A DNA stretch of 64,000 bases, from assembly GCA_963755915.1 (NCBI GenBank), contig CAVWLP010000002.1:3680001-3744000 (forward strand), given 5' to 3'. How positions within the stretch are numbered: position 1 is the first letter of the stretch; the number at the start of each line of letters is the position of its first letter. Made by a program: the position numbers and the translations under genes. Positions 1 through 64,000 of the stretch are shown here, piece by piece. Source of the DNA: an uncultured Phycisphaerales bacterium (GTDB taxonomy: Bacteria > Planctomycetota > Phycisphaerae > Tepidisphaerales > Tepidisphaeraceae). Below the pieces are notes generated by a model. That model was not told the origin of the DNA and did not search any database. It was given only the letters and a program-made list of their open reading frames with translations.

Positions 1-141
1 CAGCGCAACGCCGACGGCGTAGCTGGTGAGAAATTCCATCGAAGTAACGAGGGTGACGACCAAGACGATCGCCAGTTTGACGGTGCGGTCGATTGCGGGC
101 GAGTAGGTCGTCGGAAAGAGTGGGGAGCTTACGGCAGTCAT
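1..141 (-). CDS. MFS efflux transporter (DHA2/EmrB-like), N-terminus only, runs off window
   Basis: Minus-strand translation MTAVSSPLFPTTYSPAIDRTVKLAIVLVVTLVTSMEFLTSYAVGVAL resembles TM1 of DHA2 transporters; its ATG overlaps the TGA of the upstream outer membrane factor gene. Confidence 0.65.
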   Translation of the reverse strand, partial: MTAVSSPLFPTTYSPAIDRTVKLAIVLVVTLVTSMEFLTSYAVGVAL

Positions 142-1598
142 GTCTGGGAGTTCTCCCAACCGCCGCCCAGGGCTTTGTAGAGCGCGACCAGGTCGGTTGA
201 GACGGTTTGTGTCGCCTGGGCGAGCGCGTCTTGAGACGCATAAAGATTCCGCTGCACCTCGAGGACATCGAGGAGATCAATGATTCCATTGGAATATTCA
301 GCCTGGGCGATCCGTAGTGCGCGCTGGTTTTCCGCGACCAGGGTGCTCAGGGAATCGCGCCGCGCCTGATCCTGCGAATAGGCGACCAGAGCGCTATCGA
401 CGTCCTGAAGCGCTTGCAGGATCGTGGCCTCATACGCGTTGATTGCCGCCAGAACCTGTGCCTTGGCGCGATCGACGTTGGCGCGGCGTTTCCCGCCGTC
501 GAAGATCGTCCAGTCGGCGAATGGCCCGGCATCGTAGAAACCGCTGCTGGGATCGTGCTGGCTGAAAAGCTGGCTGGCCTTGCGGCTTTCGACACCGGCG
601 GCCCCGCCGAGAACCAGGTGCGGAAACATATCGCTCGTTGCGACGCCTTGCACGGCGGTCGCGGCGGCCAAAAGACGCTCGGCTTCCATAACATCGGGAC
701 GGCGCTTCAGCAATTCGGAAGGCAATCCAACCGGCACTTCCGGGGGGACAGGTGGAATCGGCGCGGCGGTTAGAAGTTCGGAGGTCAATGCCGGCGGATC
801 TTCGCCCATCAGAACCGATAGAGCGTAAATCGTCTGGCGGATGCCGGCTTCCAGCGGAGGGATGCCCGATTCGGTGGCGTCGACCTGAGCGCTGGCGCGA
901 ACGAGATCGAAAGTCGGCGTCAGGCCGTTTTTGAGGCGTTTTTGTACGATAGCGAGCGTTCGCTGCTGGTCGGCGAGATTCTCATTGGCAATTTCGAGCC
1001 GGGCCTGCAATGCCCGCAGCGAAATATATTGATTCGCGACCTCTCCAAGGAGTATCACCTGGACGCCCCGGCGCTCGTCTTCGGTCGCTTCGGCGGTGGC
1101 TCCGGCGGCTTCAATTGTTCTGCGAACCCCTCCGAAGAGATCGACTTCGTAATTTGCGGTGAGTCCAAGGTGATAGAAGCTGCTGTCGATGCCGGGCAAT
1201 TCCCAGGGAACGCCAAAGCCGGCGCCGGGTCCATGAGTCTGGAAAAAGGCTGCGCTGAGGTCAATCGTGGGGTAAAGCTCTGATTGCGCGACACGTTCCA
1301 CGGCGCGGGCTTCGAGCACTCTAGCGGCGGCAATCTTCAATTCGTGATTCGCACCGAGCGACCGGGAGACCAGGGAGGTCAATTCCGCATCGTTGAACTT
1401 TGTCCACCAGTCGACCCAGGCCGCGTGCTGCATATCGGCGACAGAGCTTGGATTGGTCGTCGGGCGGGTCGTGGTTTCGAATTTCTCTGGAACGGGGGTG
1501 TTGGGAGCATGATATTTCGGCCCCACTTCGCAGCCCGTGCCGAGAAGAAGAGGCAGCGCCATAAAGAAACAATGGCGAATGCGAATCAGGAGCTTCAT
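138..1598 (-). CDS. Efflux outer membrane factor lipoprotein (NodT/OprM family)
   Basis: Lipobox LLGTGC, DWWTKFND, PSELLKRRPDV and C-terminal LYKALGGGW. Confidence 0.92.
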   Translation of the reverse strand: MKLLIRIRHCFFMALPLLLGTGCEVGPKYHAPNTPVPEKFETTTRPTTNPSSVADMQHAAWVDWWTKFNDAELTSLVSRSLGANHELKIAAARVLEARAVERVAQSELYPTIDLSAAFFQTHGPGAGFGVPWELPGIDSSFYHLGLTANYEVDLFGGVRRTIEAAGATAEATEDERRGVQVILLGEVANQYISLRALQARLEIANENLADQQRTLAIVQKRLKNGLTPTFDLVRASAQVDATESGIPPLEAGIRQTIYALSVLMGEDPPALTSELLTAAPIPPVPPEVPVGLPSELLKRRPDVMEAERLLAAATAVQGVATSDMFPHLVLGGAAGVESRKASQLFSQHDPSSGFYDAGPFADWTIFDGGKRRANVDRAKAQVLAAINAYEATILQALQDVDSALVAYSQDQARRDSLSTLVAENQRALRIAQAEYSNGIIDLLDVLEVQRNLYASQDALAQATQTVSTDLVALYKALGGGWENSQT

Positions 1599-2737
1599 GG
1601 ATGCTCCGGCTGGCCCGACGTATCGACTGTGGCTTCGACCGACATTCCCTGAGCCAGGCTATTTAGACCCGGTTGTTGCGGCTCGAACACGATTTTCACC
1701 GGCAAGCGCTGGACGACTTTCACCCAGTTCCCGGTCGCGTTCTCCGGAGGCAGCAATTCAAATCGCGAGCCGGTGCCGGCCTGCAGGCTTTGGACTTGCG
1801 CCCGGAGTCGCAGATCGGGAAAGGCATCGACGTGCACATCAACATTCTGCCCCACCACCATGTGCTGCAATTGCACTTCCTTGAAATTGGCGATCACCCA
1901 CACATCGTCCGGAACGATCGAGAGGAGCGGCTGTCCCGCCGACACAAAATCACCCGCCTCCACATTCCTGTTGGTGACACGGCCTGAATAGGGGGCGATC
2001 ACCTTTGTGTATTGGAGTTGAAGCTGGGCGAAATGAAGTTCCGCCACCGCGGCGGCAACGCCGGATTCCGCCGTCCCGACGTTGGTTCCGGCGACATTGA
2101 ATTGCGCCTTGGCCGCAGCGAGTTTTTTCGCAGCGGCCTCGACCTGATCATTGGCGGCGTCGGCCGAGTCTTTGGAAGTTTCCAACTGCTGCTCCGAGAC
2201 ACCGTCGGTTCCCATGGCCGCATAGCGGCGATAGTCGGACTGGGTGCGATTTGCATCTGTTCGAGCGGCGTCGAGGGCGGCTTGAGCTTCGCCGACGGCG
2301 GCGTCGGCGCTCAGCACGGCGGCCCTGGCTTCCTCCACGTCGCTCTTTGCCGCCGCCAGCGCGGCCGCGGCCTGATCGACTTTCGCCTGGAAGTCCGCGG
2401 GGTCGATTTCAAGCAAAGTGTCGCCGGCCTTTACGGGCGTGTTGTCGTCGACATAGAGGTGCAGCACGGGGCCTGAAACGCGCGGGCTGATTCGAATGAC
2501 TCGCCCCTCGATGTAAGCGTCACTCGTCGACTGAAGACTGCCGCCGTATACGACGAAGGAAACGGTCGCCGCCGCGATGATCGCCAGCAGGACGATGACA
2601 ACGATTAAAATCCAGGGACGGCGGCCTTTGGGAGCGCTCACCACTTCCTGGGCCTGAGGCCCGATACGAGAGACGTGAGCCCCAGGCTGCGTATTGACGG
2701 CTTCGTTGGAATGGGATTGATCTGGCGGGGTAGTCAT
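1595..2737 (-). CDS. HlyD/EmrA-family membrane fusion protein
   Basis: N-terminal TM, STSDAYI, coiled coil, WVIANFKE, LLPPENATGNWVKVVQRLPV; start taken at MTTPPDQ. Confidence 0.9.
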   Translation of the reverse strand: MTTPPDQSHSNEAVNTQPGAHVSRIGPQAQEVVSAPKGRRPWILIVVIVLLAIIAAATVSFVVYGGSLQSTSDAYIEGRVIRISPRVSGPVLHLYVDDNTPVKAGDTLLEIDPADFQAKVDQAAAALAAAKSDVEEARAAVLSADAAVGEAQAALDAARTDANRTQSDYRRYAAMGTDGVSEQQLETSKDSADAANDQVEAAAKKLAAAKAQFNVAGTNVGTAESGVAAAVAELHFAQLQLQYTKVIAPYSGRVTNRNVEAGDFVSAGQPLLSIVPDDVWVIANFKEVQLQHMVVGQNVDVHVDAFPDLRLRAQVQSLQAGTGSRFELLPPENATGNWVKVVQRLPVKIVFEPQQPGLNSLAQGMSVEATVDTSGQPEHP

Positions 2738-3265
2738 TTTTAAACGCGAGCTCCTTGCCAAGGCGCTGATAACCTCACAGTTCAGGTAAGCGGCGGCAGC
2801 TTCCGCAGCTTTCGTTGCAGTGTCCGCCGATGCAGGCCCAGACGACGCGCAGGATTCGGAAACATTTCCTCGACAGTCCTGCAAGATCAGTTGGATGTAA
2901 CCCCACTCGAGGCGCCCAAGGGAACAAAAATGCGAGCCCTTGGGCTTTGACACGCTCTTCAACCACAACAAAGATTCGTCGTCGATTGGCATTTGATAAA
3001 TCCTTTCCTGAACGGAACAACGAGCCACTCACTAAGCGGAGGGCGCTCCCAATCTCATAGGCACGAGTTTGCAGTGGGGCCACACGGCTTTGGAACAATT
3101 TTGAGAGATTGTTTGAGATGACAACGTGTTTGAAATGCCAACATATTTGCATTTCCGGTGGTGCGTCTGTTAGCAATGCCAACGATTTGTTTGGCTGTCC
3201 GCACTGTCCGCTTATTGGGTGTGGATAGACGATTCCGCGCTTGCCTCGCGCCAGGAGTTTTGCTT

Positions 3266-4258
3266 ATGCCGTGGGACTTGTGCACACCGCCCGGAAGCAA
3301 GGCCATCCTGGCCTCTGTGCTGGTCCCCGTCTTGGAGCCGGCGTCGCCCAACGCAGCGACGATTCGCAGCATCTTCTTCGTCGTTCTGCTGATTTCCCTC
3401 GCGATATTTGTAATCGTGGTCACCCTGATCGGCACGTCGCTGGTGCGTTTTCGTTCCACCGGCGGAGAGTTGCCCAAACAGGCGTTCGGAAGCCATATCG
3501 CCGAAATATTCTGGACGCTGCCCCCGATAATCATCGTTTTGAGCCTCGGCGTGGCGTCGGCGAAGCTCATCTATTCGATCAGCGTCACGCCCCTCCAACT
3601 GGCATCCCCATCAATGCCGGCTGATCTTGTCGTAGTGGGCCACCAGTGGTGGTGGGAAGTTCGCTATCCCCGGGCGGGGGCGGTCACGGCAAACGAAATT
3701 CATGTCCCGATCGGCAAAAAGCTCTGCGTGCAGGTCGACTCGGCCGACGTGATTCACTCCTTCTGGTTGCCACAGCTCGGACCCAAAATCGACATGGTGC
3801 CGGGCCAGCACAATTTTCTATGGCTCGAAGCCGATCAGGCGGGAACTTACGACGGCGCCTGCTCTGAATTCTGCGGGGACCAGCACGCATGGATGCGATT
3901 CATTGTCGTTGCCGAGCCCGAGGCCCAGTATCAGGCCTGGCTCGACCAGCAGGCCAGGCCGGCCCAAATACCCGGGGACGCGCTCGCTCTGGCCGGGAGA
4001 AGCTTTGTCGTCTCCCAGACGTGCCTGAACTGCCACGAAATCCGTGGGACCAATGGCGGGGTCGCAGCCGGTCCGGACCTCACGCATGTTGCCTCGCGCC
4101 GTCAACTGGGCGGCGGCGTGTTGGAAAACACGCCACAGACTCTGGAGCAGTGGCTATCAAACCCTCAGCAATTTAAGCCGGGGTGCTTGATGCCAAATTT
4201 CACCATGAATGAAGAAGAGCTCCGGCAAGTGACCGCATATCTGGAGACCCTGCGATGA
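3266..4258 (+). CDS. ctaC: Cytochrome c oxidase subunit II with C-terminal cytochrome c (caa3 type)
   Basis: GHQWWW, DVIHSFW, CuA motif CSEFCGDQHAWM, heme motif CLNCH; start uncertain. Confidence 0.92.
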   Translation: MPWDLCTPPGSKAILASVLVPVLEPASPNAATIRSIFFVVLLISLAIFVIVVTLIGTSLVRFRSTGGELPKQAFGSHIAEIFWTLPPIIIVLSLGVASAKLIYSISVTPLQLASPSMPADLVVVGHQWWWEVRYPRAGAVTANEIHVPIGKKLCVQVDSADVIHSFWLPQLGPKIDMVPGQHNFLWLEADQAGTYDGACSEFCGDQHAWMRFIVVAEPEAQYQAWLDQQARPAQIPGDALALAGRSFVVSQTCLNCHEIRGTNGGVAAGPDLTHVASRRQLGGGVLENTPQTLEQWLSNPQQFKPGCLMPNFTMNEEELRQVTAYLETLR

Positions 4259-6476
4259 GCATCGAATCTTTACCCCAGTCAGGGCTCCTCGACGAGGAAG
4301 ATAAGGATCGTTCACCCCTGCTCGAGTGGTTCAGCTCCGTGGACCACAAGCAGATTGGAATCCTCTACATCTGCACGGCCCTGTTTTTCCTTCTGACCGG
4401 CGGCCTCGAAGCCGTCGTGATGCGGATACAGCTCATCATACCGAACAACACCTTCGTCGGCCCTCAACTGTTCAACCAGCTTTTCACAATGCACGGCACC
4501 ACGATGGTCTTCCTCGTCGGAATGCCCCTGATCACAGGTTTTGCCAACTACCTGGTTCCGCTCATGATCGGCGCGTCAGATGTCGCATTCCCCCGACTTA
4601 ACGCCTTCGGATTCTGGCTCGTTCCCCTCGGCGGCATCCTCTTGCATTACAGCTTTCTGACCGGCTCCGCGCCCAACGCGGGGTGGTTCAGCTACGCCCC
4701 GCTCAGCGAGAAAGCCTACACGTCGCTTCAAGGCGTCGATTACTGGCTGATTGCCCTTCTTGTGCTGGGGATTGGGTCGGTCAGCTCGGCAATCAATCTG
4801 ATCGCCACAATCATTGTCTGCCGCGCCCGGGGATGAGCATCCAGCGAGTGCCGCTCTTCGTCTGGATGATGCTCATCACCTCGATCCTGATCATCCTGGC
4901 GATTCCGGCGCTGAACAGCGGTCTGGTTCTGTTGCTGATCGATCGAACCCTCGGGGCGGCGTTTTTTGAGCCCAGCCGCGGCGGAAACAGCCTGCTCTGG
5001 CAGCATTTCTTCTGGATTTTCGGGCACCCCGAGGTTTACATCCTGGCGATCCCGGCCTTCGGGATGATCTCGGAAGTCATTCCCGTCTTTGCCCGCAGGC
5101 CGATCTACGGCTACGAATTTGTGGCGGCATCCACGATTGCGATCGGAATCCTTAGCATGGGCGTTTGGGCACACCACATGTTCGTCGTGGGAATGTCCCC
5201 CATCTACAACACATTCTTCTCCATTGGGTCTCTCATGATAGCGGTTCCAACCGGCGTCAAAGTGCTCAACTGGACGGCAACTCTGTGGCGAGGATCAATC
5301 GTTTTGACGACCTCCATGTGCTTCGCTATCGCCTTCCTCATCCAATTTGTGATTGGCGGACTGACCGGCGTCATGTTCGCCGTCGCTCCCATCGACTGGC
5401 AGCTTACCCAGACCTATTTCGTCGTCGCCCATTTCCATTATGTCCTGTTCGGTGGAACCATATTCGGCCTCTTTGCCGGTGGTTTTTACTGGTTTCCAAA
5501 AATGACCGGCCGAATGCTCGACGAGCGGCTCGGGAAAATCACCTTCTGGTTGATGGTGGTTGGTTTCAACATGACGTTTTTCGTGCAGCATTTTCTGGGA
5601 ATGATGGGGATGCCGCGGCGAACCTACACCTACGGCGATCACCCCGGCTGGCAACTGCTGAACGCGATCTCCACCGTCGGCGCGTTCATCATGAGCCTGG
5701 GCGTGTTTGTCTTTCTCTGGAATGTCGTCCGAAGCCTGCGGGACGGAAAAGTGGCTGGAGACAATCCCTGGGACGCCTTCACGCTCGAATGGGCCACTAC
5801 ATCGCCGCCGAGTAAGGAAAACTTCGAGTACATTCCACCGATCAAAAGCCGCCGCCCGGTGTGGGATTTCAATCATCCCGAATTGGCCGATTGGAAGACA
5901 TCAAAAACGCCCGAAGATCACCGCGCTCCCCACAGCACCGCGAAATTGGCCGCGGGGACTTTCATTGTTTCGGAAGCGATGTTCTTTCTGCTGCTGATCG
6001 CGGCATTCATCACGTTCAATCATTTGACGGGGGCCACATCGAGGAAGGCACTCGACGTCGGACGTAGCGCCCTCTTCACCTTTTTCCTCCTGGCCAGCAG
6101 CGTAACGCTTTCGCAAGCCGAGCACGCTCTGCGAAACTCGCAAAGGCGGCAATTTCTCGGCTGGCTGGGCATCACGCTTTCGCTGGGCTTCATCTTCCTG
6201 GTGAATCAGGCGTGCGAATATGCAAGCCTGCTGCACAATGGCATCACCATCAGCAGCAGTCTTTTCGGCTCGACATTCTTTACCCTCACCGGTTTCCACG
6301 GCCTTCACGTTTTCGGCGGGCTGATCGTGCTCGCAGCCATGTTCATTCTGGGAAAAACGGATCGCCTCACCGCCCGCCAGGCTGATGTCTTCACAGCGGT
6401 CGGATACTACTGGCATTTCGTCGATCTCGTCTGGATCGTCGTATTCAGCGTCGTTTATCTAGGGGTGCTGACATGA
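4255..6476 (+). CDS. ctaD: Cytochrome c oxidase subunit I fused to a subunit III-like domain; apparent frameshift near 4830
   Basis: ORFs 4255-4836 and 4683-6476 join at RAPG/MSIQR; WIFGHPEVY, WAHH, AHFHY motifs; subunit III motifs TGFHGLHV and YWHFVD at the C-terminus. Confidence 0.9.
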
Positions 6477-7279
6477 TGACAACTCTCGATCTGCTCACCC
6501 AGCTCTGGATTTGGCGATCGCCCGCGTGGTGGATCGCAATCGCAGCCGCCGGTATCTATGGCATCGCCGTCGCTCGGAATCACATTTCGATCGGGCATAT
6601 CACTATTTTCGTCGCATCGCTCCTGACGTTTTTGATCGCCATGGTCTCCCCCATTGCCGGCCTCGCGACTCGATATCTCTTCTCCGCCCACATGGCCCAG
6701 CATCTGCTGCTGCTGTTGATCGTTCCCCTTTTCGCCGTGTTGGCTTTGCCAAAATCCCGCGGCCAAAGCTCTCTGGCGCCCGCGATCCAGCGAGTTATCC
6801 CGGCCGCCTGGCTGGCAGGCGTCGGCGCCATGTGGTTCTGGCACATCCCCGCGATGTGTTCGGCATCCATGCGCAGCCCGACGATCTTTGGCCTCGAGCA
6901 AGCTTCTTTGCTGGTCGCCGGCACCGCGTTCTGGTGGCCGATTTTTTCGCCAAACATTCAGCATCGATTGCAAACGCCCCAGGCGGCGATCTATCTCTTC
7001 AGCGGCTGCCTCGGATGCACGCTCCTCGGCATTTACATCACCTTCTCGCCGATCTCGGTCTGTCCCCTCTATAACTCGCCGACAGGCTCACTCCAGATTC
7101 TGCAACTGATCCATAACCAGTGGGGAATCAATCACGAAATGGATCAACAGCTCGGCGGCCTGCTGATGTGGGTGCCGGCTTGCATGGTCTACCTCTGCGC
7201 GATCCTGGCCAGGCTTTCGTCGTGGTATCGACCCTCGGACCAGGCCCACCCTGATTCGCCGCCCCTTGTTACGGAGTAA
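6473..7279 (+). CDS. caa3-type cytochrome c oxidase assembly factor (CtaG-like)
   Basis: FSAHMAQH, WFWHIP, DQQLGGLLMWVP; lies in the oxidase operon. Confidence 0.85.
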   Translation: MMTTLDLLTQLWIWRSPAWWIAIAAAGIYGIAVARNHISIGHITIFVASLLTFLIAMVSPIAGLATRYLFSAHMAQHLLLLLIVPLFAVLALPKSRGQSSLAPAIQRVIPAAWLAGVGAMWFWHIPAMCSASMRSPTIFGLEQASLLVAGTAFWWPIFSPNIQHRLQTPQAAIYLFSGCLGCTLLGIYITFSPISVCPLYNSPTGSLQILQLIHNQWGINHEMDQQLGGLLMWVPACMVYLCAILARLSSWYRPSDQAHPDSPPLVTE

Positions 7280-7284
7280 AACGC

Positions 7285-7506
7285 ATGACGTCCGAATCAA
7301 ATCTGGAGAAACAGGCTGAGTCGCGAGCGCCGCATAAGCCAAAAGCGCCGCAGCCGACTTACGCCCCCTTCATGCTCGCCCTCGGTGTCACCATGGTCTT
7401 CTGGGGTCTGGCTACTTCGCCCATCATGTCCGCTGTCGGCTTCGTTGTATTGGCCTGCGCGCTCGGGACCTGGATCAGCGAAATCGCCGCCGATTGGAGA
7501 ACCTGA
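7285..7506 (+). CDS. Small two-TM membrane protein, possible oxidase subunit IV-like
   Basis: 73 aa with two hydrophobic helices, between ctaG-like and Rieske genes. Confidence 0.6.
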   Translation: MTSESNLEKQAESRAPHKPKAPQPTYAPFMLALGVTMVFWGLATSPIMSAVGFVVLACALGTWISEIAADWRT

Positions 7507-7508
7507 AT

Positions 7509-8045
7509 ATGGATGAGGAATCAAACAACCCTGCGAATGGATCCGAGGCCGATCCGGAAATCAATCGGCGGAAGTTTTTCTTGTCCGTCACCGCCGCCGC
7601 CGGAAGCGCCATGGCTCTTCTGATCAGTGTCCCGGTCGTTGGATTTGTGCTGGCCCCGATGGTCCTTAGTCCCAGGGAGGACTGGCGAGGTGTCGGGAGC
7701 CTGGACTCCTTCAAAATTGGAGAAACGGTGAAGGTTGATTTCACCGATCCTTCGCCACTCCCTTGGTCCGGAATCACCGCGAAGACTGCGGCATGGCTCC
7801 GACGCACGGGGGACACCGAATTTGTCGCCTTCAGCATGAATTGCCGGCATCTCGGTTGCCCGGTGCGCTGGGTTCCTGGAGCTAAACTTTTCATGTGCCC
7901 CTGCCATGGCGGCGTTTACTACGAAGACGGATCCGTCGCCGCCGGCCCGCCCCCCGAGCCGCTCGCACGCTACCAGGTTCGAGTAAACAACGGTCAGGTC
8001 GAAATCGAAACCAGCGCGATTCCGCTGACAACGTTCAAGTCGTAA
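7509..8045 (+). CDS. qcrA: Rieske 2Fe-2S subunit of a quinol:cytochrome c reductase
   Basis: Tat-like NRRKFF plus TM, CRHLGC and CPCHG motifs. Confidence 0.92.
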   Translation: MDEESNNPANGSEADPEINRRKFFLSVTAAAGSAMALLISVPVVGFVLAPMVLSPREDWRGVGSLDSFKIGETVKVDFTDPSPLPWSGITAKTAAWLRRTGDTEFVAFSMNCRHLGCPVRWVPGAKLFMCPCHGGVYYEDGSVAAGPPPEPLARYQVRVNNGQVEIETSAIPLTTFKS

Positions 8046-8064
8046 CTTTTGGAGGCGCCCCGAC

Positions 8065-9519
8065 GTGTTCAAATTTCTTGCCGCATCATGGCGATACATC
8101 GACGACAGAATCGGTGTATCCGAGTTGGTCGGCCCGATGATGAAGCACCTCGCCCCCCGCGACGCACGCTGGTGGTACGTCTTCGGCAGCGCCGCACTCT
8201 GCTGCTTCATCCTTCAAGTCATCACCGGAATCGGCCTGGCACTTTCCTATGTCCCGTCCGGCGGACAGGCCTTCCAAAGCCTTAAATACATCACCGATCA
8301 GGCCCCCCTTGGCAGCGTGCTCCGCGGAATGCATTTCTTCGGCGCATCCGCCATGATCCTGATCATCGGCATGCACATGGTCCAGGTCTACCTTCACGGC
8401 GCGTACAAATATCCGCGCGAGATGAACTGGATGAGCGGCGTGGTTTTGCTCCTGTTCACGCTGGCGATGGGCTTCACAGGCCAACTTTTGAGATGGGACG
8501 CCAACGGCGTCTGGTCCGCAGTTGTCGGCGCCGAGCAGGCGGCACGCGTGCCCGTCATCGGCCCATTCATCGCCCATGCGATTCTCGCCGGCGATACCAT
8601 CGGCGGCGCTACCCTTACGCGCTTCTTCGTGCTGCACGTCTTCATCTTTCCCGCTTTCCTGTTTGCCGGCGTTGGCCTCCACATGTGGCTCATTCTTCGC
8701 CACGGGATCAGCGAAATGCCCAAGCCGGGCGAACCGGTGGTTCCCGCGACCTACAAGAAAGATTACGAAGCCCGGCTGCAGAAGTCCGGCGTGCCGTTCT
8801 TCCCAAATGCGATTTGGCGCGATGCCGTCGCTTCCCTGGTGGTCGTGGTGGGGATTGTCGCCTGCGCTGTCATTTTGGGCCCCCCAACCCTGGTTACCCC
8901 TCCCGATCCGACCACTCTCAATGTGAATCCCGCGCCGGACTGGTATTTCCTCTTTTACTTTGCAATTCTGTCCATGCTGCCCGCGAACCTGGAAACCTGG
9001 GTCATCCTCGGCGGTCCGCCGGTCGTGCTCCTCATCCTGATGTTTTTCCCCTTATTCTTCAACAAGGGAGAGCGCACCCCATCCCGGCGGCCCTGGGCGA
9101 TCGCCATCGTCTTTTTCGTAGTTACGTCCATCATGATTCTGACGATTTACGGTGCGAAATCCCCCTGGTCGCCTGATTTCGCCGCGATTCCATTGGGTCA
9201 GAACATACCCGCCGTGCCCAAGTCGCACTCATTAGGCGCCCAAGTCTTTTTCGACAAGGGATGTATTTATTGCCACGAAGTGGACGGCGACGGCGGCCAT
9301 AGAGGGCCGGATCTTTCCACCGTCGGAGAACGCCTGACAGACGATGAATTGATCATCCGCATAAACAACGGCGGACACAACATGCCGGCATTTGCCGGAA
9401 GAATAACGCATGATGAACTATCGGCCCTTGTCGCCTTCCTCGCAGCGCAGGGAAGGAAACCCTCGCTACCGCCCTCGCAAACCCAAAACATTACCGCGGC
9501 AGGCAGTGTTCATGACTGA
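8065..9519 (+). CDS. qcrB: Cytochrome b fused to a C-terminal cytochrome c
   Basis: RGMHFFGAS, TRFFVLHVF, PDWYF (PEWY-like), C-terminal CIYCH and MPAF. Confidence 0.92.
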   Translation: MFKFLAASWRYIDDRIGVSELVGPMMKHLAPRDARWWYVFGSAALCCFILQVITGIGLALSYVPSGGQAFQSLKYITDQAPLGSVLRGMHFFGASAMILIIGMHMVQVYLHGAYKYPREMNWMSGVVLLLFTLAMGFTGQLLRWDANGVWSAVVGAEQAARVPVIGPFIAHAILAGDTIGGATLTRFFVLHVFIFPAFLFAGVGLHMWLILRHGISEMPKPGEPVVPATYKKDYEARLQKSGVPFFPNAIWRDAVASLVVVVGIVACAVILGPPTLVTPPDPTTLNVNPAPDWYFLFYFAILSMLPANLETWVILGGPPVVLLILMFFPLFFNKGERTPSRRPWAIAIVFFVVTSIMILTIYGAKSPWSPDFAAIPLGQNIPAVPKSHSLGAQVFFDKGCIYCHEVDGDGGHRGPDLSTVGERLTDDELIIRINNGGHNMPAFAGRITHDELSALVAFLAAQGRKPSLPPSQTQNITAAGSVHD

Positions 9520-9593
9520 GCCACGCGAATATCGCAGCCCAATGAACCCAGCCCCGCAAAACAGGCCGGAGACCGTCCCCAACTTCTCCCCGT

Positions 9594-9617
9594 GTAGCCG
9601 CCGTGCTTGCACGGCGC
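9594..9617 (+). repeat. GTAG-type REP-like hairpin
   Basis: GTAG-C-CGCCGTG-cttg-CACGGCG; related CTCCCCGTGTAGCCGCC copy near 43635. Confidence 0.4.
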
Positions 9618-9883
9618 TTTCCCGCCAACACCTCAAGGCCGCACCGAACGTCACCAGGGAAGCCATGTGCTACAGCAGCGGAACCGCCTGTGACATACGA
9701 GTCGCCGCATCCTCTCGTCACACAAACCATTACCGAAAATACTCATCCTTCTTTGTTCGATGTAAATCGGGTCGTTTCCCTGCAATAGATGTGCCCAAAC
9801 GCAAGGCATAGCCCTCGACCTTCGTCCGCTCCACCCCCAAATTATTTTTTAAAAAAATCCGCCGATTTCCTAAAATAGGTACA

Positions 9884-9913
9884 AAACGTACACCTTTTGG
9901 ACCTATATATAGA
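9884..9913 (+). repeat. Intergenic repeat, copy 1 (copy 2 at 44718-44747)
   Basis: AAACGTACACCTTTTGGACCTaTATATAGA, 29/30 identical to copy 2. Confidence 0.8.
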
Positions 9914-10169
9914 TGCACCTTATCACCAGTCCATTTTCTCCAGCACTCTTGCCCGAATGTTCAAACTCGGCGAGGGGAAAAAAAATTCCATCGTTGAATC
10001 CCGGGCGTTTCCGGGCATTTTCGGACATGCCCTCCGCAAAACGACCCCTAAGGGGTCGCCGAAGGCGACGCAGACGCTACATCTGAAGTGAAACTGCTCT
10101 AGATCTTCTCGTCCTGGCTTTTTTCGATGATTTCGACGAACCGCTTGCATCATCGGCAGCGCCACCGCC

Positions 10170-11903
10170 TTAAACCATTCCGCGAATGTTGTCCTTGGCC
10201 AGCTCCAGAACCTGGTCCGTGCGGTGGTCCAAAACCATCCGAGTCATAGCCAACGCGAATCCTTTTGCTTCTTCGTAGGTTGCCTTCGGCGGTTTCGCCA
10301 TCGCATCCGGATCGGTGGTGATGTCCAGCAGCGCTGGTCCCGGATGTGCAAAGGCACGTTCAATTGCCGGGGCGACGTCTGCCTTCTTCTCAACCCGTTG
10401 CGCGTGGAAACCAATGGCTTTTGCGATGGCGCTGAAATCCGGATTGTGCATTTCCGTGCCCCAGAAAGGATATCCGCCGACCATCTGTTCCAGTCGAACC
10501 ATCCCCAGCGTCGAGTTGTTGAACACAATGATCTTGATGGGGAGTTTTTGGGAAACGATGGTCAGCAGATCGCCCATGAGCATGGAAAGACCGCCGTCGC
10601 CGCAGAAGGCGACGACCTGGCGCTTCGGGAAAGCCATCTGCGCGCCGATCGCGTCGGGCATCGCGTTGGCCATCGTCCCGTGATTGAACGAAAGCAATAC
10701 TCGTTGCCCGCGTTTCATCCGCAGATGTTGCGCTGCCCAGACGGTGGACATTCCGGTGTCCACGGTAACGATCGCGTCGGGCGCGCAAAGGCGGTTTACG
10801 CAATCCGCCACCTGCTCAGGACGGAGTTTGCCTTCGGATCCTCCATGCTCGACATAGGCGTTGATGTGCTCCATGGCACTCGCGTGGCTGGCGAGCACTT
10901 CATCCAGAAAGGCTCGATCTCCGCCGCGCGGTTTAATCCGCGGAATCAGCGCATCCAGCGTCTCGGCGGTGTGGCCACAAAGCCCCAGTGTTGCCGGGAC
11001 GCGCCGCCCCAAGTGCGTAGGGTCGCTGTCGACCTGGACGATTTTCGGCTTCTTTGGCATGAAATCGACGTACGGAAAATCCGTTCCGAGCATGATCAAA
11101 ACGTCGCATCGATCCAGTCCATGCTGCAAACCTCCCCAACCCAGCAGGCCGGTCATTCCGACGCAATTGGGATTCTCGGCCTCAAGCACGTCCTTTCCAC
11201 GATAGGAAAATCCGATGGGGGCATTGAGCTTTTGTGAAAGTGCCAAAACCTGATCGCGCGCCCCGGCACCCATCGCCGCCGAAAATCAAAGGACGCTTCG
11301 CTGAGTTGATGATTTGGGCCAGCTTGTCGAGGTCGCTGTCCGTCGGTCGAATCCGCGGAAGCTCGGTGCAAAACGGATGCGCCGGTATATCGACTGCCGC
11401 GGATTGCGCCAGCGTATCTCCGGGAATGCAAACCAAACCAACGCCGCGCTTGGTGATTGCAAACTGAATCGCCAGCCTGCTCATGGTCGCGGCCTGGACC
11501 GCCGTATACGCCGCTTCGCAATAGTGGCTGCAATCCCGGAAAATTCTCTCCGGATGCGTTTCCTGAAAATACTCCGTGCCGAGAAATCGCGACGGCACCT
11601 GCCCGGCGATCGCAAAAACCGACGCCCTGTTCCGATGGGAATTGTATAGCCCCTGGATCAGGTGCAGGTTCCCGGGCCGCACGATCCGGCACACGCCGCG
11701 ATTTGCCCGCTCAAAAGGGAATCGGCGCCGGCCGCGAACGCGGCGACTTCCTCGTTTCGACAATGCACCCAGCGAAGTTTTCCCTCGGTCCTGCGAATCG
11801 CGTCCACGATCGGATTGATCGAATCACCGACCACGCCATAAACGCGCTGAATGCCGGCATCGATCATCATTTCCGCGACCTGGTCTGCTGCTGTCGTTGG
11901 CAT
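10170..11903 (-). CDS. poxB: ThDP-dependent pyruvate dehydrogenase (quinone)/pyruvate oxidase; two apparent frameshifts (~11690, ~11230)
   Basis: YGVVGDS, HCRNEEVAAFAAGA, GNLHLIQGLY, YFQETHP, GDGG...NN ThDP motif distributed over three overlapping ORFs. Confidence 0.85.
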
Positions 11904-11980
11904 GAGGTCTCCTTGGGTGAACATCCTCTAAGCGGAGCATGGGGACAAACTGCTTGTCGCAACGCCCGCGGTCATACTTT

Positions 11981-12967
11981 TCAAAGCGCAAGCTGGGGGA
12001 CAAATTCGGTGGGAATGTTGGCACTGGCAACGGCCTCCCCGTCCCATCCATCTTGCGAGTCCAGTTGCTCCAGGAGGCTGTCGACCAGCTCTTCAACCTG
12101 CTCGGCGCTGGGGCGATCGCGCACGCCGAACCCCGCTGCGCGCTTCAGTTTGATCAGAGACTCGCGGGAAACATTGACTGCGCCGGGGGCGTCATCCCAA
12201 TCAATTCGCAGGTCCTTATGAAAACGAATCTGCATTTCCCGCCCCAGCACCGACAACACGATATTGCCCGACAGTTCCAGCCGAACGTCCGGATCAAGCA
12301 TCGAATCCTCCACCGCAATAATTCTCATCCCGCGTTTGCGCACCCATTCCTTTTTCAGGTTCAGCAGAAGTTCAACGATCTCCTCGCTCGAAAACCCCTG
12401 GTAAGGCGTCAGCCGCCTCGGCAGCCGAAGCAGATCACCCATCGGCATCAGATAGTCGATATTTTCACACCCATCGCTGAGCATTTGGTCCCGCTCGCGC
12501 TCGATGGCTTCGTGCCACTGTTCCGCGACGATCTCGCTGGCCCCATTTACCATCGAATTGACGAGATTCGCCACCAGCGCACCGTCCGGCAAAGCTTGAA
12601 ACGGCAGGATGGACGTCAGCGAAAGCGAATGAAGCTTGCGCCGCCGAAATTCGTCGCACTTTTCCACGATCGTTTCCGCCTCATCGAATCGCGGATCCCA
12701 GATGTTTCGCGGACGCGCTTCCAGTCGGGCGCCGTCGATCAGATAGTCCATGGGCACCCCCAGCACGCCGGCGATCCGCGGGATGAAGTGAGCGGCAATT
12801 CCTTTATCGATCCGGTTGATGAAATTGCAGAGGCTCGGCCGGTTCCATCCGATTCGCTTTGCCAGACTGCTCTGGGTCAGAGAACAGGATGGGCTGCCGA
12901 GCAGACCGCTGATTCGTTCAGCCACGCAATCGTAAAATGCAACGTCTTCGTCGGTAATGCGTCTCAT
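11981..12967 (-). CDS. XRE-family HTH protein with uncharacterised C-terminal domain
   Basis: LTQSSLAKRIGWNRPSLCNF...IAGVLGVPMDYL; GGAGG RBS upstream. Confidence 0.75.
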   Translation of the reverse strand: MRRITDEDVAFYDCVAERISGLLGSPSCSLTQSSLAKRIGWNRPSLCNFINRIDKGIAAHFIPRIAGVLGVPMDYLIDGARLEARPRNIWDPRFDEAETIVEKCDEFRRRKLHSLSLTSILPFQALPDGALVANLVNSMVNGASEIVAEQWHEAIERERDQMLSDGCENIDYLMPMGDLLRLPRRLTPYQGFSSEEIVELLLNLKKEWVRKRGMRIIAVEDSMLDPDVRLELSGNIVLSVLGREMQIRFHKDLRIDWDDAPGAVNVSRESLIKLKRAAGFGVRDRPSAEQVEELVDSLLEQLDSQDGWDGEAVASANIPTEFVPQLAL

Positions 12968-13012
12968 AGAACCTCCCGGTTCATTTGGAACAGGGTTTTT
13001 GAGGATTTAACG

Positions 13013-13450
13013 TCACGACTTTCGCAGTTCTCCCTCTGCCAGCACGCGAGCGCTCAGCGATTCCATCGCCGCGATCAGTGCATCGTCGATCGCCTCGTTG
13101 GCATCCAGGATCGCCGCCAGCGCGTAGTTCTCCGCTTCCGTCGCATATTGCCGAAGTTTTTCTCTCTGTCCGGTTTTCTTCCAATCCTCAACCCTCTCCT
13201 TCGCATTCGCCAGCGCACGTTTAACTTTCGAATTCACGCGTTCGCGTTCCTTCTGGAATTGGCTGCTGCGAGCCGCTGTACGAGTCCGAACCTGCTCCAA
13301 CTTCGCCTCGACGGCCCAATTGGCGTGCTGGCCGCCACTGGTAAACGCATTGCGCGCGTCCGTGATCTGACGGATCATCTCCGCCAGCCGATCGTCGATG
13401 CATCGGCCAAGCTGTTCGGGTCTCTCATTCATCGTGGCTCCCGTGGGCAT
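13013..13450 (-). CDS. Hypothetical coiled-coil protein
   Basis: Charged helical 145-aa ORF co-oriented with its neighbours. Confidence 0.6.
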   Translation of the reverse strand: MPTGATMNERPEQLGRCIDDRLAEMIRQITDARNAFTSGGQHANWAVEAKLEQVRTRTAARSSQFQKERERVNSKVKRALANAKERVEDWKKTGQREKLRQYATEAENYALAAILDANEAIDDALIAAMESLSARVLAEGELRKS

Positions 13451-13629
13451 AGCTTGCAGACTCCGCGGTTCCTAAAACAATTGCGGTGCCAATGACCTCT
13501 CGCCCGTCGCGGGATCGCGTAAATCACGTTTACAAAAGGAGCTAAGCTCTTATCCGGTTGAGGGAGGTACGATCTGGTGGGAAGTCCCTGCTGCCGCGAT
13601 ATGGGCATATTGCCCAAATATGGGCAGCA

Positions 13630-16581
13630 TCATCCGGGGCGATCGATGCTCAGCTTGCGCATGCGCCCCTGAAGTGTGGTGCGATTCATCCCCAATCGCT
13701 CGGCCGCTCCACCCTTGCCGCTGATTTTCCACTTTGTCTGTTCCAGGACGTTCAGAATATGCCGGCGTTCCACGTCGGCCAAAGTCGTTTCGCCGCTCTC
13801 CCCCGGCTTCGACGCTTGAGCAGTGCCCGCGACAGCCATCGGCAATTCAACTTCCAACGATCTGCCCCGGCTGATGATCATCCCGCGCTCGATCACATTG
13901 CGCAGCTCGCGAATATTTCCCGGCCAGTCATACTGCTGAAGCGCCGTCATCGTCTTCTGGGGAATCGAACTGATTTTTTTCGCCATCAATTTTGAGAATT
14001 CCCGAACAAATGCTTCGACCAGGCGCGGAATATCCTCGCGCCGATTTCGCAGCGGCGGGACCGCGATGGGAAATACGTTCAAGCGGTAAAAAAGATCGCT
14101 CCGGAATTTGCCCGCTCTGATCGCTTCTTCCAGATTCCGATTGGTTGCAGCTACAACCCGCACGTCTGAACGAAGTGTCTTGTTTCCTCCCACGCGTTCG
14201 AACTCCCGCTCCTGAAGCACGCGCAGAAGCGCGACTTGCGTCTCTTCCGGAAGCTCCCCGATCTCATCCAGAAAGAGCGTTCCGCCCGCGGCCATCTCAA
14301 AGCGCCCCTCGCGCCTTTGCGTGGCCCCCGTAAACGCCCCTTTTTCATGTCCGAACAATTCCGATGCGATCAGCGACGGCGCGATCGCCGCGCAGTTCAC
14401 TCGTATAAACGCGCGACCCGCCCGGCGAGACCTTTTGTGTATCGCCCGCGCAACCAGCTCCTTTCCCGTTCCGGTTTCACCCGTAATCAGCACCGTGGAA
14501 TCGGTCGGCGCAACCTTCACCACGCCTTCAAGGACCTTCTTCAAAGACTTCGATGAGCCGACGATCTCTTCAAACATCGATGCCTGATCGATCTCTTCTT
14601 TCAACGCCACGTTTTCGCGATACAACTCATCCTTGAGCTTCTTGATTTCTTCGTACGCTTCCTCCATCGCCTTCCTGGCGCGGTGCTGCTCCGTTACGTC
14701 CATGAGTGACCCAACGCATTCCAAGTCTTTGGTAGGACTCTCCTCCAAAACCTGCATGACTACGTGAAGGTTCTTGATTGACCCATCCGGCAGAACAATT
14801 CGGTATTCGAGATCCGGAGCGATTCGCTCTTGCGTTATACGAGCAAGCGCCCGGTTTGTGATCTCAAGATCCTCGGGATGCATGCGCTGCATAATCCAGG
14901 CTATCGTGGGTTTGAAGCTGAATGGTTCATATCCGTAAATCCTGAACATCTCCTCCGACCAGATGATCTCCCCGGTCGTGAGATTTAACGCGAAGCTACC
15001 GGTGTGGTTGAGCGACTGAGCCGTCGCCAGGTATGCTTGCCGGCGGCGCAATGCCTCCTCGGCGGCCTTCCGCTTGGTGATGTCAACCACGATGGCCGCA
15101 TACAAAGAACCGGACTCTCCTGCCGACGGAAGCCGCGTCGCATAGCATTCGACCCAGACATCGCTGCCGTTCCTGCGGCGATATCGTTTCTCGTAATAAG
15201 CAGACTCCCGGCGATTTTCGCGAATGTCCCTGTAAATCGCTTCCGACGTCTGAACGTCTTCCGGATGCGTGTACTCGCGCGGATGCATCGTTCGAAGTTC
15301 GCTCTCCGTATATCCCACCATTTTCTGATACGCCTCGTTCGCCGAGACGAAGCGAATGTTCTCGTCGATCAAAACGATACCCACAGCCGAATTCGCAAAC
15401 ACCGCTCGCCACTGCGATTCGCTCTTGCGCAGTGCCGTCGTTAACTGCTCTTGCTCAGTCACATCTATCCCGGTTCCCACAAATCCCCGGCCGCTGGGTC
15501 CCCGGACACCGACGCACCGAACATGCCGAATCGCTCCATCCGGCCGCACAATCCGCTTCGTAAAGTCAAATCCCCGTGGCTCGGACAGCATCTTTTGAAT
15601 TGTTTGCGCCACGAAATCCCGGTCTTCAGGATGCACAAGCGCCAGGTATTCCGCGATATTCGGCGCCTTACGGCCCGGATCCAGTCCGTGTATCTCAAAC
15701 AATTGCGACGACCAATACTCAAAGCCGGTAGAGTTGAAAGCCCAGCTCCCGCTGTGTGCCAGTCGTTGCCCCTGCGAAAGGTAGAACTCGGCCTGCCGGC
15801 GCTCTTCAATGTCGATGCTCGAACCGAACCATTTCACGATCCGGCCGGCCTCGTCGCGAAGCGGCAGTTTCCGATGCAAAACCCAGCGATATTGCCCGTC
15901 AAAACGGCGCACTCGAGATTCGCACTCAAGCGCATTCCCCGACGCGAGGCTCGACCGCCACAGCCTTACCAGTTCGTCGACATCGTCGGGATGGATCTTC
16001 GACATCCAATTCCAACCCTCGATTTCTTGCAGTTGAACCCCCAGATAATCCAGCCAGCCCCGGTTGAAGTAATCCAGGTGTCCGTCAGGCCTGCCGGTAT
16101 GGAGCAGAGCGGGCGTGGTATCGGCCACCAGGCGAATGCTTCGCTCCGCTCGCTTTTGGTCCTCGATGTCGATGGCGGACCCATACCACCTGGTGATTCT
16201 TCCCTTACCATCGCGAATCGGGGCTTCACGGTGCAGTAAAACGCGATATTCGCCATCGGTGCGCCGTACGCGCCCTTCGCTCTCGAAAGGCTCACCGCTG
16301 GCAATTGCCGCGCGCCATTTCGCCAGAAAAACGCCGGCGTCGTCCGGATGAATTCTTTGCGTCCATTTCCATCCGCACACCTCTTCATACGGCGCCCCGA
16401 GAAACGTCAGCCAGCCCTGATTGAAGTAATCGATATACCCATCCGCCCTGGCGCTGTGCAGAAGTGCCGGTGCAGCTTCCACTAAGGCGCGGAAAGAGTC
16501 TTCCTCATTCGAACGAACCTGATCCATGCCGGGCGGCGGTGGTTCGAATGACGGGTATGGTTGTAAGTCGCTTGTGGCCAC
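13630..16581 (-). CDS. Multi-PAS sigma-54-dependent Fis-family activator
   Basis: About five PAS/PAC repeats (IHPDD/HPED), GETGTGKE, GAFTGA, WPGNIREL, C-terminal HTH. Confidence 0.93.
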   Translation of the reverse strand: MATSDLQPYPSFEPPPPGMDQVRSNEEDSFRALVEAAPALLHSARADGYIDYFNQGWLTFLGAPYEEVCGWKWTQRIHPDDAGVFLAKWRAAIASGEPFESEGRVRRTDGEYRVLLHREAPIRDGKGRITRWYGSAIDIEDQKRAERSIRLVADTTPALLHTGRPDGHLDYFNRGWLDYLGVQLQEIEGWNWMSKIHPDDVDELVRLWRSSLASGNALECESRVRRFDGQYRWVLHRKLPLRDEAGRIVKWFGSSIDIEERRQAEFYLSQGQRLAHSGSWAFNSTGFEYWSSQLFEIHGLDPGRKAPNIAEYLALVHPEDRDFVAQTIQKMLSEPRGFDFTKRIVRPDGAIRHVRCVGVRGPSGRGFVGTGIDVTEQEQLTTALRKSESQWRAVFANSAVGIVLIDENIRFVSANEAYQKMVGYTESELRTMHPREYTHPEDVQTSEAIYRDIRENRRESAYYEKRYRRRNGSDVWVECYATRLPSAGESGSLYAAIVVDITKRKAAEEALRRRQAYLATAQSLNHTGSFALNLTTGEIIWSEEMFRIYGYEPFSFKPTIAWIMQRMHPEDLEITNRALARITQERIAPDLEYRIVLPDGSIKNLHVVMQVLEESPTKDLECVGSLMDVTEQHRARKAMEEAYEEIKKLKDELYRENVALKEEIDQASMFEEIVGSSKSLKKVLEGVVKVAPTDSTVLITGETGTGKELVARAIHKRSRRAGRAFIRVNCAAIAPSLIASELFGHEKGAFTGATQRREGRFEMAAGGTLFLDEIGELPEETQVALLRVLQEREFERVGGNKTLRSDVRVVAATNRNLEEAIRAGKFRSDLFYRLNVFPIAVPPLRNRREDIPRLVEAFVREFSKLMAKKISSIPQKTMTALQQYDWPGNIRELRNVIERGMIISRGRSLEVELPMAVAGTAQASKPGESGETTLADVERRHILNVLEQTKWKISGKGGAAERLGMNRTTLQGRMRKLSIDRPG

Positions 16582-16648
16582 GTTCGATCCCGCGCTACGA
16601 TTTCGACATCATCCGGCTTCATCGACTAAAGTCAATTTGTTGTCGTTA

Positions 16649-16891
16649 TTAGTCCCCAATCATCAAATAGCTGGCGGGCACCTTGAGTGATTTTGCCGCT
16701 CTTACCAGCAAATGGGTCGGAATCGTCTGCGTCTTCCGATTGAGAAAATTGAGCAGGCTTGAACGACCCCAGCCGATATCCCCAGCCAGTGTAGCGATGG
16801 TGGAGCCCCGATGTGAATCTTCAATGAGATCGCGGATGCGCTCCGCGATTCCGTCGTAGAAAGCAAGGTCCTCTTTGCTTAGCCGTCCCAA
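16649..16891 (-). CDS. Small XRE-family HTH protein, paralog of the N-terminus of 11981-12967
   Basis: EDLAFYDGIAERI...LAGDIGWGRSSLLNFLNR...LKVPASYL; start (TTG) uncertain. Confidence 0.7.
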   Translation of the reverse strand: MGRLSKEDLAFYDGIAERIRDLIEDSHRGSTIATLAGDIGWGRSSLLNFLNRKTQTIPTHLLVRAAKSLKVPASYLMIGD

Positions 16892-17113
16892 GATGCCGTC
16901 TTGATTGAAGTGACTTCTTATGCACTGAAACGATTGGGCACCCAAGCCGGACATGGCGAATGTTGGCAATCCCAACTCGATTCCTTCCCACCTGTTCACT
17001 CTTTTTTCGATCGCAATCTCAATGGCAAGCAACCGAACAAGAATTGTTGTCAATGCCATCATTTTTGAAGGTCGGCAAGCTTGGTCGCTCAATCCGAACT
17101 ATGGTTGATTGAA

Positions 17114-17602
17114 ATGACATCGGACATATTCAGCTTTATCAGCGCTTCCACGGCGCTGATCGCCACGATCGCGGGCCCATATGTGGCGGTGAAAACCGCC
17201 CGCAACCAGATCAAAGCCAGCCTGATTTCCACGAACCGCGCAAGATGGATCGAATCGATGCGAGATCTCGTGGCTTGCGCCATTTCACATTGGACCGGGG
17301 TCATGTATTTGCGCGCAGGCTTGCATAACCGCGACGCCGTTACAATTGCCACAAACTCGGCCCTTTTAAGCCGCATTGAAGGCGGACTTCTAACCAACAG
17401 CAAAATCCGTCTCATGCTCAATCCGAACGAAGCGGAAAGCCAACACTTAATGAAAACCCTCGACGCCGTCGTCGCCTGCCTGCGCTCGGCAGAGGATCAG
17501 GCCACCGTTGAATCGCAGATGCGCGCTCATCTCGACGAAGTCATTCGAATTAGTCAGGCGATTCTCAAAGTCGAATGGATTCGCGTTAAGCTGGGAGATT
17601 GA
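17114..17602 (+). CDS. Hypothetical protein with N-terminal TM
   Basis: Hydrophobic N-terminus followed by NRARWIESMRDLVA and KIRLMLNP. Confidence 0.65.
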   Translation: MTSDIFSFISASTALIATIAGPYVAVKTARNQIKASLISTNRARWIESMRDLVACAISHWTGVMYLRAGLHNRDAVTIATNSALLSRIEGGLLTNSKIRLMLNPNEAESQHLMKTLDAVVACLRSAEDQATVESQMRAHLDEVIRISQAILKVEWIRVKLGD

Positions 17603-17747
17603 GCCAGTCCCCGATCCCGCTTCCCGGTCAGCGTAACACACATCAAACCCCACCCGAAAAACCGGGCATTCGGCGGCCGATTATGATAAATACTTGCTGG
17701 GCGCTGGGTCGCCGGTTGGCGCACCCTAAAAACGCTAGGAGCAGGCG

Positions 17748-18767
17748 ATGGTTACGAGCGGCAGTTCTGCAACGTCTAAACCCCCCTATCAAGGGAAGCC
17801 CGTTGGGTTTACGCTTGTAGAGCTTCTGGTTGTTATTGGAATCATTGCGATTCTTCTCGGCCTGTTGCTGCCCGTTATTGCCAAGGCCCGCGAGCAGGCC
17901 AACCAGGTCAAATGCATGGCCAATTTGCGCACAATTGGACACGCCATAGCGATGTATGCCTCAGACAACGGCGGTTATCTGCCGTTTGGATTTGTACAGG
18001 TCGGAGAGACCATCGGAAATGGCGGCGTCACCTACTCCGATGTCAGCAATCCAACCGGTGACAAGTCAGATTACGTAGACTGGACCATCCTCATCACCCA
18101 CGAGCTTAGCTCAATAGCGGGCACCAGCAGTCTGAACAACCAGACGACCAGCTCCACCAATCCGGGAGTTCGAGGCTATTTCATTTGTCCCACCGCGCCC
18201 GTCTCGACAGTGAACTGCGATTTTTCAGACTACTCCTGTCACCCCAGGCTTATGCCGGATTTGGGAACGCCCGATTACCTGAATCAGGTCCCCGTCAGCA
18301 GGACCAACCCCGGCTATCTCCCTTATCTAAAGCCCTACAAGCTGGCGCAAATACAACGATCGACCGAAATCGCATTGATCTTCGATGCCTCGGTGGCGTC
18401 TCAATACGGGGCCTTTAACGTCGCGTCGGTTGCCTTTGCGATTGATAATGGAAACGTCTACAACACCCATACAACCTGTCTTTCGGATCAATACGGTTCA
18501 ACGTACAACTCCCAGATGATCGATTCCGGCCAGCCGATTGACCCCTACGCCGGGAAAGAGCCGGCAACGCCCGTCCCCAGCGACTTGAACGCCGACACCA
18601 CCGACAACTGGGGAAACATCCGCTTTCGGCATCTCGGAGAAACCGCGGCCAACGCCCTGATGGTCGACGGCCACGTCGAGGTGTTCCATTTCAATCCGCA
18701 TGAGCCCGCGACGAGCATGACCGACCTGTTGCGAAAGAACATCAACGTCAACCTTTCGACCCCGTAA
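17748..18767 (+). CDS. Prepilin-type N-terminal cleavage/methylation protein with H-X9-DG-like C-terminal motif (DUF1559-like)
   Basis: [18 protein letters not shown]...[10 protein letters not shown]. Confidence 0.9.
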
Positions 18768-19151
18768 CATGCTCCCGCCGGTTAGCGAATCCCGGCAAGC
18801 GTCTTTCGCTACAAAACCAGCCCATCGGTAGAAATCTCGATTTTTCGCTTGATTTTTCGAATTTATGTGAAACAATTCATGGTCTCAAGACGTTTAGTCG
18901 ATGGAGAAAGCTATGCGGCAACATTGGTATCCAGAAAATATGAGTGAGACAGCCAAACGATGCGGGTCATTCCGCCTCGATTTGGCCAATTTATAAACTC
19001 CCTGCCGCGTCGGCCGGGAGTTCTTCCCGGCTGAAAGTAATCAACACTTAAATCCGGGACGCAATTGGAAATACAGCCGGGCGCTTGTTGCGTCCTGCTG
19101 CCAAACAAGAGAGGTCCGCGGAATAACCCCGCGCTGATCCAATCTCGGTTC

Positions 19152-19226
19152 GCGCCTGTAGCTCAATTGGCAAGCAGCGCCGCGCTTACATCGCGGAGGT
19201 TGCTGGTTCAAGTCCAGCCTGGCGCA
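19152..19226 (+). tRNA. tRNA-Val(TAC)
   Basis: Anticodon arm CCGCG-cttacat-CGCGG; T arm GCTGG-ttcaagt-CCAGC. Confidence 0.85.
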
Positions 19227-19271
19227 TGAAAGGACAAAGGCCGTGAAAACGCCTGGAAAATCAGGCCTTTT

Positions 19272-19343
19272 ACGCTGTTAGCTCAGAGGCAGAGCACCCG
19301 CCCGATAAGCGGGAGGCCGGAGAGTCGAGACCTCCACGGCGTA
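19272..19343 (+). tRNA. tRNA-Ile(GAT), degenerate T loop
   Basis: CCCGC-ccgataa-GCGGG; T loop GTCGAGA; acceptor ACGCTGT/ACGGCGT. Confidence 0.65.
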
Positions 19344-19354
19344 CTGAAAATCTC

Positions 19355-19429
19355 GCACTGGTAGCTCAATCGGATCAGAGCTCCGGTCTACGAAACCGGA
19401 GGTTGAAGGTTCGAATCCTTCCCAGTGCA
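19355..19429 (+). tRNA. tRNA-Arg(ACG)
   Basis: CCGGT-ctacgaa-ACCGG; canonical T arm. Confidence 0.92.
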
Positions 19430-19488
19430 CTGGTGTCGTAAGTGATTGTATCTAATTACGATGTATTTGTGGTTGCTGATAAGGTTTC

Positions 19489-19560
19489 GCACTCGTAGCT
19501 CAACGGCGGAGCCACCGGCTCTTAACCGGTGGGTTGCAGGTTCGAATCCTGCCGGGTGCA
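19489..19560 (+). tRNA. tRNA-Lys(CTT)
   Basis: ACCGG-ctcttaa-CCGGT. Confidence 0.92.
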
Positions 19561-19614
19561 TGAAAGGAGAATGTCAGATGAATCGGTTCAGGAGAAAACG
19601 GTGCAAATAATTCC

Positions 19615-19689
19615 GCACCGGTAGCTCAACGGAATCAGAGCAACCCTCTTCTAAAGGGTCGGCTGGGGGTTCGAATCCCTCCCGGTGCA
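19615..19689 (+). tRNA. tRNA-Arg(TCT)
   Basis: ACCCT-cttctaa-AGGGT. Confidence 0.92.
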
Positions 19690-19701
19690 TGCGGACAGTG
19701 C

Positions 19702-19773
19702 GCACCGGTAGCTCAATGGCAGAGCCGCCGCCTTTTAAGCGGAACCATGCAGGTTCGATTCCTGCCCGGTGCA
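19702..19773 (+). tRNA. tRNA-Lys(TTT)
   Basis: CCGC-cttttaa-GCGG; T arm GCAGG-ttcgatt-CCTGC. Confidence 0.88.
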
Positions 19774-19789
19774 TGAAGAGAAAAGTTTC

Positions 19790-19864
19790 GGTTCAGTAGC
19801 CCAACCGGCAGAGGCGCCTGACTCAGAATCAGACTTAGTGCAGGTTCGAATCCTGCCTGGACCA
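19790..19864 (+). tRNA. tRNA-Leu(CAG), short variable loop
   Basis: CTGA-ctcagaa-TCAG; acceptor GGTTCAG/CTGGACC. Confidence 0.85.
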
Positions 19865-19873
19865 TAGAAAAAA

Positions 19874-20111
19874 GTTGCGGTAGCTCAATCGGATTGGCTC
19901 TGTCTCATGAATCATCGCGCGGCCAGACGAAGTGGATTTCGTCCTCGGGCAAGGAGCGACGACGAGCAGTATTGAACGGAAATACGGCGAGGAGGAGCGA
20001 CGCCGGCCGAGGACGAAAGACACGAGTCGGGCCCGCGAGGATTCATGAGACAGAGCCGAGAGCGCGGCTCTCCGAAGGCCGAGGTTGAAGGTTCGATCCC
20101 TTCCCGCGACG
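19874..20111 (+). tRNA. tRNA-Arg(CCG) interrupted in the D loop by a 162-nt insertion
   Basis: 5' part GTTGCGG-TAGCTCAATCGGATT (19874-19895); 3' part GAGAGCG-CGGCT-ctccgaa-GGCCG...GAAGG-ttcgatc-CCTTC-CCGCGAC-G (20058-20111). Confidence 0.85.
19896..20057. mobile_element. MITE-like element with 18-bp perfect terminal inverted repeats
   Basis: GGCTCTGTCTCATGAATC (19896-19913) / GATTCATGAGACAGAGCC (20040-20057); inner pair TTTCGTCCTCGG/CCGAGGACGAAA. Confidence 0.7.
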
Positions 20112-20126
20112 TGAAAGAAAAACATT

Positions 20127-20198
20127 GGGCCCGTCGTCTAACGGGAAGACTCCTGGCCTGCAACCAGGAAATGAGGGTTCGATTCCCTCCGGCGTCCA
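20127..20198 (+). tRNA. tRNA-Ala(TGC)
   Basis: CCTGG-cctgcaa-CCAGG; G3:U70 present; one-base bulge in acceptor stem. Confidence 0.75.
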
Positions 20199-20205
20199 TC
20201 GGATT

Positions 20206-20279
20206 GCTTCGGTAGCCCAACCGGAAGAGGCGCGTGATCGAGGTTCACGTCAGTGCAGGTTCGAGTCCTGCCCGGAGCA
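20206..20279 (+). tRNA. tRNA-Leu(GAG), short variable loop
   Basis: CGTGA-tcgaggt-TCACG. Confidence 0.82.
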
Positions 20280-20292
20280 CTGAAAGCGTTTC

Positions 20293-20366
20293 GCCGCGGT
20301 AGCCCAATGGCAGAGGCGGTGGTCTCAAGAACCGTTTGTGTGTGGGTTCAAATCCCACCCGCGGCA
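20293..20366 (+). tRNA. tRNA-Leu(CAA), short variable loop
   Basis: GTGGT-ctcaaga-ACCGT; acceptor GCCGCGG/CCGCGGC. Confidence 0.85.
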
Positions 20367-20426
20367 TGAAAGGAGAATCCGATGAGTAGCGGCTCATCAC
20401 AAAAAAATAGCGAAGACTCCGATTGC

Positions 20427-20510
20427 GGAGGGTTGGCCGAACGGTAAGGCATCCGTCTCGAAAACGGACATGGCGCACGCGCCTTGGGGGTTCGAATCCC
20501 TCACCCTCCT
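20427..20510 (+). tRNA. tRNA-Ser(CGA)
   Basis: TCCGT-ctcgaaa-ACGGA; long variable arm. Confidence 0.9.
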
Positions 20511-20563
20511 TCCGACTCGCGCAGAGCGCTCGGCCTGCCGTGAGCGAGCGCAGCGAGTCGAAC

Positions 20564-20652
20564 GGAGGGTTGGCAGAGTGGCCTAACGCGCCGGGTTGCT
20601 AACTCGGAAGGCTTTGAAAAGGGCCTCGAAGGTTCGAATCCTTCACCCTCCG
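20564..20652 (+). tRNA. tRNA-Ser(GCT)
   Basis: CCGGG-ttgctaa-CTCGG; long variable arm. Confidence 0.9.
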
Positions 20653-20692
20653 CTGGATTTTGGGCGGTACGAAAATGGTTCGTCCCGCGAAG

Positions 20693-20705
20693 TGTTCTTT
20701 GACAA
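20693..20705 (+). promoter_or_regulatory. boxA-like antitermination sequence
   Basis: TGTTCTTTGACAA, preceded by a small hairpin ACGAA-aatgg-TTCGT. Confidence 0.5.
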
Positions 20706-20719
20706 TCAGGTGGCGTATT

Positions 20720-20792
20720 GCCGTCATAGCTCAGCGGAATGAGCGTCCGGTTGTCAACCGGAAGGCCATGGGTTCAACCCCCATTGACGGCG
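20720..20792 (+). tRNA. tRNA-Asp(GTC)
   Basis: TCCGG-ttgtcaa-CCGGA. Confidence 0.88.
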
Positions 20793-20797
20793 TTTTT

Positions 20798-20868
20798 GTG
20801 GATTCAGCTCCAAGGTAGAGCGGGGGCCTGAAGAGCCCCAGGGCTTGGTTCGATTCCAGGAGTCCACA
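20798..20868 (+). tRNA. tRNA-Phe(GAA)
   Basis: GGGGC-ctgaaga-GCCCC; acceptor GTGGATT/AGTCCAC. Confidence 0.82.
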
Positions 20869-20878
20869 TTGAAGCGAT

Positions 20879-20949
20879 GCGTCGGTAGTTCAGCGGTCGA
20901 ACACCGCTATGCCAATGCGGAGGCCCGGGTTCTATTCCCGGCCGGCGCA
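20879..20949 (+). tRNA. tRNA-Gly(GCC)
   Basis: CCGC-t-atgccaa-t-GCGG; T loop TTCTATT. Confidence 0.8.
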
Positions 20950-20962
20950 CTGAGATTGACGA

Positions 20963-21034
20963 GCAGTGATAACTCAGCCGGGAGAGTGCCGGTCTTCCAA
21001 ACCGGAGACGTGGGTTCGAATCCCGCTCACTGCA
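20963..21034 (+). tRNA. tRNA-Gly(TCC)
   Basis: CCGGT-cttccaa-ACCGG. Confidence 0.9.
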
Positions 21035-21049
21035 TAATGCGAGTTTGAT

Positions 21050-21122
21050 GCCGTGGTAGCTCAAAGGGTAGAGCGGTCGTCTCGTAAACGACAGATCGCC
21101 GGTTCGATCCCGGCCCGCGGCT
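21050..21122 (+). tRNA. tRNA-Thr(CGT)
   Basis: GTCGT-ctcgtaa-ACGAC. Confidence 0.92.
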
Positions 21123-21136
21123 CTTAGGGATATTCT

Positions 21137-21210
21137 GGGTGCGTAGCTCAATGGCGGAGCAGGGGCCTCATAAGCCCAAGGTTGTTGGTTCGAATCCAAC
21201 CGTTCACCCA
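21137..21210 (+). tRNA. tRNA-Met/Ile2(CAT)
   Basis: GGGC-ctcataa-GCCC; two extra bases in the 3' acceptor strand. Confidence 0.75.
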
Positions 21211-21227
21211 TTTTTAGAAACTTTTAT

Positions 21228-21300
21228 ACAGGGATAGTTCAATCGGTAGAACGCTCGGCTCTGAACCGGGTTGCTGGAGGTTCGAATCCTTCTCCCTGAA
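21228..21300 (+). tRNA. tRNA-Gln(CTG)
   Basis: CTCGG-ctctgaa-CCGGG. Confidence 0.88.
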
Positions 21301-21301
21301 C

Positions 21302-21374
21302 TGAGCCGTAGTTCAATCGGTAGCAATGCCGGTCTTTGAATCCGGCGATCGTGGTTCGAATCCACGCGGCTCAA
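21302..21374 (+). tRNA. tRNA-Gln(TTG)
   Basis: CCGG-t-ctttgaa-t-CCGG; acceptor TGAGCCG/CGGCTCA. Confidence 0.85.
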
Positions 21375-21384
21375 ATACCTTAAT

Positions 21385-21458
21385 ACCTTCGTGGTGGAAT
21401 TGGTACCACACTCGGTTGTTACCCGATGAGATTGCAGGTTCGAATCCTGCCGAAGGTG
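21385..21458 (+). tRNA. tRNA-Asn(GTT)
   Basis: TCGG-ttgttac-CCGA; acceptor ACCTTCG/CGAAGGT. Confidence 0.82.
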
Positions 21459-21480
21459 TTAGCGGAGCGAGACGCTCCGC

Positions 21481-21559
21481 TAGAAGGTAGAAAGTAGAGA
21501 GTAGAAAGTAGACTGAAATCCCGTCTTCCCTACTTTGTACTTTCTACTCTCAACTTTCT
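21481..21559. repeat. Inverted pair of heptamer tandem repeats
   Basis: (GTAGAAA/GTAGAGA)n followed by complementary (TACTTTC/TACTCTC)n. Confidence 0.7.
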
Positions 21560-21570
21560 CGCGCAGCGCC

Positions 21571-21642
21571 GCTCTCGTCGTCTAATGGTCAGGATAACCG
21601 GCCTTCAACCGGAGAGTGTGGGTTCGATTCCCTCCGGGAGCA
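21571..21642 (+). tRNA. tRNA-Glu(TTC)
   Basis: CCGG-ccttcaa-CCGG; acceptor GCTCTCG/CGGGAGC. Confidence 0.82.
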
Positions 21643-21656
21643 CTGCAAGTTCAATT

Positions 21657-21730
21657 CAGCGTGTGGCGAAGCTTGGCATCGCGCGTGCCTCGGGCGCACG
21701 AGATCGAAGGTTCGAATCCTTCCACGCTGA
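21657..21730 (+). tRNA. tRNA-Pro(CGG)
   Basis: CGTGC-ctcgggc-GCACG; C1-G72. Confidence 0.9.
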
Positions 21731-21740
21731 CTGTTTTAGC

Positions 21741-21825
21741 GCGTAGGTCGCATAACTGGCATTGCAGCGGGCTGTAACCCCGCCGACCCAACGGGTTTTT
21801 GGGGGTTCAAATCCCTCCCTACGCA
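21741..21825 (+). tRNA. tRNA-Tyr(GTA)
   Basis: GCGGG-ctgtaac-CCCGC; long variable arm. Confidence 0.88.
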
Positions 21826-21846
21826 TTGCGGCCAGAGGCCGCGAAC

Positions 21847-21919
21847 GCGCCGGCTGTTCCAGCGGTGGAACGCCCGCCTCCAAATCGGGAAACGGCAGGT
21901 TCGATCCCTGCCCGGCGCT
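21847..21919 (+). tRNA. tRNA-Trp(CCA)
   Basis: CCCG-c-ctccaaa-t-CGGG; acceptor GCGCCGG/CCGGCGC. Confidence 0.8.
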
Positions 21920-21929
21920 GAAACTTTTT

Positions 21930-22001
21930 GAGGATGTGGCCGAATGGCAAGGCGCGGGTCTGCAAAGCCTGCTGATGCTGGTTCGAATCCAGTCATCCTC
22001 T
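21930..22001 (+). tRNA. tRNA-Cys(GCA)
   Basis: CGGGT-ctgcaaa-GCCTG; U73. Confidence 0.88.
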
Positions 22002-22003
22002 TT

Positions 22004-22078
22004 GTGGCCGTAGCTCAACTGGATCAGAGCACCGGGATGTGGCCCCGGTCGTTGTGAGTTCAAATCTCACCGGTCACC
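22004..22078 (+). tRNA. tRNA-His(GTG), no encoded G-1
   Basis: CCGGG-atgtggc-CCCGG; C73; preceding base is T. Confidence 0.88.
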
Positions 22079-22124
22079 CTGAAAAAATACGCCCCCTGTT
22101 GTCGGTTTGTGAAAGGAGTTTGAG

Positions 22125-22385
22125 ATGACGCGTGCAACGCAATTTGACGTTTTGCCGGCCGATGTCGGCGCCGCAAGCGTTGCGGTGATTCACGTTCGGT
22201 TTGCCGGACAAAGCTTTGACGTTCCGCTGGCGAGCCTGGATGTCGGCGTCCAAAGCGCTGACGGCGCCATCAGGGCAGCCGTGGCCAACTGGCTGAGAGT
22301 GTCGCCGGCCCGTCTGGAGGCCTATGTGATCGACCGCCATGCCAACGGCAATCTGACGATTCGTCCCGAAGCGGTTTTCGGATGA
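22125..22385 (+). CDS. Small protein ending in Gly, putative ubiquitin-like/beta-grasp protein
   Basis: AAAGGAG RBS; 86 aa with beta-beta-alpha-beta pattern; ends IRPEAVFG-stop; ThiF gene in the same cluster. The CDS is solid, the fold is inferred. Confidence 0.65.
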   Translation: MTRATQFDVLPADVGAASVAVIHVRFAGQSFDVPLASLDVGVQSADGAIRAAVANWLRVSPARLEAYVIDRHANGNLTIRPEAVFG

Positions 22386-22397
22386 ATCGTGTTGCCG

Positions 22398-22564
22398 TGC
22401 CGCGGCCGGGACGCCGGGATCGCACCCAACGCCAGAAGCTTACAAACAAGGTTGGCACGGCGGGCAACCGCTGTGCCAGGGGTGCGAATCCCCCCAGAGG
22501 TCCTGGTTAGGACCGCAACAGATGCTTTTGTGACTCGTGCGATCGCGGCGTCCCGGCCGCGGCA
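22398..22564 (+). ncRNA. Y RNA-like structured RNA, copy 1
   Basis: Ends pair over ~27 bp (TGCCGCGGCCGGGACGCCG.GATCGCAC / GTGCGATC.CGGCGTCCCGGCCGCGGCA); CCAACG..AAGCTTACAAAC motif; internal T-arm-like GGGG-tgcgaat-CCCC. Confidence 0.7.
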
Positions 22565-22589
22565 AAATTCAGGAGTTTTATGGATCGAG

Positions 22590-22772
22590 ATCGGCCGCCT
22601 GCGAATTGCGGCCCGCGCCCAACGATTGGAGCATACAAACTGGTTGCTTGTGGGGATCATTTTCCCGCAATGAAGGTTCGAATCCTTCCACCCCGTCTTT
22701 GAAGAACTGTGCGGGGTGCGAAAATATTTGCTCCCGCAACTTGCGCGAACCGCAATTCGCCGGCGATCCGAT
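22590..22772 (+). ncRNA. Y RNA-like structured RNA, copy 2
   Basis: Outer stem GCGAATTGCGG/CCGCAATTCGC; CCAACG..GAGCATACAAAC; T arm GAAGG-ttcgaat-CCTTC followed by loop-closed stem CACCCCG/CGGGGTG. Confidence 0.72.
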
Positions 22773-22804
22773 TGGAACTTAATCACGGAGACGCCGCCAA
22801 AACA

Positions 22805-22970
22805 TTCTGCAGTACACGCCGTACCCAACGGCGCGAGCATACAAACGTTGCTAACGTAGAGGTTACGGGTTCGAGTCCCGTCAGGCCAGCTTTCAATCAT
22901 TCGGGCCTGTAGCTCAATGGTAGAGCGCTAAAAAGTGGCTCATGCGACTTGTATGGCGTGTTCTGCGGAT
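22805..22970 (+). ncRNA. YrlA-like RNA with circularly permuted tRNA domain, copy 3
   Basis: Outer stem CACGCCGTAC/GTATGGCGTG; T arm ACGGG-ttcgagt-CCCGT, then loop-closed acceptor CAGGCC/GGCCTG, then D arm TA-GCTC-aatggta-GAGC. Confidence 0.8.
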
Positions 22971-22987
22971 TTTATGAAAGGAAGAGA

Positions 22988-23163
22988 TCGATTCGCCGAT
23001 GCCGCGCCTGCACCCAACGGCAGGAGCATACAAACTTGCGGGTTCGAATCCCGCCATTTGCGAATGCAAATGACGTCCATTTGGAAGGACACCTGACTCA
23101 CAATCAGGCGTTTAACAACGCACAGCTCGTGTGACTTGTGCGGGCGCGGCGCCGGTGAATCGA
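22988..23163 (+). ncRNA. Y RNA-like RNA with a permuted tRNA retaining an anticodon-like arm, copy 4
   Basis: Outer stem GCCGCGCCTGCAC/GTGCGGGCGCGGC; T arm, acceptor hairpin CATTTGC-gaat-GCAAATG, D arm GTCC/GGAC, arm CCTGA-ctcacaa-TCAGG. Confidence 0.75.
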
Positions 23164-23185
23164 CTTGACGGAAAGGAGCAGCACC

Positions 23186-24835
23186 ATGACGAACATGAAC
23201 GCACACCTCACGACCGAACAGGACGCACGTCTCCGGCTGCTGAACACGCTGCTGACGACGCCGCACCGCAAGCTCCAGAAAGTTCACCCGGTGCATGAAG
23301 AAATCGCGGCCAACGATCCGCGCTTCTACGTGCGCCTCGCTTCCTGGTACTTCGACCACGGCGACGTTCGCGACCACAAGGAAATGTTCGTGGTTTCGCT
23401 GGTTTTGAGCGATTTCGAAGGACACCGCGACGTTGGATTGGCCCTGCTGCGCCAGCTCCCGCCGTACGAAGTGGGGCGGGTGCTGGACTTCATCAACGGC
23501 CGCAAGACAACCCGTAAGGTGATCGTGCGCACTCGCAAGGCGCGCAAGGACCGCGCGGCTGCGAAGGCTCAGCCGGGCCTGATCAATCGAATCGCGCGCC
23601 TGGTGACGGGAAACGCCGCGGAATCGGCGGAAGCCGGGCCGACCGAAGCAGCGCCGGCGCCGGAAATCAAGCTGGTGACGGAAACCTTCGGGCTCTTCCG
23701 CAACCCGCCGCGCTCGCTACGGACGGAAATCGTCCGCTACCTGCGTGAACGCGAAGCCGACGGCGAATGGTTCGACAGCACCGTGCTCGTTGCCCGCAAG
23801 GCGATCAAGCGGCTGTACGCGCTGAACCACGTGAAGCCGGGTGATCGCGCCCAGCGGATCCTCTTCGACGAAGATCCGCCGGCCGGCAGCCGGATTTACG
23901 CTTTGCGCAAGCTCGCCGCCGCAACCACGCCGGCGGAGCAGGCGCAGGCGATTATCGACAACGCGATTCCGTATCGAGTCGCCCAGTCGGTCGTCAAGCA
24001 GATGACGCCGACGATTCTGCTGGCCCTGATCGAGCGGATGAGCCCTCAGGAACTGATTAACAACGTCGCCTCGCTGACGAAGCGCGGCGCGATGGACAAT
24101 CCGGACCTGAAGGCGTTGATCGACCAGAAGCTTGAGCAGGCCCAAACGGCCCAGCGGGTTAGCGGGCTCAAGGCGCAGAAGGCGATTGAGTCGGCCGGCG
24201 CAACGGTGTCGCCGGACGTGAAGGCGAAGCTCGAAAGCGTCGCCGACGCGCAGATCAAGGCTAAGGGCCGGATCGACCGTCCCACGGCGCTGCTCATCGA
24301 CAAGTCGGGCTCGATGTCGCTGGCGATTGAACTCGGCAAGCGCATCGGCGCCCTGATTTCCGCGATCTGCCGCGCGGAGCTCTTCGTCTACGCGTTCGAC
24401 ACGATGGCTTACCCCATCGAGCGCGGCGGCGACGACCTTGCTTCGTGGGAAAAGGCGCTGGTTGGCATCAAGGCCGGCGGCGGAACGAGCTGCGGAGTCG
24501 CCGTCGAGGCGATGCGCATCCGCAAGCAGTACGTCGAGCAGATCATTCTCGTCACCGACGAGGGTGAAAACACGGCGCCGCTGTTTGTGCCCACGCTGCA
24601 GAAGTACCGGGAAACGGTCAAGGCCGTTCCCAACATCTGCATCGTTCGCGTCCCGCGCAGCGTGACGACGGTTGAGTCGAATTGCCGCGCGGCTGGTTTG
24701 ATGGTCGATGTGTTCCAGTTCGCCGGCGACTACTACTCGCTGCCGAACCTGGCGCCGCTCCTGAGCAAGCCGAGCAAGCTCGAATTGCTCATGGAGATCC
24801 TGGAGTACCCTCTGCCGAAGCGGAGGTCGGCGTAA
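23186..24835 (+). CDS. Alpha-helical + vWA domain protein, probable divergent Ro60/TROVE-like RNA-binding protein
   Basis: AAAGGAG RBS before ATG 23186; C-terminal vWA with MIDAS DKSGS, GGGTS, VTDEGEN; basic helical N-terminal region; directly follows the Y RNA-like repeats. Confidence 0.75.
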   Translation: MTNMNAHLTTEQDARLRLLNTLLTTPHRKLQKVHPVHEEIAANDPRFYVRLASWYFDHGDVRDHKEMFVVSLVLSDFEGHRDVGLALLRQLPPYEVGRVLDFINGRKTTRKVIVRTRKARKDRAAAKAQPGLINRIARLVTGNAAESAEAGPTEAAPAPEIKLVTETFGLFRNPPRSLRTEIVRYLREREADGEWFDSTVLVARKAIKRLYALNHVKPGDRAQRILFDEDPPAGSRIYALRKLAAATTPAEQAQAIIDNAIPYRVAQSVVKQMTPTILLALIERMSPQELINNVASLTKRGAMDNPDLKALIDQKLEQAQTAQRVSGLKAQKAIESAGATVSPDVKAKLESVADAQIKAKGRIDRPTALLIDKSGSMSLAIELGKRIGALISAICRAELFVYAFDTMAYPIERGGDDLASWEKALVGIKAGGGTSCGVAVEAMRIRKQYVEQIILVTDEGENTAPLFVPTLQKYRETVKAVPNICIVRVPRSVTTVESNCRAAGLMVDVFQFAGDYYSLPNLAPLLSKPSKLELLMEILEYPLPKRRSA

Positions 24836-24838
24836 TTC

Positions 24839-24870
24839 AGCGGCGCGGCTCAAAAAGCCCGCGCCGCTTT
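24839..24870 (+). terminator. Possible intrinsic terminator or processing hairpin
   Basis: AGCGGCGCGG-ctcaaaagc-CCGCGCCGCT followed by a short T run. Confidence 0.45.
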
Positions 24871-24884
24871 TGGAAGGTCGTTAT

Positions 24885-25586
24885 ATGCGCTCGGACATGG
24901 CCAAAGTAATCGTGGAACGGCCCCGCAGAGGCGGCGGAATCCGTTATCCGCGCAGTCACCCGGATTCCCATCGATTGGACATCGAGGATTTCCGCAGTCG
25001 CCAGGGCATGCGCCGGCCGTGGCTCAGTTCCCACGCAAAGGGATTGAATGAAAACCTCGCGCCCCTGGAGCGCTATCTGCGAACCCACGTGGGCCGCCCG
25101 TGGGATGACATTTACAGCGAGATTTGCGAGCACATGAATCGCAATTCCGCCGTTCAACTGCACATCTGGCAGCACCTAATGCAATTTGTCTGCAGAGATG
25201 TTTATGTCACGCTCGGTTTGGTCAAGCCGTCATGGTGGCACGGCGCGGGAAGGTTTTATGTCGACCCGAGCACGGGAATATTGCGCGAAAATCTGTTCAG
25301 GTGGCGCTACCGGCGGCCCGAACCGAAGCCCGATCCAAACCGCGTTCCAGCGAGCGAGGATATCGAATATCGGCGAATTGAGGGCATCTGGTATGAATTG
25401 CGCTTGGCGCCGATTCCGAAGTTTCGCATCGGCTACGACTTCGCGATCAGAAAACATCTGACCGAAATCAGCGACGATCTCCTTCACAAGTTTTACGACC
25501 GACAGGTTTACGCCGCGAGGAAACGCCAATTGAACAAGAAAGAAATCAGAAAACTTGGACTGACAACGGCAGGGACAAAATCTTGA
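24885..25586 (+). CDS. Basic hypothetical protein (MRSDMAKVIVERPR...)
   Basis: Arg/Lys-rich ORF whose stop overlaps the next start; LNENLAPLERYLRTHVGRPWDDIYSEI. Confidence 0.75.
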   Translation: MRSDMAKVIVERPRRGGGIRYPRSHPDSHRLDIEDFRSRQGMRRPWLSSHAKGLNENLAPLERYLRTHVGRPWDDIYSEICEHMNRNSAVQLHIWQHLMQFVCRDVYVTLGLVKPSWWHGAGRFYVDPSTGILRENLFRWRYRRPEPKPDPNRVPASEDIEYRRIEGIWYELRLAPIPKFRIGYDFAIRKHLTEISDDLLHKFYDRQVYAARKRQLNKKEIRKLGLTTAGTKS

Positions 25587-26440
25587 AAAAGGAACTTCTT
25601 CAAACTCTTAAGAATCTTGCTGCCGCGGAGAATGCGTTCGTCGACATCGAATTCCTCGCCCCGGTCCTGCGCGGCTCCGGCGTCGCGGTAAAAATTGCCG
25701 GGGTCCGCTGCAACGTCGCGATTGATCCGCCCGATTTCCAGGGCTGGGGTGTCTTTCGCGCCGATTCCCTGACGAGCGCCGCTTTGCTTCGCGAAGCGAC
25801 CCCCACGCAGCGGCGAAACTATCTGCGTCTGCTTCCCTCGGTCCGCCTAATCGTTTGTGGCGGAAAGGCGAGCACTGCGATGGCCCTTCCCGCCAATCCC
25901 TCGGACACGCGCTTCTATTTTGCGGGACCGGTCTTTGTGCAGCTTTGCCCGAAAATCGATTTGTTCACGACGATAATGTGCCGGTTCTATGCCGCTCAAT
26001 TTTGGTTCGACAGTCTGGATTCGCGCACTGATCCCGCCGCCGCAGCGTACTTGCGGCGTGAACTGACGAACATGACCGAACCGAAAAATCTTTCCCGTAG
26101 GGGCGTAACCCGTGGCGAGCGATTCGCCTACGCCTTTGAATTTTCGCGCCGCGCCAGCGCAATTCTCGCCGACCGGCGGCATCGCGCCGACGTCCGCCTA
26201 AAGCAGGCGCTGGCCCATGCCGGCGCCATCCTGACCGATTTTTCCGAAGACCACGATTTGTTTCGCGTCGCTTATTTGGTCGACGGCCGCCGTCATCTGA
26301 GCAACGTGCGCAAGGACGATCTCACAGTTCAATCCGCCGGCATTTGCCTCGCCGGCCAGGACCGGAATTTCGATCTCGCGAGCCTGGTAGGAGTCCTTCG
26401 CGAGGGCGATTCCATGTCCAGATTTCCCCGCCGGCGGTAA
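25583..26440 (+). CDS. Hypothetical protein
   Basis: 285-aa ORF translationally coupled to the upstream gene; C-terminal AGICLAGQDRNFDLASLVGVLREG. Confidence 0.75.
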   Translation: MKKELLQTLKNLAAAENAFVDIEFLAPVLRGSGVAVKIAGVRCNVAIDPPDFQGWGVFRADSLTSAALLREATPTQRRNYLRLLPSVRLIVCGGKASTAMALPANPSDTRFYFAGPVFVQLCPKIDLFTTIMCRFYAAQFWFDSLDSRTDPAAAAYLRRELTNMTEPKNLSRRGVTRGERFAYAFEFSRRASAILADRRHRADVRLKQALAHAGAILTDFSEDHDLFRVAYLVDGRRHLSNVRKDDLTVQSAGICLAGQDRNFDLASLVGVLREGDSMSRFPRRR

Positions 26441-26460
26441 TCTGATTTCGAGGACGCTAC

Positions 26461-27114
26461 ATGCCCGGAGCCTTCCATCACGAATCCCTCTACCGCGGCC
26501 CCGAAGCGCTTGCGCGGCTGGCGTCGCTGCGCATCACCCTCTGCGGCGCCGGCGCGATCGGTTCGAACCTGGCCGACAACCTCGTCCGCCAGGGCGCGGC
26601 GAAACTGCGCGTCATCGACGACGACCGCGTCGAGCAGCACAACATTTCCACGCAAATCTACGGCGAATCAGATGTAGGCGTCTGGAAGGTCGAAGCCTTG
26701 CGGAACCATCTTTTCCGCGCCTGCGGCATCGAAATTGACGCCGTGCGGAAAAGACTCACCGCGCAAAACGCCGGATCGCTTCTGAAAGATGCCGATCTGG
26801 TTATCGATGCGCTCGACAATTCGCAGTCGCGCCAGATCGTGCAAGACCATGCGCGAGCAACCAATGTCCCGTGCATTCACATCGGCCTGTACGAAGACTA
26901 CTGCGAATCGATTTGGGACGAGCAATACCGCGTGCCCGCGGATCGTGCGAATCAGCATGACGTTTGCGATTATCCGCTGGCCCGGAACCTGGTACTGCTC
27001 GCTGTCGCGATTGCGTCAGAAACGATCGTGAAATGGCCCGCCACCGGCGAGCGTGCGAATCTCTCCGCGACGCTCAAAGATTTTGCGGTCAGGCCCCTGG
27101 TGCAGCGGGTTTGA
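26461..27114 (+). CDS. ThiF/MoeB/E1-family adenylyltransferase
   Basis: GAGAIGS nucleotide-binding loop, DDDRVEQHNISTQ, KVEAL, DLVIDALDN..SR; no CxxC zinc pairs. Confidence 0.9.
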   Translation: MPGAFHHESLYRGPEALARLASLRITLCGAGAIGSNLADNLVRQGAAKLRVIDDDRVEQHNISTQIYGESDVGVWKVEALRNHLFRACGIEIDAVRKRLTAQNAGSLLKDADLVIDALDNSQSRQIVQDHARATNVPCIHIGLYEDYCESIWDEQYRVPADRANQHDVCDYPLARNLVLLAVAIASETIVKWPATGERANLSATLKDFAVRPLVQRV

Positions 27115-27123
27115 AACTGCTGA

Positions 27124-29207
27124 TCACTTCCCCGCCAATTGCGCAACCGCAGCGATAAGCTGCTGCGGCTCCACAGGCTTCGTGAGGTGCATCTGAAATC
27201 CCGCAGTGAGCGCGAATCCGGTCCTCCTCGCGCATAAGCAGTCAGCGCGATCGCCGGCGTATTCCCTCCGCTGGCGGCCGGAAGCTGCCGAAGCATCTGG
27301 ATCATCTGAAATCCATCTTCTCCCGGCATTGCGATATCGCTCACCAGCACGTGCGGCATGCATTTCCCCATGCATTCCATCGCTTCGCGAACCGAACTCG
27401 CCGCCGTGACCATCGCCTCCGCACGCGACAGAATTTCGCGAACCAGCTCGAGCGCATCGGGCTCATCATCGATAACGAGAACCTTCTTTCCCGATAGCTT
27501 GATGCCATTGACGGTATGAGGGGCATTGTTTTTCGGTGCGACGGCCGGCACGGAAGGCGCTTTGTGAAATGGCGACGTCGGCAGTGTCACGGTAAATGTG
27601 GCCCCACTTCCCAGCCCCGAACTGTGCGCCGCCACGCTTCCGCCATGCAGCTCGACGATATGCCGCACGATCGTCAGCCCGATGCCAAGCCCCCCGTGCG
27701 ATCGGGTCATCGTATTGTCCGCCTGGCGAAACCGGTCGAACACAAACGGCAGAAACGCGCCGTCAATTCCCTGCCCCGTATCCGCGATCTGAATCTGCGC
27801 GTGATGATTCACGGACTCGAGGCTCACGTGCACCTGCCCCTGCGGCGGCGTAAACTTCACCGCGTTCGCCAGCAGGTTCCACACCACCTGCTGGAGCCGG
27901 TCAGGGTCGCCGGAAATCTTCGCGCTTGCGCCCAATTCCACTTCCAGTTGGATATTCTTCGCGTCGGCCGCGGGCCGGATCGCGTCAACCGCCGACTGAA
28001 CGATCAGCTCCAGCGGCACATCCGCCATTTGCAGCCGCATCTTCCCCGAGCTGACGCGCGAAACGTCCAGCAAATCCTCAATCAATTTCGTCTGCGCCTT
28101 CACGTTCCGCTCGATGACGTCCAGGCCATGCGCGGCGTCATCAGGCAGTTTCTCGGTGCGCAAAATCTGAGTCCACCCGACGATCGCATTCAGCGGCGTC
28201 CGCAATTCGTGCGACAACGTCGCCAGAAATTCGTCCTTAATGCGATTGGCTTCGCGCTCTTGCGCAAAAATAATGTTCTGAATCGCGATCGAGGTGATCT
28301 GGGCAAGCTGCACAAGGATCGCCTCATCGTCGCTGGAAAACGAGTCCTTGCCGCGGTCCATCAGCAGAATCAGGCCGAGATTCTTGCCGTCGCGACCGCT
28401 CAGCGGCGCCGCCAGCAGCCCGCCCCGCGTCGTCGGCAGCTCCAGCTTGCGAATTATCTCCCAGTCCGGATGCTCGCGCAGCTCCGATTCGCTGAGCCGT
28501 ATCGCGATCGGCGATTGTGCGATGATCGTACCGGCCACGGGCTCAAGCTTGATCGGCCGGTTGCGCCACTGCGAGAAACGGTCCGAAAATGCCGCCGCCG
28601 CGCGGATCGGAGACGGCCGGTGCGTTTGCAATGGATCGGCCAGTATCAGCGAGCCGCAGAAATGGCTCCCGATCAGTTCCCGCGCATAGTCGGTAACCGC
28701 CCGGATCATCTGCTCCACCGACGGTGCGCTGTTAATGGCGATCGACGCGGTCGAGAGCATCTGAAGCTGCCCCGCTCGCCGGCGCAATGCTTCGCTCTGC
28801 CGCCGGGTTTGCGCCGTCATCTGGTAAAGCGAAACGAAAACCCCCACCTTGCTTCGCAAAACTTCCGGCGCAAACGGCGCGGTGAGGTAGTCGACCGCGC
28901 CGAGGCTGTATCCCTTGGCCACCAGCGGGTCATCCCCGAACGCCGTGATAAAGATGATCGGAATGTGCTGCGAGCTTGGGCGTTGCCGAATCAGCTCCGC
29001 GGTTTCAAACCCATCCATCCCCGGCATGTTCACGTCGAGAAGGATGACCGCAAAGTCTTCGTTGAGCAGGCATCGCAGCGCATCACGCCCGGTGTAGGCC
29101 CGAACGATCCGCTGGTCCAGGTCCTGTAGAACCGCTTCCAGCGCCAGGAGATTCTCAGGCTTGTCATCCACGATCAGGATGTTCGCCGGTGCGCCCGCTT
29201 CAGTCAT
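27124..29207 (-). CDS. Hybrid sensor kinase REC-GAF-HisKA-HATPase-REC; apparent frameshift near 27225
   Basis: ILIVDD, LSHELRTP, N/G boxes, second receiver completed in another frame (GFQMHLTKPVEP). Confidence 0.9.
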
Positions 29208-29228
29208 GATCTTCTTCCGTTGTTCTGA

Positions 29229-32200
29229 CTAACGGTGCAGCCACAGCCTCAGCAAACCGAGCAGATGCGGCGTATCGACGGGCTTGGAAATATAATCCGA
29301 AGCCCCGGCTTCGATGCATTTCTCCCGGTCACCTTTCATCGCCTTCGCCGTCAGCGCGATGATCGGCAGGGCCCTGAATTTCGAAAGCTTCCGGATCGCA
29401 CGCATTGTGTCATATCCGTCCATGTCCGGCATCATAATGTCCATCAACACCAAGTCTATGTCGGGCGTGTGCTGCAAAAGCTCAATCGCCGCCCGGCCCG
29501 TCTCCGCCGAAACCACCTGCACCTGGTAGGGCTCAAGGATGCTGGTCATCGCGAAGATGTTTCGCACGTCGTCGTCGACCACAAGAACCTTCTTCCCCGC
29601 CAAAACCGATTCCGCCTGATGGAGATTGTTCAGAACCTGTCGGCGCTGATCGGTCATCTGCGCTACCGGCCTGTGCAGGAAGAGCGACACCGCGTCAAAC
29701 AACCGCTCCGGTGATCGCACGTCGCGCACCGCGCTCGTCTGCGCAAGCCGCTTGATGTGCAATTCCTCTTTACGCGTGTGCGACGCGGCCGAGTAAAGCA
29801 GGATCGGCAGATCCGCAAGTTTCGTCTGCTCGCGAATATCGTCGATCAGATCGAGCGATTTCGCGTCGGGCAGGTTCCATCCAAGCACCATCAGGTCGTA
29901 TTGGCCTTCGTTCAGTTCTTTGAGAGCGGCCGCACCATCGCCGACGGTGGCAACCTGCACATCCGGCCCGCCGATCAGCTCCATCAGTCCAGGGACTTCC
30001 GATTCTTCAGAAATCGCCAGGAGAAGCCGGCGGGTTGTTCCGGCCTGTCCGGCGCGGGAAATGTGCGCGAAAGCGTCGTCGAGCGATTCCTTGTTGCGGA
30101 TCGGCTTGGTCAGCACGCCAATCGCCCCCATGCGGAGCCCGCGGCCGCGTTCCTCATCTGTTGTGATGATGTGCACGGGAATGTGCCGTGTCACCAGATC
30201 ATCCTTCAGGCGGTCGAGCACGCGCCACCCGTCGATGTCAGGAAGGTTGATGTCGAGAGTGATGGCATGGGGCGAGATTTCCCGGGCCAGCGAAATCGCC
30301 GAGGCGCCGCGCGATGTCACCACGGCTTTCATTTGCCGTTCGTGGGCCATTTCAACCAGGATTCGCGCAAAGCTCGGATCGTTCTCGACAACCAGCAGCA
30401 CCTGGTCTCCGAGTCCAATCGATCCCGCGTCGTCGCCAAACTCCTCGACTTGCTGTGCCGGAGCCGATTCCACCGGCGCCAGCACGTCCGATTGCGCCGG
30501 CTCCGGTAGGGCGGTCGGCGCCGTTTCGCGCGGCGGGGCTTCCGCCGTCCGGCGAGCCGGTTTGAGCGGAACATACGCCTGCGGCAGGTAGAGCGTGAAC
30601 GTGCTCCCCACTCCCGGAACGCTGGTGAGCCGAATCTCGCCACCCAGCAACTGCGCCAGCTCGCGGCTGATCGCCAGACCCAATCCGGTCCCGCCGTATT
30701 TTCGGCTCGTGCTTCCGTCCGCCTGCTGGAAGGCCTCGAAAATAATCGCCTGCTTCTCCGCCGGAATACCGATTCCCGTATCCTTGACCGAGAACGTGAC
30801 GACCGACTTGGCCCGGTTGAGACTCTGGTTCTCCGAATTCCAGCCGCTCGTGGCCGTGCCGATTTCGAGCGTAACCGCGCCCTTTTCCGTGAACTTGAAC
30901 GCGTTGGACAGAAGATTCTTGAGAATCTGCTGCAGCCGCTTGGCGTCGGTATGCACGCCGCGCGGCAGCGCCGCGTCCGTTGCCACCCCAAACTCCAGTT
31001 TCTTCGCCTCGGCCACGTGGCGGAACGTGCGGTCGACGAAATCCTGAATGTCACGGAAGTTGGCGTCCCCGATATCGAGGATGACCGTCCCCGATTCGAT
31101 CTTCGAGAGATCCAGAATATCGTTGATCAGCCCCAGCAGATCGTTGCCGGCCGAATGAATCGTCCGCGAGAATTCCACCTGCCGGTCCGTCAGGTTCCCT
31201 TCCGAATTCTTTGATAGCTGGTCGGAAAGGATGAGCAAACTGTTCAGCGGCGTACGCAGCTCGTGCGACATGTTCGCCAAAAATTCGCTCTTATATTTCG
31301 AAGTCAGGGCAAGCTGCTTCGCCTTTTCTTCCAGCGCCTGCCTGGCCTGCTCCACTTCCTTGTTCTTCCGTTCCACTTCCACGTTCTGCTGCGCCAGCAG
31401 CTTGGCCTTGTCTTCCAGCTCGGCGTTGGTCTGCTGCAACTCTTCCTGCTGGCTCTGAAGCTCGCGCCAGAGACTGAGACTGCTTCAGCAGGTCTTCGGT
31501 TCTCATGTTCGCTTCGATGGTATTGAGCACGATGCCGATCGATTCCGTGAGCTGATCGAGGAATGTTTCGTGCGTCGGATTAAACCGGTCGAAGCTGGCA
31601 AGCTCCATGACCGCTTTCACATCCCCTTCGAACACGATCGGCAGCACGATAATGTTCAGCGGCCTTGCTTCACCGAGGCCCGACGTAATCTGGATATAGT
31701 TGCTCGGCACATTGGAGAGCAGAATCTTCTGCTTTTCTAACGCACACTGCCCGACCAGTCCTTCGCCCAGCTTGAATCGGTTGTCGATGTTCTTGCGTTC
31801 TTTGTACGCGTAGCTCGCCAGCAATTTGAGATACGGCTCGTCCGCCTTCTGCGAGCTGTCCATCATGTAAAACACCGCCTGCTGCGCCGAAACCACTGGT
31901 GCAAGCTCCGACAGAATCAGCCTGCCGACGGTCAGCAGATCCTTCTGCCCCTGAAGCATTCGGCTGAACTTGGCGAGATTCGTCTTGAGCCAGTCCTGCT
32001 CCGCGTTTTTGAGCGTCGTTTCGCGGAGATTTCGAATCATTTCGTTGATGTTATCCTTCAGTGCCGCCACTTCCCCCTGCGCGGCCACCGCGATCGACCG
32101 GGTCAGGTCTCCCTTCGTCACGGCCGTTGCCACCTCAGCGATGGCTCGCACCTGCGTCGTAAGGTTCGCGGCAAGCTGATTCACATTGTCCGTCAGATCG

Positions 32201-35200
32201 CGCCACGTTCCCGACGCCCCCGGCACCGACGCCTGCCCGCCCAGCTTTCCTTCCACGCCCACTTCGCGGGCCACCGTAATAACCTGATCCGCGAACGTAG
32301 CCAGCGTATCGATCATGTTGTTAATCGTGTCGGCCAGTTCGGCGATTTCGCCCTTCGCTTCCACAGTCAGCTTTCGCTTCAGATCGCCGTTGGCGACAGC
32401 GGTCACGACCTTCGCGATATCGCGCACCTGATTGGTAAGACGCTCGGCCATGAAGTTCACGTTGTCGGTCAGTTCTTTCCACACGCCGGCAACGCCCTTC
32501 ACTTCCGCCTGGCCGCCAAGTTTTCCTTCCGTACCCACTTCGCGGGCCACGCGCGTCACTTCCGATGCGAAGCTATTGAGCTGGTCCACCATCGTATTGA
32601 TGGTATTTTTCAGCTCCAGGATTTCCCCCTTCACGTCCACGGTGATTTTTCGCGACAGGTCGCCATTGGCGACAGCCGTCGTCACGACGGCGATGTTTCG
32701 CACCTGTGCCGTAAGGTTACCGGCCATGAGATTCACCGAGTCGGTAAGGTCTTTCCACGTACCGGCCACGCCCTTCACGTCCGCCTGCCCGCCCAGTTTG
32801 CCTTCCGTACCCACCTCGCGCGCCACGCGCGTCACTTCCGAGGCGAACGATCGGAGCTGGTCCACCATCGTATTGACGGTGTTTTTCAACTCGAGAATTT
32901 CCCCCTTCACGTCCACCGTGATCTTTTTGGAAAGGTCACCGGCGGCCACCGCCTTGGTCACGTCAGCGATGTTTCGCACCTGGTCCGTCAGGTTGCGGGC
33001 CATGAAGTTCACCGAGTCGGTCAGGTCCTTCCACGTCCCGGCGACCCCTTTCACTTCCGCCTGGCCGCCGAGTTTTCCTTCCGTACCTACTTCGCGCGCC
33101 ACGCGGGTCACTTCCGCCGCGAAGCTCGAAAGCTGATCCACCATCGTGTTCACGGTGTTTTTCAACTCGAGAATTTCCCCCTTCACGTCCACGGCAATCT
33201 TCTTGGAAAGGTCGCCCGCCGCCACGGCTTTGGTCACGTCCGCGATGTTTCGCACCTGCGACGTGAGATTGCCTGCCATCAGGTTCACGTTATCCGTAAG
33301 GTCTTTCCACGTACCGGCCACGCCGCGCACGTCGGCCTGCCCACCCAGTTTTCCTTCCGTACCCACTTCGCGGGCCACGCGCGTCACTTCCGATGCAAAG
33401 CTGTTGAGCTGGTCCACCATCGTGTTGATCGTGTTTTTCAGCTCCAGAATTTCCCCTTTCACCGGCACCGTGATCTTCTTCGAAAGGTCCCCCTTGGCCA
33501 CGGCCGTCGTCACTTCCGCGATGTTTCGCACCTGCCCCGTCAGGTTCGACGCCATTGAGTTCACCGAATCCGTCAGGTCCTTCCACGTACCGGCAACGCC
33601 GCGCACCTCGGCCTGCCCGCCCAGTTCTCCTTCGGTGCCCACTTCGCGCGCCACGCGTGTCACTTCCGATGCGAACGAGCTAAGCTGGCCCACCATCGTG
33701 TTGATCACGTTCTTAATCTGAAGAATCTCACCGCGCGCATCGACGGTGATCTTCTGCGTCAGGTCGCCATTTGCGATCGAGGTTGCCACCTTCGACACGT
33801 CGCGCAACTGCACCGTAAGGTTCGACGCCATCGAGTTCACCGAGTCCGTAAGGTCTTTCCACGTTCCGGAAACGCCGCGCACTTCAGCCTGGCCGCCAAG
33901 TTTTCCTTCGGTACCCACTTCGCGCGCCACGCGGGTCACTTCCGCCGCAAAGCTTGAAAGTTGGTCCACCATGACGTTAATGGTATTTTTCAATTCGAGA
34001 ATTTCCCCCTTCACGTCGACGGTGATCTTCTTGGAAAGGTCCCCATTGGCCACCGCCGTCGTCACCTGCGCAATATTTCTCACCTGCGACGTCAGATTTC
34101 CTGCCATGAGGTTCACGTTGTCGGTCAGGTCCTTCCACGTGCCAGCGACGCCGCGCACGTCGGCCTGGCCGCCCAGCTTTCCTTCCGTACCCACTTCGCG
34201 CGCCACGCGTGTTACTTCCGCCGCGAAGCTCGAAAGCTGGTCCACCATGACGTTGATGGTGTTTTTCAGCTCGAGAATTTCCCCCTTCACGTCGACGGTG
34301 ATCTTCTTGGACAAGTCGCCGTTAGCGACGGCCGTCGTCACCTGCGCGATGTTTCGCACCTGCGACGTCAGGTTACCGGCCATCGAATTCACCGAGTCCG
34401 TCAGGTCTTTCCACGTACCCGCCACGCCGCGCACGTCCGCCTGCCCGCCCAGTTTCCCTTCCGTACCCACTTCGCGCGCCACGCGCGTCACTTCGGATGC
34501 GAAGCTGTTGAGCTGGTCCACCATCGTGTTGATCGTCTGCTTGAGTTCGAGAATTTCCCCCTTCACGTCGACGGTAATTTTCTTCGACAAGTCCCCATTC
34601 GCCACCGCCGTCGTCACCACCGCGATGTTTCGCACCTGTGCCGTCAGGTTACCGGCCATCAGGTTCACCGAGTCGGTCAAGTCTTTCCACGTACCGGCCA
34701 CGCCCTTCACATCCGCCTGCCCGCCCAGTTTTCCTTCCGTACCAACTTCGCGCGCCACGCGTGTCACTTCCGAAGCAAACGATCGAAGCTGGTCCACCAT
34801 CGTGTTGATCGTATTTTTCAGCTCCAGGATTTCCCCCTTCACGTCCACGGTAATCTTCTTCGATAAGTCGCCGTTCGCGACCGCCGTCGTCACCTGCGCA
34901 ATGTTTCGCACCTGCGCCGTCAGGTTCGCCGCCATCGTGTTCACCGAGTCGGTCAAATCCTTCCACGTTCCGGCGACTCCCTTCACCTTCGCCTGCCCGC
35001 CCAGTTTTCCTTCCGTACCCACTTCGCGCGCCACGCGGGTCACTTCCGCCGCGAAGCTGCCAAGCTGCTCCACCATCGTGTTCACCGTGCGCGCAGTGCG
35101 CAGGAATTCGCCCGCCAGCGGACGCCCTTCGATTTCCATTGCCATGCTCTGCGACAGGTCCCCCTTCGCCACCGCCCCGATCACGCGCGACGTTTCGCTC

Positions 35201-35655
35201 ACCGGATAAACCAGGTCGCTAATCAGCGCGTTCACCGAATCGACCGATGCCCGCCACGATCCCGTCACGTCTCCCATCTCCGCGCGCTGCGAAAGCTTTC
35301 CTTCCTTACCCACCACCCGGCTCATTCGCTCCAGCTCCTCCGCCATCCGCTGATTCAATTCGACCACCTCATTGAACACGTCCGCGATCTTCCCATCCAT
35401 CCCCGGCAGATCCAGCGGAAGACGCGCCGTGAAATCCCCCTTCTTCAGCGCCAACAACGCGCGCAGCAGCATCGTCTTGTTCAATGCCTCCGGCTCCGCT
35501 TTCGGCGTTCGCAGAATTTCCGTGATCGATGGCTGATCCGTCAGCGCACTCTCGGCCTGCGATGAGCGATGCCCATTTCCATTCCCCCCATCATTACGGC
35601 CCGTCTTGTTCGACTTGGAGGGACGCGTTTCGCTCGAATGAGTGGTGTGCTTCAT
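29229..35655 (-). CDS. Giant poly-HAMP hybrid histidine kinase with GAF and three receiver domains; apparent frameshift near 31460
   Basis: About 12 repeats of ~92 aa ([19 protein letters not shown]), [18 protein letters not shown], three REC domains. Confidence 0.92.
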
Positions 35656-35873
35656 TGCAAAGTCTCCGACTTGTTGCCCTGATTTAGACGATGCCCGTTC
35701 GGCCGTCCGCGCGGACGGATTCATCATCCAATTTATCCATGAAAAGAATTTTCAGACAATGCGGAAAATCTGAGAATTTTCGGCAAATCAAAACGGGCTC
35801 AGGAACTGACGTTGACGAGCCCGCATTCCATTCGCTAAAACCCAATTGACGCGAGAGAAAAAGGAGTGCTGCA

Positions 35874-36380
35874 TTGAAGCCGTTTTATGTGGCCGACCTC
35901 ACCACCCAGGGTGAGCTTCGCCAGATCGCCGAATACGATTACGCCGCCTTAGAGCGCATTGGCGGCGCGATCGACGTTATCTCCCGCTGCTCATGTGAGT
36001 TATGGAAAAACCCCGAAGAGATGGAAGCCCAGCTAAGCGACTCAGGCCAAACCCTTCTTCGCTGGCGATCCACCGCTCCCACCGCCGGAATCGCCACCGT
36101 CCGCCGCGCCGATCAACAACTCGTTTCCTTGAGCCTGCTCGCCGCCGGCCATGATCCCGCCGCCGATGCCTCAACCCTCCAGGCGGCGCAAACCCACATC
36201 GTTCGCGAATTGCGCCAAACCGCCTTCGAGCCCGCGTTCGATCTGATCCATATCAAGCAGCGCCCATTGGTCGCAACTATCACCTTCGCCGACGGCAGCG
36301 CCGACTCCGAGCAAATGGTCGAAGCCCTGGCAGACCGCTGCTTCGCCGCCGCCTATTTCAGATATCTGGGACTCGCCTGA
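35874..36380 (+). CDS. Hypothetical protein
   Basis: AAGGAG RBS upstream of TTG start; 168 aa. Confidence 0.7.
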   Translation: MKPFYVADLTTQGELRQIAEYDYAALERIGGAIDVISRCSCELWKNPEEMEAQLSDSGQTLLRWRSTAPTAGIATVRRADQQLVSLSLLAAGHDPAADASTLQAAQTHIVRELRQTAFEPAFDLIHIKQRPLVATITFADGSADSEQMVEALADRCFAAAYFRYLGLA

Positions 36381-36401
36381 AAATCCGTAACTACGATCGC
36401 A

Positions 36402-38313
36402 CTATTTCGCGCGCCGCCGATTAACGCGCCGCGACAGCGCTCCCGCGCTCGCCACCGCCAAGAGCCCAATCGACATCGGTTCCGGCACCGCCCCAATCGC
36501 CGGCAGCGGCAACCCGTTCGCCACTGCAAACGCATCCAGCGCCGCCAGGTCCGCCGGCGTCACCGCCGAAAGATTATCCCCCTGCCCAAAATTCGCCGCC
36601 AGCGCCGAAAATCCGATCCGTTCACGGAGTTCGAAAACAGGAAATTCCCCTGGTCCCAGTTCGTAACCCCCAGCCCGAAATTCGCCGCCAGGATGCTGAA
36701 GTCGCTCCCGTTCACCGTCCCGTCCAGGTTCGCATCCCCCAGCAGCGTATATTTCACCTCAATTAATCCCGACGAAAGCCCGGCCACGATATGGTTCGCC
36801 CCATCCGCCCAACCCACGCCATAATGCAGCCCATTATGCAGCGTTTGCGCGGCCGATGAAATGATCCCGCTTCCGTTCCACGTGCCGTTGTTGTAGCCGC
36901 TCTTCAGCTCCGCGTAGACGGTGCTCATCGGATCGCCGCCGTTGGAATAATTCACCAGCAGCTCGTTCTTGGTGATGTCGACGGTTCCGCCGACCGAGAG
37001 GTTGTCGACCTCAATAACATTGCCGGAGCCTTGGATGGTCGCCGTCCCGCCCGCCGCGACCGAAAGCGTGTTGGCCGTTGAGGAGTTCCCGAATGCGATA
37101 GAGGCGTCGCTGTCGACCGTGATAATCGACTGATAGATCACCGACCCGCCGCCGCTCTGGGTAATTTTATCCCCGCTGTCAATGGTCAGGGGATTAGCGA
37201 TAATCAGCGAAGCGCCGCTGGCGACGTTGAAAACCGTATTGCTGGCAATGGTCGTGGGGATGTTGATCTCCTGCGTGCCGTTCTGCACGATCACCTCGGC
37301 ATCGCCGCTGGACGCCTGGAGTGTCAGTGAACCGGTTCCCGTGATTTCGTATTCATTGGCGTTATTGAAATTGATGGTCCCAACCGTGATCGCCGAATCG
37401 GAATAAACGGTGGTATTGGAAGTGGCCGCGCTGTAGAAGTCGGCTTCCGCGCCGCGCCGTTGGGCACCACGCCGGTCCAGTTGTTCACATTGTTCCAGCT
37501 TCCCGAGCTCGTAGAGTTCCATTGCTGAGGGGCGGTGGTGCTGGTGATGGCGAGGTTGTTCAACTCAATATCGCTGCCCCCCTCGCCGTTATCGTTGTAA
37601 ACGGCGAACTGTGAGGGCCCGCCGGTGCCCATCGAAATCTGCCCGGTAAATGTCTGCGACGCCCCGGTAACGCTGCCGTTGACGGCCGACGTGACGGTAA
37701 ACGTGTAATCGCCCGAGGAATCGTTCAGCTCAAAGGCGAACGTATCGCCGCTCAGATAATTGTACGGGACCGTTGTCTCCAGCGTATCCGACTGCGTGGC
37801 ATCGGTCAGAAAATATCCCGAAGCGCCGCCGGCCGTGTGGAAGTCGAAAAGCGTGTTGCCCGAAGAATCCTCCAGGGCCCATCCCAGTGCCGAGCCACCG
37901 CCTTGCGTTTGATTGGCGTAATGCAAAACGTCGGAGAATTTGAAGACCTGGTCGGGCGATAGCGCGCCGCCGGTGAACGGGCGGACGGCCGTCGTCACGT
38001 CCACGCCATAGTCGCCGCCGCCGTTGCCGTCGTTGGTGTCGTTCCATACATCGAAGTCGGGCTCAGTGACGACGCCAGTGTTGTCGTAGGTGCTGCCGTT
38101 GATGTAATCGCCGCCGGTGCCGGTGATGTTCACAGTCCAGGGCCCGAACCCTGTGCCCCCGTTTTCGCCGGCGAAAGCGTCGTACAACGTGTAAGCCGAA
38201 TTGGAAGCGTTGTCGGAAGCCGTATCAGCCGCACGAGCGGCGCGGATTCCGAAAGATGCCACTGTCAGCGCCGCAGCGCCGACGACGATAGACTGCCTCG
38301 TTTTCGATTGCAT
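36402..38313 (-). CDS. Secreted PEP-CTERM protein with dockerin-like GDANLDG module; apparent frameshifts near 37455 and 36600
   Basis: Signal peptide MQSKTRQ..., joined ORFs, ends AVPEPMSIGLLAVASAGALSRRVNRRRAK-stop. Confidence 0.8.
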
Positions 38314-38622
38314 GTGACCTCCTCTGACGAGCCTGCCTCTGGAACGTTTGTGCGATTTGAACGGCGGCAATTTATCAATTCGACGCCAGCGCAATCTATG
38401 TCTTTTCGCGCCAATCTCGCTCCGTTTTGCGGCGGGCATCCCCGATGTGAAGGGCGGCAATGTTTATCGTATAAACCAGTAGAATCTGGAGAATCTGCAA
38501 GGATCGTGTCACCTGTACGCCAGCCCCCAATCGTCTCGATTGCGACAAACAGATCGCGCAAACAAAAACGTGCCGAGTCAGGCTCGGCACGTGCGGAGGG
38601 TATTACGTCGCGCGAACTCTAA

Positions 38623-39480
38623 TCATCTTTCGCTGCGACGGCGTCTGATCATCAGCATTGCCATCCCTGTGCCCACCGCGGCCAGCGAAACCGGCTCCGG
38701 CACATTGGTGATTGCCAGGTCGTCAAACTGCACGTCGCTCCCCTCACCGCCGTTGTTGTTGTAAATCGCCACCTGCGAAATTCCCCCCGTAAGCATCGAG
38801 ATCGTCCCGGTATACGCCTGCGATCCGCCGGCAACACTTCCGCCCGACGCAGTGAAGCTGTACGCGGCCGTCGCCGGTCCCACGCTATTCAGCGTAAAGC
38901 TGAAGGTGTCGATGGCGTGATAGTTATACCCCACGCCCGACACCGTCCCGGTTTGCGTTGCATCGCTCAGCAGATATCCCGGTCCGCCGCCTTGCACGTG
39001 GAAATCGAACAGTGCATTCCCGCTCGAATCCTCCAGGCTGAAACCGAGGTTGCTTGGACCGCCGTTGCTCGGATTGCTCCCGTTATTAAGCTGCTCGACA
39101 AACGAGAAATCCTGATTCGCGGCCAGCGCGCCGGTGAAAGGCCGTATCGCCGTAGTCGCATCTGTGACCGAGCCTGGGGTTGGCGAGTTCTGGGTTCCGT
39201 TGCAGTAAATGTCGAATCCCTGACCCGCGCCCGGAGTTGTCAAATCCACGTTATTCCACATGAAACTTCCGTACTCGTTCGCGTTGGACGTTGACTCCAG
39301 GACGTTCCAGGCTCCGAATCCAGTGCCGCCGTTCAGGCCATTAAAATTGTTGTAGCCTGTGTAAGGGGGATTATTCGATACCATGTCCGATGCGACCAGC
39401 GACGCACGCGCGACAGTGCCGACACCGCCCAAAACTGCCGCACCCAGACCGACCCACAATAATTTCCCGTTGTTCCGCAT
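38623..39480 (-). CDS. PEP-CTERM protein, paralog of the N-terminal domain of 36402-38313
   Basis: Signal peptide, shared NGGTGFG.W and LEDSSGN.LFDFH, VPEP-TM-RRRR. Confidence 0.9.
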   Translation of the reverse strand: MRNNGKLLWVGLGAAVLGGVGTVARASLVASDMVSNNPPYTGYNNFNGLNGGTGFGAWNVLESTSNANEYGSFMWNNVDLTTPGAGQGFDIYCNGTQNSPTPGSVTDATTAIRPFTGALAANQDFSFVEQLNNGSNPSNGGPSNLGFSLEDSSGNALFDFHVQGGGPGYLLSDATQTGTVSGVGYNYHAIDTFSFTLNSVGPATAAYSFTASGGSVAGGSQAYTGTISMLTGGISQVAIYNNNGGEGSDVQFDDLAITNVPEPVSLAAVGTGMAMLMIRRRRSER

Positions 39481-39846
39481 TTTTTCCTCCAGCGCTTTAC
39501 GCGCAAGCCAGGTTTCTCACCCAAATTTCTCACTCGCCGATATGAACTAACGCGGAATGCGAAGTTACCTCACAACCGCGAACCGACAAGCAGCATTTCA
39601 CGTCAATCTCCCTCCGATTTGCGACAGAATGAATTGGGCACGAAACCCCCCGTCGCGTCCCGATATTCCGCATGATCCTGCGGAATTCCCCGCCAGACGG
39701 ATTAACCCCTAAAACCGGCCGTTTCTGCTCATTTCGATTTGCCGCGAAACGGAGAACGATTGGCGTCAATTGAAATAGCAGGCACCTTTTCAGCGGGTTA
39801 GCATTCCCCTCGTCAGGACACCTCAGGCACAGGAAGCGAGCAGGAC

Positions 39847-40686
39847 ATGACGACGACCGCGAAGCAAAGTTCCCGGCTCAAATCCGGCTTTACCCTCGTC
39901 GAATTGCTCGTCGTCATCGGCATCATTGCCATCCTGATCGGCATCCTCCTGCCGGCGCTTCAAAAGGCCCGTCAGCAGGGCCAACTCGTCGCCTGCCAGT
40001 CAAACATCCGTGAAATCCTTCAGGCCATGCAGAATTATTTGAGCGATAACAACTCCACGTTTCCGAATGGACGGAATTTCTCGTGGGAAATGGAGAAAGA
40101 ATCAAACGGATCGCCCATGTATCCAAACCTGGATCCATTGACATACACGTCGGGAGGCGCACTTCCAACCAACGATTACATCCAGGATTTTCTATCGCCC
40201 TACCTGCACTACACCGAAGACGGCAATAACCCAAGCACGCTTCCCAGCACCGAGAGCTATGCGGGCCCTGTGAATCTCGTGTGGCATTGTCCGGCGCTGC
40301 CGCCCGGTCAATTTGCCCAGCCATGGATGGACACCCCGACGGCAACGGCGTATCGCTATAATCTGGCTTATGCTTGTGGCTACAAGGCACGCCGTGTCAC
40401 ATCCTCCACAATTGCGATGCTATTTTACGATGAGGTGTGGGTCGATAAAAACTGGCCTCCAGGATCGTATCCCCATTTTCCCCGCAGCGCTAACTCGGCC
40501 ACCGTCAACGTTGGCTATGTCGATGGTCACGTCGAGCCCCACACCTATGCCCAGTTTGTGGCCGGTCTTTACCCAGTGACAGTAACGATAAAACTTCCCA
40601 GCGGCGTGAACTATGCCTATGCGACAGACACCGCGCCACAAGAACAATACGCGACCTTTTACAAACAAGGCTACGGCAACCCATAA
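39847..40686 (+). CDS. Prepilin-type N-terminal cleavage/methylation protein (H-X9-DG-like)
   Basis: [16 protein letters not shown]...NVGYVDGHVE. Confidence 0.9.
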   Translation: MTTTAKQSSRLKSGFTLVELLVVIGIIAILIGILLPALQKARQQGQLVACQSNIREILQAMQNYLSDNNSTFPNGRNFSWEMEKESNGSPMYPNLDPLTYTSGGALPTNDYIQDFLSPYLHYTEDGNNPSTLPSTESYAGPVNLVWHCPALPPGQFAQPWMDTPTATAYRYNLAYACGYKARRVTSSTIAMLFYDEVWVDKNWPPGSYPHFPRSANSATVNVGYVDGHVEPHTYAQFVAGLYPVTVTIKLPSGVNYAYATDTAPQEQYATFYKQGYGNP

Positions 40687-40705
40687 CCTCACCTGAAAAA
40701 CCTCT

Positions 40706-43603
40706 ATGAAGCGCAAATTAGTTCGGAGGCGGCGAGCGCTGATCGAGCAATTGGAAGTCCGCCAATTGCTTTCCGGAATCATTGCCGACTCAAATTTCGC
40801 CACCCCCTCAATCTCTCACAACAGCTATTCCTACGACCCCACCGGCTCCGTCTGGACATTCGTCTCCACCGCCGGAGTCGTTTATCCTCCAAGCTCGCTC
40901 GGCGCTCCCTCCGCCCCCGCCGGCAGCGGCTCAAACCAAATCGCCTTTCTCCAAACCAATCGCAGCGCCAGCCAATATAACGGCTCCCAGGACGGCACCA
41001 TCTCCCAATCGATCACCCTCCCCTCCACCGGCTATTTCACCTTCAGCGTCTACGCCGCAGCGGATTCCAGCGATGTCGGCGGATCCGTCGCCGCCGAAGA
41101 ATCCTTCATGGTCGAGATCGACGGCACCCCCGTCCTCACCGGCCTGCATCCAACCAGCAGCTCCTTCGCCAGCGTCGGCGGAACCTTCTACGCCACCGCC
41201 GGAACCCACACGTTTTCCCTCGTCTCCACCGGTCCCAACGACCCAACAACGACCTTCATCGACGACCCCCAATTGGTCGCCGCCACCGTCGGCGCCGCGA
41301 CTCAGCTCGTTTTCTCAACGGTCTCTGAATCCCTGGCAACCGGCGTGAAATCCAGCCTCATGACCCTGACCTTAGAAAGCGCCGCCGGCCTCCCGGTAAC
41401 CGCAGGCGCCGGCGGCGTGACCGTCAATCTCAGTTCCACCTCAAGCTCGGGAATCTTCTTCAACAGCGGCAATGCCGTCGCATCTACTGTGACGATTGCC
41501 GCCGGCGCCAGCACCGCCAGCTTCTACTACCAAGACACCACCGCCGGCTCCCCCACGCTCACCGCCTCCTCTCCCAGCTTAACCAGCGCTACCCAGCAGG
41601 AGTCCGTCCAGGCAGTAATCTCCAGCTCATTCCTCCACACCTCCGGCACAAACATCGTCAACGCCGCCGGCCAAACCATCGAACTTCGCGGCGTCAATCT
41701 CGGAAGCTGGCTCATCATGGAAGGCTGGATGTCCCCTCTCGACAGCTCCGGACTCCCGGACGAATACGGCGTCATCCAAACCCTCGACAACCGCTTCGGC
41801 GTCGCCACCGAACAAAGCCTCCTCACCACCTACCAGCAAAACTGGATCACCACTCAGGACCTGGAAAACATCAAGAACGAAGGCTTCAACGTCATCCGCG
41901 TCCCCGTCTGGTGGGCCGACTTCGAAACCCTCCAGGGCCAGTGGCGTACCGACGCCTTCAACGAACTCGATTGGCTCGTCAACACCGCCGGCTCACTCGG
42001 AATCTACACCATCATCGACATGCACGGCGTCGTAGGCGGCGAAAGCACCTCCGACGACACTGGCCAGGAAAATCTCGACAACTACTGGACCAGCCCCTAC
42101 GACCAGCAACAGACCGACATCCTCTGGGAAAACATCGCCCAGCACTACAAGAACAACCCCTATGTCGCCGGCTACGACCTCATGAACGAGCCCGACAACG
42201 CCCCCAGCGACTCGGCCGTCATCTCCGCCTACGACCAGCTCTACAGCGCCGTCCGCTCCGTCGACACCAACCACATCGCGATTATCGAGGGAACATTCGA
42301 CCAGTGGAACTGGAGCATGCTCCCCAGTCCCTCTTCCCAAGGCTGGACCGACGTCGTTTACGAGATGCACGAATACCAATGGAACGACACGACCAATCCA
42401 TCAGGCGTAGAAGCCGGCACCAACAACCAGGTCAGCGATTTCCAGAACCACTCCTACTACGACGTTCCCGACTACATCGGCGAATTCAACGATTTCGGCA
42501 CCGGCTCCAGCACCTGGCAATACACCTTCCAGCAGTACGATAACAACAACATTAGTTGGAGCTTCTGGTCCTACAAAGCCACCGATGGCACCGCCTCCAG
42601 CATGGATAGCTGGGGCCTGTACGATCCCATCAACAGTCTCCCCGCCCCCAATATTCAAACCGCCACGTTGTCCACGATTTCACAGGATTGGACGGGTGTC
42701 ACGACGACCGGCTATTTCGCCATCAACACGCTGATACAGCCGGCCCTTCAGGCGGCGGGCGTTGTCGGCAATATCGTCGCCTGGACCGACAAAGACGGCA
42801 ACGACAACTGGTCCGATCCAAATAACTGGAGCACCGGCGCCATTCCCAATTCCTCCAGCGATGTGATCATCTACTCCGGCGAGGTCGTCGCCTCCAGCGC
42901 AATCAACGTCGCGACCCTCACGATCTACGGTGGCGAGTTGCAGTTCGCCACAAACAGTGGATATTCCGCCGTCACCTCCCTGAACATCATGCCCAGCGGC
43001 GTCTTGGATCTCACCAACAACCGCCTCTATATCGACTTCGGCACGGGCAACACCGACCCGGTCTCCATGATCTATACCTGGCTTCAAAGCGGCTACAACG
43101 GCGGAGCCTGGAACGGCCCGGGAATCGATTCCTCCAGCGCCGCCGCCAACAACCTTTACGCCTTGGGATACGCCGACGGCTACGACATCCTCACCCCGGG
43201 CCTCAGCTTCGGCCAAATCGAAATCGCTTACACCCTCTATGGCGACGCGAACCTCGACGGCACCGTCAACGGCACCGATTTCTCGATTTTGGCCGCCCAC
43301 TTCGGCCTGGGCGCAACCGCCTGGGACGCGGGAGACTTCACCTACGGCGGCGTCGTCAACGGCACCGATTTCAGCCTCCTCGCCGAAAACTTCGGCCAGG
43401 GCGCCACCGGCGCCGCAAGCGGGTCAGAGCCCAGCATCGCCTTCGCCGCCGCCGCCCTCACCACCGACGATCCCACCACGCTTCCCGCGTTGACCCCTTC
43501 GAAAAAGACAACGCAGGGAGTGATGGCTCGCTTGGTGAGCGCGCCGCCGGTCAAAGCGAAGCAAACCAAGCCTTCCACTAGCTCCACCCATCACGGATTC
43601 TGA
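40706..43603 (+). CDS. Secreted GH5 glycoside hydrolase with LEPR-XLL-type N-terminal signature and dockerin-like C-terminus
   Basis: IEQLEVRQLLS; RGVNLGSWLIMEGWM, YDLMNEP, YIGEF; GDANLDG. Confidence 0.88.
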   Translation: MKRKLVRRRRALIEQLEVRQLLSGIIADSNFATPSISHNSYSYDPTGSVWTFVSTAGVVYPPSSLGAPSAPAGSGSNQIAFLQTNRSASQYNGSQDGTISQSITLPSTGYFTFSVYAAADSSDVGGSVAAEESFMVEIDGTPVLTGLHPTSSSFASVGGTFYATAGTHTFSLVSTGPNDPTTTFIDDPQLVAATVGAATQLVFSTVSESLATGVKSSLMTLTLESAAGLPVTAGAGGVTVNLSSTSSSGIFFNSGNAVASTVTIAAGASTASFYYQDTTAGSPTLTASSPSLTSATQQESVQAVISSSFLHTSGTNIVNAAGQTIELRGVNLGSWLIMEGWMSPLDSSGLPDEYGVIQTLDNRFGVATEQSLLTTYQQNWITTQDLENIKNEGFNVIRVPVWWADFETLQGQWRTDAFNELDWLVNTAGSLGIYTIIDMHGVVGGESTSDDTGQENLDNYWTSPYDQQQTDILWENIAQHYKNNPYVAGYDLMNEPDNAPSDSAVISAYDQLYSAVRSVDTNHIAIIEGTFDQWNWSMLPSPSSQGWTDVVYEMHEYQWNDTTNPSGVEAGTNNQVSDFQNHSYYDVPDYIGEFNDFGTGSSTWQYTFQQYDNNNISWSFWSYKATDGTASSMDSWGLYDPINSLPAPNIQTATLSTISQDWTGVTTTGYFAINTLIQPALQAAGVVGNIVAWTDKDGNDNWSDPNNWSTGAIPNSSSDVIIYSGEVVASSAINVATLTIYGGELQFATNSGYSAVTSLNIMPSGVLDLTNNRLYIDFGTGNTDPVSMIYTWLQSGYNGGAWNGPGIDSSSAAANNLYALGYADGYDILTPGLSFGQIEIAYTLYGDANLDGTVNGTDFSILAAHFGLGATAWDAGDFTYGGVVNGTDFSLLAENFGQGATGAASGSEPSIAFAAAALTTDDPTTLPALTPSKKTTQGVMARLVSAPPVKAKQTKPSTSSTHHGF

Positions 43604-43756
43604 CCAACTCAGAACCAACGGTATCCCAACTCCTCTCCCCGTGTAGCCGCCCCACTTTGACTTCGGTGAGCTGTGTCGAACCGTGGGCGCGTCCCGATCG
43701 CTTCCCTCAAACCCGCAAACCCTCCTTTGGAACGCTCTATGCATACAATCATCACC

Positions 43757-44502
43757 ATGCCCACCCGATTCCCCGGCTTCCCGCGACAAATGCCCACTTT
43801 TTTTGCGCTCTCGAGAAGAATAATCAGCGTGAATGGTTCATCCCCCGGAAAGAAATCTTCGAGAACCACGTCCGCACGCCCATGATTGACCTGGTCACGT
43901 TCCTCAATGAGAAGTTGCGTAAAGGCTTCGGAATTGACCATGCATCCGAACGTCCCGAGCGCCTCATCTATCGCATTTATCGCGATACGCGATTTTCCAG
44001 CGACAAGACCCCATACAAGACCCACATCGCCGCCACTTTCGCCCACCGCCGCCTCCCGCGCCACAGCGGCGCTGGATATTACTTCGAGATTTCCCATCGC
44101 TATGTCGGAATCGCCGGCGGCGTTTACATGCCGGGACCGGAAGAACTGACCGCCATCCGCGACGCAATTGCCGCCGACCCAAACCGATTCCTCGCGATCG
44201 CGAAAAATCCAAAATTGAAAAAACTTTTCGGCCCCCTTCAGGGCGATCGTCTCACCCGCCTCCCCAAAGCTTGGCACTCCCATGCCAACTCCGCGGCCGC
44301 CGAATACCTCAAATTCAAGCAGTACTACTGGTGGGCAGAGCTGCCGCCATCGCTAGCTCTGTCCCCGCAACTTCCCCGCACGCTCCTGCACCATTTCCAG
44401 GCCATGTCGGATGGGATCGACTGGTTCAACAGCACCATTCTGACCGATCGACATCGCCAGGAAGAAGAATCCCGTCCGCTCCGCCCAGCACCGATGTGGT
44501 GA
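43757..44502 (+). CDS. DUF2461 (TIGR02453-like) protein; apparent frameshift in the poly-T near 43800
   Basis: LEKNNQREWF, IYRIYRDTRFSSDKTPYKT. Confidence 0.85.
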
Positions 44503-44717
44503 TCGCCGACAACGCCACCTATCCCCGTTTAGCGGCCCCACTTGTGGGGCGCGTCTTTCGATCTCCACAAATCCTGGTTTCCCACTTTGCGCCCCCAACC
44601 ATTCACAAATCACCCCCCAGCCGCCGCGCCAGCTTTCCCCTAAGCCCCCTTTGCAGATTCTTTCGAACTTCAACAATCTCAACCGAAAAATCCCCGGATT
44701 TCCCAAAAATACGTCCT

Positions 44718-44747
44718 AAACGTACACCTTTTGGACCTGTATATAGA
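44718..44747 (+). repeat. Intergenic repeat, copy 2 (copy 1 at 9884-9913)
   Basis: AAACGTACACCTTTTGGACCTgTATATAGA. Confidence 0.8.
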
Positions 44748-44800
44748 GTCGTGATGTTTTTCGGTCCTCTACTCCTCGGAGCATACATGTCCACCCTTCC

Positions 44801-44844
44801 CAAATCTGAGATCTCAAATTTCAAATCTGAAATCCCGATCTCAA
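44801..44844 (+). repeat. Heptamer tandem repeat
   Basis: CAAATCT GAGATCT CAAATTT CAAATCT GAAATCC. Confidence 0.7.
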
Positions 44845-45405
44845 ACCCACCCCCTCGCTCCGTTTTCCCTCGAAAGTGAGATATTTTGGGATAATGTGGG
44901 AGCAACCCGCTCCTTTGCAGACTGTAAAGTTTTGTAACCCATGCCCCGAATACAAACATTTTCGCGGAGGCACGGTATAGTTCCCGCCGCAATCAATTGC
45001 GCAACCGGGCGCGAACCAAATGCGGAAACGACGGCTCGATAAATCAGCCCCCCAACCCCGCACCATACTACCCGGCCGTGAGCGCCGACCAATCCTGGGT
45101 AAGACCACAACCGACCGGCGGCGAGAGTGAGACAGTTTGAGACGATTTGGGACGATTTGTAGGGGTTTGACTAGTGAATGCTAATCCGTAGGGTGGGTGT
45201 ACTCGCCCACCATCTCGGTGCATGTTGAAGGCGAACTGCCGCTGGGCGATTGCAAAATCGATGGGCAAGCAATTCGGGCTGAACTGATCCGCGATATGTA
45301 TGACCTTGAGATTGAGCCAGAGTTCGCGGGGAATCAAATACAAAATAAGTCACCAAGCGTAGAAAGTTTGGACAAAGGCCGTCCCGTATTGTGTAATCGG
45401 GTGAA

Positions 45406-46365
45406 ATGGTCCCACGACGCAACGAACAGTTTTTCGATCAAAGACGAGTCGATGAATTGATTAAATTTGGGCTCACGAGCATTTCCATTGAAAAGCTTCG
45501 GTACCGCGTAATTCCCAGGCTCGGATTAGTTTACGACTCCTATGCGGCTGACGTAGCCAGGGTGATAGACCTCGCGAAGTTTTCTACCTACCTGACGCTT
45601 CAAAGTTGCACGTTCGCTGGCGAACTTACAAAGGTTATTTACGAAGAGACTGGATGCTTCGCCCCCCCGCGCTCCGTCCGGAAAAAGTACAATGACAATA
45701 TTCGCCTTAGCATGATGAAGCTTGAAGATGAGCGACCGCCGCGTTCGGACGCGAAACTCTTCAAGGACGTTTGTAATCTTACTAGGATGGTGATTGAGCG
45801 GGCCGACGTGAAACTATTGGATGGATACGACGCGATCATGCCCTCGTTAATCGTATTGGCATGGACGGCTTTTGAGGCTTTGAGCGAAGATCTATTAAGC
45901 AAGGCGGTAAAATTCTTTCCGAGGTCTCTTTCCCAATCGAATTGGTGCAAAACTCGCAGAAAACTCGCCCCGTGGGAGCAGATGACGATATCGGGTTCTA
46001 TTAGAACCCACAGCGATGTGCCTAAGAATCCGGGGTTACATCATTTGAGTTACAGAACCATTGAAGCGATTCGGAAATCCTACTGGTTGGTCTTCCGTTC
46101 CGATTGCGCCAAGATACGGCGAGCACTTTCACACCGTTCTCTAGACAATCTCCATGCGGCGCGGAACGTGATCGTCCATAAGAGTGGGAAAGTGGACCAA
46201 ATTTTTCTAAATCGGACCGCAGGCGTTCCGATGTTCGCAAAGGCGATTGCGGGAAATTACTTTCACATGGATTTTGCCATGGTAAATACACTGGTGCTTC
46301 CTGTTCTGAATCGCGGAATTCAGTTAATAGCGGTGGTGAACGATTGGGTTCGGGCGCACGGATGA
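45406..46365 (+). CDS. Hypothetical protein with HEPN-like RxxxxH motif
   Basis: IVLAWTAFEAL helix and ARNVIVH near the C-terminus; visibly lower GC than flanking genes. Confidence 0.55.
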   Translation: MVPRRNEQFFDQRRVDELIKFGLTSISIEKLRYRVIPRLGLVYDSYAADVARVIDLAKFSTYLTLQSCTFAGELTKVIYEETGCFAPPRSVRKKYNDNIRLSMMKLEDERPPRSDAKLFKDVCNLTRMVIERADVKLLDGYDAIMPSLIVLAWTAFEALSEDLLSKAVKFFPRSLSQSNWCKTRRKLAPWEQMTISGSIRTHSDVPKNPGLHHLSYRTIEAIRKSYWLVFRSDCAKIRRALSHRSLDNLHAARNVIVHKSGKVDQIFLNRTAGVPMFAKAIAGNYFHMDFAMVNTLVLPVLNRGIQLIAVVNDWVRAHG

Positions 46366-46627
46366 AAAAGCGGCATTAAGGCCTCACGCGATTGAATTAG
46401 CCAGTAAGGGTGGGCGTACCCGTTCACGCTCTCAGGGCACTTTGCGGGCGAACTGCGGTTCGACGAGGCTGCAGAGTAAGTGGTCGAGCAACCAGACGGC
46501 GACAGGTATGCCCAACCTAAACAATTTTTTTTCGCGATCGCACTTAGATATACTTGCTAGGCATGGGCACCGAGGGTAGCCGAAGGGTCTGGCTCGAGCT
46601 CGTGGTCAGAGGCGCGGAGGTCACGCC

Positions 46628-47406
46628 GTGCCGCGGCTCGCCATCGGCGAACTATTTAAGCTGGTCGAGGACTCGTCCTCAGAATATTTCGGATCGTTTA
46701 ACTACTTGCTGCAAATAGGGGCGTTGCAACGGCTCTCTCCACCCGAAGTTGATCAGCTTGGCCGAGGGGCTTCCGTTCCCGGCAACCTTTGCGCAATAGT
46801 GGACGGCCATAGTTGGAATTTTTTCAGAGTGGCCCGACCCGAGGACCTTTATGCATGCCTGGCAGCACAGCTCAATTCCTCCTCACAGCCCTTGCCGCAC
46901 GGATACGAGACAGATGCGATGTACGCCGCTAAGATCGTTGGCCTAAATCCAGCACAATTGGCAGAGGCCAAGCAATACGATGTCCCGGACACTGAAATGC
47001 AGGCAATGCGGAGGTTGCCCATACCCCTCCACTTTATACCTTCAATGTATTTCAAGGCGGAAAAGGCGGGGGACGCCTTACGTCTCCGGATGATCGCTGG
47101 ATACCTTACCCGCTGGCATGAGGAACAGAAGAGCCAACTATCAGCACTAAGCGGCGCGCTCGATTTCGTGGAGAGTTGTTGCGACCCTGCCGACGGGTGC
47201 AAAGCTGGAGGCAAACAGACAGCCAATACCTGAAGATGTCCGACACGAGGTCTGGCGCCGTGATCAAGCACGCTGCGTTCGATGCGGCTCACAAAACCGT
47301 CTGGAATTCGACCATATTATTCCTTGGTCGAAGGGCGGTGCAAATACGGCGCAATATCCAACTACTTTGCGAAACATGTAACAGGGCTAAGAGCGACACC
47401 ATATAA
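46628..47406 (+). CDS. Protein with C-terminal HNH endonuclease domain; frameshifts near 47170 and 47350
   Basis: Shifted frames give RQPIPEDVRHEVWRRDQARCVRCGSQNRLEFDHIIPWSKGGANT and RNIQLLCETCNRAKSDTI. Confidence 0.75.
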
Positions 47407-47776
47407 CGCGACACGGGAGCATTAGGCATAATGTCAGAGACGACAGGGCGAACTACCTTTTTGAGCCTCCGCCTTTCGGCGCACAGATCGGTCGGGCAAC
47501 GACTGAGTAACCAACGAAGCCAAGTCGGCTGATTCGCGGTAAGCTGCCAACTCTGCCATCGCGACTCTACCGCGAAGTCGGAATCATGTCGCTCGTGCTG
47601 ATAAATCTACGTATGATTTCCAAAATGCGAAATTCACCGCAAAATTGCTTGCCCAAACTACCTATATTTCCCAGTTTGTTGCGGACTGTTACCTTTTGTA
47701 CCGCATGTACCCCATACAAAAATATTTAGCCGGGGAACGGTATATTTCCGTCCGTTCTAGTGGACGGCTAATAGAG

Positions 47777-48938
47777 ATGCGGAAACGACGCCTCGATAAA
47801 TCAGCAACCCAACCCCGCCGCATCGGCCTCGCGCTCGATGCCGTCGCTGCCTATGGCCGCGGAATTATTCGCGGCGTCATGACCTACACCCACACCCGCT
47901 CCCGCTGGACCGTCAGCGCCGAACCCCAGTGGTCCTTCAGCGAGCCGATCGACATCGAACGCTGGGACGTTGACGGCCTCATCGTCCAAACCTTCAGCCG
48001 CGAATTCGAAAAACGCGTCCTCAAGCTCGGCCTGCCAGCCACCAACGTCTCCAACTTCTGCGAGGGCGAAATGAACCTCCCCTCCATCCTCCCCGACGAC
48101 GGCGCCGTAGCAGTAATGGCCGCCGACTACTTGATTTCCCTCGGCTTCCGCCAACTCGGCTACTGCTGGGCCGGCGAGATGCAATACGGCCGCCTCCGCC
48201 TCGAGGCCTTCCGCCGCCGCGCCGCCGAAAGCGGCATCACCATCCACGAATGCAACGCCGCCAACAGTCCCCTCGACAAGTGGATTCTAAAACTCCCCAA
48301 GCCCATCGGCGTCCTGGGATGCAACGACGACTGGGCCCACCGAATCCTCAACGCCGCCCGCCAGCAGGGCGTAAGAGTCCCCGACGAGATGGCCGTCCTG
48401 GGCGTAGACAACGACGAACTTTTCAACGCCCTGGTAACCCCATCCCTTTCCAGTCTCGAGCTCCCCACCGAGCAAATCGGCTTCGAAGCCGCCGCACAGC
48501 TCGACCGCCTCATGAACGGCGAAAAGCTCGAGCACCTGACCCTGCTCCCCCCAGTCCGCGTAGTTCCGCGCGCCTCAACGGACGTCTTGTCGATCGAAGA
48601 CGAAGACATCGTCCTCGCCGTTCGTTTCATTCGCGAACATGCCGCCGAGCCACTCCAGGTCGACGACGTCCTCGACCACGTCCCCCTCAGCCGCCGATCG
48701 CTCGAGCGCCGGTTCCGGCAACTGGTCCGCCACTCCATCACGGATGAGATCCGCCGCGCCCACATCAATCGCGCGTAAAGAACTCCTCGCCAACACCGAT
48801 CTGGCGATGTCCCAGGTCGCCGCCGGCTCCGGTTTCACGACCGCCACCCGCCTCGGAATCGTATTCCACAAAGAGGTCGGCGAAGCCCCTTCAGAGTTCC
48901 GCAGACGGGCCCGGGTTATGGGACGTCCTAAAGTTTAA
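47777..48938 (+). CDS. XylR-type regulator (LacI-like sensor + AraC HTH); apparent frameshift near 48775
   Basis: VPDEMAVLGVDND, LSRRSLERRF, VAAGSGF...F.KEVGEAPSEFR. Confidence 0.88.
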
Positions 48939-49110
48939 ACTTCCACCATCCTGCCGCCCTGGACGCGCATATCGCCTTACAGGCAAGAAACTTGCAGTCT
49001 GTCGCAAATAAGAGAGTTATTGGCGGAATTATGAATTGCGACCTCCGCCATCCGGCACATAGGGTATCGCCTGTCAAAGGCACCTTTTTCTGGTGGTCAC
49101 TGGAGACGCT

Positions 49111-50544
49111 ATGTCCTTTCCGTCCGGATTCGCCTGGGGCGCGGCCACTGCCGCGTATCAAGTCGAAGGCGCTGCGCATCAGGACGGCCGGGGCGAAAGC
49201 GTCTGGGACATGTTCTGCCGAAAGGACGGCGCCGTTTACAGCGGCCATACGGGCGACATCGCCTGCGATCACTATCACCGCTGGCAGGAAGACATCGCCC
49301 TGATGAAGGAGATGGGCCTTAAGGCCTATCGCCTCAGCATCTCCTGGCCGCGCGTTCTTCCCGATGGCATCGGCAAACCCAACGAGCAGGGGCTGGAATT
49401 TTACGACCGCCTGATCGATGGCCTCCTGGCGGCGGGCATCACGCCCTACGTCACGCTCTTCCATTGGGATTATCCCTACGCCCTCTATTGCCGTGGCGGT
49501 TGGCTGAACCGCGAATCGGTGGAGTGGTTTGCCGGCTACGCAAAGCTCATCGCCCAGCGACTCGGAGATCGCGTCGCCCACTGGATGACGATGAACGAGC
49601 CGCAGTGTTTTCTGGGCTTGGGCCATCGCGATGGCGTGCAGGCGCCGGGATTAAAGCTGGCCTGGTGCGACGTTCTGCGGGCGCTGCATCACAGCCTGAT
49701 GGCGCACGGGCGCGCCGTTCAAACGCTTCGCGAGTATTGCTCCACGCCTCCGACGATCGGCTGGGCGCCGCTTGCCGAGGTGAAATATCCCGCGACCTCC
49801 GCAGCCGCTGACATCGAAGCGGCCCGCACGCGCACGATGGCGGCCGATGCCCGCGACCTTTGGAACAACACGATCTTCGGCGACCCGATTTGCCTCGGCC
49901 ACTATCCGCAGGACGCCTTGCGCACCTGGGGCCGCGATTTCCCGAAGTTCACGCAGGCGGAGATGGACCTGATCCACGAGAAAATTGATTTCTATGGACT
50001 GAATACCTACCGCGGACATCCAGTGACAGTTGGAGAGGACGGCCAGATCAAGCCCGCGCCGCGCGAACCGGGCACGCCGATGAATTCCTATTCGTGGACC
50101 ATCGATCCAGCGGTCCTCTACTGGGGCCCCAAGTTCATTTACGAGCGCTACCAGTTGCCGATCCACGTCACCGAGAACGGATTTGCCGGGCTCGATTGGG
50201 TACACATGGATGGAGCCGTTCACGACCCGCAGCGAATCGACTTTACCCGCCGATATCTTTTGGAGCTGCGCCGCGCGATCCAGGGGGGGGTCGATGTGCG
50301 CGGATATTTCTACTGGTCGCTGATGGATAATTTTGAGTGGGCGGATGGCTATCGCCAGCGCTTTGGGCTCATTCACGTCGACTATAAAACCCTTCGACGG
50401 ACGCCCAAAGATTCGGCCCGGTGGTACGCCGGCGTCATTCGCACCAACGGAGAGAATCTGTCAGAGGCGCCGCCGGTTCCACGCGTGAAGATCTACACAG
50501 AAGCGCTCAAGGAAGCCGAACCGCCAGCGCGGGTTGTTCGCTGA
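49111..50544 (+). CDS. GH1 beta-glucosidase
   Basis: FAWGAATAAYQVEG, TMNEP, VTENG, WSLMDNFEW. Confidence 0.95.
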   Translation: MSFPSGFAWGAATAAYQVEGAAHQDGRGESVWDMFCRKDGAVYSGHTGDIACDHYHRWQEDIALMKEMGLKAYRLSISWPRVLPDGIGKPNEQGLEFYDRLIDGLLAAGITPYVTLFHWDYPYALYCRGGWLNRESVEWFAGYAKLIAQRLGDRVAHWMTMNEPQCFLGLGHRDGVQAPGLKLAWCDVLRALHHSLMAHGRAVQTLREYCSTPPTIGWAPLAEVKYPATSAAADIEAARTRTMAADARDLWNNTIFGDPICLGHYPQDALRTWGRDFPKFTQAEMDLIHEKIDFYGLNTYRGHPVTVGEDGQIKPAPREPGTPMNSYSWTIDPAVLYWGPKFIYERYQLPIHVTENGFAGLDWVHMDGAVHDPQRIDFTRRYLLELRRAIQGGVDVRGYFYWSLMDNFEWADGYRQRFGLIHVDYKTLRRTPKDSARWYAGVIRTNGENLSEAPPVPRVKIYTEALKEAEPPARVVR

Positions 50545-50560
50545 AGAGCCGCGAACCAAT

Positions 50561-53048
50561 TCACTTCAAATCAGAAGCTTTTACCAGCGTCGCATCATCG
50601 AGCTTGATGGCCCCGCCGCGCGGACCATCGGCAGCGGGCGTGATCACGACCAGCACCCGCATTCGCGGGCCATCGGCAGTGCCGCTGAGAACAAGATGCG
50701 TCCACCGATGTCCGCTGGCCAGTCTGCCCACGTCGAAGTTCACCGTGTTGAGCGCGATTTGCCCGTGATCGGTGAGTGTTTCCAGTCGCAGCTCGACGTT
50801 TGCCGCCTGGGTCTGGCCCGCGAGCGGTATGTCACGCTGGGCGTAGATCGAAAACGTGTATCGCCCGCCCGGCTCCGTGCTGACATCCTGCCACAATCCA
50901 GAGGTATCCGCCGTTTCGACCTGCCAATGGTGATAGCCGATTTCGGAGGCGCCCGAATGCGTCGGCGTCCAGCCGGTTTCGCGGTTGATCCACGGTCCCC
51001 AGCGGTTCCAGCCGGCGGCGACATCGACAGAATTTCCCTGATCTTCAAACGAGCCGTTCGTCAGAAGCGACGGCCCCGGCGGGGGGGTGTTGGGCGAATC
51101 GCCGGGCGCGGGAAGCACGTCATCTGCCGAGGCGCCTAGACGCGCCTTCACGGTTGTGAGGCCCGCGTCGAGATGGGCACACGCAACCAGTCCGACACGA
51201 AAATCCCCTTCGCGTGGGACGGGTCTGGAGGCGACGGTTTGCCAATCGCCTCTGTCTGTTCGATACATTCCCGTCGCCAGCCCCTGGGCGATTTGCAGCC
51301 GAAGCTCAACCGGCAATGTCGCTCCCGCCGCGACCTTCGTTTCGACCGCCCGTCCCCCGGCGCGGCGGCGCGTCACCAGGGCGATCGTTCCATCGGGGAA
51401 CACATTCACCATCGCCATCGCGCTGTGCGGGTCGTTCGCTTCGCCCCAGCGCGCCATCAGGCCCGCCTTGGCATATTCCGCGCTATCAACAAAGGAAAGG
51501 ATCGCAGCTTTCGTATCACACGACTCGCCATGAACCGGCTGCGACACAAACCTGCAACTGTCGCTGCTGCCGAAAATGTCGATTCCGCCCCCCATGAGCA
51601 GAAAGTCTCCATCCGCGAGCGCTGCGGTGTACCCAGGCGAAGCGCCGCCGAGATCGATCGAGCTGAAACCCTCAGGCGCAGACGCGGGCGGGTCGCTGGG
51701 TGGCGCGGTCGGAAGGCGCGGATAGTTGGCCAGATAAAGCGGACTCGGATTCGGAGTCGTCAGCGCCTCCCGCAGTCGCTCATTGATCGCCAGCGGCATC
51801 GTCCCGAGGTTTGTAAAGAAACGCTTGAATTCGTCGTAGGAGCTGCTTTGTAGATTCAATAGCGGCAGGGGGGTTGCATTGGTGACCATGTACCAGGCAT
51901 CCGGCTGTACGCCCCCGCGAGTGCCAATATTCTTGTACGCCCACATCGTGCTGGGCCAGCCGTATTCCGCGAATCGATCGTAAAACGCCCGAAGCACCCG
52001 GCAGGGATCCTCAGTGTCGAGAACGATGTTGAATTCCCCAACGTAGTAGGGGGAAGCGATTTGGCTCACCGTATCCATACTTGGCAGGGATTTCCTGATT
52101 CAGCACGCGGGACTGCGTTTCCAGGGCCGATTTGCTGCCGAACAATCCGGGATAGTAATGCTCGGTGAATCCAACATTGGTCATGCCCTGGTCGTGCGGG
52201 TTGCCGTAAAAGCTGATCCCGCCATTGAGCGCGCCGGGGAAGAAGACGACGTGCCGGTCGCCGGTGGATCGAATCGCTTCATAAATCTGCGGCAACAGCC
52301 GGGCCAGCACCGGCCGGCAATCTTCGGTGTGATTTCCATACGGTTCGTTGATGAGGTCATAAGCGGCAACCGAGCTGCGATCTTTGAAATGCTCCGCAAG
52401 GGCCTTCCAGACGTCGACGGTGCGCTGCTGATCTTCTTCGCTGCTCCAGAGATGATCCTGCCCCACCTCGCCGGTGTGGTCTTCCAGGCTCTGCCCTCCC
52501 GGCACGCCGTGCAAATCGAGAATCACATACAGGCCCGCATCCCCGGCCATGTCCACTGCGCGATCGAGCCAGCGAAACGCGTCGTCTTTGACCGCAAACG
52601 GCGGTCGGTCGTCCTGAATCAGCCTGTAGTCAAAAGGCAACCGCACCACGTTGAATCCGAACGTCTTGATGATCTGCAAATCACGCGGCGTGATCCAGTT
52701 GGTTCGATACAGATCGATCAGTTCCTGCGATCCGGCATCCCCAAATCGTTGCCGCAAGGTGCGATATACGGTGGCTCCATCTCGAAACGCGTGATCCGGC
52801 CCATCGCCGAGCGTTCCCCCAAACATCCACGATTCGAGCATGAGATAATTGCCGAGGTTGCAACCTTTGAGGACCACTTCCGAACCGGAGGAGTCCACCA
52901 ATCGTGGACCTGACGCGCTGATAAAAGGCAGGGGATTGTTCTCGGCAATAGCGACCCGGGGAGAGGCCAAATGGAAGAGGATGGTGGTGCAAATCGCGGA
53001 GGCTGTAACAATGAATCGTCTGAATCTGGTTTGGGGAGTGCTTTCCAT
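50561..53048 (-). CDS. Secreted GH5 glycoside hydrolase with C-terminal carbohydrate-binding-like domains; apparent frameshift near 52075
   Basis: KGCNLGNYLMLESWM, YDLINEP, continues as YYVGEFN in ORF 50561-52078. Confidence 0.82.
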
Positions 53049-53225
53049 TCGCAAGCGGCCTGCTTGAGGTGCAAATTAGCACGTTCATCTGCCCGGTGCG
53101 ATTCGGTATCCAGCCAAAATACCTCTGTTTTGCGTCAAATTGCAGAGACCGCCCGATCTCCAGCTTCTCCGCGCAATGGGTGTAATTTACATACATTCGT
53201 ACATGAAAACAATGTAAATAAATGC

Positions 53226-53254
53226 TTGACATACCCCTGTCAAAGCAGTATTTT
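53226..53254 (+). promoter_or_regulatory. Candidate sigma-70 promoter overlapped by a palindrome
   Basis: TTGACA-17 nt-TATTTT; TTGACA-tacccc-TGTCAA inverted repeat. Confidence 0.45.
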
Positions 53255-53589
53255 CTAGAGCGGCGAAGACCCCAACTCGCTTCGCTGCGTCCTGAATTGT
53301 TTGCTTCAGTTTAAGGGCCAGATGACGGAGGGTTTACAGCGAGCGCGGCTGCTAATTGCGGTCCGTGATCATTGCGGTGGGACCGGTATTGCGTTTCCAC
53401 GTTTGCGCCTGCCGCGACTCGCCCAGCATACCCATTTCAACAGCCATATGCCCAATGCCATGAAACGACTCATGTCGCGCCCGCCGAATTTGTTTCACGC
53501 GGTGGTTTCAATCCATCCGCCAGTCGGCGTCGGTCGGGAATAAAGGTTGGATCGAATCAAGTAAGTTTCGGCTACAGGAGAGAAATGCC

Positions 53590-56500
53590 ATGAAACAGCG
53601 GAATCGGAAGTCGGCCAACGGACTTTTCGGGGCATCCATTTCGAGTTTGAGCATCGAACGCCGGCGGGCGAAGGTGGGTCGCGCGGCCGCCGTCACGCTG
53701 GCGGCGGCGAGCAGCGCCGTCTTCGGGATCTTCACCTCAAATAACGGCGCGTTCGCAGAACCGCTGGTTACAACGACATACGTCGATCCCGCCGGCACCG
53801 CCGGGTTTAACAGTGCCGACAAATGGTCGAACGGTTTGGCCCCGCAGGCCGGCGATGACTACGAAGTGCTGGGGCAAGGCCAGATCCGCACGCCAGCCTA
53901 CACCGGTACGACGATCGGCAACCTCACTTTCGCCGGCGATGCACTCACCCTCGGCGACGGCACCGGGACCGGCGTCACGGGAGTCAGCGGCTTCGGCGTC
54001 CTCACCTTCAAAGGCGATGTCAGCGGCGACACCATCACCGTCAACAACCTTACCCTCAATTCCGGCATTCTTCAGACCGGCGGAACCTCGGCGGGCACGT
54101 CCAATTCCTGGACGCTGGCCTCAAATAACCTGGTCATCGGCAGCGGCGGGTTTGCCATCGACAATGGAGGAGGTCAAACCCCTCCTCGTTACATGATCAT
54201 TAGCGCCAACATCACCGGCAGCGGCGCACTTCAGGTCGTTTCCAATCCTCGAAGTGGTGCGACCGCGTCACTGGACATCAATGGGGGCAGCCTGGTTCTC
54301 ACCGGTAGCAACAGCCTTTGGTCCGGCACGGAACTGATATCCGGCGGAACGCTTCAGGTCGGCCTGGGCGGATCTTCCGGCACTCTCGGTACGGGAGCTG
54401 TCGACGACGATGACGCCCTGGTATTCGACACCACCACCAACGGAACCTACACACAGGCGTTCAGCGTTGACGCGAGCAACACGGGCTTGATCAGCAATAT
54501 CAGCACGGCGACGCAGACGTTGTCCGGTGTGACGGCGAATGGAACCCTTTCGCTTTCTAACTCGACCGGCGGTCTGGCTTTCACGGGACCGATCGCGACC
54601 AATACAGCGACCCTGTCGATCACCAACGGCGGCGGAAATATTTCCATCGGTGGAGTAACCGGAACCGCGGCCGTCATTCTCGGCGGAACAGGCACGACGA
54701 CCCTCAACGGAACCAACAGCTACGCCGGCAACACCACCGTCAACGGCGGCACGCTTGCCTTCGGCAGCGGCGCGACGTTGCCCAACTCTCCAACGTGGAC
54801 CGTCGCGGCAAACTCCATCCTCGACGTTCATCTGGCCAGCACGGCGCTCACCACCACCACCAGCAGTCAAACGATCGCCGGCTCCGGGACGATCATTGGA
54901 AACGTCACCTCCGCTGGGCAGATTTCGCCCGGTGCGGGACCGGCGACCATCGGCACGCTCAGCATCACCGGCAATCTCGGCCTTACCGGCGGCACGATCA
55001 ACACCACCCTCAACGCCACCAATACCAGCGCCGTTGGGACGACCAACGATCTGATCGCCGTCACCGGCAATCTCTCCCTCACCGGCTCCATTGCCCTGAA
55101 TCCGACGTTCACCGGCGGCACACCCGCGGTTGGAAATCAGTACGAAATCCTTTCTTACAGCGGCTCGCTCCTGGGCTCCGGCACCATCGCCCCGCAAAGC
55201 CGCTCGATTACCATCAACACCTCAACGCCTCACGAAATCCTCGCGATCATCAACACGGCGTCCGCCGCCAATCTCGTCTGGAATTCAACCTCCAACAGCA
55301 ATTGGGACATCGTCACCACCCCCAACTGGTTTAACACCGGAACCGCTCACAACGACGACTTCTATCAGGGCGACAACGTAACATTCAATGACGCCTATGC
55401 GGGCGTTCAAACCAACGTCAACATCGTCCAGAACATCGCGCCCACGAGCGTGACCGTCAATTCTACCGCGAACACCTACACGCTGGGCAGCAGCGGCGGG
55501 TTTGGAATCACTGGCGGGGCGGTCATGAACATCACCCTGGGCTCCAGCAACTCGCTAGTCATCACCGCCAGCAACTCCTACAGCGGCAACACGACCATCA
55601 ACTCTGGCACTGTGGTCCTGGGCAACGGCGGCACTCTGGCTCCCTGGGGTCCGGAACCGTCAACAACAGCGGCACCATCATTTATGCCCTCAGCGGTACC
55701 GCCGCCGTCACCAATATCATCAACGGCACCGGCGTGGTCGACGTCAACAGCTCCACCGGCGGCGCACAATTCAATGAGGCCAATGGATACACGGGCGGGC
55801 TGAATATCGAAGACGGCGTGGTATTCGGCGGCAACGCCAATTCCTTCGGCGCGGCAACCAATCAGGTGTTCGTCTCCGGAGAAAACGGCGGCGAAATCTA
55901 TTCAACTACCGCTACGACGTATCCGCAGCCGCTCACCATCGGCGGCGTCGGTCCAAACGACGACGGCCCATTGCGCGGGGGTGGGGCGACCACTTCCATC
56001 TTCTCCGGGGCCGTCACTCTCGACGACAATACCATCATCGAAATGGACGCCGCGCGCAGATTGAGCTGACGAATACCAATGCCATGACCGCGCCGGGAGA
56101 CAGCCTTCGCGTCACCGGCTCGGGCACGCTTTCCTTCGGCGGAAACGTCAACCTCAACGGCGGCGAAATTCAGGCCGGCACCGTCATCGGTTTCGTGCCG
56201 GCGGCCTCCACGACGATGACCATGTCTTCCACGATCGTCGACCTCACCGCCGGCTCAGGCAGCATCAACATGAACGGCGCGGGGACAACCGTGCTGTCGG
56301 TTGACAACAGCTTCACCGGTGCGGTGACGGTTACTAACGGCGTGCTGGAGCCACAAAGCGCCAACGCCATTCCTTCCGGAGATACGGTGAATGTGATCGG
56401 CGGCACGACCGAAACGGGCGAGCTGGGTTTCACTTCCGCTTCCGCCGCGATCTTTACCAGCGGCAGCCCGTTTAGCAATCCAATTACGCTCAATGGCCGC

Positions 56501-58344
56501 CAGACCACAGCGGCCACGAACGCCGACATCGACAACATCAGCGGCAACAATTTTATCTCCAGCCCCATCACCGCGACCACCAGCGGAAACAACTACACGA
56601 TTCAGTCCGATTCGGGAACGCTGACCGTTTCCAGCGCCTTCGCCCTCTCCAGCGCCGCGAGCGGCGTGAGAATCCTCAACCTTCGGCGCGGGGGTCGGCA
56701 ACTGGACCGGCACCATCAGCGACGGCTCGACCGGCACCACAGAGCTGAACGTCAACGGCCCCGGCACCTGGAGCCTTTCCAATGCCCCCGGCAATACCTA
56801 CAGCGCCGGCACCGTGCTCAACGCCGGCACGCTGGTCGTCGCCAACTCCTCCGGGTCGGCGACGGGCGGTGGAACAGTTACGCTCAACGGCGGCGTTCTG
56901 GCCAGTCTTGCGGGTGTTACCAACTCGATCGGCGGCGCCGTGGTTGCCGGCACAGGGACGCACACCATCGCACCGGGCGGGCTAGGCACCATCGGAACGC
57001 TCAACATCGGCCTGGGCCTGACCACCAGCAGCAACACCACCCTCGATTTCGATCTGGGCACCCCCGTCTCCGGTGGCAGCTACAACGGTGATCTCATCGA
57101 GCTCACCTCAGGTTCCTCAACGCCGGCGCGGGCACCAACATCGCGTTCGGCGTCGATCCGACCGCCAACGGCGACTACCGGTTGGTCGGCGGATCCATCG
57201 GAAGCCCAACTCTGGCCAATTTCAACCTGCCGGCGGCGCCGCCGGATATTCCTATAGTCTCAGCACAATGGTCGATACCGGCTTCCTCGACCTGGTTGTC
57301 GGCGCCTCCGGGCCTGCCGCGGTCTACTGGGACAATCTTGGCGCTGGCAACCCGACCAACGGAACTTCGTGGGATACCACGAACAACAACTGGAACAACG
57401 GCTCCGCCGCCACGACATACGCCGACGGCGACAACGTGACCTTTAACGATACCAACGCCGGCCACTACTTCGTGACCTTGAGCAGCACCGTCAGCCCGGC
57501 TTCGGTGACCGTCAACAGTTCAGGGAATTACTCGATCACCGGCACCGGCGGCGCGATTGCCGACACCGGCACATTCATCAAGGGCGGCAGCAGCACGCTG
57601 ACGCTGGGCGTCGGCCTCACTGCCAACAGTCTCGCGATCAACACGGGTAGCGTGGTCGTGGCCAGCAATACAACTGCCGGCACTTGGACCGCCGCTCATC
57701 CCCTGAGCAACGTCAACATCGTCTCTCTCACCATTGCCGCCAACAGCACGCTGGATATCACCAACAACCACGTGATCATCGACTACGGCAGCGGAAGCGA
57801 TCCGATGTCCACGATCTATAGTTATCTGAAGAGCGGATACAACAACGGATCATGGAACGGCGCGGGGATTATTTCCTCGGCCGCGGCCACGGAAAACGCC
57901 ACCGCCGGCCTGAAATATGGAATCGGGTTTGCCGACGGCATCGACAGGGTTATCAGTGGCCTCAGCAGCGGGGAAATCGAGCTGAAATACACGCTGCTGG
58001 GCGACGCCAACCTCGACGGCACCGTTAACGGATCGGACTTCAGCATCCTGGCGGCAAACTTCGGCCTTGGGCACACCAACTGGGACCAGGGTGATTTCCT
58101 CTACGGTTCATCGGTTAACGGCTCCGACTTCAGCGCTTTGGCCGCGAACTTCGGCCAGGGTGACGCCAACGCGGCGGTTACCCAGGCAGACGTGGCCGCG
58201 CTGGATGCGTTTGCCGCGGCCAACGGACTGCCGATGCCGGTGATCGCCGCGGTGCCGGAACCAGTTTCCACCGGGGTTTTGGCGTTGGGCGCGATTGGGG
58301 TCTTGTCGCGCCGGCGCCGGCAGCGTCGCCAGGGACCGGCTTAG
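53590..58344 (+). CDS. Large secreted beta-strand-repeat PEP-CTERM protein, broken by several apparent frameshifts
   Basis: Autotransporter-associated beta-strand-like repeats (NSYAGNTTVNGGTL), continuous Gly/Thr/Asn-rich coding across shifted ORFs, GDANLDG, VPEP-TM-RRRR. Confidence 0.8.
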
Positions 58345-58416
58345 GGATCGAATGCGAAAGGAGTAATCGCGCCTTCTTTTTTAGCTGCTTTGAAAATCGT
58401 GCTATGAGGTTTTGTT

Positions 58417-60990
58417 ATGGTGTATCACACTCGTAGGCGACGATCGCGGCAGGCTGGCGCCGCGATCGCGGCCGCCGCTGCTATGGCGGTGGGGGGAGCT
58501 TCTGTTTCTTTTGCTCAACAGTTTAATCCCTATAACACGGTTTCCCTCTCCAGCGTTTCGACCAACGCTTATGGCGCCGACGACATCAACTCCTGCTCGA
58601 TCGACATCAATGATCTGGTAACCGACGGCAACTATCAGTTCATCGCCTTCTACAACAATTCCGGCCGCGTGGTATTGGGTCGCCGCGCTACCAGTTCCAG
58701 CGCCGACAACACCAATCCCTGGACGTTGGATACGACGAATATGACACCCACTTCAGGAATCACGGATGACCACGACGTGATCTCCATCGCGGTAGACGGC
58801 AACGGCGATATGCATCTTTCCTGGGGAATGCACAACGCCGCGCTCCAATACGATATCTCTTCAAATTCGGTCCTTGGCAGCACATTCAGTCCCACATTTG
58901 TAAAACAAACCAGTACCAACGATCCGGGACTGTTTGCGAATCTTGGTTCGATCAATCAGGTCACATATCCGCAGTTCTACAATATTCCCAACAGCAACAA
59001 CCTCCTGTTTGTCTACCGCGATGCCGCCGCCGCTTCGGGCGGAGGATCCGGCGACGGCAACGAGTTCTTTGCCATCTACAACGCCGCGACCAAAACCTAC
59101 AGCGCCGCCCAGAATGTTGAGATGATGGACGGCGGAATCACCAGCGTTAACGGCTACATGAACAACCTTCTATACACTCCTTCCGGGACGCTGGTTGCAA
59201 CCTGGACGTGGCGGGCAACCCCGGACTGGCAGACCAACTCGAATATTCTTTATGCCCAGTCCCCCAACAACGGCGCGAGCTGGTATCAATTTGGCGGCAC
59301 CACGCAGTACGCCCTGCCGATCATCCAGAATACCTCCGGCGGCGGAACCGCTGCCCAGGTCGCCCAGGCCGTTGTCAATATTCCCGAAAACGACAGCTTC
59401 ATCAATCAGACCAGCGAGGCCATCGATAACAACGGCAACCCGATGGTCGCCACCTATCTCACGCCCGGCTGGAACGTCAACACGAATTCGGGAAATCCCA
59501 ACCGGCAATATGTTCTGGAATATTACAATGGCTCAAGCTGGCAGCAGTCGGTAATCAGCGATCGAACTTCCGATACATTTATCGACAACGCCCAAAACGA
59601 CCCCGCCGGCAGCGGCGCCGACGTGCGCGACCTCGGCAGGCCCCTGGTCATGGTCGACAGTTCCAACCGCATCATCGTCGTCACCCGATCAGAAGACACC
59701 GCGATGGGCGCTTATTCCAACCCCAGCACGCCCAACAACGACATCGTGGTTTATTACACCACCGCCTCGGCCCTCGACGCCGGCTCTCCCGACTGGCGAT
59801 CGACCACCCTCGACAACGTGAACATGGGCGAATACGAGCCCACCTACGATCCGCATCTCTGGGCCAGCAGCAATATCCTCGACCTGATGTACGAACCCGA
59901 GGGTCTCAGTGGCGAGGGCGAAGAACCCATCTCCGTCCTGCAATGGAACGAGCAGGCGTTTTTCCAGGACGGCATCTCCTGGAACAACGCCACCAACGGC
60001 ATTCCCGTCGGCGACGGTTACACCTGGGACAACCAAAACAACGCCAACTGGAACAACGGCACTACCACCGTCAATTTCATGACCGGTGACAACGTCACCT
60101 TCAACGACACCAACGACGGCAACTACAACATCACGCTGAATACGACCGTCAGTCCCGGCAACATTACGGTCAACACCGCCGGAAGCTATTCCATCACCGG
60201 GTCGGGCACCATCGCGGCCAGCGGCGCGTATACCCAGTCAGGCACCGGCACCATGACGATCGGCACCGGCTTCACCGCCAAATCCGTCAGCATCGCCTCC
60301 GGGACTCTCGCCCTGGCCACGAACACCACGCTGGGCAGCGGCACCGTCACGAGCAATGTCACCATCTCGTCGCTGACCATCGGCGGCAACGGAGTGCTGG
60401 ACATCGAAAACAACCTCATCATCATCACCTACGGCAGCAGCGATCCCTTGTCCACCATCTACGGCTATCTGGTATCCGGCTACAACAACGCCGGCTGGAA
60501 CGGGCCCGGCATTATCTCCTCCACCGCAAGGTCGATTAACGGCAGCTCGATCTACGGCATCGGCTTCGCCGACGGCGCCGACGGCGTCGTGAACGGCCTT
60601 TCCTCCGGCCAGATTGAATTGAAATATACGCTGCTGGGCGACGCCAACCTCGACGGCGTGGTCAATGGCTCCGACTTCAGCATTCTCGCCGCGAATTTCG
60701 GCCTGGGCGTCACCAACTGGGACCAGGGGAATTTCCTCTATGGCTCTTCGGTCAACGGCTCCGACTTCAGCGCCCTGGCGGCCAACTTTGGGCAGGGGGA
60801 CAACGATGCCGCGGTCAGCGTCTCGCAGGCCGACATCGCCGCCCTCGATGCCTTCGCCGCCGCCAATGGTTTGCTTGCCGACGTTCCCGAGCCCGCGTCT
60901 GCGGCGTCGCTGGCGCTCGTGGCCAGCACTCTGCTGACGCGCCGCCGAGCCAACCGCGCGCTCGCGGCTTCTCGCTCCGGCGGGGTTTAG
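58417..60990 (+). CDS. BNR-repeat (beta-propeller) PEP-CTERM protein
   Basis: DDHDVISIAVDGNGDMHLSWGMH, VTYPQF, WTWR, GDANLDG, VPEP. Confidence 0.85.
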   Translation: MVYHTRRRRSRQAGAAIAAAAAMAVGGASVSFAQQFNPYNTVSLSSVSTNAYGADDINSCSIDINDLVTDGNYQFIAFYNNSGRVVLGRRATSSSADNTNPWTLDTTNMTPTSGITDDHDVISIAVDGNGDMHLSWGMHNAALQYDISSNSVLGSTFSPTFVKQTSTNDPGLFANLGSINQVTYPQFYNIPNSNNLLFVYRDAAAASGGGSGDGNEFFAIYNAATKTYSAAQNVEMMDGGITSVNGYMNNLLYTPSGTLVATWTWRATPDWQTNSNILYAQSPNNGASWYQFGGTTQYALPIIQNTSGGGTAAQVAQAVVNIPENDSFINQTSEAIDNNGNPMVATYLTPGWNVNTNSGNPNRQYVLEYYNGSSWQQSVISDRTSDTFIDNAQNDPAGSGADVRDLGRPLVMVDSSNRIIVVTRSEDTAMGAYSNPSTPNNDIVVYYTTASALDAGSPDWRSTTLDNVNMGEYEPTYDPHLWASSNILDLMYEPEGLSGEGEEPISVLQWNEQAFFQDGISWNNATNGIPVGDGYTWDNQNNANWNNGTTTVNFMTGDNVTFNDTNDGNYNITLNTTVSPGNITVNTAGSYSITGSGTIAASGAYTQSGTGTMTIGTGFTAKSVSIASGTLALATNTTLGSGTVTSNVTISSLTIGGNGVLDIENNLIIITYGSSDPLSTIYGYLVSGYNNAGWNGPGIISSTARSINGSSIYGIGFADGADGVVNGLSSGQIELKYTLLGDANLDGVVNGSDFSILAANFGLGVTNWDQGNFLYGSSVNGSDFSALAANFGQGDNDAAVSVSQADIAALDAFAAANGLLADVPEPASAASLALVASTLLTRRRANRALAASRSGGV

Positions 60991-60997
60991 CGCACCG

Positions 60998-61894
60998 TCA
61001 GACCGGTTCCGCTTCCGCGCGTACCAATTCTTTAAACAGATTCTCCAGTCGCGTCATCATCGGCCCCGGCAGGGGCTTTGGCATATCCCGTCCGTCGATC
61101 GCTTTCACCGCGGCCAGTTCCCCCATCGTCCCGGTGCAGAAGACTTCCGCCGCCCGGTAAAACTCCATGAGGCTCACGTCGCGCTCCTCAAATGCGATCG
61201 CGTTCCGCCGACACAATTCCAGCACCGCTGCCCGGGTGATTCCCTCGGGGCAGGCAACCGTGCGCGGCGTGACGATGGTGTCCGTCGCCACCAGGAAGAG
61301 ATGGGTGGCGTTGGTCTCCGCGACGAAACCGCGCGTGTCGAGCATCACCGCGTCATCCGCCCCGGCGCGCGTCGCCTCGATCTTTGCGAGGATCGACTGG
61401 ATCAGGTTGCAGTGATGGATCTTGGGATCCAGACAATCCGGCGAAAACCTCCGCACGCTGCTCGTCGCCAGCGTGATTCCGCGCTTGTCATAAACGGGCG
61501 GCTTATGCTCCGCGAGGACGATCAGCGTCGGCCCTGCCTGGTTCAGCCGCGGGTCCATTCCGGAGGTGATCTTCACGCCGCGCGTGAGCGTCAGGCGGAT
61601 ATGCACGCCGTCGTGCATATGGTTCGCCTCCAGGGTTTTTCGGATTTCATCTCGAATCGATTCGTGCGAGGGGATCTCGGCAAACGCCAGCGCCGTCGCC
61701 GAGCTGCGCAGGCGGTCCAGGTGCTGCGCGAGGCGGAAGATTTTGCCGTCGTAAACCCGCAGCCCTTCCCACACGGCGTCGCCGCCCTGAACCGCGGAAT
61801 CAAACGGGCTGATGCCCGCCTGGCCGCGCGGCAGAAGCTTGCCGTTGATGTTGATCAATAGCGCCTGGTTGCGTGGATCGTACGTTTGCAACAT
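60998..61894 (-). CDS. Class IV aminotransferase (branched-chain/D-amino-acid type)
   Basis: GDAVWEGLR, KIHHCN, AETNATHLF, EGITR, TGTMGE. Confidence 0.9.
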   Translation of the reverse strand: MLQTYDPRNQALLININGKLLPRGQAGISPFDSAVQGGDAVWEGLRVYDGKIFRLAQHLDRLRSSATALAFAEIPSHESIRDEIRKTLEANHMHDGVHIRLTLTRGVKITSGMDPRLNQAGPTLIVLAEHKPPVYDKRGITLATSSVRRFSPDCLDPKIHHCNLIQSILAKIEATRAGADDAVMLDTRGFVAETNATHLFLVATDTIVTPRTVACPEGITRAAVLELCRRNAIAFEERDVSLMEFYRAAEVFCTGTMGELAAVKAIDGRDMPKPLPGPMMTRLENLFKELVRAEAEPV

Positions 61895-61898
61895 GAAA

Positions 61899-62636
61899 TC
61901 ACGCCGTTAAACGATGCTCGTAAAGTTCGCGATAGTAATGCTCGCATTCATCCAGCAGCCCCTGCAAATGCGGGGGAATCACGCGCGGCTTATCTTCGTA
62001 TTTTCCAAACGACGCGGTCCTTTCCACTTCTTTATACCAGTATTTCGCCCAGACGCCGTCGGTTTCGCGTCCACCGGGCAGCCATGACAGCATTCGCTCG
62101 GAAAATTCGATCCCCAGCGATTCGCACAATCGCGACAAGACCGCACGCGGATCGCCAAGCACATCGCGGGCATCGATCACCGGCGGAATCTTCCGAGTCC
62201 AGCCGCGCACAAGCTGAAAAATCTCCAGTTGCTGCGGGTACCCGGTGTCTTCCAGCGCCGGCTCGGCAACGTGCTTCACATACGACGCGATTACTTCCCG
62301 CGGATCGCGGATCAGAAAAGCGTGCGTCATCTGCCGCATCCAATCGCGCGGCAACTGGGGCAACAGATGGTGAGCCATCTGCTTGTAATAGCAGATTCGC
62401 TTCCCCACCGGCGGGGGGGCGAACATGCGGACAATTGCCATGTCGGCATCGGCCGGCCCCGCGGCGATCACCTCATCGGCGCCCGGATGCGGCTTGCCGG
62501 TTTCACGAAGGTAGTGCGCATAGAGCGGCTCATCGAAAACCACCGTGTCCTCTCGATTGCCCCAGGCGCGCATCATGGCCGTGGAAATGTTTCGCGGCCC
62601 CGACCAGATCGATAAACGCATGACCGATTGCATCAA
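61899..62636 (-). CDS. Sulfotransferase-like P-loop protein paired with the aminotransferase
   Basis: WSGPRNISTA, DEPLY, LIRDP. Confidence 0.8.
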   Translation of the reverse strand: MMQSVMRLSIWSGPRNISTAMMRAWGNREDTVVFDEPLYAHYLRETGKPHPGADEVIAAGPADADMAIVRMFAPPPVGKRICYYKQMAHHLLPQLPRDWMRQMTHAFLIRDPREVIASYVKHVAEPALEDTGYPQQLEIFQLVRGWTRKIPPVIDARDVLGDPRAVLSRLCESLGIEFSERMLSWLPGGRETDGVWAKYWYKEVERTASFGKYEDKPRVIPPHLQGLLDECEHYYRELYEHRLTA

Positions 62637-62727
62637 TCCTGCTTCTTAAACTCGCTCCCCATCCCCGCTTGTCGCCGAAGCTGTAAATTGCACCTATTTA
62701 TGCAAGAAATCGCGTATCATTACAACC

Positions 62728-64000
62728 ATGACCACCCGCCACGCTCGACATCGCTTCTGCTCAGTTTTCGCCGCGATGCTTGGATTGATTTTATCCGCAC
62801 GAAGCCCGGCCGATACCCCGCAACCTGTGGTCCGGCAAATCCCCATCGGCCTGGCATTCGCCAACGACGGGGTCAATACCTCCATCTTCCGCGTCAATGC
62901 CCTGCTCAGCGCCGGCAATCGCCAGTTTGCGATCTACTACGCGCCGGATGGCACGGTCGTCGTTGGCGCCCGCGACCTGCCGAACGGCTCCTGGGACCTC
63001 GCTCGCCAATCATTTAAAGGCAATGTCCGCGACGCCCACAATGATGCGGTCCTCGGCATCTCCTCCGACGGACTGCTTCACATCTCCTATGACCATCACA
63101 ATAACCCGCTTCACTATCGCGTCAGTCAGAAGCCTTACGATATTCACACCTTCGGCGATGAGCTCCCCATGACCGGGCAGGACGAAGACAGCGTCACCTA
63201 TCCGCAGTTCATCAGCGGCCCCGATGGAAGCCTCTACTTTTTCTACCGTAACGGCGCGAGCGGAAATGGCTCGATGTATATGAACCGCTACGACGCCGCC
63301 AGCAAAACCTGGCAGCCGGTGCAGCATCCGCTTATCGACGGGCAGGGCCAGCGCAGCCCGTACTGGTGGCGTCCCAGCGTCGCCGCCGATGGAACCATAT
63401 ATATCGGCTGGTGCTGGCGCGACACACCCGACGCCGAGACCAATCACGATCTCTGCTTCGCGTGCAGCAAAGACGGCGGCCGCACCTGGCTTCGCAGCGA
63501 CGGCAAGCCGCAGGCTTTGCCGATCACACTCGACAATGCCGAGGTGGTCGATCCGATTCCCAGGGGCTCGAACCTCATCAACCAGTGCAGCTCCGCGGTT
63601 GACGACCAGGGCCGCTTCCATCTGGTTGAATATTTCAACGACGCGGGCGGCATTCCGCAGTATTTCGACGAGTGGTTTGACGGGCACGCCTGGCACAAAA
63701 GCCAGATTTCGCACCGCACATCAAAATTTTCCCTCAGTGGCGCCGGATCGCTGGCGATCCCGATCAGCCGGCCGGAAGTCGCCGTCTCTCACAGCGGCAC
63801 GGCCTGCGTGATCACGCGCGACGCCGAGGTGGGCGGCGGAATCCGCCTTTACGAATCCCGCGCACCTATCAGCAGTGGAATGTCATCGACCTGACCCACG
63901 AAAACCTCGGTAACTGGGAGCCGATGTACGACCTGGCCCGGCTGCACGATTCGAGCATCCTCAGCCTCTTTGTTCTTCCCGTCGAGCAGGGGAATCACGA
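62728..64000 (+). CDS. Secreted BNR-repeat protein; apparent frameshift near 63870, runs off window
   Basis: DAHND, VTYPQF, WCWR, SKDGGRTW; continues in another frame as NLGNWEPMYD. Confidence 0.82.

Follow-up and report, generated by a model that had tools for sequence, protein, structure and literature searches.

The stretch of DNA analysed here (the window) comprises 64,000 nucleotides from an uncultured Phycisphaerales bacterium (GCA_963755915.1, contig CAVWLP010000002.1, positions 3,680,001-3,744,000), and the locus under study occupies positions 19152-27114 of its plus strand. It consists of a tRNA array, an ORF encoding a putative ubiquitin-like (Ubl) protein, four Y-RNA-like genes, a Ro-like gene, two overlapping ORFs and a gene for a ThiF/E1 enzyme (Table 1). 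A preliminary description had placed all of these features on one strand, and each of them was found again at its position on the plus strand. Short intergenic gaps and the 4-nt overlap of ORFs 24885-25586 and 25583-26440 (positions 25583-25586) hint at an operon, and the only terminator-like site on the plus strand is located within tRNA-Cys. We infer that the locus is co-transcribed as a chromosomal operon, which is conserved across Planctomycetota.

Table 1. Genes and RNA features of the locus, with positions in the window.
Feature	Position	Strand	Characteristics
Long tRNA gene array	19152-22079	+	27 intact tRNA genes, all 20 amino acids
Interrupted tRNA-Arg(CCG)	~19875-20111 (approximate)	+	Palindromic insert of ~190 nt in D-loop
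P0002, Ubl-like, 86 aa	22125-22385	+	C-terminus ...RPEAVFG-stop
Y RNA-like gene 1	22399-22563	+	Terminal stem, CCCAAC loop, T-arm; class "T only"
Y RNA-like gene 2	22589-22768	+	Fold z-score -5.1 vs shuffles; shared motif
Y RNA-like gene 3	22807-22968	+	Canonical YrlA type; fold z-score -4.2 vs shuffles
Y RNA-like gene 4	22990-23161	+	T-arm; fold z-score -8.2 vs shuffles
P0001, divergent Ro60/Rsr-like, 549 aa	23186-24835	+	TROVE-like + vWA
P0003, basic accessory protein	24885-25586	+	Variable slot between Ro and OB/Cys protein
P0004, OB/Cys protein, 285 aa	25583-26440	+	Conserved, no known family
P0005, minimal ThiF/E1-type adenylating enzyme, 217 aa	26461-27114	+	Pfam ThiF

Within the array, ARAGORN called 26 tRNA genes, and 26 reached the gathering score in Rfam. 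The Rfam calls include a tRNA-Ile at 19272-19343 (anticodon loop reading GAT) that ARAGORN missed, and ARAGORN called a tRNA-Trp at 21847-21919 that is absent from the Rfam tRNA list, so that the union of both sets amounts to 27 intact genes, none of which encodes a 3' CCA. The count of 28 given previously is explained by an additional, interrupted tRNA-Arg(CCG): in the 262-nt gap at 19865-20126 the acceptor halves, a T-arm and a CTCCGAA anticodon loop can be read by eye, and Rfam yields only a weak partial tRNA match (20054-20103, 22 bits). Relatives carry an intact tRNA-Arg(CCG) in the corresponding slot, and the interrupted copy is either a pseudogene or a gene carrying an insert.

The four RNAs are each about 165-180 nt long, have a long terminal stem in the predicted fold and share the motif CCCAACG...AGC(A/T)TACAAAC together with a GGTTCGA-type T-arm. 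Because the shared motif is confined to the plus strand, in the window as in related loci, the four RNAs represent more than a chance resemblance. Gene 1 (fold energy -111.1 kcal/mol, z-score -10.2 versus shuffles) contains both the 5' and the 3' motif in the family scan. In gene 3 the T-arm is followed by an acceptor-like stem and then the D-arm, and the Rfam YrlA model (RF02553) matches at 22838-22958 with 50.7 bits (E 1.4e-9), below its gathering score of 69. Gene 4 has an anticodon-arm-like hairpin, CCUGACUCACAAUCAGG, and a weak YrlA match (23036-23090, 24.6 bits). Across the loci surveyed below there are 148 unique Y elements, up to eight per locus, whose basal stem is 90% paired in register versus 30-58% when shifted. 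The consensus structure of a 45-element alignment (A6, with gene 3 as its first row) comprises 30 pairs with 98.0% of cells paired and compensatory changes in 19 of the 30; none of 500 shuffles reached this level of pairing, and slid controls attained 28-46%. The Rfam matches and the covariation in A6 thus bear out the suggestion of four tandem Y-like structured RNAs, and strongly support their assignment as YrlA-type tRNA mimics with a covarying Ro-binding-type stem.

P0001 combines a helical, TROVE-like N-terminal part with a vWA-type alpha/beta C-terminus (motif DKSGS), whose MIDAS-type motif is complete, with D372, S374, S376, T434 and D458 invariant. When its predicted model (pLDDT 73) was compared with the PDB by Foldseek, the top match was Rsr (2nvo; E 4.8e-11, full length), followed by human Ro60, Thermus phage Ro60 and Xenopus Ro; the top matches have E-values of 4.8e-11 to 2.7e-8 over 520-570 aligned columns, with TM-scores of only 0.38-0.47. 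A phmmer search against TROVE proteins of the PDB gave an E-value of 0.006, three close homologs of P0001 score 25-29 bits with the Pfam vWA_Ro60 model (cut-off 27.7), and no match to P0001 was obtained with the Pfam TROVE model. The Ro/TROVE-like vWA protein had been proposed on the understanding that it should possess such a fold, and Foldseek does recover a Ro60/Rsr-like one. These comparisons, made with a model of moderate confidence, strongly support P0001 as a divergent Ro60/Rsr.

P0005 matches Pfam ThiF with 106.7 bits (cut-off 28.1, E 1.4e-30). Among the NCBIfam models it scores best with ThiF and MoeB, yet it remains below every NCBIfam equivalog cut-off (93.9 versus 275 bits for ThiF, 74 versus 449 bits for MoeB); among solved sequences, 9egb/9egc (ThiF-type) are nearest, then Uba1, TcdA and MoeB. 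Its GxGxxGS loop, K76, D116/D119-N120, R124 and C169 are invariant. P0002 has no match in Pfam, NCBIfam or PHROG and cannot be assigned by sequence to ThiS, MoaD, ubiquitin or another Ubl family. The C-terminal RP(E/Q/M)A(V/I)FG-stop recurs in 39 of 40 locus ORFs, and alignment A4 has invariant H23, R25, G28, S30, Y67, R71 and G75 as well as, towards the C-terminus, T78, R80, P81, A83, F85 and G86. In some relatives further domains are fused directly after the FG. A model of the P0002-P0005 complex scored 0.76, compared with 0.17 for the best of three controls. Of 157 solved complexes, 116 attain the mark for this score, as do 2 of 215 mismatched pairs; these figures apply only approximately here, since our own alignments were used. 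The result could stem from the similarity of the pair to solved E1-Ubl complexes (such as MoeB-MoaD and ThiF-ThiS) and not from binding between P0002 and P0005 as such. Separate runs agree in at least 83% of the contacts, with a partner pLDDT of at least 80. Residues 80-86 of P0002 are modelled in contact with residues 29, 31-34, 117-121 and 124 of P0005, which puts the tail into the adenylation (nucleotide) pocket, and a Ubl strand pairs with the C-terminal strand of the E1. Judged by the conserved FG-stop, A4 and the complex model, P0002 behaves like the cognate Ubl of P0005, as the proposed Ubl activation implied; modelling strongly supports P0002 as the substrate of P0005, with the invariant Gly predicted to sit in the adenylation pocket.

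In the model of P0004 (pLDDT 93.2, pTM 0.82), two OB/S1-like beta-barrels are combined with a long helix and, at the C-terminus, a beta-meander domain. Resemblance to the folds of S1/OB proteins is weak (best E 1e-3 in the PDB and 7e-4 in BFVD; whole-chain TM <0.26), the best 50 Foldseek matches in either library include no E2 fold, the protein has no HPN motif, and its C-terminal domain has no sequence match. All 379 relatives are unnamed and devoid of Pfam domains. Alignment A3 contains an invariant cluster (G253-C255-L256-G258-D260-F263-D264-L265), so that the densest invariant block surrounds Cys255. The order of secondary-structure elements in the model and this invariant cysteine would be compatible with an E2-like role.

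For the synteny survey, 59 loci, nearly all from Planctomycetota genomes, were anchored on Ro and searched by tblastn with the five window proteins; L041 duplicates L038 and was dropped from the counts. All tblastn matches in the 59 loci agree in strand and order, and the recurring arrangement is Ubl-like gene, Y RNAs, Ro, OB/Cys protein, E1. The full protein set is present in 27 of the 31 loci with enough flank on both sides. Where at least 4.5 kb are available downstream (37 loci), P0004 is syntenic in 32, P0005 in 31 and both in 31; where at least 1.5 kb are available upstream (45 loci), P0002 occurs in 38 and at least one Y element in 40. The co-occurrence in other genomes on which the preliminary description had depended was thus observed for the Ubl, the Y RNAs, Ro, the product of 25583-26440 and the E1, in conserved order. 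With Ro lying between the genes for the Ubl and the E1, the Ro-Y RNA half and the Ubl/E1 half are interleaved and not merely adjacent. The module is delimited by flanking genes that are not conserved among loci. L018 has an altered Ubl C-terminus, a truncated P0004 and no E1 while retaining Ro, Y RNAs and tRNAs, and L058 is without Ubl, P0004 and E1; loci without the parts are too rare for their association to be assessed statistically (Fisher p = 0.19). Ro identity is 51-74% across planctomycete orders, in ordinary chromosomal surroundings with no integrases nearby. Neither an E3 nor a deconjugating peptidase (JAB or other) was recognised in the module.

Two components claimed for the module turned out to be variable. 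One of the two coupled hypothetical proteins, P0004, co-occurs with the module, whereas the other, P0003, is an accessory with homologs in L027 and L028 only (2 of 58 loci). It has a net charge of +16 over the 238-aa ORF starting at 24870 and no family match in Pfam, NCBIfam, PADLOC or PHROG, and its slot is elsewhere filled by an AAA ATPase, a vWA protein, a transposase or unknowns. Nor is the tRNA array constant, being present in 10 of the 58 loci: with identical gene order directly upstream of the Ubl gene in six (L003, L006, L007, L018, L028, L031), shorter or cut in L005 and L022, and in another gene order in L038/L041 and L045. By this distribution both P0003 and the array are lineage-specific accessories.

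Like other bacterial Ro60 systems (the Deinococcus RYPER particle, the Salmonella rsr-yrlBA-rtcBA operon and phage Ro60/Yrl), the locus pairs a ring-type, vWA-bearing Ro60 fold with one or more Y RNA genes directly upstream in the same orientation, and its Y RNAs likewise join a long 5'/3' stem to a tRNA-like T-arm/D-arm module. It differs in that Pfam TROVE is unmatched, Rfam YrlA stays below its gathering score and a locus can hold as many as eight Y elements. A further difference is that RtcB, RtcA and RtcR are all absent from the window ORFs, gap and downstream ORFs scanned, which agrees with the earlier remark on RtcB and RtcR and extends it to RtcA. The published Ro operons examined also lack the Ubl, E1 and OB/Cys protein of the planctomycete module. 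The combination had been put forward as uncharacterised; its Ro60 and YrlA-like RNA part is already tabulated for Planctomycetes in Supplemental Table S1 of Chen et al (2014; PMC4201824), whereas we found no report of a Ubl/E1/OB-Cys linkage to Ro in the literature searched.

We favour the view, with a probability of roughly 0.55, that the operon specifies a Ro60-Y RNA ribonucleoprotein equipped with a dedicated minimal cassette for ubiquitin-like activation and with a Ubl relay. P0005 would adenylate Gly86 of P0002, and the activated Ubl would move onto Cys169 of the E1 and be handed to Cys255 of P0004, a putative carrier or E2-like conjugating factor. The two OB/S1-like barrels of P0004 could engage RNA, be it the tRNA-like Y RNAs or client RNA bound by Ro, and the Ubl would end up linked to a protein that belongs to the Ro particle or is captured by it. 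RNA surveillance and decay might in this way be switched or marked upon damage to tRNAs or the translation apparatus. In the lineage of the window (closest loci Tepidisphaeraceae-type), a full spare tRNA set would head the same transcription unit, probably supplying replacement tRNAs. A function in translation stress or RNA quality control is suggested by analogy with known Ro/Y RNA biology, and the operon points to an undescribed bacterial link between RNA surveillance and ubiquitin-like chemistry.

Similar pairs of a Gly-ended small protein and a ThiF-type enzyme of about 210-270 aa are ThiS-ThiF, MoaD-MoeB, TtuB-TtuC, archaeal SAMP-UbaA and Urm1-Uba4, and the modelled tail and strand pairing agree with such minimal pairs. 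P0002, however, matches none of the ThiS, MoaD or ubiquitin families, P0005 is far below the ThiF and MoeB equivalog cut-offs, and genes for the synthesis of thiamine, molybdopterin or thiouridine are not linked to the locus. P0002 might nonetheless be a ThiS/MoaD/Urm1/TtuB-like sulfur carrier, adenylated by P0005 and thiocarboxylated, with P0004 delivering the sulfur for uridine thiolation in tRNA-like Y RNAs or tRNAs, so that protein conjugation would not be required. We regard this as unlikely, even though P0005 is an E1 of minimal, ThiF/MoeB-like size with ThiF and MoeB as its best models, the module contains no E2, E3 or DUB family, the surroundings are rich in tRNAs and T-arm-bearing RNAs, and the weak fold matches of P0004 are to nucleic-acid-binding proteins. 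TtuB-TtuC is one Ubl/E1 link to tRNA thiolation. Urm1-Uba4 is another, documented in PMC5349211, PMC7911844 and PMC6007339. Yet no rhodanese, cysteine desulfurase or PP-loop thiouridine synthetase is found in the module, the gap ORFs or the ORFs immediately downstream, and the two invariant cysteines of E1 and P0004 suit a thioester relay at least equally. Furthermore, P0002 ends in a single Gly after Phe, whereas ThiS, MoaD, Urm1 and TtuB end in GG, and fusions after FG, as in some of its relatives, are typically seen in conjugatable Ubls that undergo processing.

Bil, Bub and CBASS Cap2/Cap3 are bacterial ubiquitination-like defence operons, with which the locus has in common a Cap2-like E1 domain and a Ubl-like substrate with terminal Gly. 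In an anti-phage or conflict system of the Bil or CBASS-Cap2 kind, Ro-Y RNA would sense phage- or toxin-induced tRNA damage, conjugation would link the Ubl to a protein of the invader or effector kind, and cleaved tRNAs would be replaced from the array. P0005 indeed matches the E1 part of the PADLOC "E1-E2" (Cap2-type) models (3.4e-23) and the NCBIfam 6A-MBL cap2_3 model (3.3e-19), and variability such as that of the gene slot between Ro and P0004 is typical of conflict systems. PMC8421152 also regards long tRNA arrays as horizontally spread and inducible by translation stress. We nevertheless consider this reading decidedly improbable: the PADLOC match is limited to the generic E1 domain, P0001-P0004 have no PADLOC or PHROG match, and the E2 or JAB partner that defines Bil/Cap2 systems is absent, as is any cyclase or effector. 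Instead, the Ubl and E1 are conserved together with an RNA-binding particle and structured RNAs, and wide retention across planctomycete orders without nearby integrases resembles vertical, housekeeping-type inheritance. That a Ro-Y RNA unit and a functionally unrelated Ubl/E1 unit simply share a conserved neighbourhood is highly improbable, for although Ro-anchored sampling inflates apparent linkage, the two are interleaved in 27 of the 31 fully flanked loci, all parts are co-oriented while the surrounding genes vary by locus, and several loci carry extra Y elements between Ro and P0004 (24 of 144 elements outside the window).

The array itself resembles long tRNA arrays reported in Planctomycetes (PMC8421152 and PMC4758250): its 27 co-oriented genes in 2.9 kb exceed the minimum of 20 tRNA genes and two per kb by which PMC4758250 defines such arrays. 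The text of both surveys makes no mention of Ro60, and that of PMC8421152 none of Y RNA or ThiF. Unlike these published arrays, the present one has a fixed place directly upstream of the Ubl/Y RNA/Ro module, and two different array orders occupy this same place in different orders of Planctomycetota.

The module protein with a vWA domain, P0001 (549 aa), belongs to a Ro-like family of 2761 proteins at E ≤ 0.001 among 8000 candidates scored. Scanning one genome per species gave at least 669 encoding stretches, 80 of which were kept and yielded 59 related loci anchored on the Ro-like gene. Planctomycetota labels are carried by 57 of the 59 (Tepidisphaerales, Phycisphaerales, Gemmatales, Isosphaeraceae, Planctomycetaceae and Pirellulales); the other two are a locus labelled Thermoflexales and L038, labelled “uncultured bacterium”, which is sequence-identical to L041, so that 58 loci were counted. 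Searching the loci with the five window proteins (tblastn) revealed a fixed order on the strand of Ro: the 86-aa Ubl-like protein P0002, the RNAs, P0001, a variable slot, the 285-aa OB/Cys protein P0004 and the 217-aa ThiF/E1 enzyme P0005. With L041 dropped, P0004 and P0005 are present in 31 of the 37 loci with at least 4.5 kb of downstream sequence (the pair is missing from L018, L022, L026, L044, L047 and L058), P0002 in 38 of the 45 loci with at least 1.5 kb upstream, and Ubl, OB/Cys protein and E1 together in 27 of the 31 loci with both flanks. The co-occurrence of the Ubl, Ro, P0004 and E1 genes in other genomes, on which the preliminary description made its reading depend, is thereby borne out, in the same order and on the same strand; a Fisher test of the association gave p = 0.19, the negatives being too few for it to be meaningful. 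The features listed for the window (tRNAs, 86-aa ORF, four RNAs, vWA protein, two further ORFs and E1) are likewise all there and co-oriented on the + strand.

Coordinates of the features discussed, as window positions or, where a locus is named, as positions in that locus
Feature	Position	Strand	Remarks
tRNA array	19152-22079	+	
tRNA-Ile	19272-19343	+	missed by ARAGORN
Split tRNA-Arg(CCG)	~19875-20111, in 262-nt gap 19865-20126	+	by eye; palindromic insert of ~190 nt in D-loop
Inverted repeat	21460-21570		111 nt, AG-rich/CT-rich, without tRNA
P0002, Ubl-like	22125-22385	+	
Y1	22399-22563	+	
Y2	22589-22768	+	
Y3	22807-22968	+	
Y4	22990-23161	+	
Y4 hairpin	23103-23119	+	5-bp stem, 7-nt loop CUCACAA
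P0001, Ro60-like	23186-24835	+	
P0003, slot gene	24885-25586	+	
P0004, OB/Cys	25583-26440	+	
P0005, ThiF/E1	26461-27114	+	
Sigma-54 activator	13630-16581	-	five PAS domains
Hybrid histidine kinase, longest ORF	26970-29207	-	overlap with E1 gene 26970-27114
Slot AAA ATPase, classical	L016:11652-13301		Pfam AAA 6e-16
Slot AAA ATPase, classical	L053:11736-13214		Pfam AAA 3e-18
Ligase-domain protein	L005:11838-13304		DNA_ligase_A_M 1e-9
Sigma-54 activator	L017:14912-16474	-	just downstream of module
D-before-T Y element	L008:9651-9783		D-arm, anticodon arm, T-arm
D-before-T Y element	L057:9127-9260		D-arm, anticodon arm, T-arm
D-before-T Y element	L022:670-805		D-arm, anticodon arm, T-arm
D-before-T Y element	L017:8790-8916		D-arm, anticodon arm, T-arm
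D-before-T Y element	L019:9840-9970		D-arm, anticodon arm, T-arm

We read the module as a Ro–Y RNA particle that would have its own cassette for Ubl activation and transfer, a reading to which we give slightly better than even odds (about 0.55). In the window, the slot between Ro and P0004 holds P0003, whose homologs among the loci are confined to L027 and L028; elsewhere the slot holds an AAA ATPase (L016, L053), a small vWA protein (L024), a transposase (L005) or other unknowns, and P0003 is therefore an accessory gene. The two hypothetical genes initially described as coupled do overlap by 4 nt, but only the second, P0004, is conserved. Genes ahead of the array and past P0005 vary from locus to locus, and the variation past P0005 places the end of the module at the E1 gene. 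In a single case (L005), a protein with an ATP-dependent ligase domain is encoded ~1.7 kb downstream of E1. L018 is, to judge by its sequence, a decaying copy of the module: it has a changed Ubl C-terminus, a P0004 shortened to 140 aa and no E1, and it keeps Ro, two Y elements and 29 tRNAs.

P0001 was modelled from 25 homologs (pLDDT 73), and the top 11 Foldseek matches listed from the PDB are all Ro60, Rsr or TROVE structures (E 4.8e-11 to 2.7e-8, 520–570 columns), the best being D. radiodurans Rsr (4.8e-11), followed by human Ro60, Ro60 of Thermus phage phiLo and Xenopus Ro. The TM-scores against Ro60/Rsr structures are moderate (0.38–0.47), and therefore the fold assignment is good and the geometry is not. 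Over the whole chain, a helical-repeat ring followed by a vWA domain is predicted, as in Ro60 and Rsr. At the sequence level, neither Pfam TROVE (PF05731) nor vWA_Ro60 (PF25045) was found in P0001 even at E ≤ 10; three homologs with 66–72% identity score 25.4–28.7 bits against vWA_Ro60 (cut-off 27.7), and PDB TROVE chains are matched with E 0.006 by phmmer and E 0.063 by the family profile. The metal site of vWA domains (MIDAS) has the motif DxSxS...T...D, and a MIDAS-type pattern (D372, S374, S376, T434, D458) is invariant in 25 sequences of the family. By its modelled fold, P0001 is a divergent Ro60, and the TROVE-like fold on which the original proposal depended is supported by Foldseek. 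Ro60 and Rsr bind Y RNA as well as misfolded RNA. Y RNA genes adjoin Ro in the window (four) and, with at least one copy, in 40 of the 45 loci with at least 1.5 kb upstream.

The four window RNAs are ~165–180 nt long, have a long terminal stem each (fold z-scores −10.2, −5.1, −4.2 and −8.2 for Y1–Y4) and share the motif CCCAACG-N-AGC(A/T)TACAAAC and a GGTTCGA T-arm. Rfam YrlA (RF02553) matches Y3 best in the window, with 50.7 bits (E 1.4e-9) against a gathering score of 69, which no YrlA match attained either in the window or in 20 related loci. A motif scan returned 157 5′ motifs, in every case on the + strand, 149 of them with a matching 3′ motif, and 148 unique Y elements with 1 to 8 per locus. 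Of the elements outside the window, 109 are located between the Ubl gene and Ro or ahead of Ro; a further 24 are found between Ro and P0004, eight ahead of the Ubl gene and three elsewhere. Across the 148 elements, the seven stem pairs adjoining the motifs are 90% paired in register, compared with 30–58% when the 3′ strand is shifted, and alternation of pairs is evident (e.g. A-U 77, G-C 53).

Like YrlA, Y3 and 44 further elements have a T-arm, an acceptor-like stem and then a D-arm; a T-arm only is seen in 61 elements, including Y1, Y2 and Y4, a D-arm before the T-arm in five and neither arm in 37. An alignment of 45 Y elements with Y3 as its first row (A6) has a consensus of 30 pairs in six helices (basal stem, two short helices, T-arm, 7-bp acceptor-like stem and D-arm), 19 of which show compensatory change. 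Covariation extends to every one of the seven pairs in the acceptor-like stem, and helices 1–3 are 91–98% paired, with compensatory changes. The proportion of paired cells is 98.0%, a figure somewhat favoured by the derivation of the structure from A6 itself; slid controls reach 28–46%, and none of 500 shuffles attained the observed values. Judged by the common motif, the YrlA match to Y3 and the covariation in A6, the window RNAs are YrlA-type Y RNAs, in agreement with their first description as Y-like. A T-rich run (consensus ..TTT) commonly follows the basal stem in the last columns of A6, and termination or processing after each Y RNA is suggested.

The five elements with the D-arm first hold nearly the whole tRNA body in tRNA order, with a 7-nt loop on the anticodon arm. 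In three of them ARAGORN calls a tRNA inside the Y stem, the fold being D-arm, anticodon arm and T-arm on a Ro-type stem, and such elements are a more complete tRNA mimic than YrlA. Their existence hints at an exchange of parts between Y RNAs and array tRNAs. A hairpin of Y4, CCUGACUCACAAUCAGG, is anticodon-arm-like.

In the window array, ARAGORN found 26 tRNA genes. Rfam at the gathering score also found 26, including one that ARAGORN missed and that is a tRNA-Ile because its anticodon loop is GAT; a tRNA-Trp called by ARAGORN is absent from the Rfam list, and the union is therefore 27 intact genes, which represent all 20 amino acids and in none of which CCA is encoded. At 27 genes in 2.93 kb, this is a long tRNA array (L-array) as one survey defines it, with at least 20 tRNA genes at no fewer than two per kb (PMC4758250). 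The 28 tRNAs originally counted are accounted for by a tRNA-Arg(CCG) that is apparently split into two halves, so that 27 stand as intact genes but one only in interrupted form; its insert has 19-nt inverted ends, TGGCTCTGTCTCATGAATC and its complement, and the gene is intact in the same slot of relatives. Where the window has the AG-rich/CT-rich inverted repeat, relatives have a tRNA-Glu(CTC) between Asn and Glu(TTC). In 10 of the 58 loci, an array of at least four co-oriented tRNA genes immediately precedes the Ubl gene or the Y RNAs; the array, initially counted as part of the module, thus recurs but is not constant. Six loci (L003, L006, L007, L018, L028 and L031, all Tepidisphaerales- or Phycisphaerae-labelled) have the window order, the arrays at the same place in L005 and L022 are shorter or truncated, and L038 and L045 have a second order in common (L045 is labelled Pirellulales; L041, the duplicate of L038, Planctomycetales). 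Since two array types occupy the same position, we would argue for a functional reason behind the placement of the array next to the module.

Members of the P0002 family, of which an exhaustive profile search found 460 representatives at 50% identity, share a conserved core of ~66 aa. The end RP(E/Q/M)A(V/I)FG-stop is found in 39 of 40 locus ORFs, the window protein ending ...RPEAVFG-stop. Pfam and NCBIfam gave nothing for P0002 and no Ubl family among 57 relatives scanned, its profile matched PDB sequences at chance level without a link to solved Ubls, and the ESM Atlas returned unnamed clusters only. P0002 shares the terminal Gly with the beta-grasp proteins of the ThiS/MoaD and ubiquitin-like kind but lies outside known Ubl families by sequence. 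Five over-long proteins were found in a search for fused forms, and the four inspected have apparently over-called N-termini and likewise end in FG. Distant relatives that continue past FG include P0274, in which a vWA domain containing DRSGS follows FG directly (Pfam VWA 2e-4), and P0341, P0346, P0298, P0334 and P0335, with extra unnamed domains of ~50–140 aa. Processed Ubl fusions are arranged in this manner.

P0005 has a ThiF domain (Pfam, 106.7 bits against a cut-off of 28.1; 1.4e-30). It is not ThiF or MoeB proper, both NCBIfam equivalog cut-offs being missed by far (ThiF 93.9 of 275 bits, MoeB 74.3 of 449 bits); its nearest solved sequences are the ThiF-type 9egb/9egc (9e-19), followed by Uba1, TcdA and MoeB. 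Adenylating E1s have a Gly-rich ATP loop and Asp, Arg and Lys at the adenylation site, and G29, G31, A32, G34, S35, K76, D116, D119, N120, R124 and C169 are invariant in 32 P0005 sequences. The P0002–P0005 complex model scored 0.76 and the best of three controls 0.17; among solved complexes, 116 of 157 attain the score mark, as do two of 215 mismatched pairs, figures that apply approximately here because the model used our own alignments. At least 83% of the contacts are common to the runs, with a partner pLDDT of at least 80 (P0002, 81). In the model, Ubl residues 80–86 contact E1 residues 29, 31–34, 117–121 and 124, which form the nucleotide pocket, and Ubl 23–30 pairs as a strand with E1 202–211. 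C169 lies in loop 157–173, whose other residues touch the Ubl, and is itself outside the list of confident contacts. P0002 may thus dock on P0005 with its tail in the adenylation pocket; because E1–Ubl complexes have been solved, the pass may reflect likeness to them and is not proof of binding.

A minimal E1 in a tRNA context would also suit a sulfur carrier, the cassette then thiolating tRNA-like RNA. We consider this unlikely, as no rhodanese, desulfurase or PP-loop partner was found in the module, the gap ORFs or the ORFs just downstream, and both the FG end of P0002 and the Ubl fusions weaken it.

P0004 has 379 relatives, all unnamed and none with a Pfam domain, and its model (pLDDT 93.2, pTM 0.82) consists of an N-terminal helix, two beta-barrels, a 36-residue helix (177–212), a four-strand meander (216–251), Cys255 and a helix (265–277). 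Conservation is densest around C255 (G253, C255, L256, G258, D260, F263, D264, L265). Foldseek gave weak matches to multi-OB/S1 RNA-binding proteins (best E 1e-3 in PDB and 7e-4 in BFVD, TM <0.26), which include S1, Csl4/Rrp4, RNase II cold-shock/S1 domains, Unr and Mpa OB domains, and no E2 fold among the best 50 matches in PDB or BFVD. The family profile and the C-terminal 116 residues alone matched PDB sequences at chance level, nothing usable came from the ESM Atlas, and Pfam, NCBIfam, PADLOC and PHROGs gave nothing useful for P0001–P0004. The active-site Cys of E2 enzymes is preceded by an HPN motif, which is absent before the invariant C255, the local sequence being (S/A)AGIC(L)xG. The modelled order of helix, meander, Cys and helix resembles a minimal UBC fold, a likeness that no search returned as a match. 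Given the weak OB/S1 matches and the lack of an E2 match in Foldseek, an E2-like role of P0004 is one that we infer from the model.

In the Ro–Y RNA particle that we favour, P0005 would adenylate the Ubl, which would pass to Cys169 of the E1 and then to Cys255 of P0004. The OB-like half of P0004 would contact RNA, and the output would be Ubl conjugated to a particle protein or to a protein held by the particle. A bolder and rather improbable version is an RNA-scaffolded Ubl ligation, in which P0004 would represent a new class of Ubl carriers or conjugating enzymes, its OB-like barrels recognising tRNA-like Y RNAs or RNA captured by Ro. The RNA particle, instead of an E3 protein, would then select the Ubl target, which could be Ro, a protein trapped on damaged RNA or even the RNA. 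Eukaryotic Ro60 is paired with the ubiquitin ligase Ro52/TRIM21, and Planctomycetota are already noted for eukaryote-like traits; if true, RNA-scaffolded ligation would give bacteria an equivalent of this eukaryotic pair.

The Bil, Bub and Cap2–Cap3 systems combine an E1 with an E2 and a deconjugating peptidase, whereas PADLOC matches in the module are limited to the E1 part of P0005, and no JAB, E2 or peptidase family was found in the module, gap or downstream ORFs scanned. That the module is a defence system, as its variable slot and the Cap2-like E1 matches of P0005 might suggest, is highly doubtful in view of the missing E2 and JAB and a broad, apparently vertical distribution. That the Ro–Y RNA and Ubl/E1 units are mere neighbours is very improbable, because the Ubl gene and its E1 gene flank Ro. 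The planctomycete module also differs from the Rtc repair operon (rsr-yrlBA-rtcBA), in which the RtcB ligase, the RtcA cyclase and the RtcR activator are linked to rsr: none of the three was found in 43 window ORFs, 13 gap ORFs and 49 downstream ORFs of the loci, in accord with the lack of RtcB and RtcR noted for the window at the outset.

To our knowledge, little is understood of the roles of bacterial Ro60 other than PNPase tethering, and the processes with which ubiquitin-like conjugation in bacteria has been connected to date are sulfur transfer and phage defence. An operon found across the phylum, in which a Ro–Y RNA particle is interleaved with its own Ubl, an E1 and a novel cysteine protein, would connect RNA surveillance to ubiquitin-like chemistry in a concrete way that can be tested by genetics. 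Two protein families so far uncharacterised (P0002 and P0004) emerge from the module, cryptic long tRNA arrays gain a functional context, and the range of Y RNAs is widened, with as many as eight per locus and some holding nearly a whole tRNA body. Parts of the module are already known in the phylum: Supplemental Table S1 of one study has Ro60 with YrlA-like RNA in Planctomycetes, with Planctomyces limnophilus among the carriers (Chen et al, 2014; PMC4201824), and two surveys describe long tRNA arrays in Planctomycetota (PMC8421152, PMC4758250). In the full-text literature searched, no operon linking Ro60/TROVE or Y RNA with ThiF/E1 or Ubl was found; an Asgard virus genome paper describes Ro60 and three E1 homologs, separately. 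The combination as a whole had been put forward as uncharacterised, which, in the literature searched, holds for the Ubl/E1 linkage but not for Ro60 with YrlA or for the tRNA arrays.

Around the module in the window lie genes of an ordinary chromosomal kind (for cytochrome oxidase, efflux, glycoside hydrolases, two-component sensors), among them one for a DUF1559/N-methyl protein of a type characteristic of Planctomycetota; neither integrase nor phage genes were found there. The flanking genes (sigma-54 activator, DUF1559 protein, histidine kinases) are not conserved beside the module in other loci. The sigma-54 activator, 2.5 kb upstream of the array, was considered as a regulator and dropped, because a promoter consensus scan gave seven matches against 5.1 expected, none of them on the + strand upstream of the module; sigma-70 and terminator scans were at background level. 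Another sigma-54 activator lies close to the module in L017. At the other end, the longest ORF of the hybrid histidine kinase shares 145 nt with the 3′ end of the E1 gene; the true start of the kinase is probably further in, and short antisense tblastn matches at the E1 3′ end in other loci are explained by conservation of the E1 end.

Follow-up and report, generated by a model that had tools for sequence, protein, structure and literature searches.

To our knowledge, bacterial Y RNAs are recognised mimics of tRNA whose partner is still unknown. A stretch of 64,000 nucleotides from the genome of an uncultured Phycisphaerales bacterium (contig CAVWLP010000002.1, positions 3,680,001 to 3,744,000; hereafter the window) raises the question of what such mimicry is for in a particular form: behind an array of tRNA genes, the last of four tandem Y-like RNAs (copy 4) encloses all the arms of a tRNA, the anticodon arm included, in permuted order. 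Is this the precursor of a working tRNA, a leftover of the ancestry of the RNA, a bait, or a mimic with a role of its own?

A permuted tRNA body inside copy 4

The permuted core forms the inner module of copy 4, and its parts are as follows (positions are those of the window).

22995-23156, + strand: Y-like RNA copy 4, entire; closing stem with the motifs CACCCAACG..GAGCATACAAAC on its 5' side and GTGACTTGTGCG on its 3' side
23038-23054, + strand: T arm, GCGGG-TTCGAAT-CCCGC, tRNA positions 49-65, from reading and fold
23055-23072, + strand: acceptor-like 7-bp hairpin, CATTTGC-GAAT-GCAAATG, with tetraloop GAAT; the 3' strand precedes the 5' strand
23073-23074, + strand: linker AC, tRNA positions 8-9
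23075-23090, + strand: D arm, GTCC-ATTTGGAA-GGAC
23091, + strand: single A, tRNA position 26
23092-23108, + strand: anticodon-like arm, CCTGA-CTCACAA-TCAGG, with the triplet CAC at 23099-23101
23109-23120, + strand: extra short hairpin, CGTT-TAAC-AACG, in the opened variable region, from the fold of the whole RNA

The first-pass annotation had placed these arms at 23038-23108 within a fourth RNA copy; its elements proved right base for base, and the existence of four tandem Y-like RNAs is borne out by their folds, by our covariance model R1 (see below) and by the Rfam YrlA model. A strict descriptor of the layout, scanned over both strands, found this single match in the 64-kb window. Taken alone, the 71-nt core (23038-23108) folds into just the four hairpins (-26.6 kcal/mol, z -3.86, equalled by 1 of 200 shuffles), and the whole of copy 4 (22995-23156) folds with these hairpins enclosed by a long closing stem (-79.1 kcal/mol, z -5.35, 0 of 200 shuffles). 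As the arms run in the order T, sealed acceptor, D and anticodon, the element is a tRNA circularly permuted at the variable region, and, as in permuted tRNA genes, the 3' half of the tRNA is encoded before the 5' half, with a 4-nt intervening loop. The acceptor is a hairpin closed by GAAT and without CCA, so that copy 4 is not chargeable as encoded, as had been proposed from the sequence at the outset.

When the cloverleaf is closed again it scores as a tRNA. Cores were circularised by joining three native bases 5' of the T arm, the core itself and two native bases 3' of the anticodon-like arm. In this form ARAGORN calls the window core as tRNA-Val(cac) with a score of 108.6 and returns calls for 30 of the 31 distinct members of the family described below (scores 104-123), the window member scoring fourth lowest among the 30; genuine tRNAs of the array score 104.3-128.1 (median 118.1). 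No calls came from 3,100 dinucleotide shuffles, nor from the 33 native linear sequences. The proposal of a cloverleaf opened at its variable loop thus agrees with the spacing, the fold and the ARAGORN call after circularisation, and the check suggested with it, re-permutation against shuffled controls (for which we used ARAGORN), came out in its favour. A bare call near 100 is not decisive by itself, since circularised sliding pieces of copy 1 gave 39 weak calls (scores 100-106) among 2,580. Once circularised, the core has the canonical spacing and the conserved nucleotides of a tRNA; copy 4 has neither free acceptor ends to which CCA could be added nor colinear order, and its native strand yields no ARAGORN call.

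The tRNA array and the Ro-like neighbourhood

Around copy 4 lie a tRNA array, three further Y-like RNAs and a set of protein-coding genes, the occurrence of which was followed by tblastn in 82 loci (80 genome contigs and two kin genomes carrying the Ro-like gene).

19152-22079, + strand: accessory array of 27 tRNA genes, 26 from ARAGORN and one, 19272-19343, added by Rfam tRNA
22125-22385, + strand: small conserved ORF, 86 aa, ending in ...RPEAVFG; tblastn matches in 68 of 82 loci
22399-22563, + strand: Y-like RNA copy 1; long closing stem, T-arm-like hairpin and two more hairpins; R1 42.4 bits; weak Tymovirus tRNA-like match in its inner part (20.7 bits, E 0.14)
22589-22773, + strand: Y-like RNA copy 2; fold z -5.2; R1 28.9 bits at 22613-22752
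22806-22969, + strand: Y-like RNA copy 3; canonical YrlA topology, no anticodon loop; 61.4 bits with R2, the refined model
23186-24835, + strand: divergent Ro60-like protein P0001; TROVE-like helical ring and vWA domain with DxSxS motif
24870-25586, + strand: gene X; 21 of 82 loci, many truncated at the flank
25583-26440, + strand: gene Y; 54 of 82 loci, many truncated at the flank
26461-27114, + strand: ThiF/E1-like gene; 44 of 82 loci, many truncated at the flank; ThiF in Pfam 1.4e-30, E1-E2 in PADLOC 3.4e-23

The Ro-like gene starts 30 nt 3' of copy 4. Its product, P0001, has no match in Pfam (TROVE included); homologues about 69% identical to it match PF25045 (vWA_Ro60), and a profile of the family matches RO60 in the PDB (9nen, 1.6e-5). 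P0001 has more than 2,700 relatives. The AF2 model of P0001 (pLDDT 82.8) retrieves the Ro60 structures 1yvp, 9nfa, 2nvo and 9l5y with Foldseek (E 1e-10 to 1e-8, TM 0.52-0.65) and aligns over its full length with Xenopus and human Ro60, D. radiodurans Rsr and the Ro60 of a Thermus phage. The neighbour thus has the Ro60 fold, which identifies the four RNAs as Y-like RNAs of a divergent Ro60 homologue. They share the 5' motif CACCCAACG..GAGCWTACAAAC and the 3' motif GYGACTYGTGCG. Copy 3 matches Rfam YrlA with 50.7 bits at 22838-22958, under the gathering score of 69, and copy 1, with a 26-bp closing stem (-111.1 kcal/mol, z -10.2), may be a further, more degenerate tRNA mimic.

The small ORF has a core of about 66 aa that ends in RPEAV[FY]G, with a C-terminal Gly in all 14 homologues inspected. 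Judged by its sequence, it looks like a ubiquitin-like or sulfur-carrier protein, with the ThiF/E1-like gene presumably encoding its activating enzyme and both linked to the Ro-like ribonucleoprotein (RNP). Protein Y yields a confident model (pLDDT 85) with only weak matches to RNA-binding barrels of the OB, S1 and cold-shock kinds (E 2e-3 and worse); it has no Foldseek match at E<=0.001, and its Atlas matches are all below 0.9. PADLOC, Pfam and NCBIfam give no match for X, Y or the small ORF. The module lies among chromosomal genes of planctomycete type. Scans of 18700-23300 for promoters and terminators found no more sites than in shuffles, and none on the + strand at copy 4. A search for RNA runs containing 22380-23200 returned none, and four DNA contig runs gave identical pieces only, with no variants.

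The order of the array tRNAs is common to the window and to two metagenome-assembled genomes (MAGs), one from the Tepidisphaeraceae (L010) and one from the Phycisphaerae (L006); 57 further, housekeeping tRNAs are encoded in the window's genome outside the array. The first-pass annotation had remarked that the array holds no Val(CAC) gene, and none is present among its 26 ARAGORN tRNAs and the one found by Rfam only. This absence carries no weight, because the triplet of the mimic differs in almost every orthologue, GAT occurs in L010 in the mimic as well as in an array tRNA, Ile(GAT), and the genome of the window has a housekeeping tRNA-Val(cac) elsewhere, the arm of which is unrelated to that of copy 4. 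Two simple derivations are ruled out by the same facts: copy 4 as a stand-in for a missing array tRNA, by the double GAT of L010, and its arm as a copy from the housekeeping tRNA-Val(cac), by the unrelatedness of the arms. As an aside on the array itself, the tRNA that ARAGORN missed (19272-19343, Rfam 51.2 bits) has the loop CCGATAA, of Ile(GAT) type with C rather than U at position 33.

A family of permuted RNAs and its covariation

R1 was built from the window and L010. It gave 258 matches in 83 sources, only three of them above 90 bits: the window (168.3 bits), L010 (156.6 bits) and L006 (94.7 bits). The remaining 255 matches (83 sources) reach at most 51.5 bits and have other topologies. 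A scan of metagenome contigs with the exact pattern found 60 loci, 29 of which hold 30 full RNAs of the permuted type (E<=1e-12); among the others, contig ends truncate three, L110 is a variant whose loop has 8 nt, and all that remain are chance matches. The refined model R2 gives the permuted type at least 106 bits (130.6 bits for copy 4 of the window) and everything else at most 68.5 bits. The family thus delimited comprises 31 distinct sequences, namely the window, the two Phycisphaerae MAGs and 28 metagenomic RNAs, its range as seen here being that of the exact pattern by which the metagenome members were drawn. The order of T arm, sealed acceptor, D arm and anticodon-like arm is common to all 31.

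The distribution is sparse: among 401 sampled genomes of the phylum, only the one that contains the window has the permuted pattern, and the Ro-like gene occurs in two of 24 genomes of the same family. This gene adjoins the permuted RNA in the window, L006, L010, a viral contig and five of the 29 metagenome loci; in the other 24 it was not seen within the 400-nt flank, and it is the shortness of these flanks that makes adjacency visible in only five. The viral contig (L150, 340 kb, IMG/VR) contributes two members. They belong to a row of Y-like RNAs at 8468-9590 on the minus strand, upstream of the same Ro-like gene, in which two other RNAs embed a non-permuted tRNA body whose acceptor stem continues into the Y stem. 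ARAGORN calls these bodies as tRNA-Ser(tga) (115.4) and tRNA-Met(cat) (102.4), and the conserved TACAAAC motif lies within their acceptor 5' strand. Together with the other types, the viral row shows a tRNA body in at least three connectivities inside one RNA family.

Cyanobacterial loci with the same Ro-like gene (L012-L084) carry many tandem Y-like RNAs upstream of it, seen as R1 matches, and in several loci such matches also lie downstream of the gene (e.g. L007 7007-7088, L048 9200-9682). Four cyanobacterial loci (L028, L030, L052, L082) were considered for the permuted type on account of a similar hairpin after the D arm and were rejected, R2 giving them at most 68.5 bits; L030 folds as a canonical YrlA.

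Across the 31 sequences, 96.9% of the alignment cells at paired positions are paired, and 25 of 33 pairs have changed in both bases, counts that come from an alignment (A4) fitted to the model. None of 500 shuffles reached this level of covariation, and slid controls pair in 33-40% of cells. MAFFT with RNAalifold, which is independent of the model, arrives at the same helices, with compensatory changes in 24 of their 32 pairs. The outer closing helix 1 covaries at six of six pairs (99.5% of cells paired), the acceptor-like stem at six of seven and the T arm at three of five (100% of cells paired). The anticodon-like helix covaries at all five of its pairs, with 98.7% of cells paired. The first-pass annotation had made conservation of this hairpin across homologues a check on its reading: the hairpin is indeed conserved in the 31 sequences, and the triplet is not.

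The loop has 7 nt in 30 of the 31 members and 6 nt in L006, and its flanking positions are those of a tRNA: T33 in 30, Y32 in 28, R37 in 29 and A38 in 27 of 31. Positions 34-36, by contrast with these, have an entropy of 1.74-1.90 bits over the 31 sequences, and the triplets (CAC, GAT, TAA, TAG, TCT, GAA, TGA, GTG, CAA, CTT, TTT, CGT, GCA, GAG, CCA, ATT, CGC and TGG) are nearly random. Seven pairs of RNAs share 80-95% identity outside the arm; within these pairs, differences fall on 12 of 21 triplet sites, 6 of 70 stem sites and 22 of 30 sites of the acceptor-closing loop. The triplet is under no more constraint than the freest part of the RNA, and plain lack of constraint would suffice to explain its sequence; since it drifts no faster than the acceptor-closing loop (0.57 against 0.73), diversifying selection is possible and is not required.

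The tRNA body is kept as well (T8 in 27, A14 in 30, A15 in 29, G18 in 30 and G19 in 25 of 31), and a T just before the T arm, present in 29 of 31, may form a Levitt pair with A15; part of the invariance of the T-loop is imposed by the pattern used in the search. The window member has A8 and T15 at two of these positions, and copy 4 is on this account a slightly degenerate member. The acceptor-like stem has 7 bp in 19 of 31, and 22 of 31 members close it with a loop of 3-4 nt, in seven cases a GNRA tetraloop, with CCA or NCCA in the loop of only four of the 31, so that the acceptor end looks built to remain closed. The extra hairpin of the variable region is present in some orthologues; the alignments give CAGT-AACA-ACTG as its counterpart in L006 and none in L010. 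An invariant motif of the family, GAGCWUACAAAC, lies 5' of the T arm, with CCCNAC upstream of it.

Relation to known RNAs and possible role

YrlA has been described as a tRNA mimic (10.1101/312249, PMC4201824) that 'lacks the anticodon loop', the strands of its anticodon stem running into the Ro-binding module (10.1101/312249). Copy 4 resembles YrlA (RF02553) in its Ro60-homologue neighbour, in the long stem formed from both RNA ends, in the order of T arm, loop-closed acceptor and D arm, in the tRNA-like elbow (G18, G19, T-loop) and in being non-chargeable as encoded; a Ro60-fold gene next door and a covarying outer helix are what marks it as a Y RNA. It differs in that its anticodon arm is a closed 5-bp/7-nt hairpin and its putative Ro-binding stem exits from the variable region, and in that its family lacks the 5' GNCGAA and its Ro-like protein has diverged beyond the reach of Pfam TROVE. 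Rfam YrlA gives copy 4 only 24.6 bits, over model positions 29-81 and under the gathering score of 69. The bacterial Ro-recognition motif GNCGAAN0-1G was found 5' of the T arm in none of the 31 members, so that we base Ro binding by the permuted RNAs on synteny and analogy. As the YrlA RNAs so described have no anticodon loop, the permuted RNA represents a new connectivity.

The first-pass annotation had set copy 4 against YrlA on these grounds and called a retained anticodon loop unusual; the contrast with YrlA holds as far as that account goes (10.1101/312249), and the word 'unusual' needs softening in view of D. radiodurans Yrn1, modelled with a potential anticodon arm of 5 bp and a 6-nt loop and without a full D arm (PMC4201824). 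With its T arm and potential closed anticodon arm, Yrn1 as described there is a precedent for a hairpin at this place (PMC4201824). It differs, going by that description, in having no V arm, whereas copy 4 has four canonical arms, a 7-nt loop, U33 and R37. In the literature searched, which left subscription journals largely uncovered, we found no description of a Y RNA with a canonical 7-nt anticodon loop. In algae and Thermofilum, permuted tRNA genes give working tRNAs, and their junctions, accompanied by BHB motifs, lie at 20/21, 37/38, 50/51 or 59/60 (PMC3978253); the junction of copy 4, in the variable region, is absent among the junctions listed there. Copy 4 is set apart from these genes also by its Ro-type stem flanks, its bacterial or viral carrier and its loops, which are apparently built to stay closed. 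In imitating the tRNA L-shape it is like tmRNA and the viral tRNA-like structures. Those have a free CCA end and are charged; copy 4 has no free acceptor end and has a true anticodon-type loop.

We hold it probable, at roughly 0.6, that copy 4 is a complete, non-chargeable tRNA mimic serving as the effector module of a Y RNA on a Ro-like RNP. By analogy with all known Y RNAs, the long closing stem is the putative docking site of the neighbouring Ro-like ring, with GAGCAUACAAAC as the proposed binding site. The stem would exit where a class II tRNA bears its long variable arm, a position that leaves elbow and anticodon loop both exposed. Copy 4, which we infer to be expressed and bound by the Ro-like protein, would then display an intact elbow and a free loop shaped for a U-turn (Y32, U33, R37, A38). 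Most likely, again by analogy, the module would recruit or block a partner, presumably one that binds tRNA, that reads tRNA shape and loop geometry and not the triplet, and would thereby tether or gate the Ro-like protein.

As to its origin, an ancestry of YrlA in dimeric tRNA transcripts has been proposed by the authors of the M. smegmatis YrlA work cited below (10.1101/312249). The permuted layout fits that model, as the expected capture of a tRNA-tRNA array junction, and the permuted type corresponds to the form the model predicts before the anticodon arm of the second tRNA was lost (10.1101/312249). R1 positions 33-103 match true tRNA-tRNA junctions of the arrays, e.g. window 19665-19743 with 31.5 bits; here, at 19615-19773, Arg(tct) and Lys(ttt) share their acceptor stem sequence, and the junction therefore folds like a sealed acceptor. 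The same model (10.1101/312249), the R1 matches at array junctions and the unconstrained triplet would also suit an anticodon arm that is merely left over from an ancestral junction, frozen and with no role of its own. Such an arm should have decayed, yet its stem covaries at 5/5 pairs and is 98.7% paired, its loop keeps 7 nt and T33 in 30/31 each, and the hairpin is retained across sequences as little as 60% identical; we consider a relic very improbable. The permuted tRNA precursor offered by the first-pass annotation would require the stem to be removed, the ends at the variable loop joined, the acceptor opened by RNase P and 3' trimming, and CCA added to give a working tRNA-Val(CAC). Such a pathway would accommodate several facts: RNase P cleaves M. 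smegmatis YrlA in vitro and CCA is added to it in vivo, its acceptor stem likewise measuring 7 bp (PMC4201824); ARAGORN accepts the re-permuted core as a tRNA; the window array is without Val(CAC); and the viral sister RNAs hold non-permuted tRNA-Ser(tga) and tRNA-Met(cat) bodies. It is disfavoured by closing loops that seal the acceptor (3-4 nt in 22/31, seven GNRA) and hold NCCA or CCA in only 4/31, by triplets that are nearly random (with ATT twice) and one loop of 6 nt, by Ile(GAT) in both array and mimic of L010, and by a housekeeping Val(cac) with an unrelated arm. Its junction is moreover unlike the known ones with their BHB motifs, and a splicing endonuclease goes unreported for bacteria in the accounts consulted (PMC3978253, 10.1101/312249). 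A precursor is in our judgement very improbable.

Besides the precursor, the first-pass annotation had offered a decoy for anticodon nucleases and a ribosome-binding mimic, both of which are candidate roles. The sealed tRNA body might instead be a bait or decoy that soaks up or reports nucleases or modifiers of anticodon loops, with the RNP and the linked genes responding and the triplet caught up in an arms race. We think this rather unlikely, for all that it agrees with several features of the locus: the triplet is near saturation in close pairs (12/21 sites against 6/70 in the stem) while U33, R37 and A38 are retained, and the module accompanies an accessory tRNA array that comes on top of 57 housekeeping tRNAs. 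Its spread is patchy (Ro-like gene in 2/24 genomes of the same family, pattern in 1/401 of the phylum) and extends to a viral contig of 340 kb (IMG/VR), the module is linked with an E1-like gene and a small Gly-ended protein, and TROVE proteins with tRNA-like partners have been tied to RNA repair in jumbo phages according to a review (PMC7824862). Against an arms race, divergence in the triplet does not outpace that in the acceptor-closing loop (0.57 against 0.73), and, judged by eye, the anticodons have no bias towards known nuclease targets; the neighbourhood yielded no nuclease, no RtcB and no known defence family. A wider version, in which the Ro-like RNP shows a sealed tRNA with a freely evolving loop as bait within a mobile tRNA-surveillance or protection module of bacteria and giant phages, composed of tRNA array, mimic Y RNAs in differing permutations, Ro-like ring, Gly-ended protein and E1-like enzyme, is unlikely. 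If true, a bait or decoy role would be the most interesting outcome.

For the preferred reading, that of a mimic on the Ro-like RNP, the significance lies in the partner. A canonical anticodon stem-loop that is kept while its triplet drifts narrows the search to readers of the whole L-shape and of loop geometry, and the permuted family supplies natural variants with which binding and cleavage can be tested. The locus also presents, directly behind a tRNA array, the form that the dimeric-tRNA origin model predicts, in which the T arm of one tRNA leads into the acceptor, D and anticodon arms of the tRNA after it. Finally, as Rfam YrlA misses this family and Pfam TROVE misses its Ro-like protein, a sizeable branch of Ro proteins and Y RNAs stands unannotated in Planctomycetota, cyanobacteria and giant phages.
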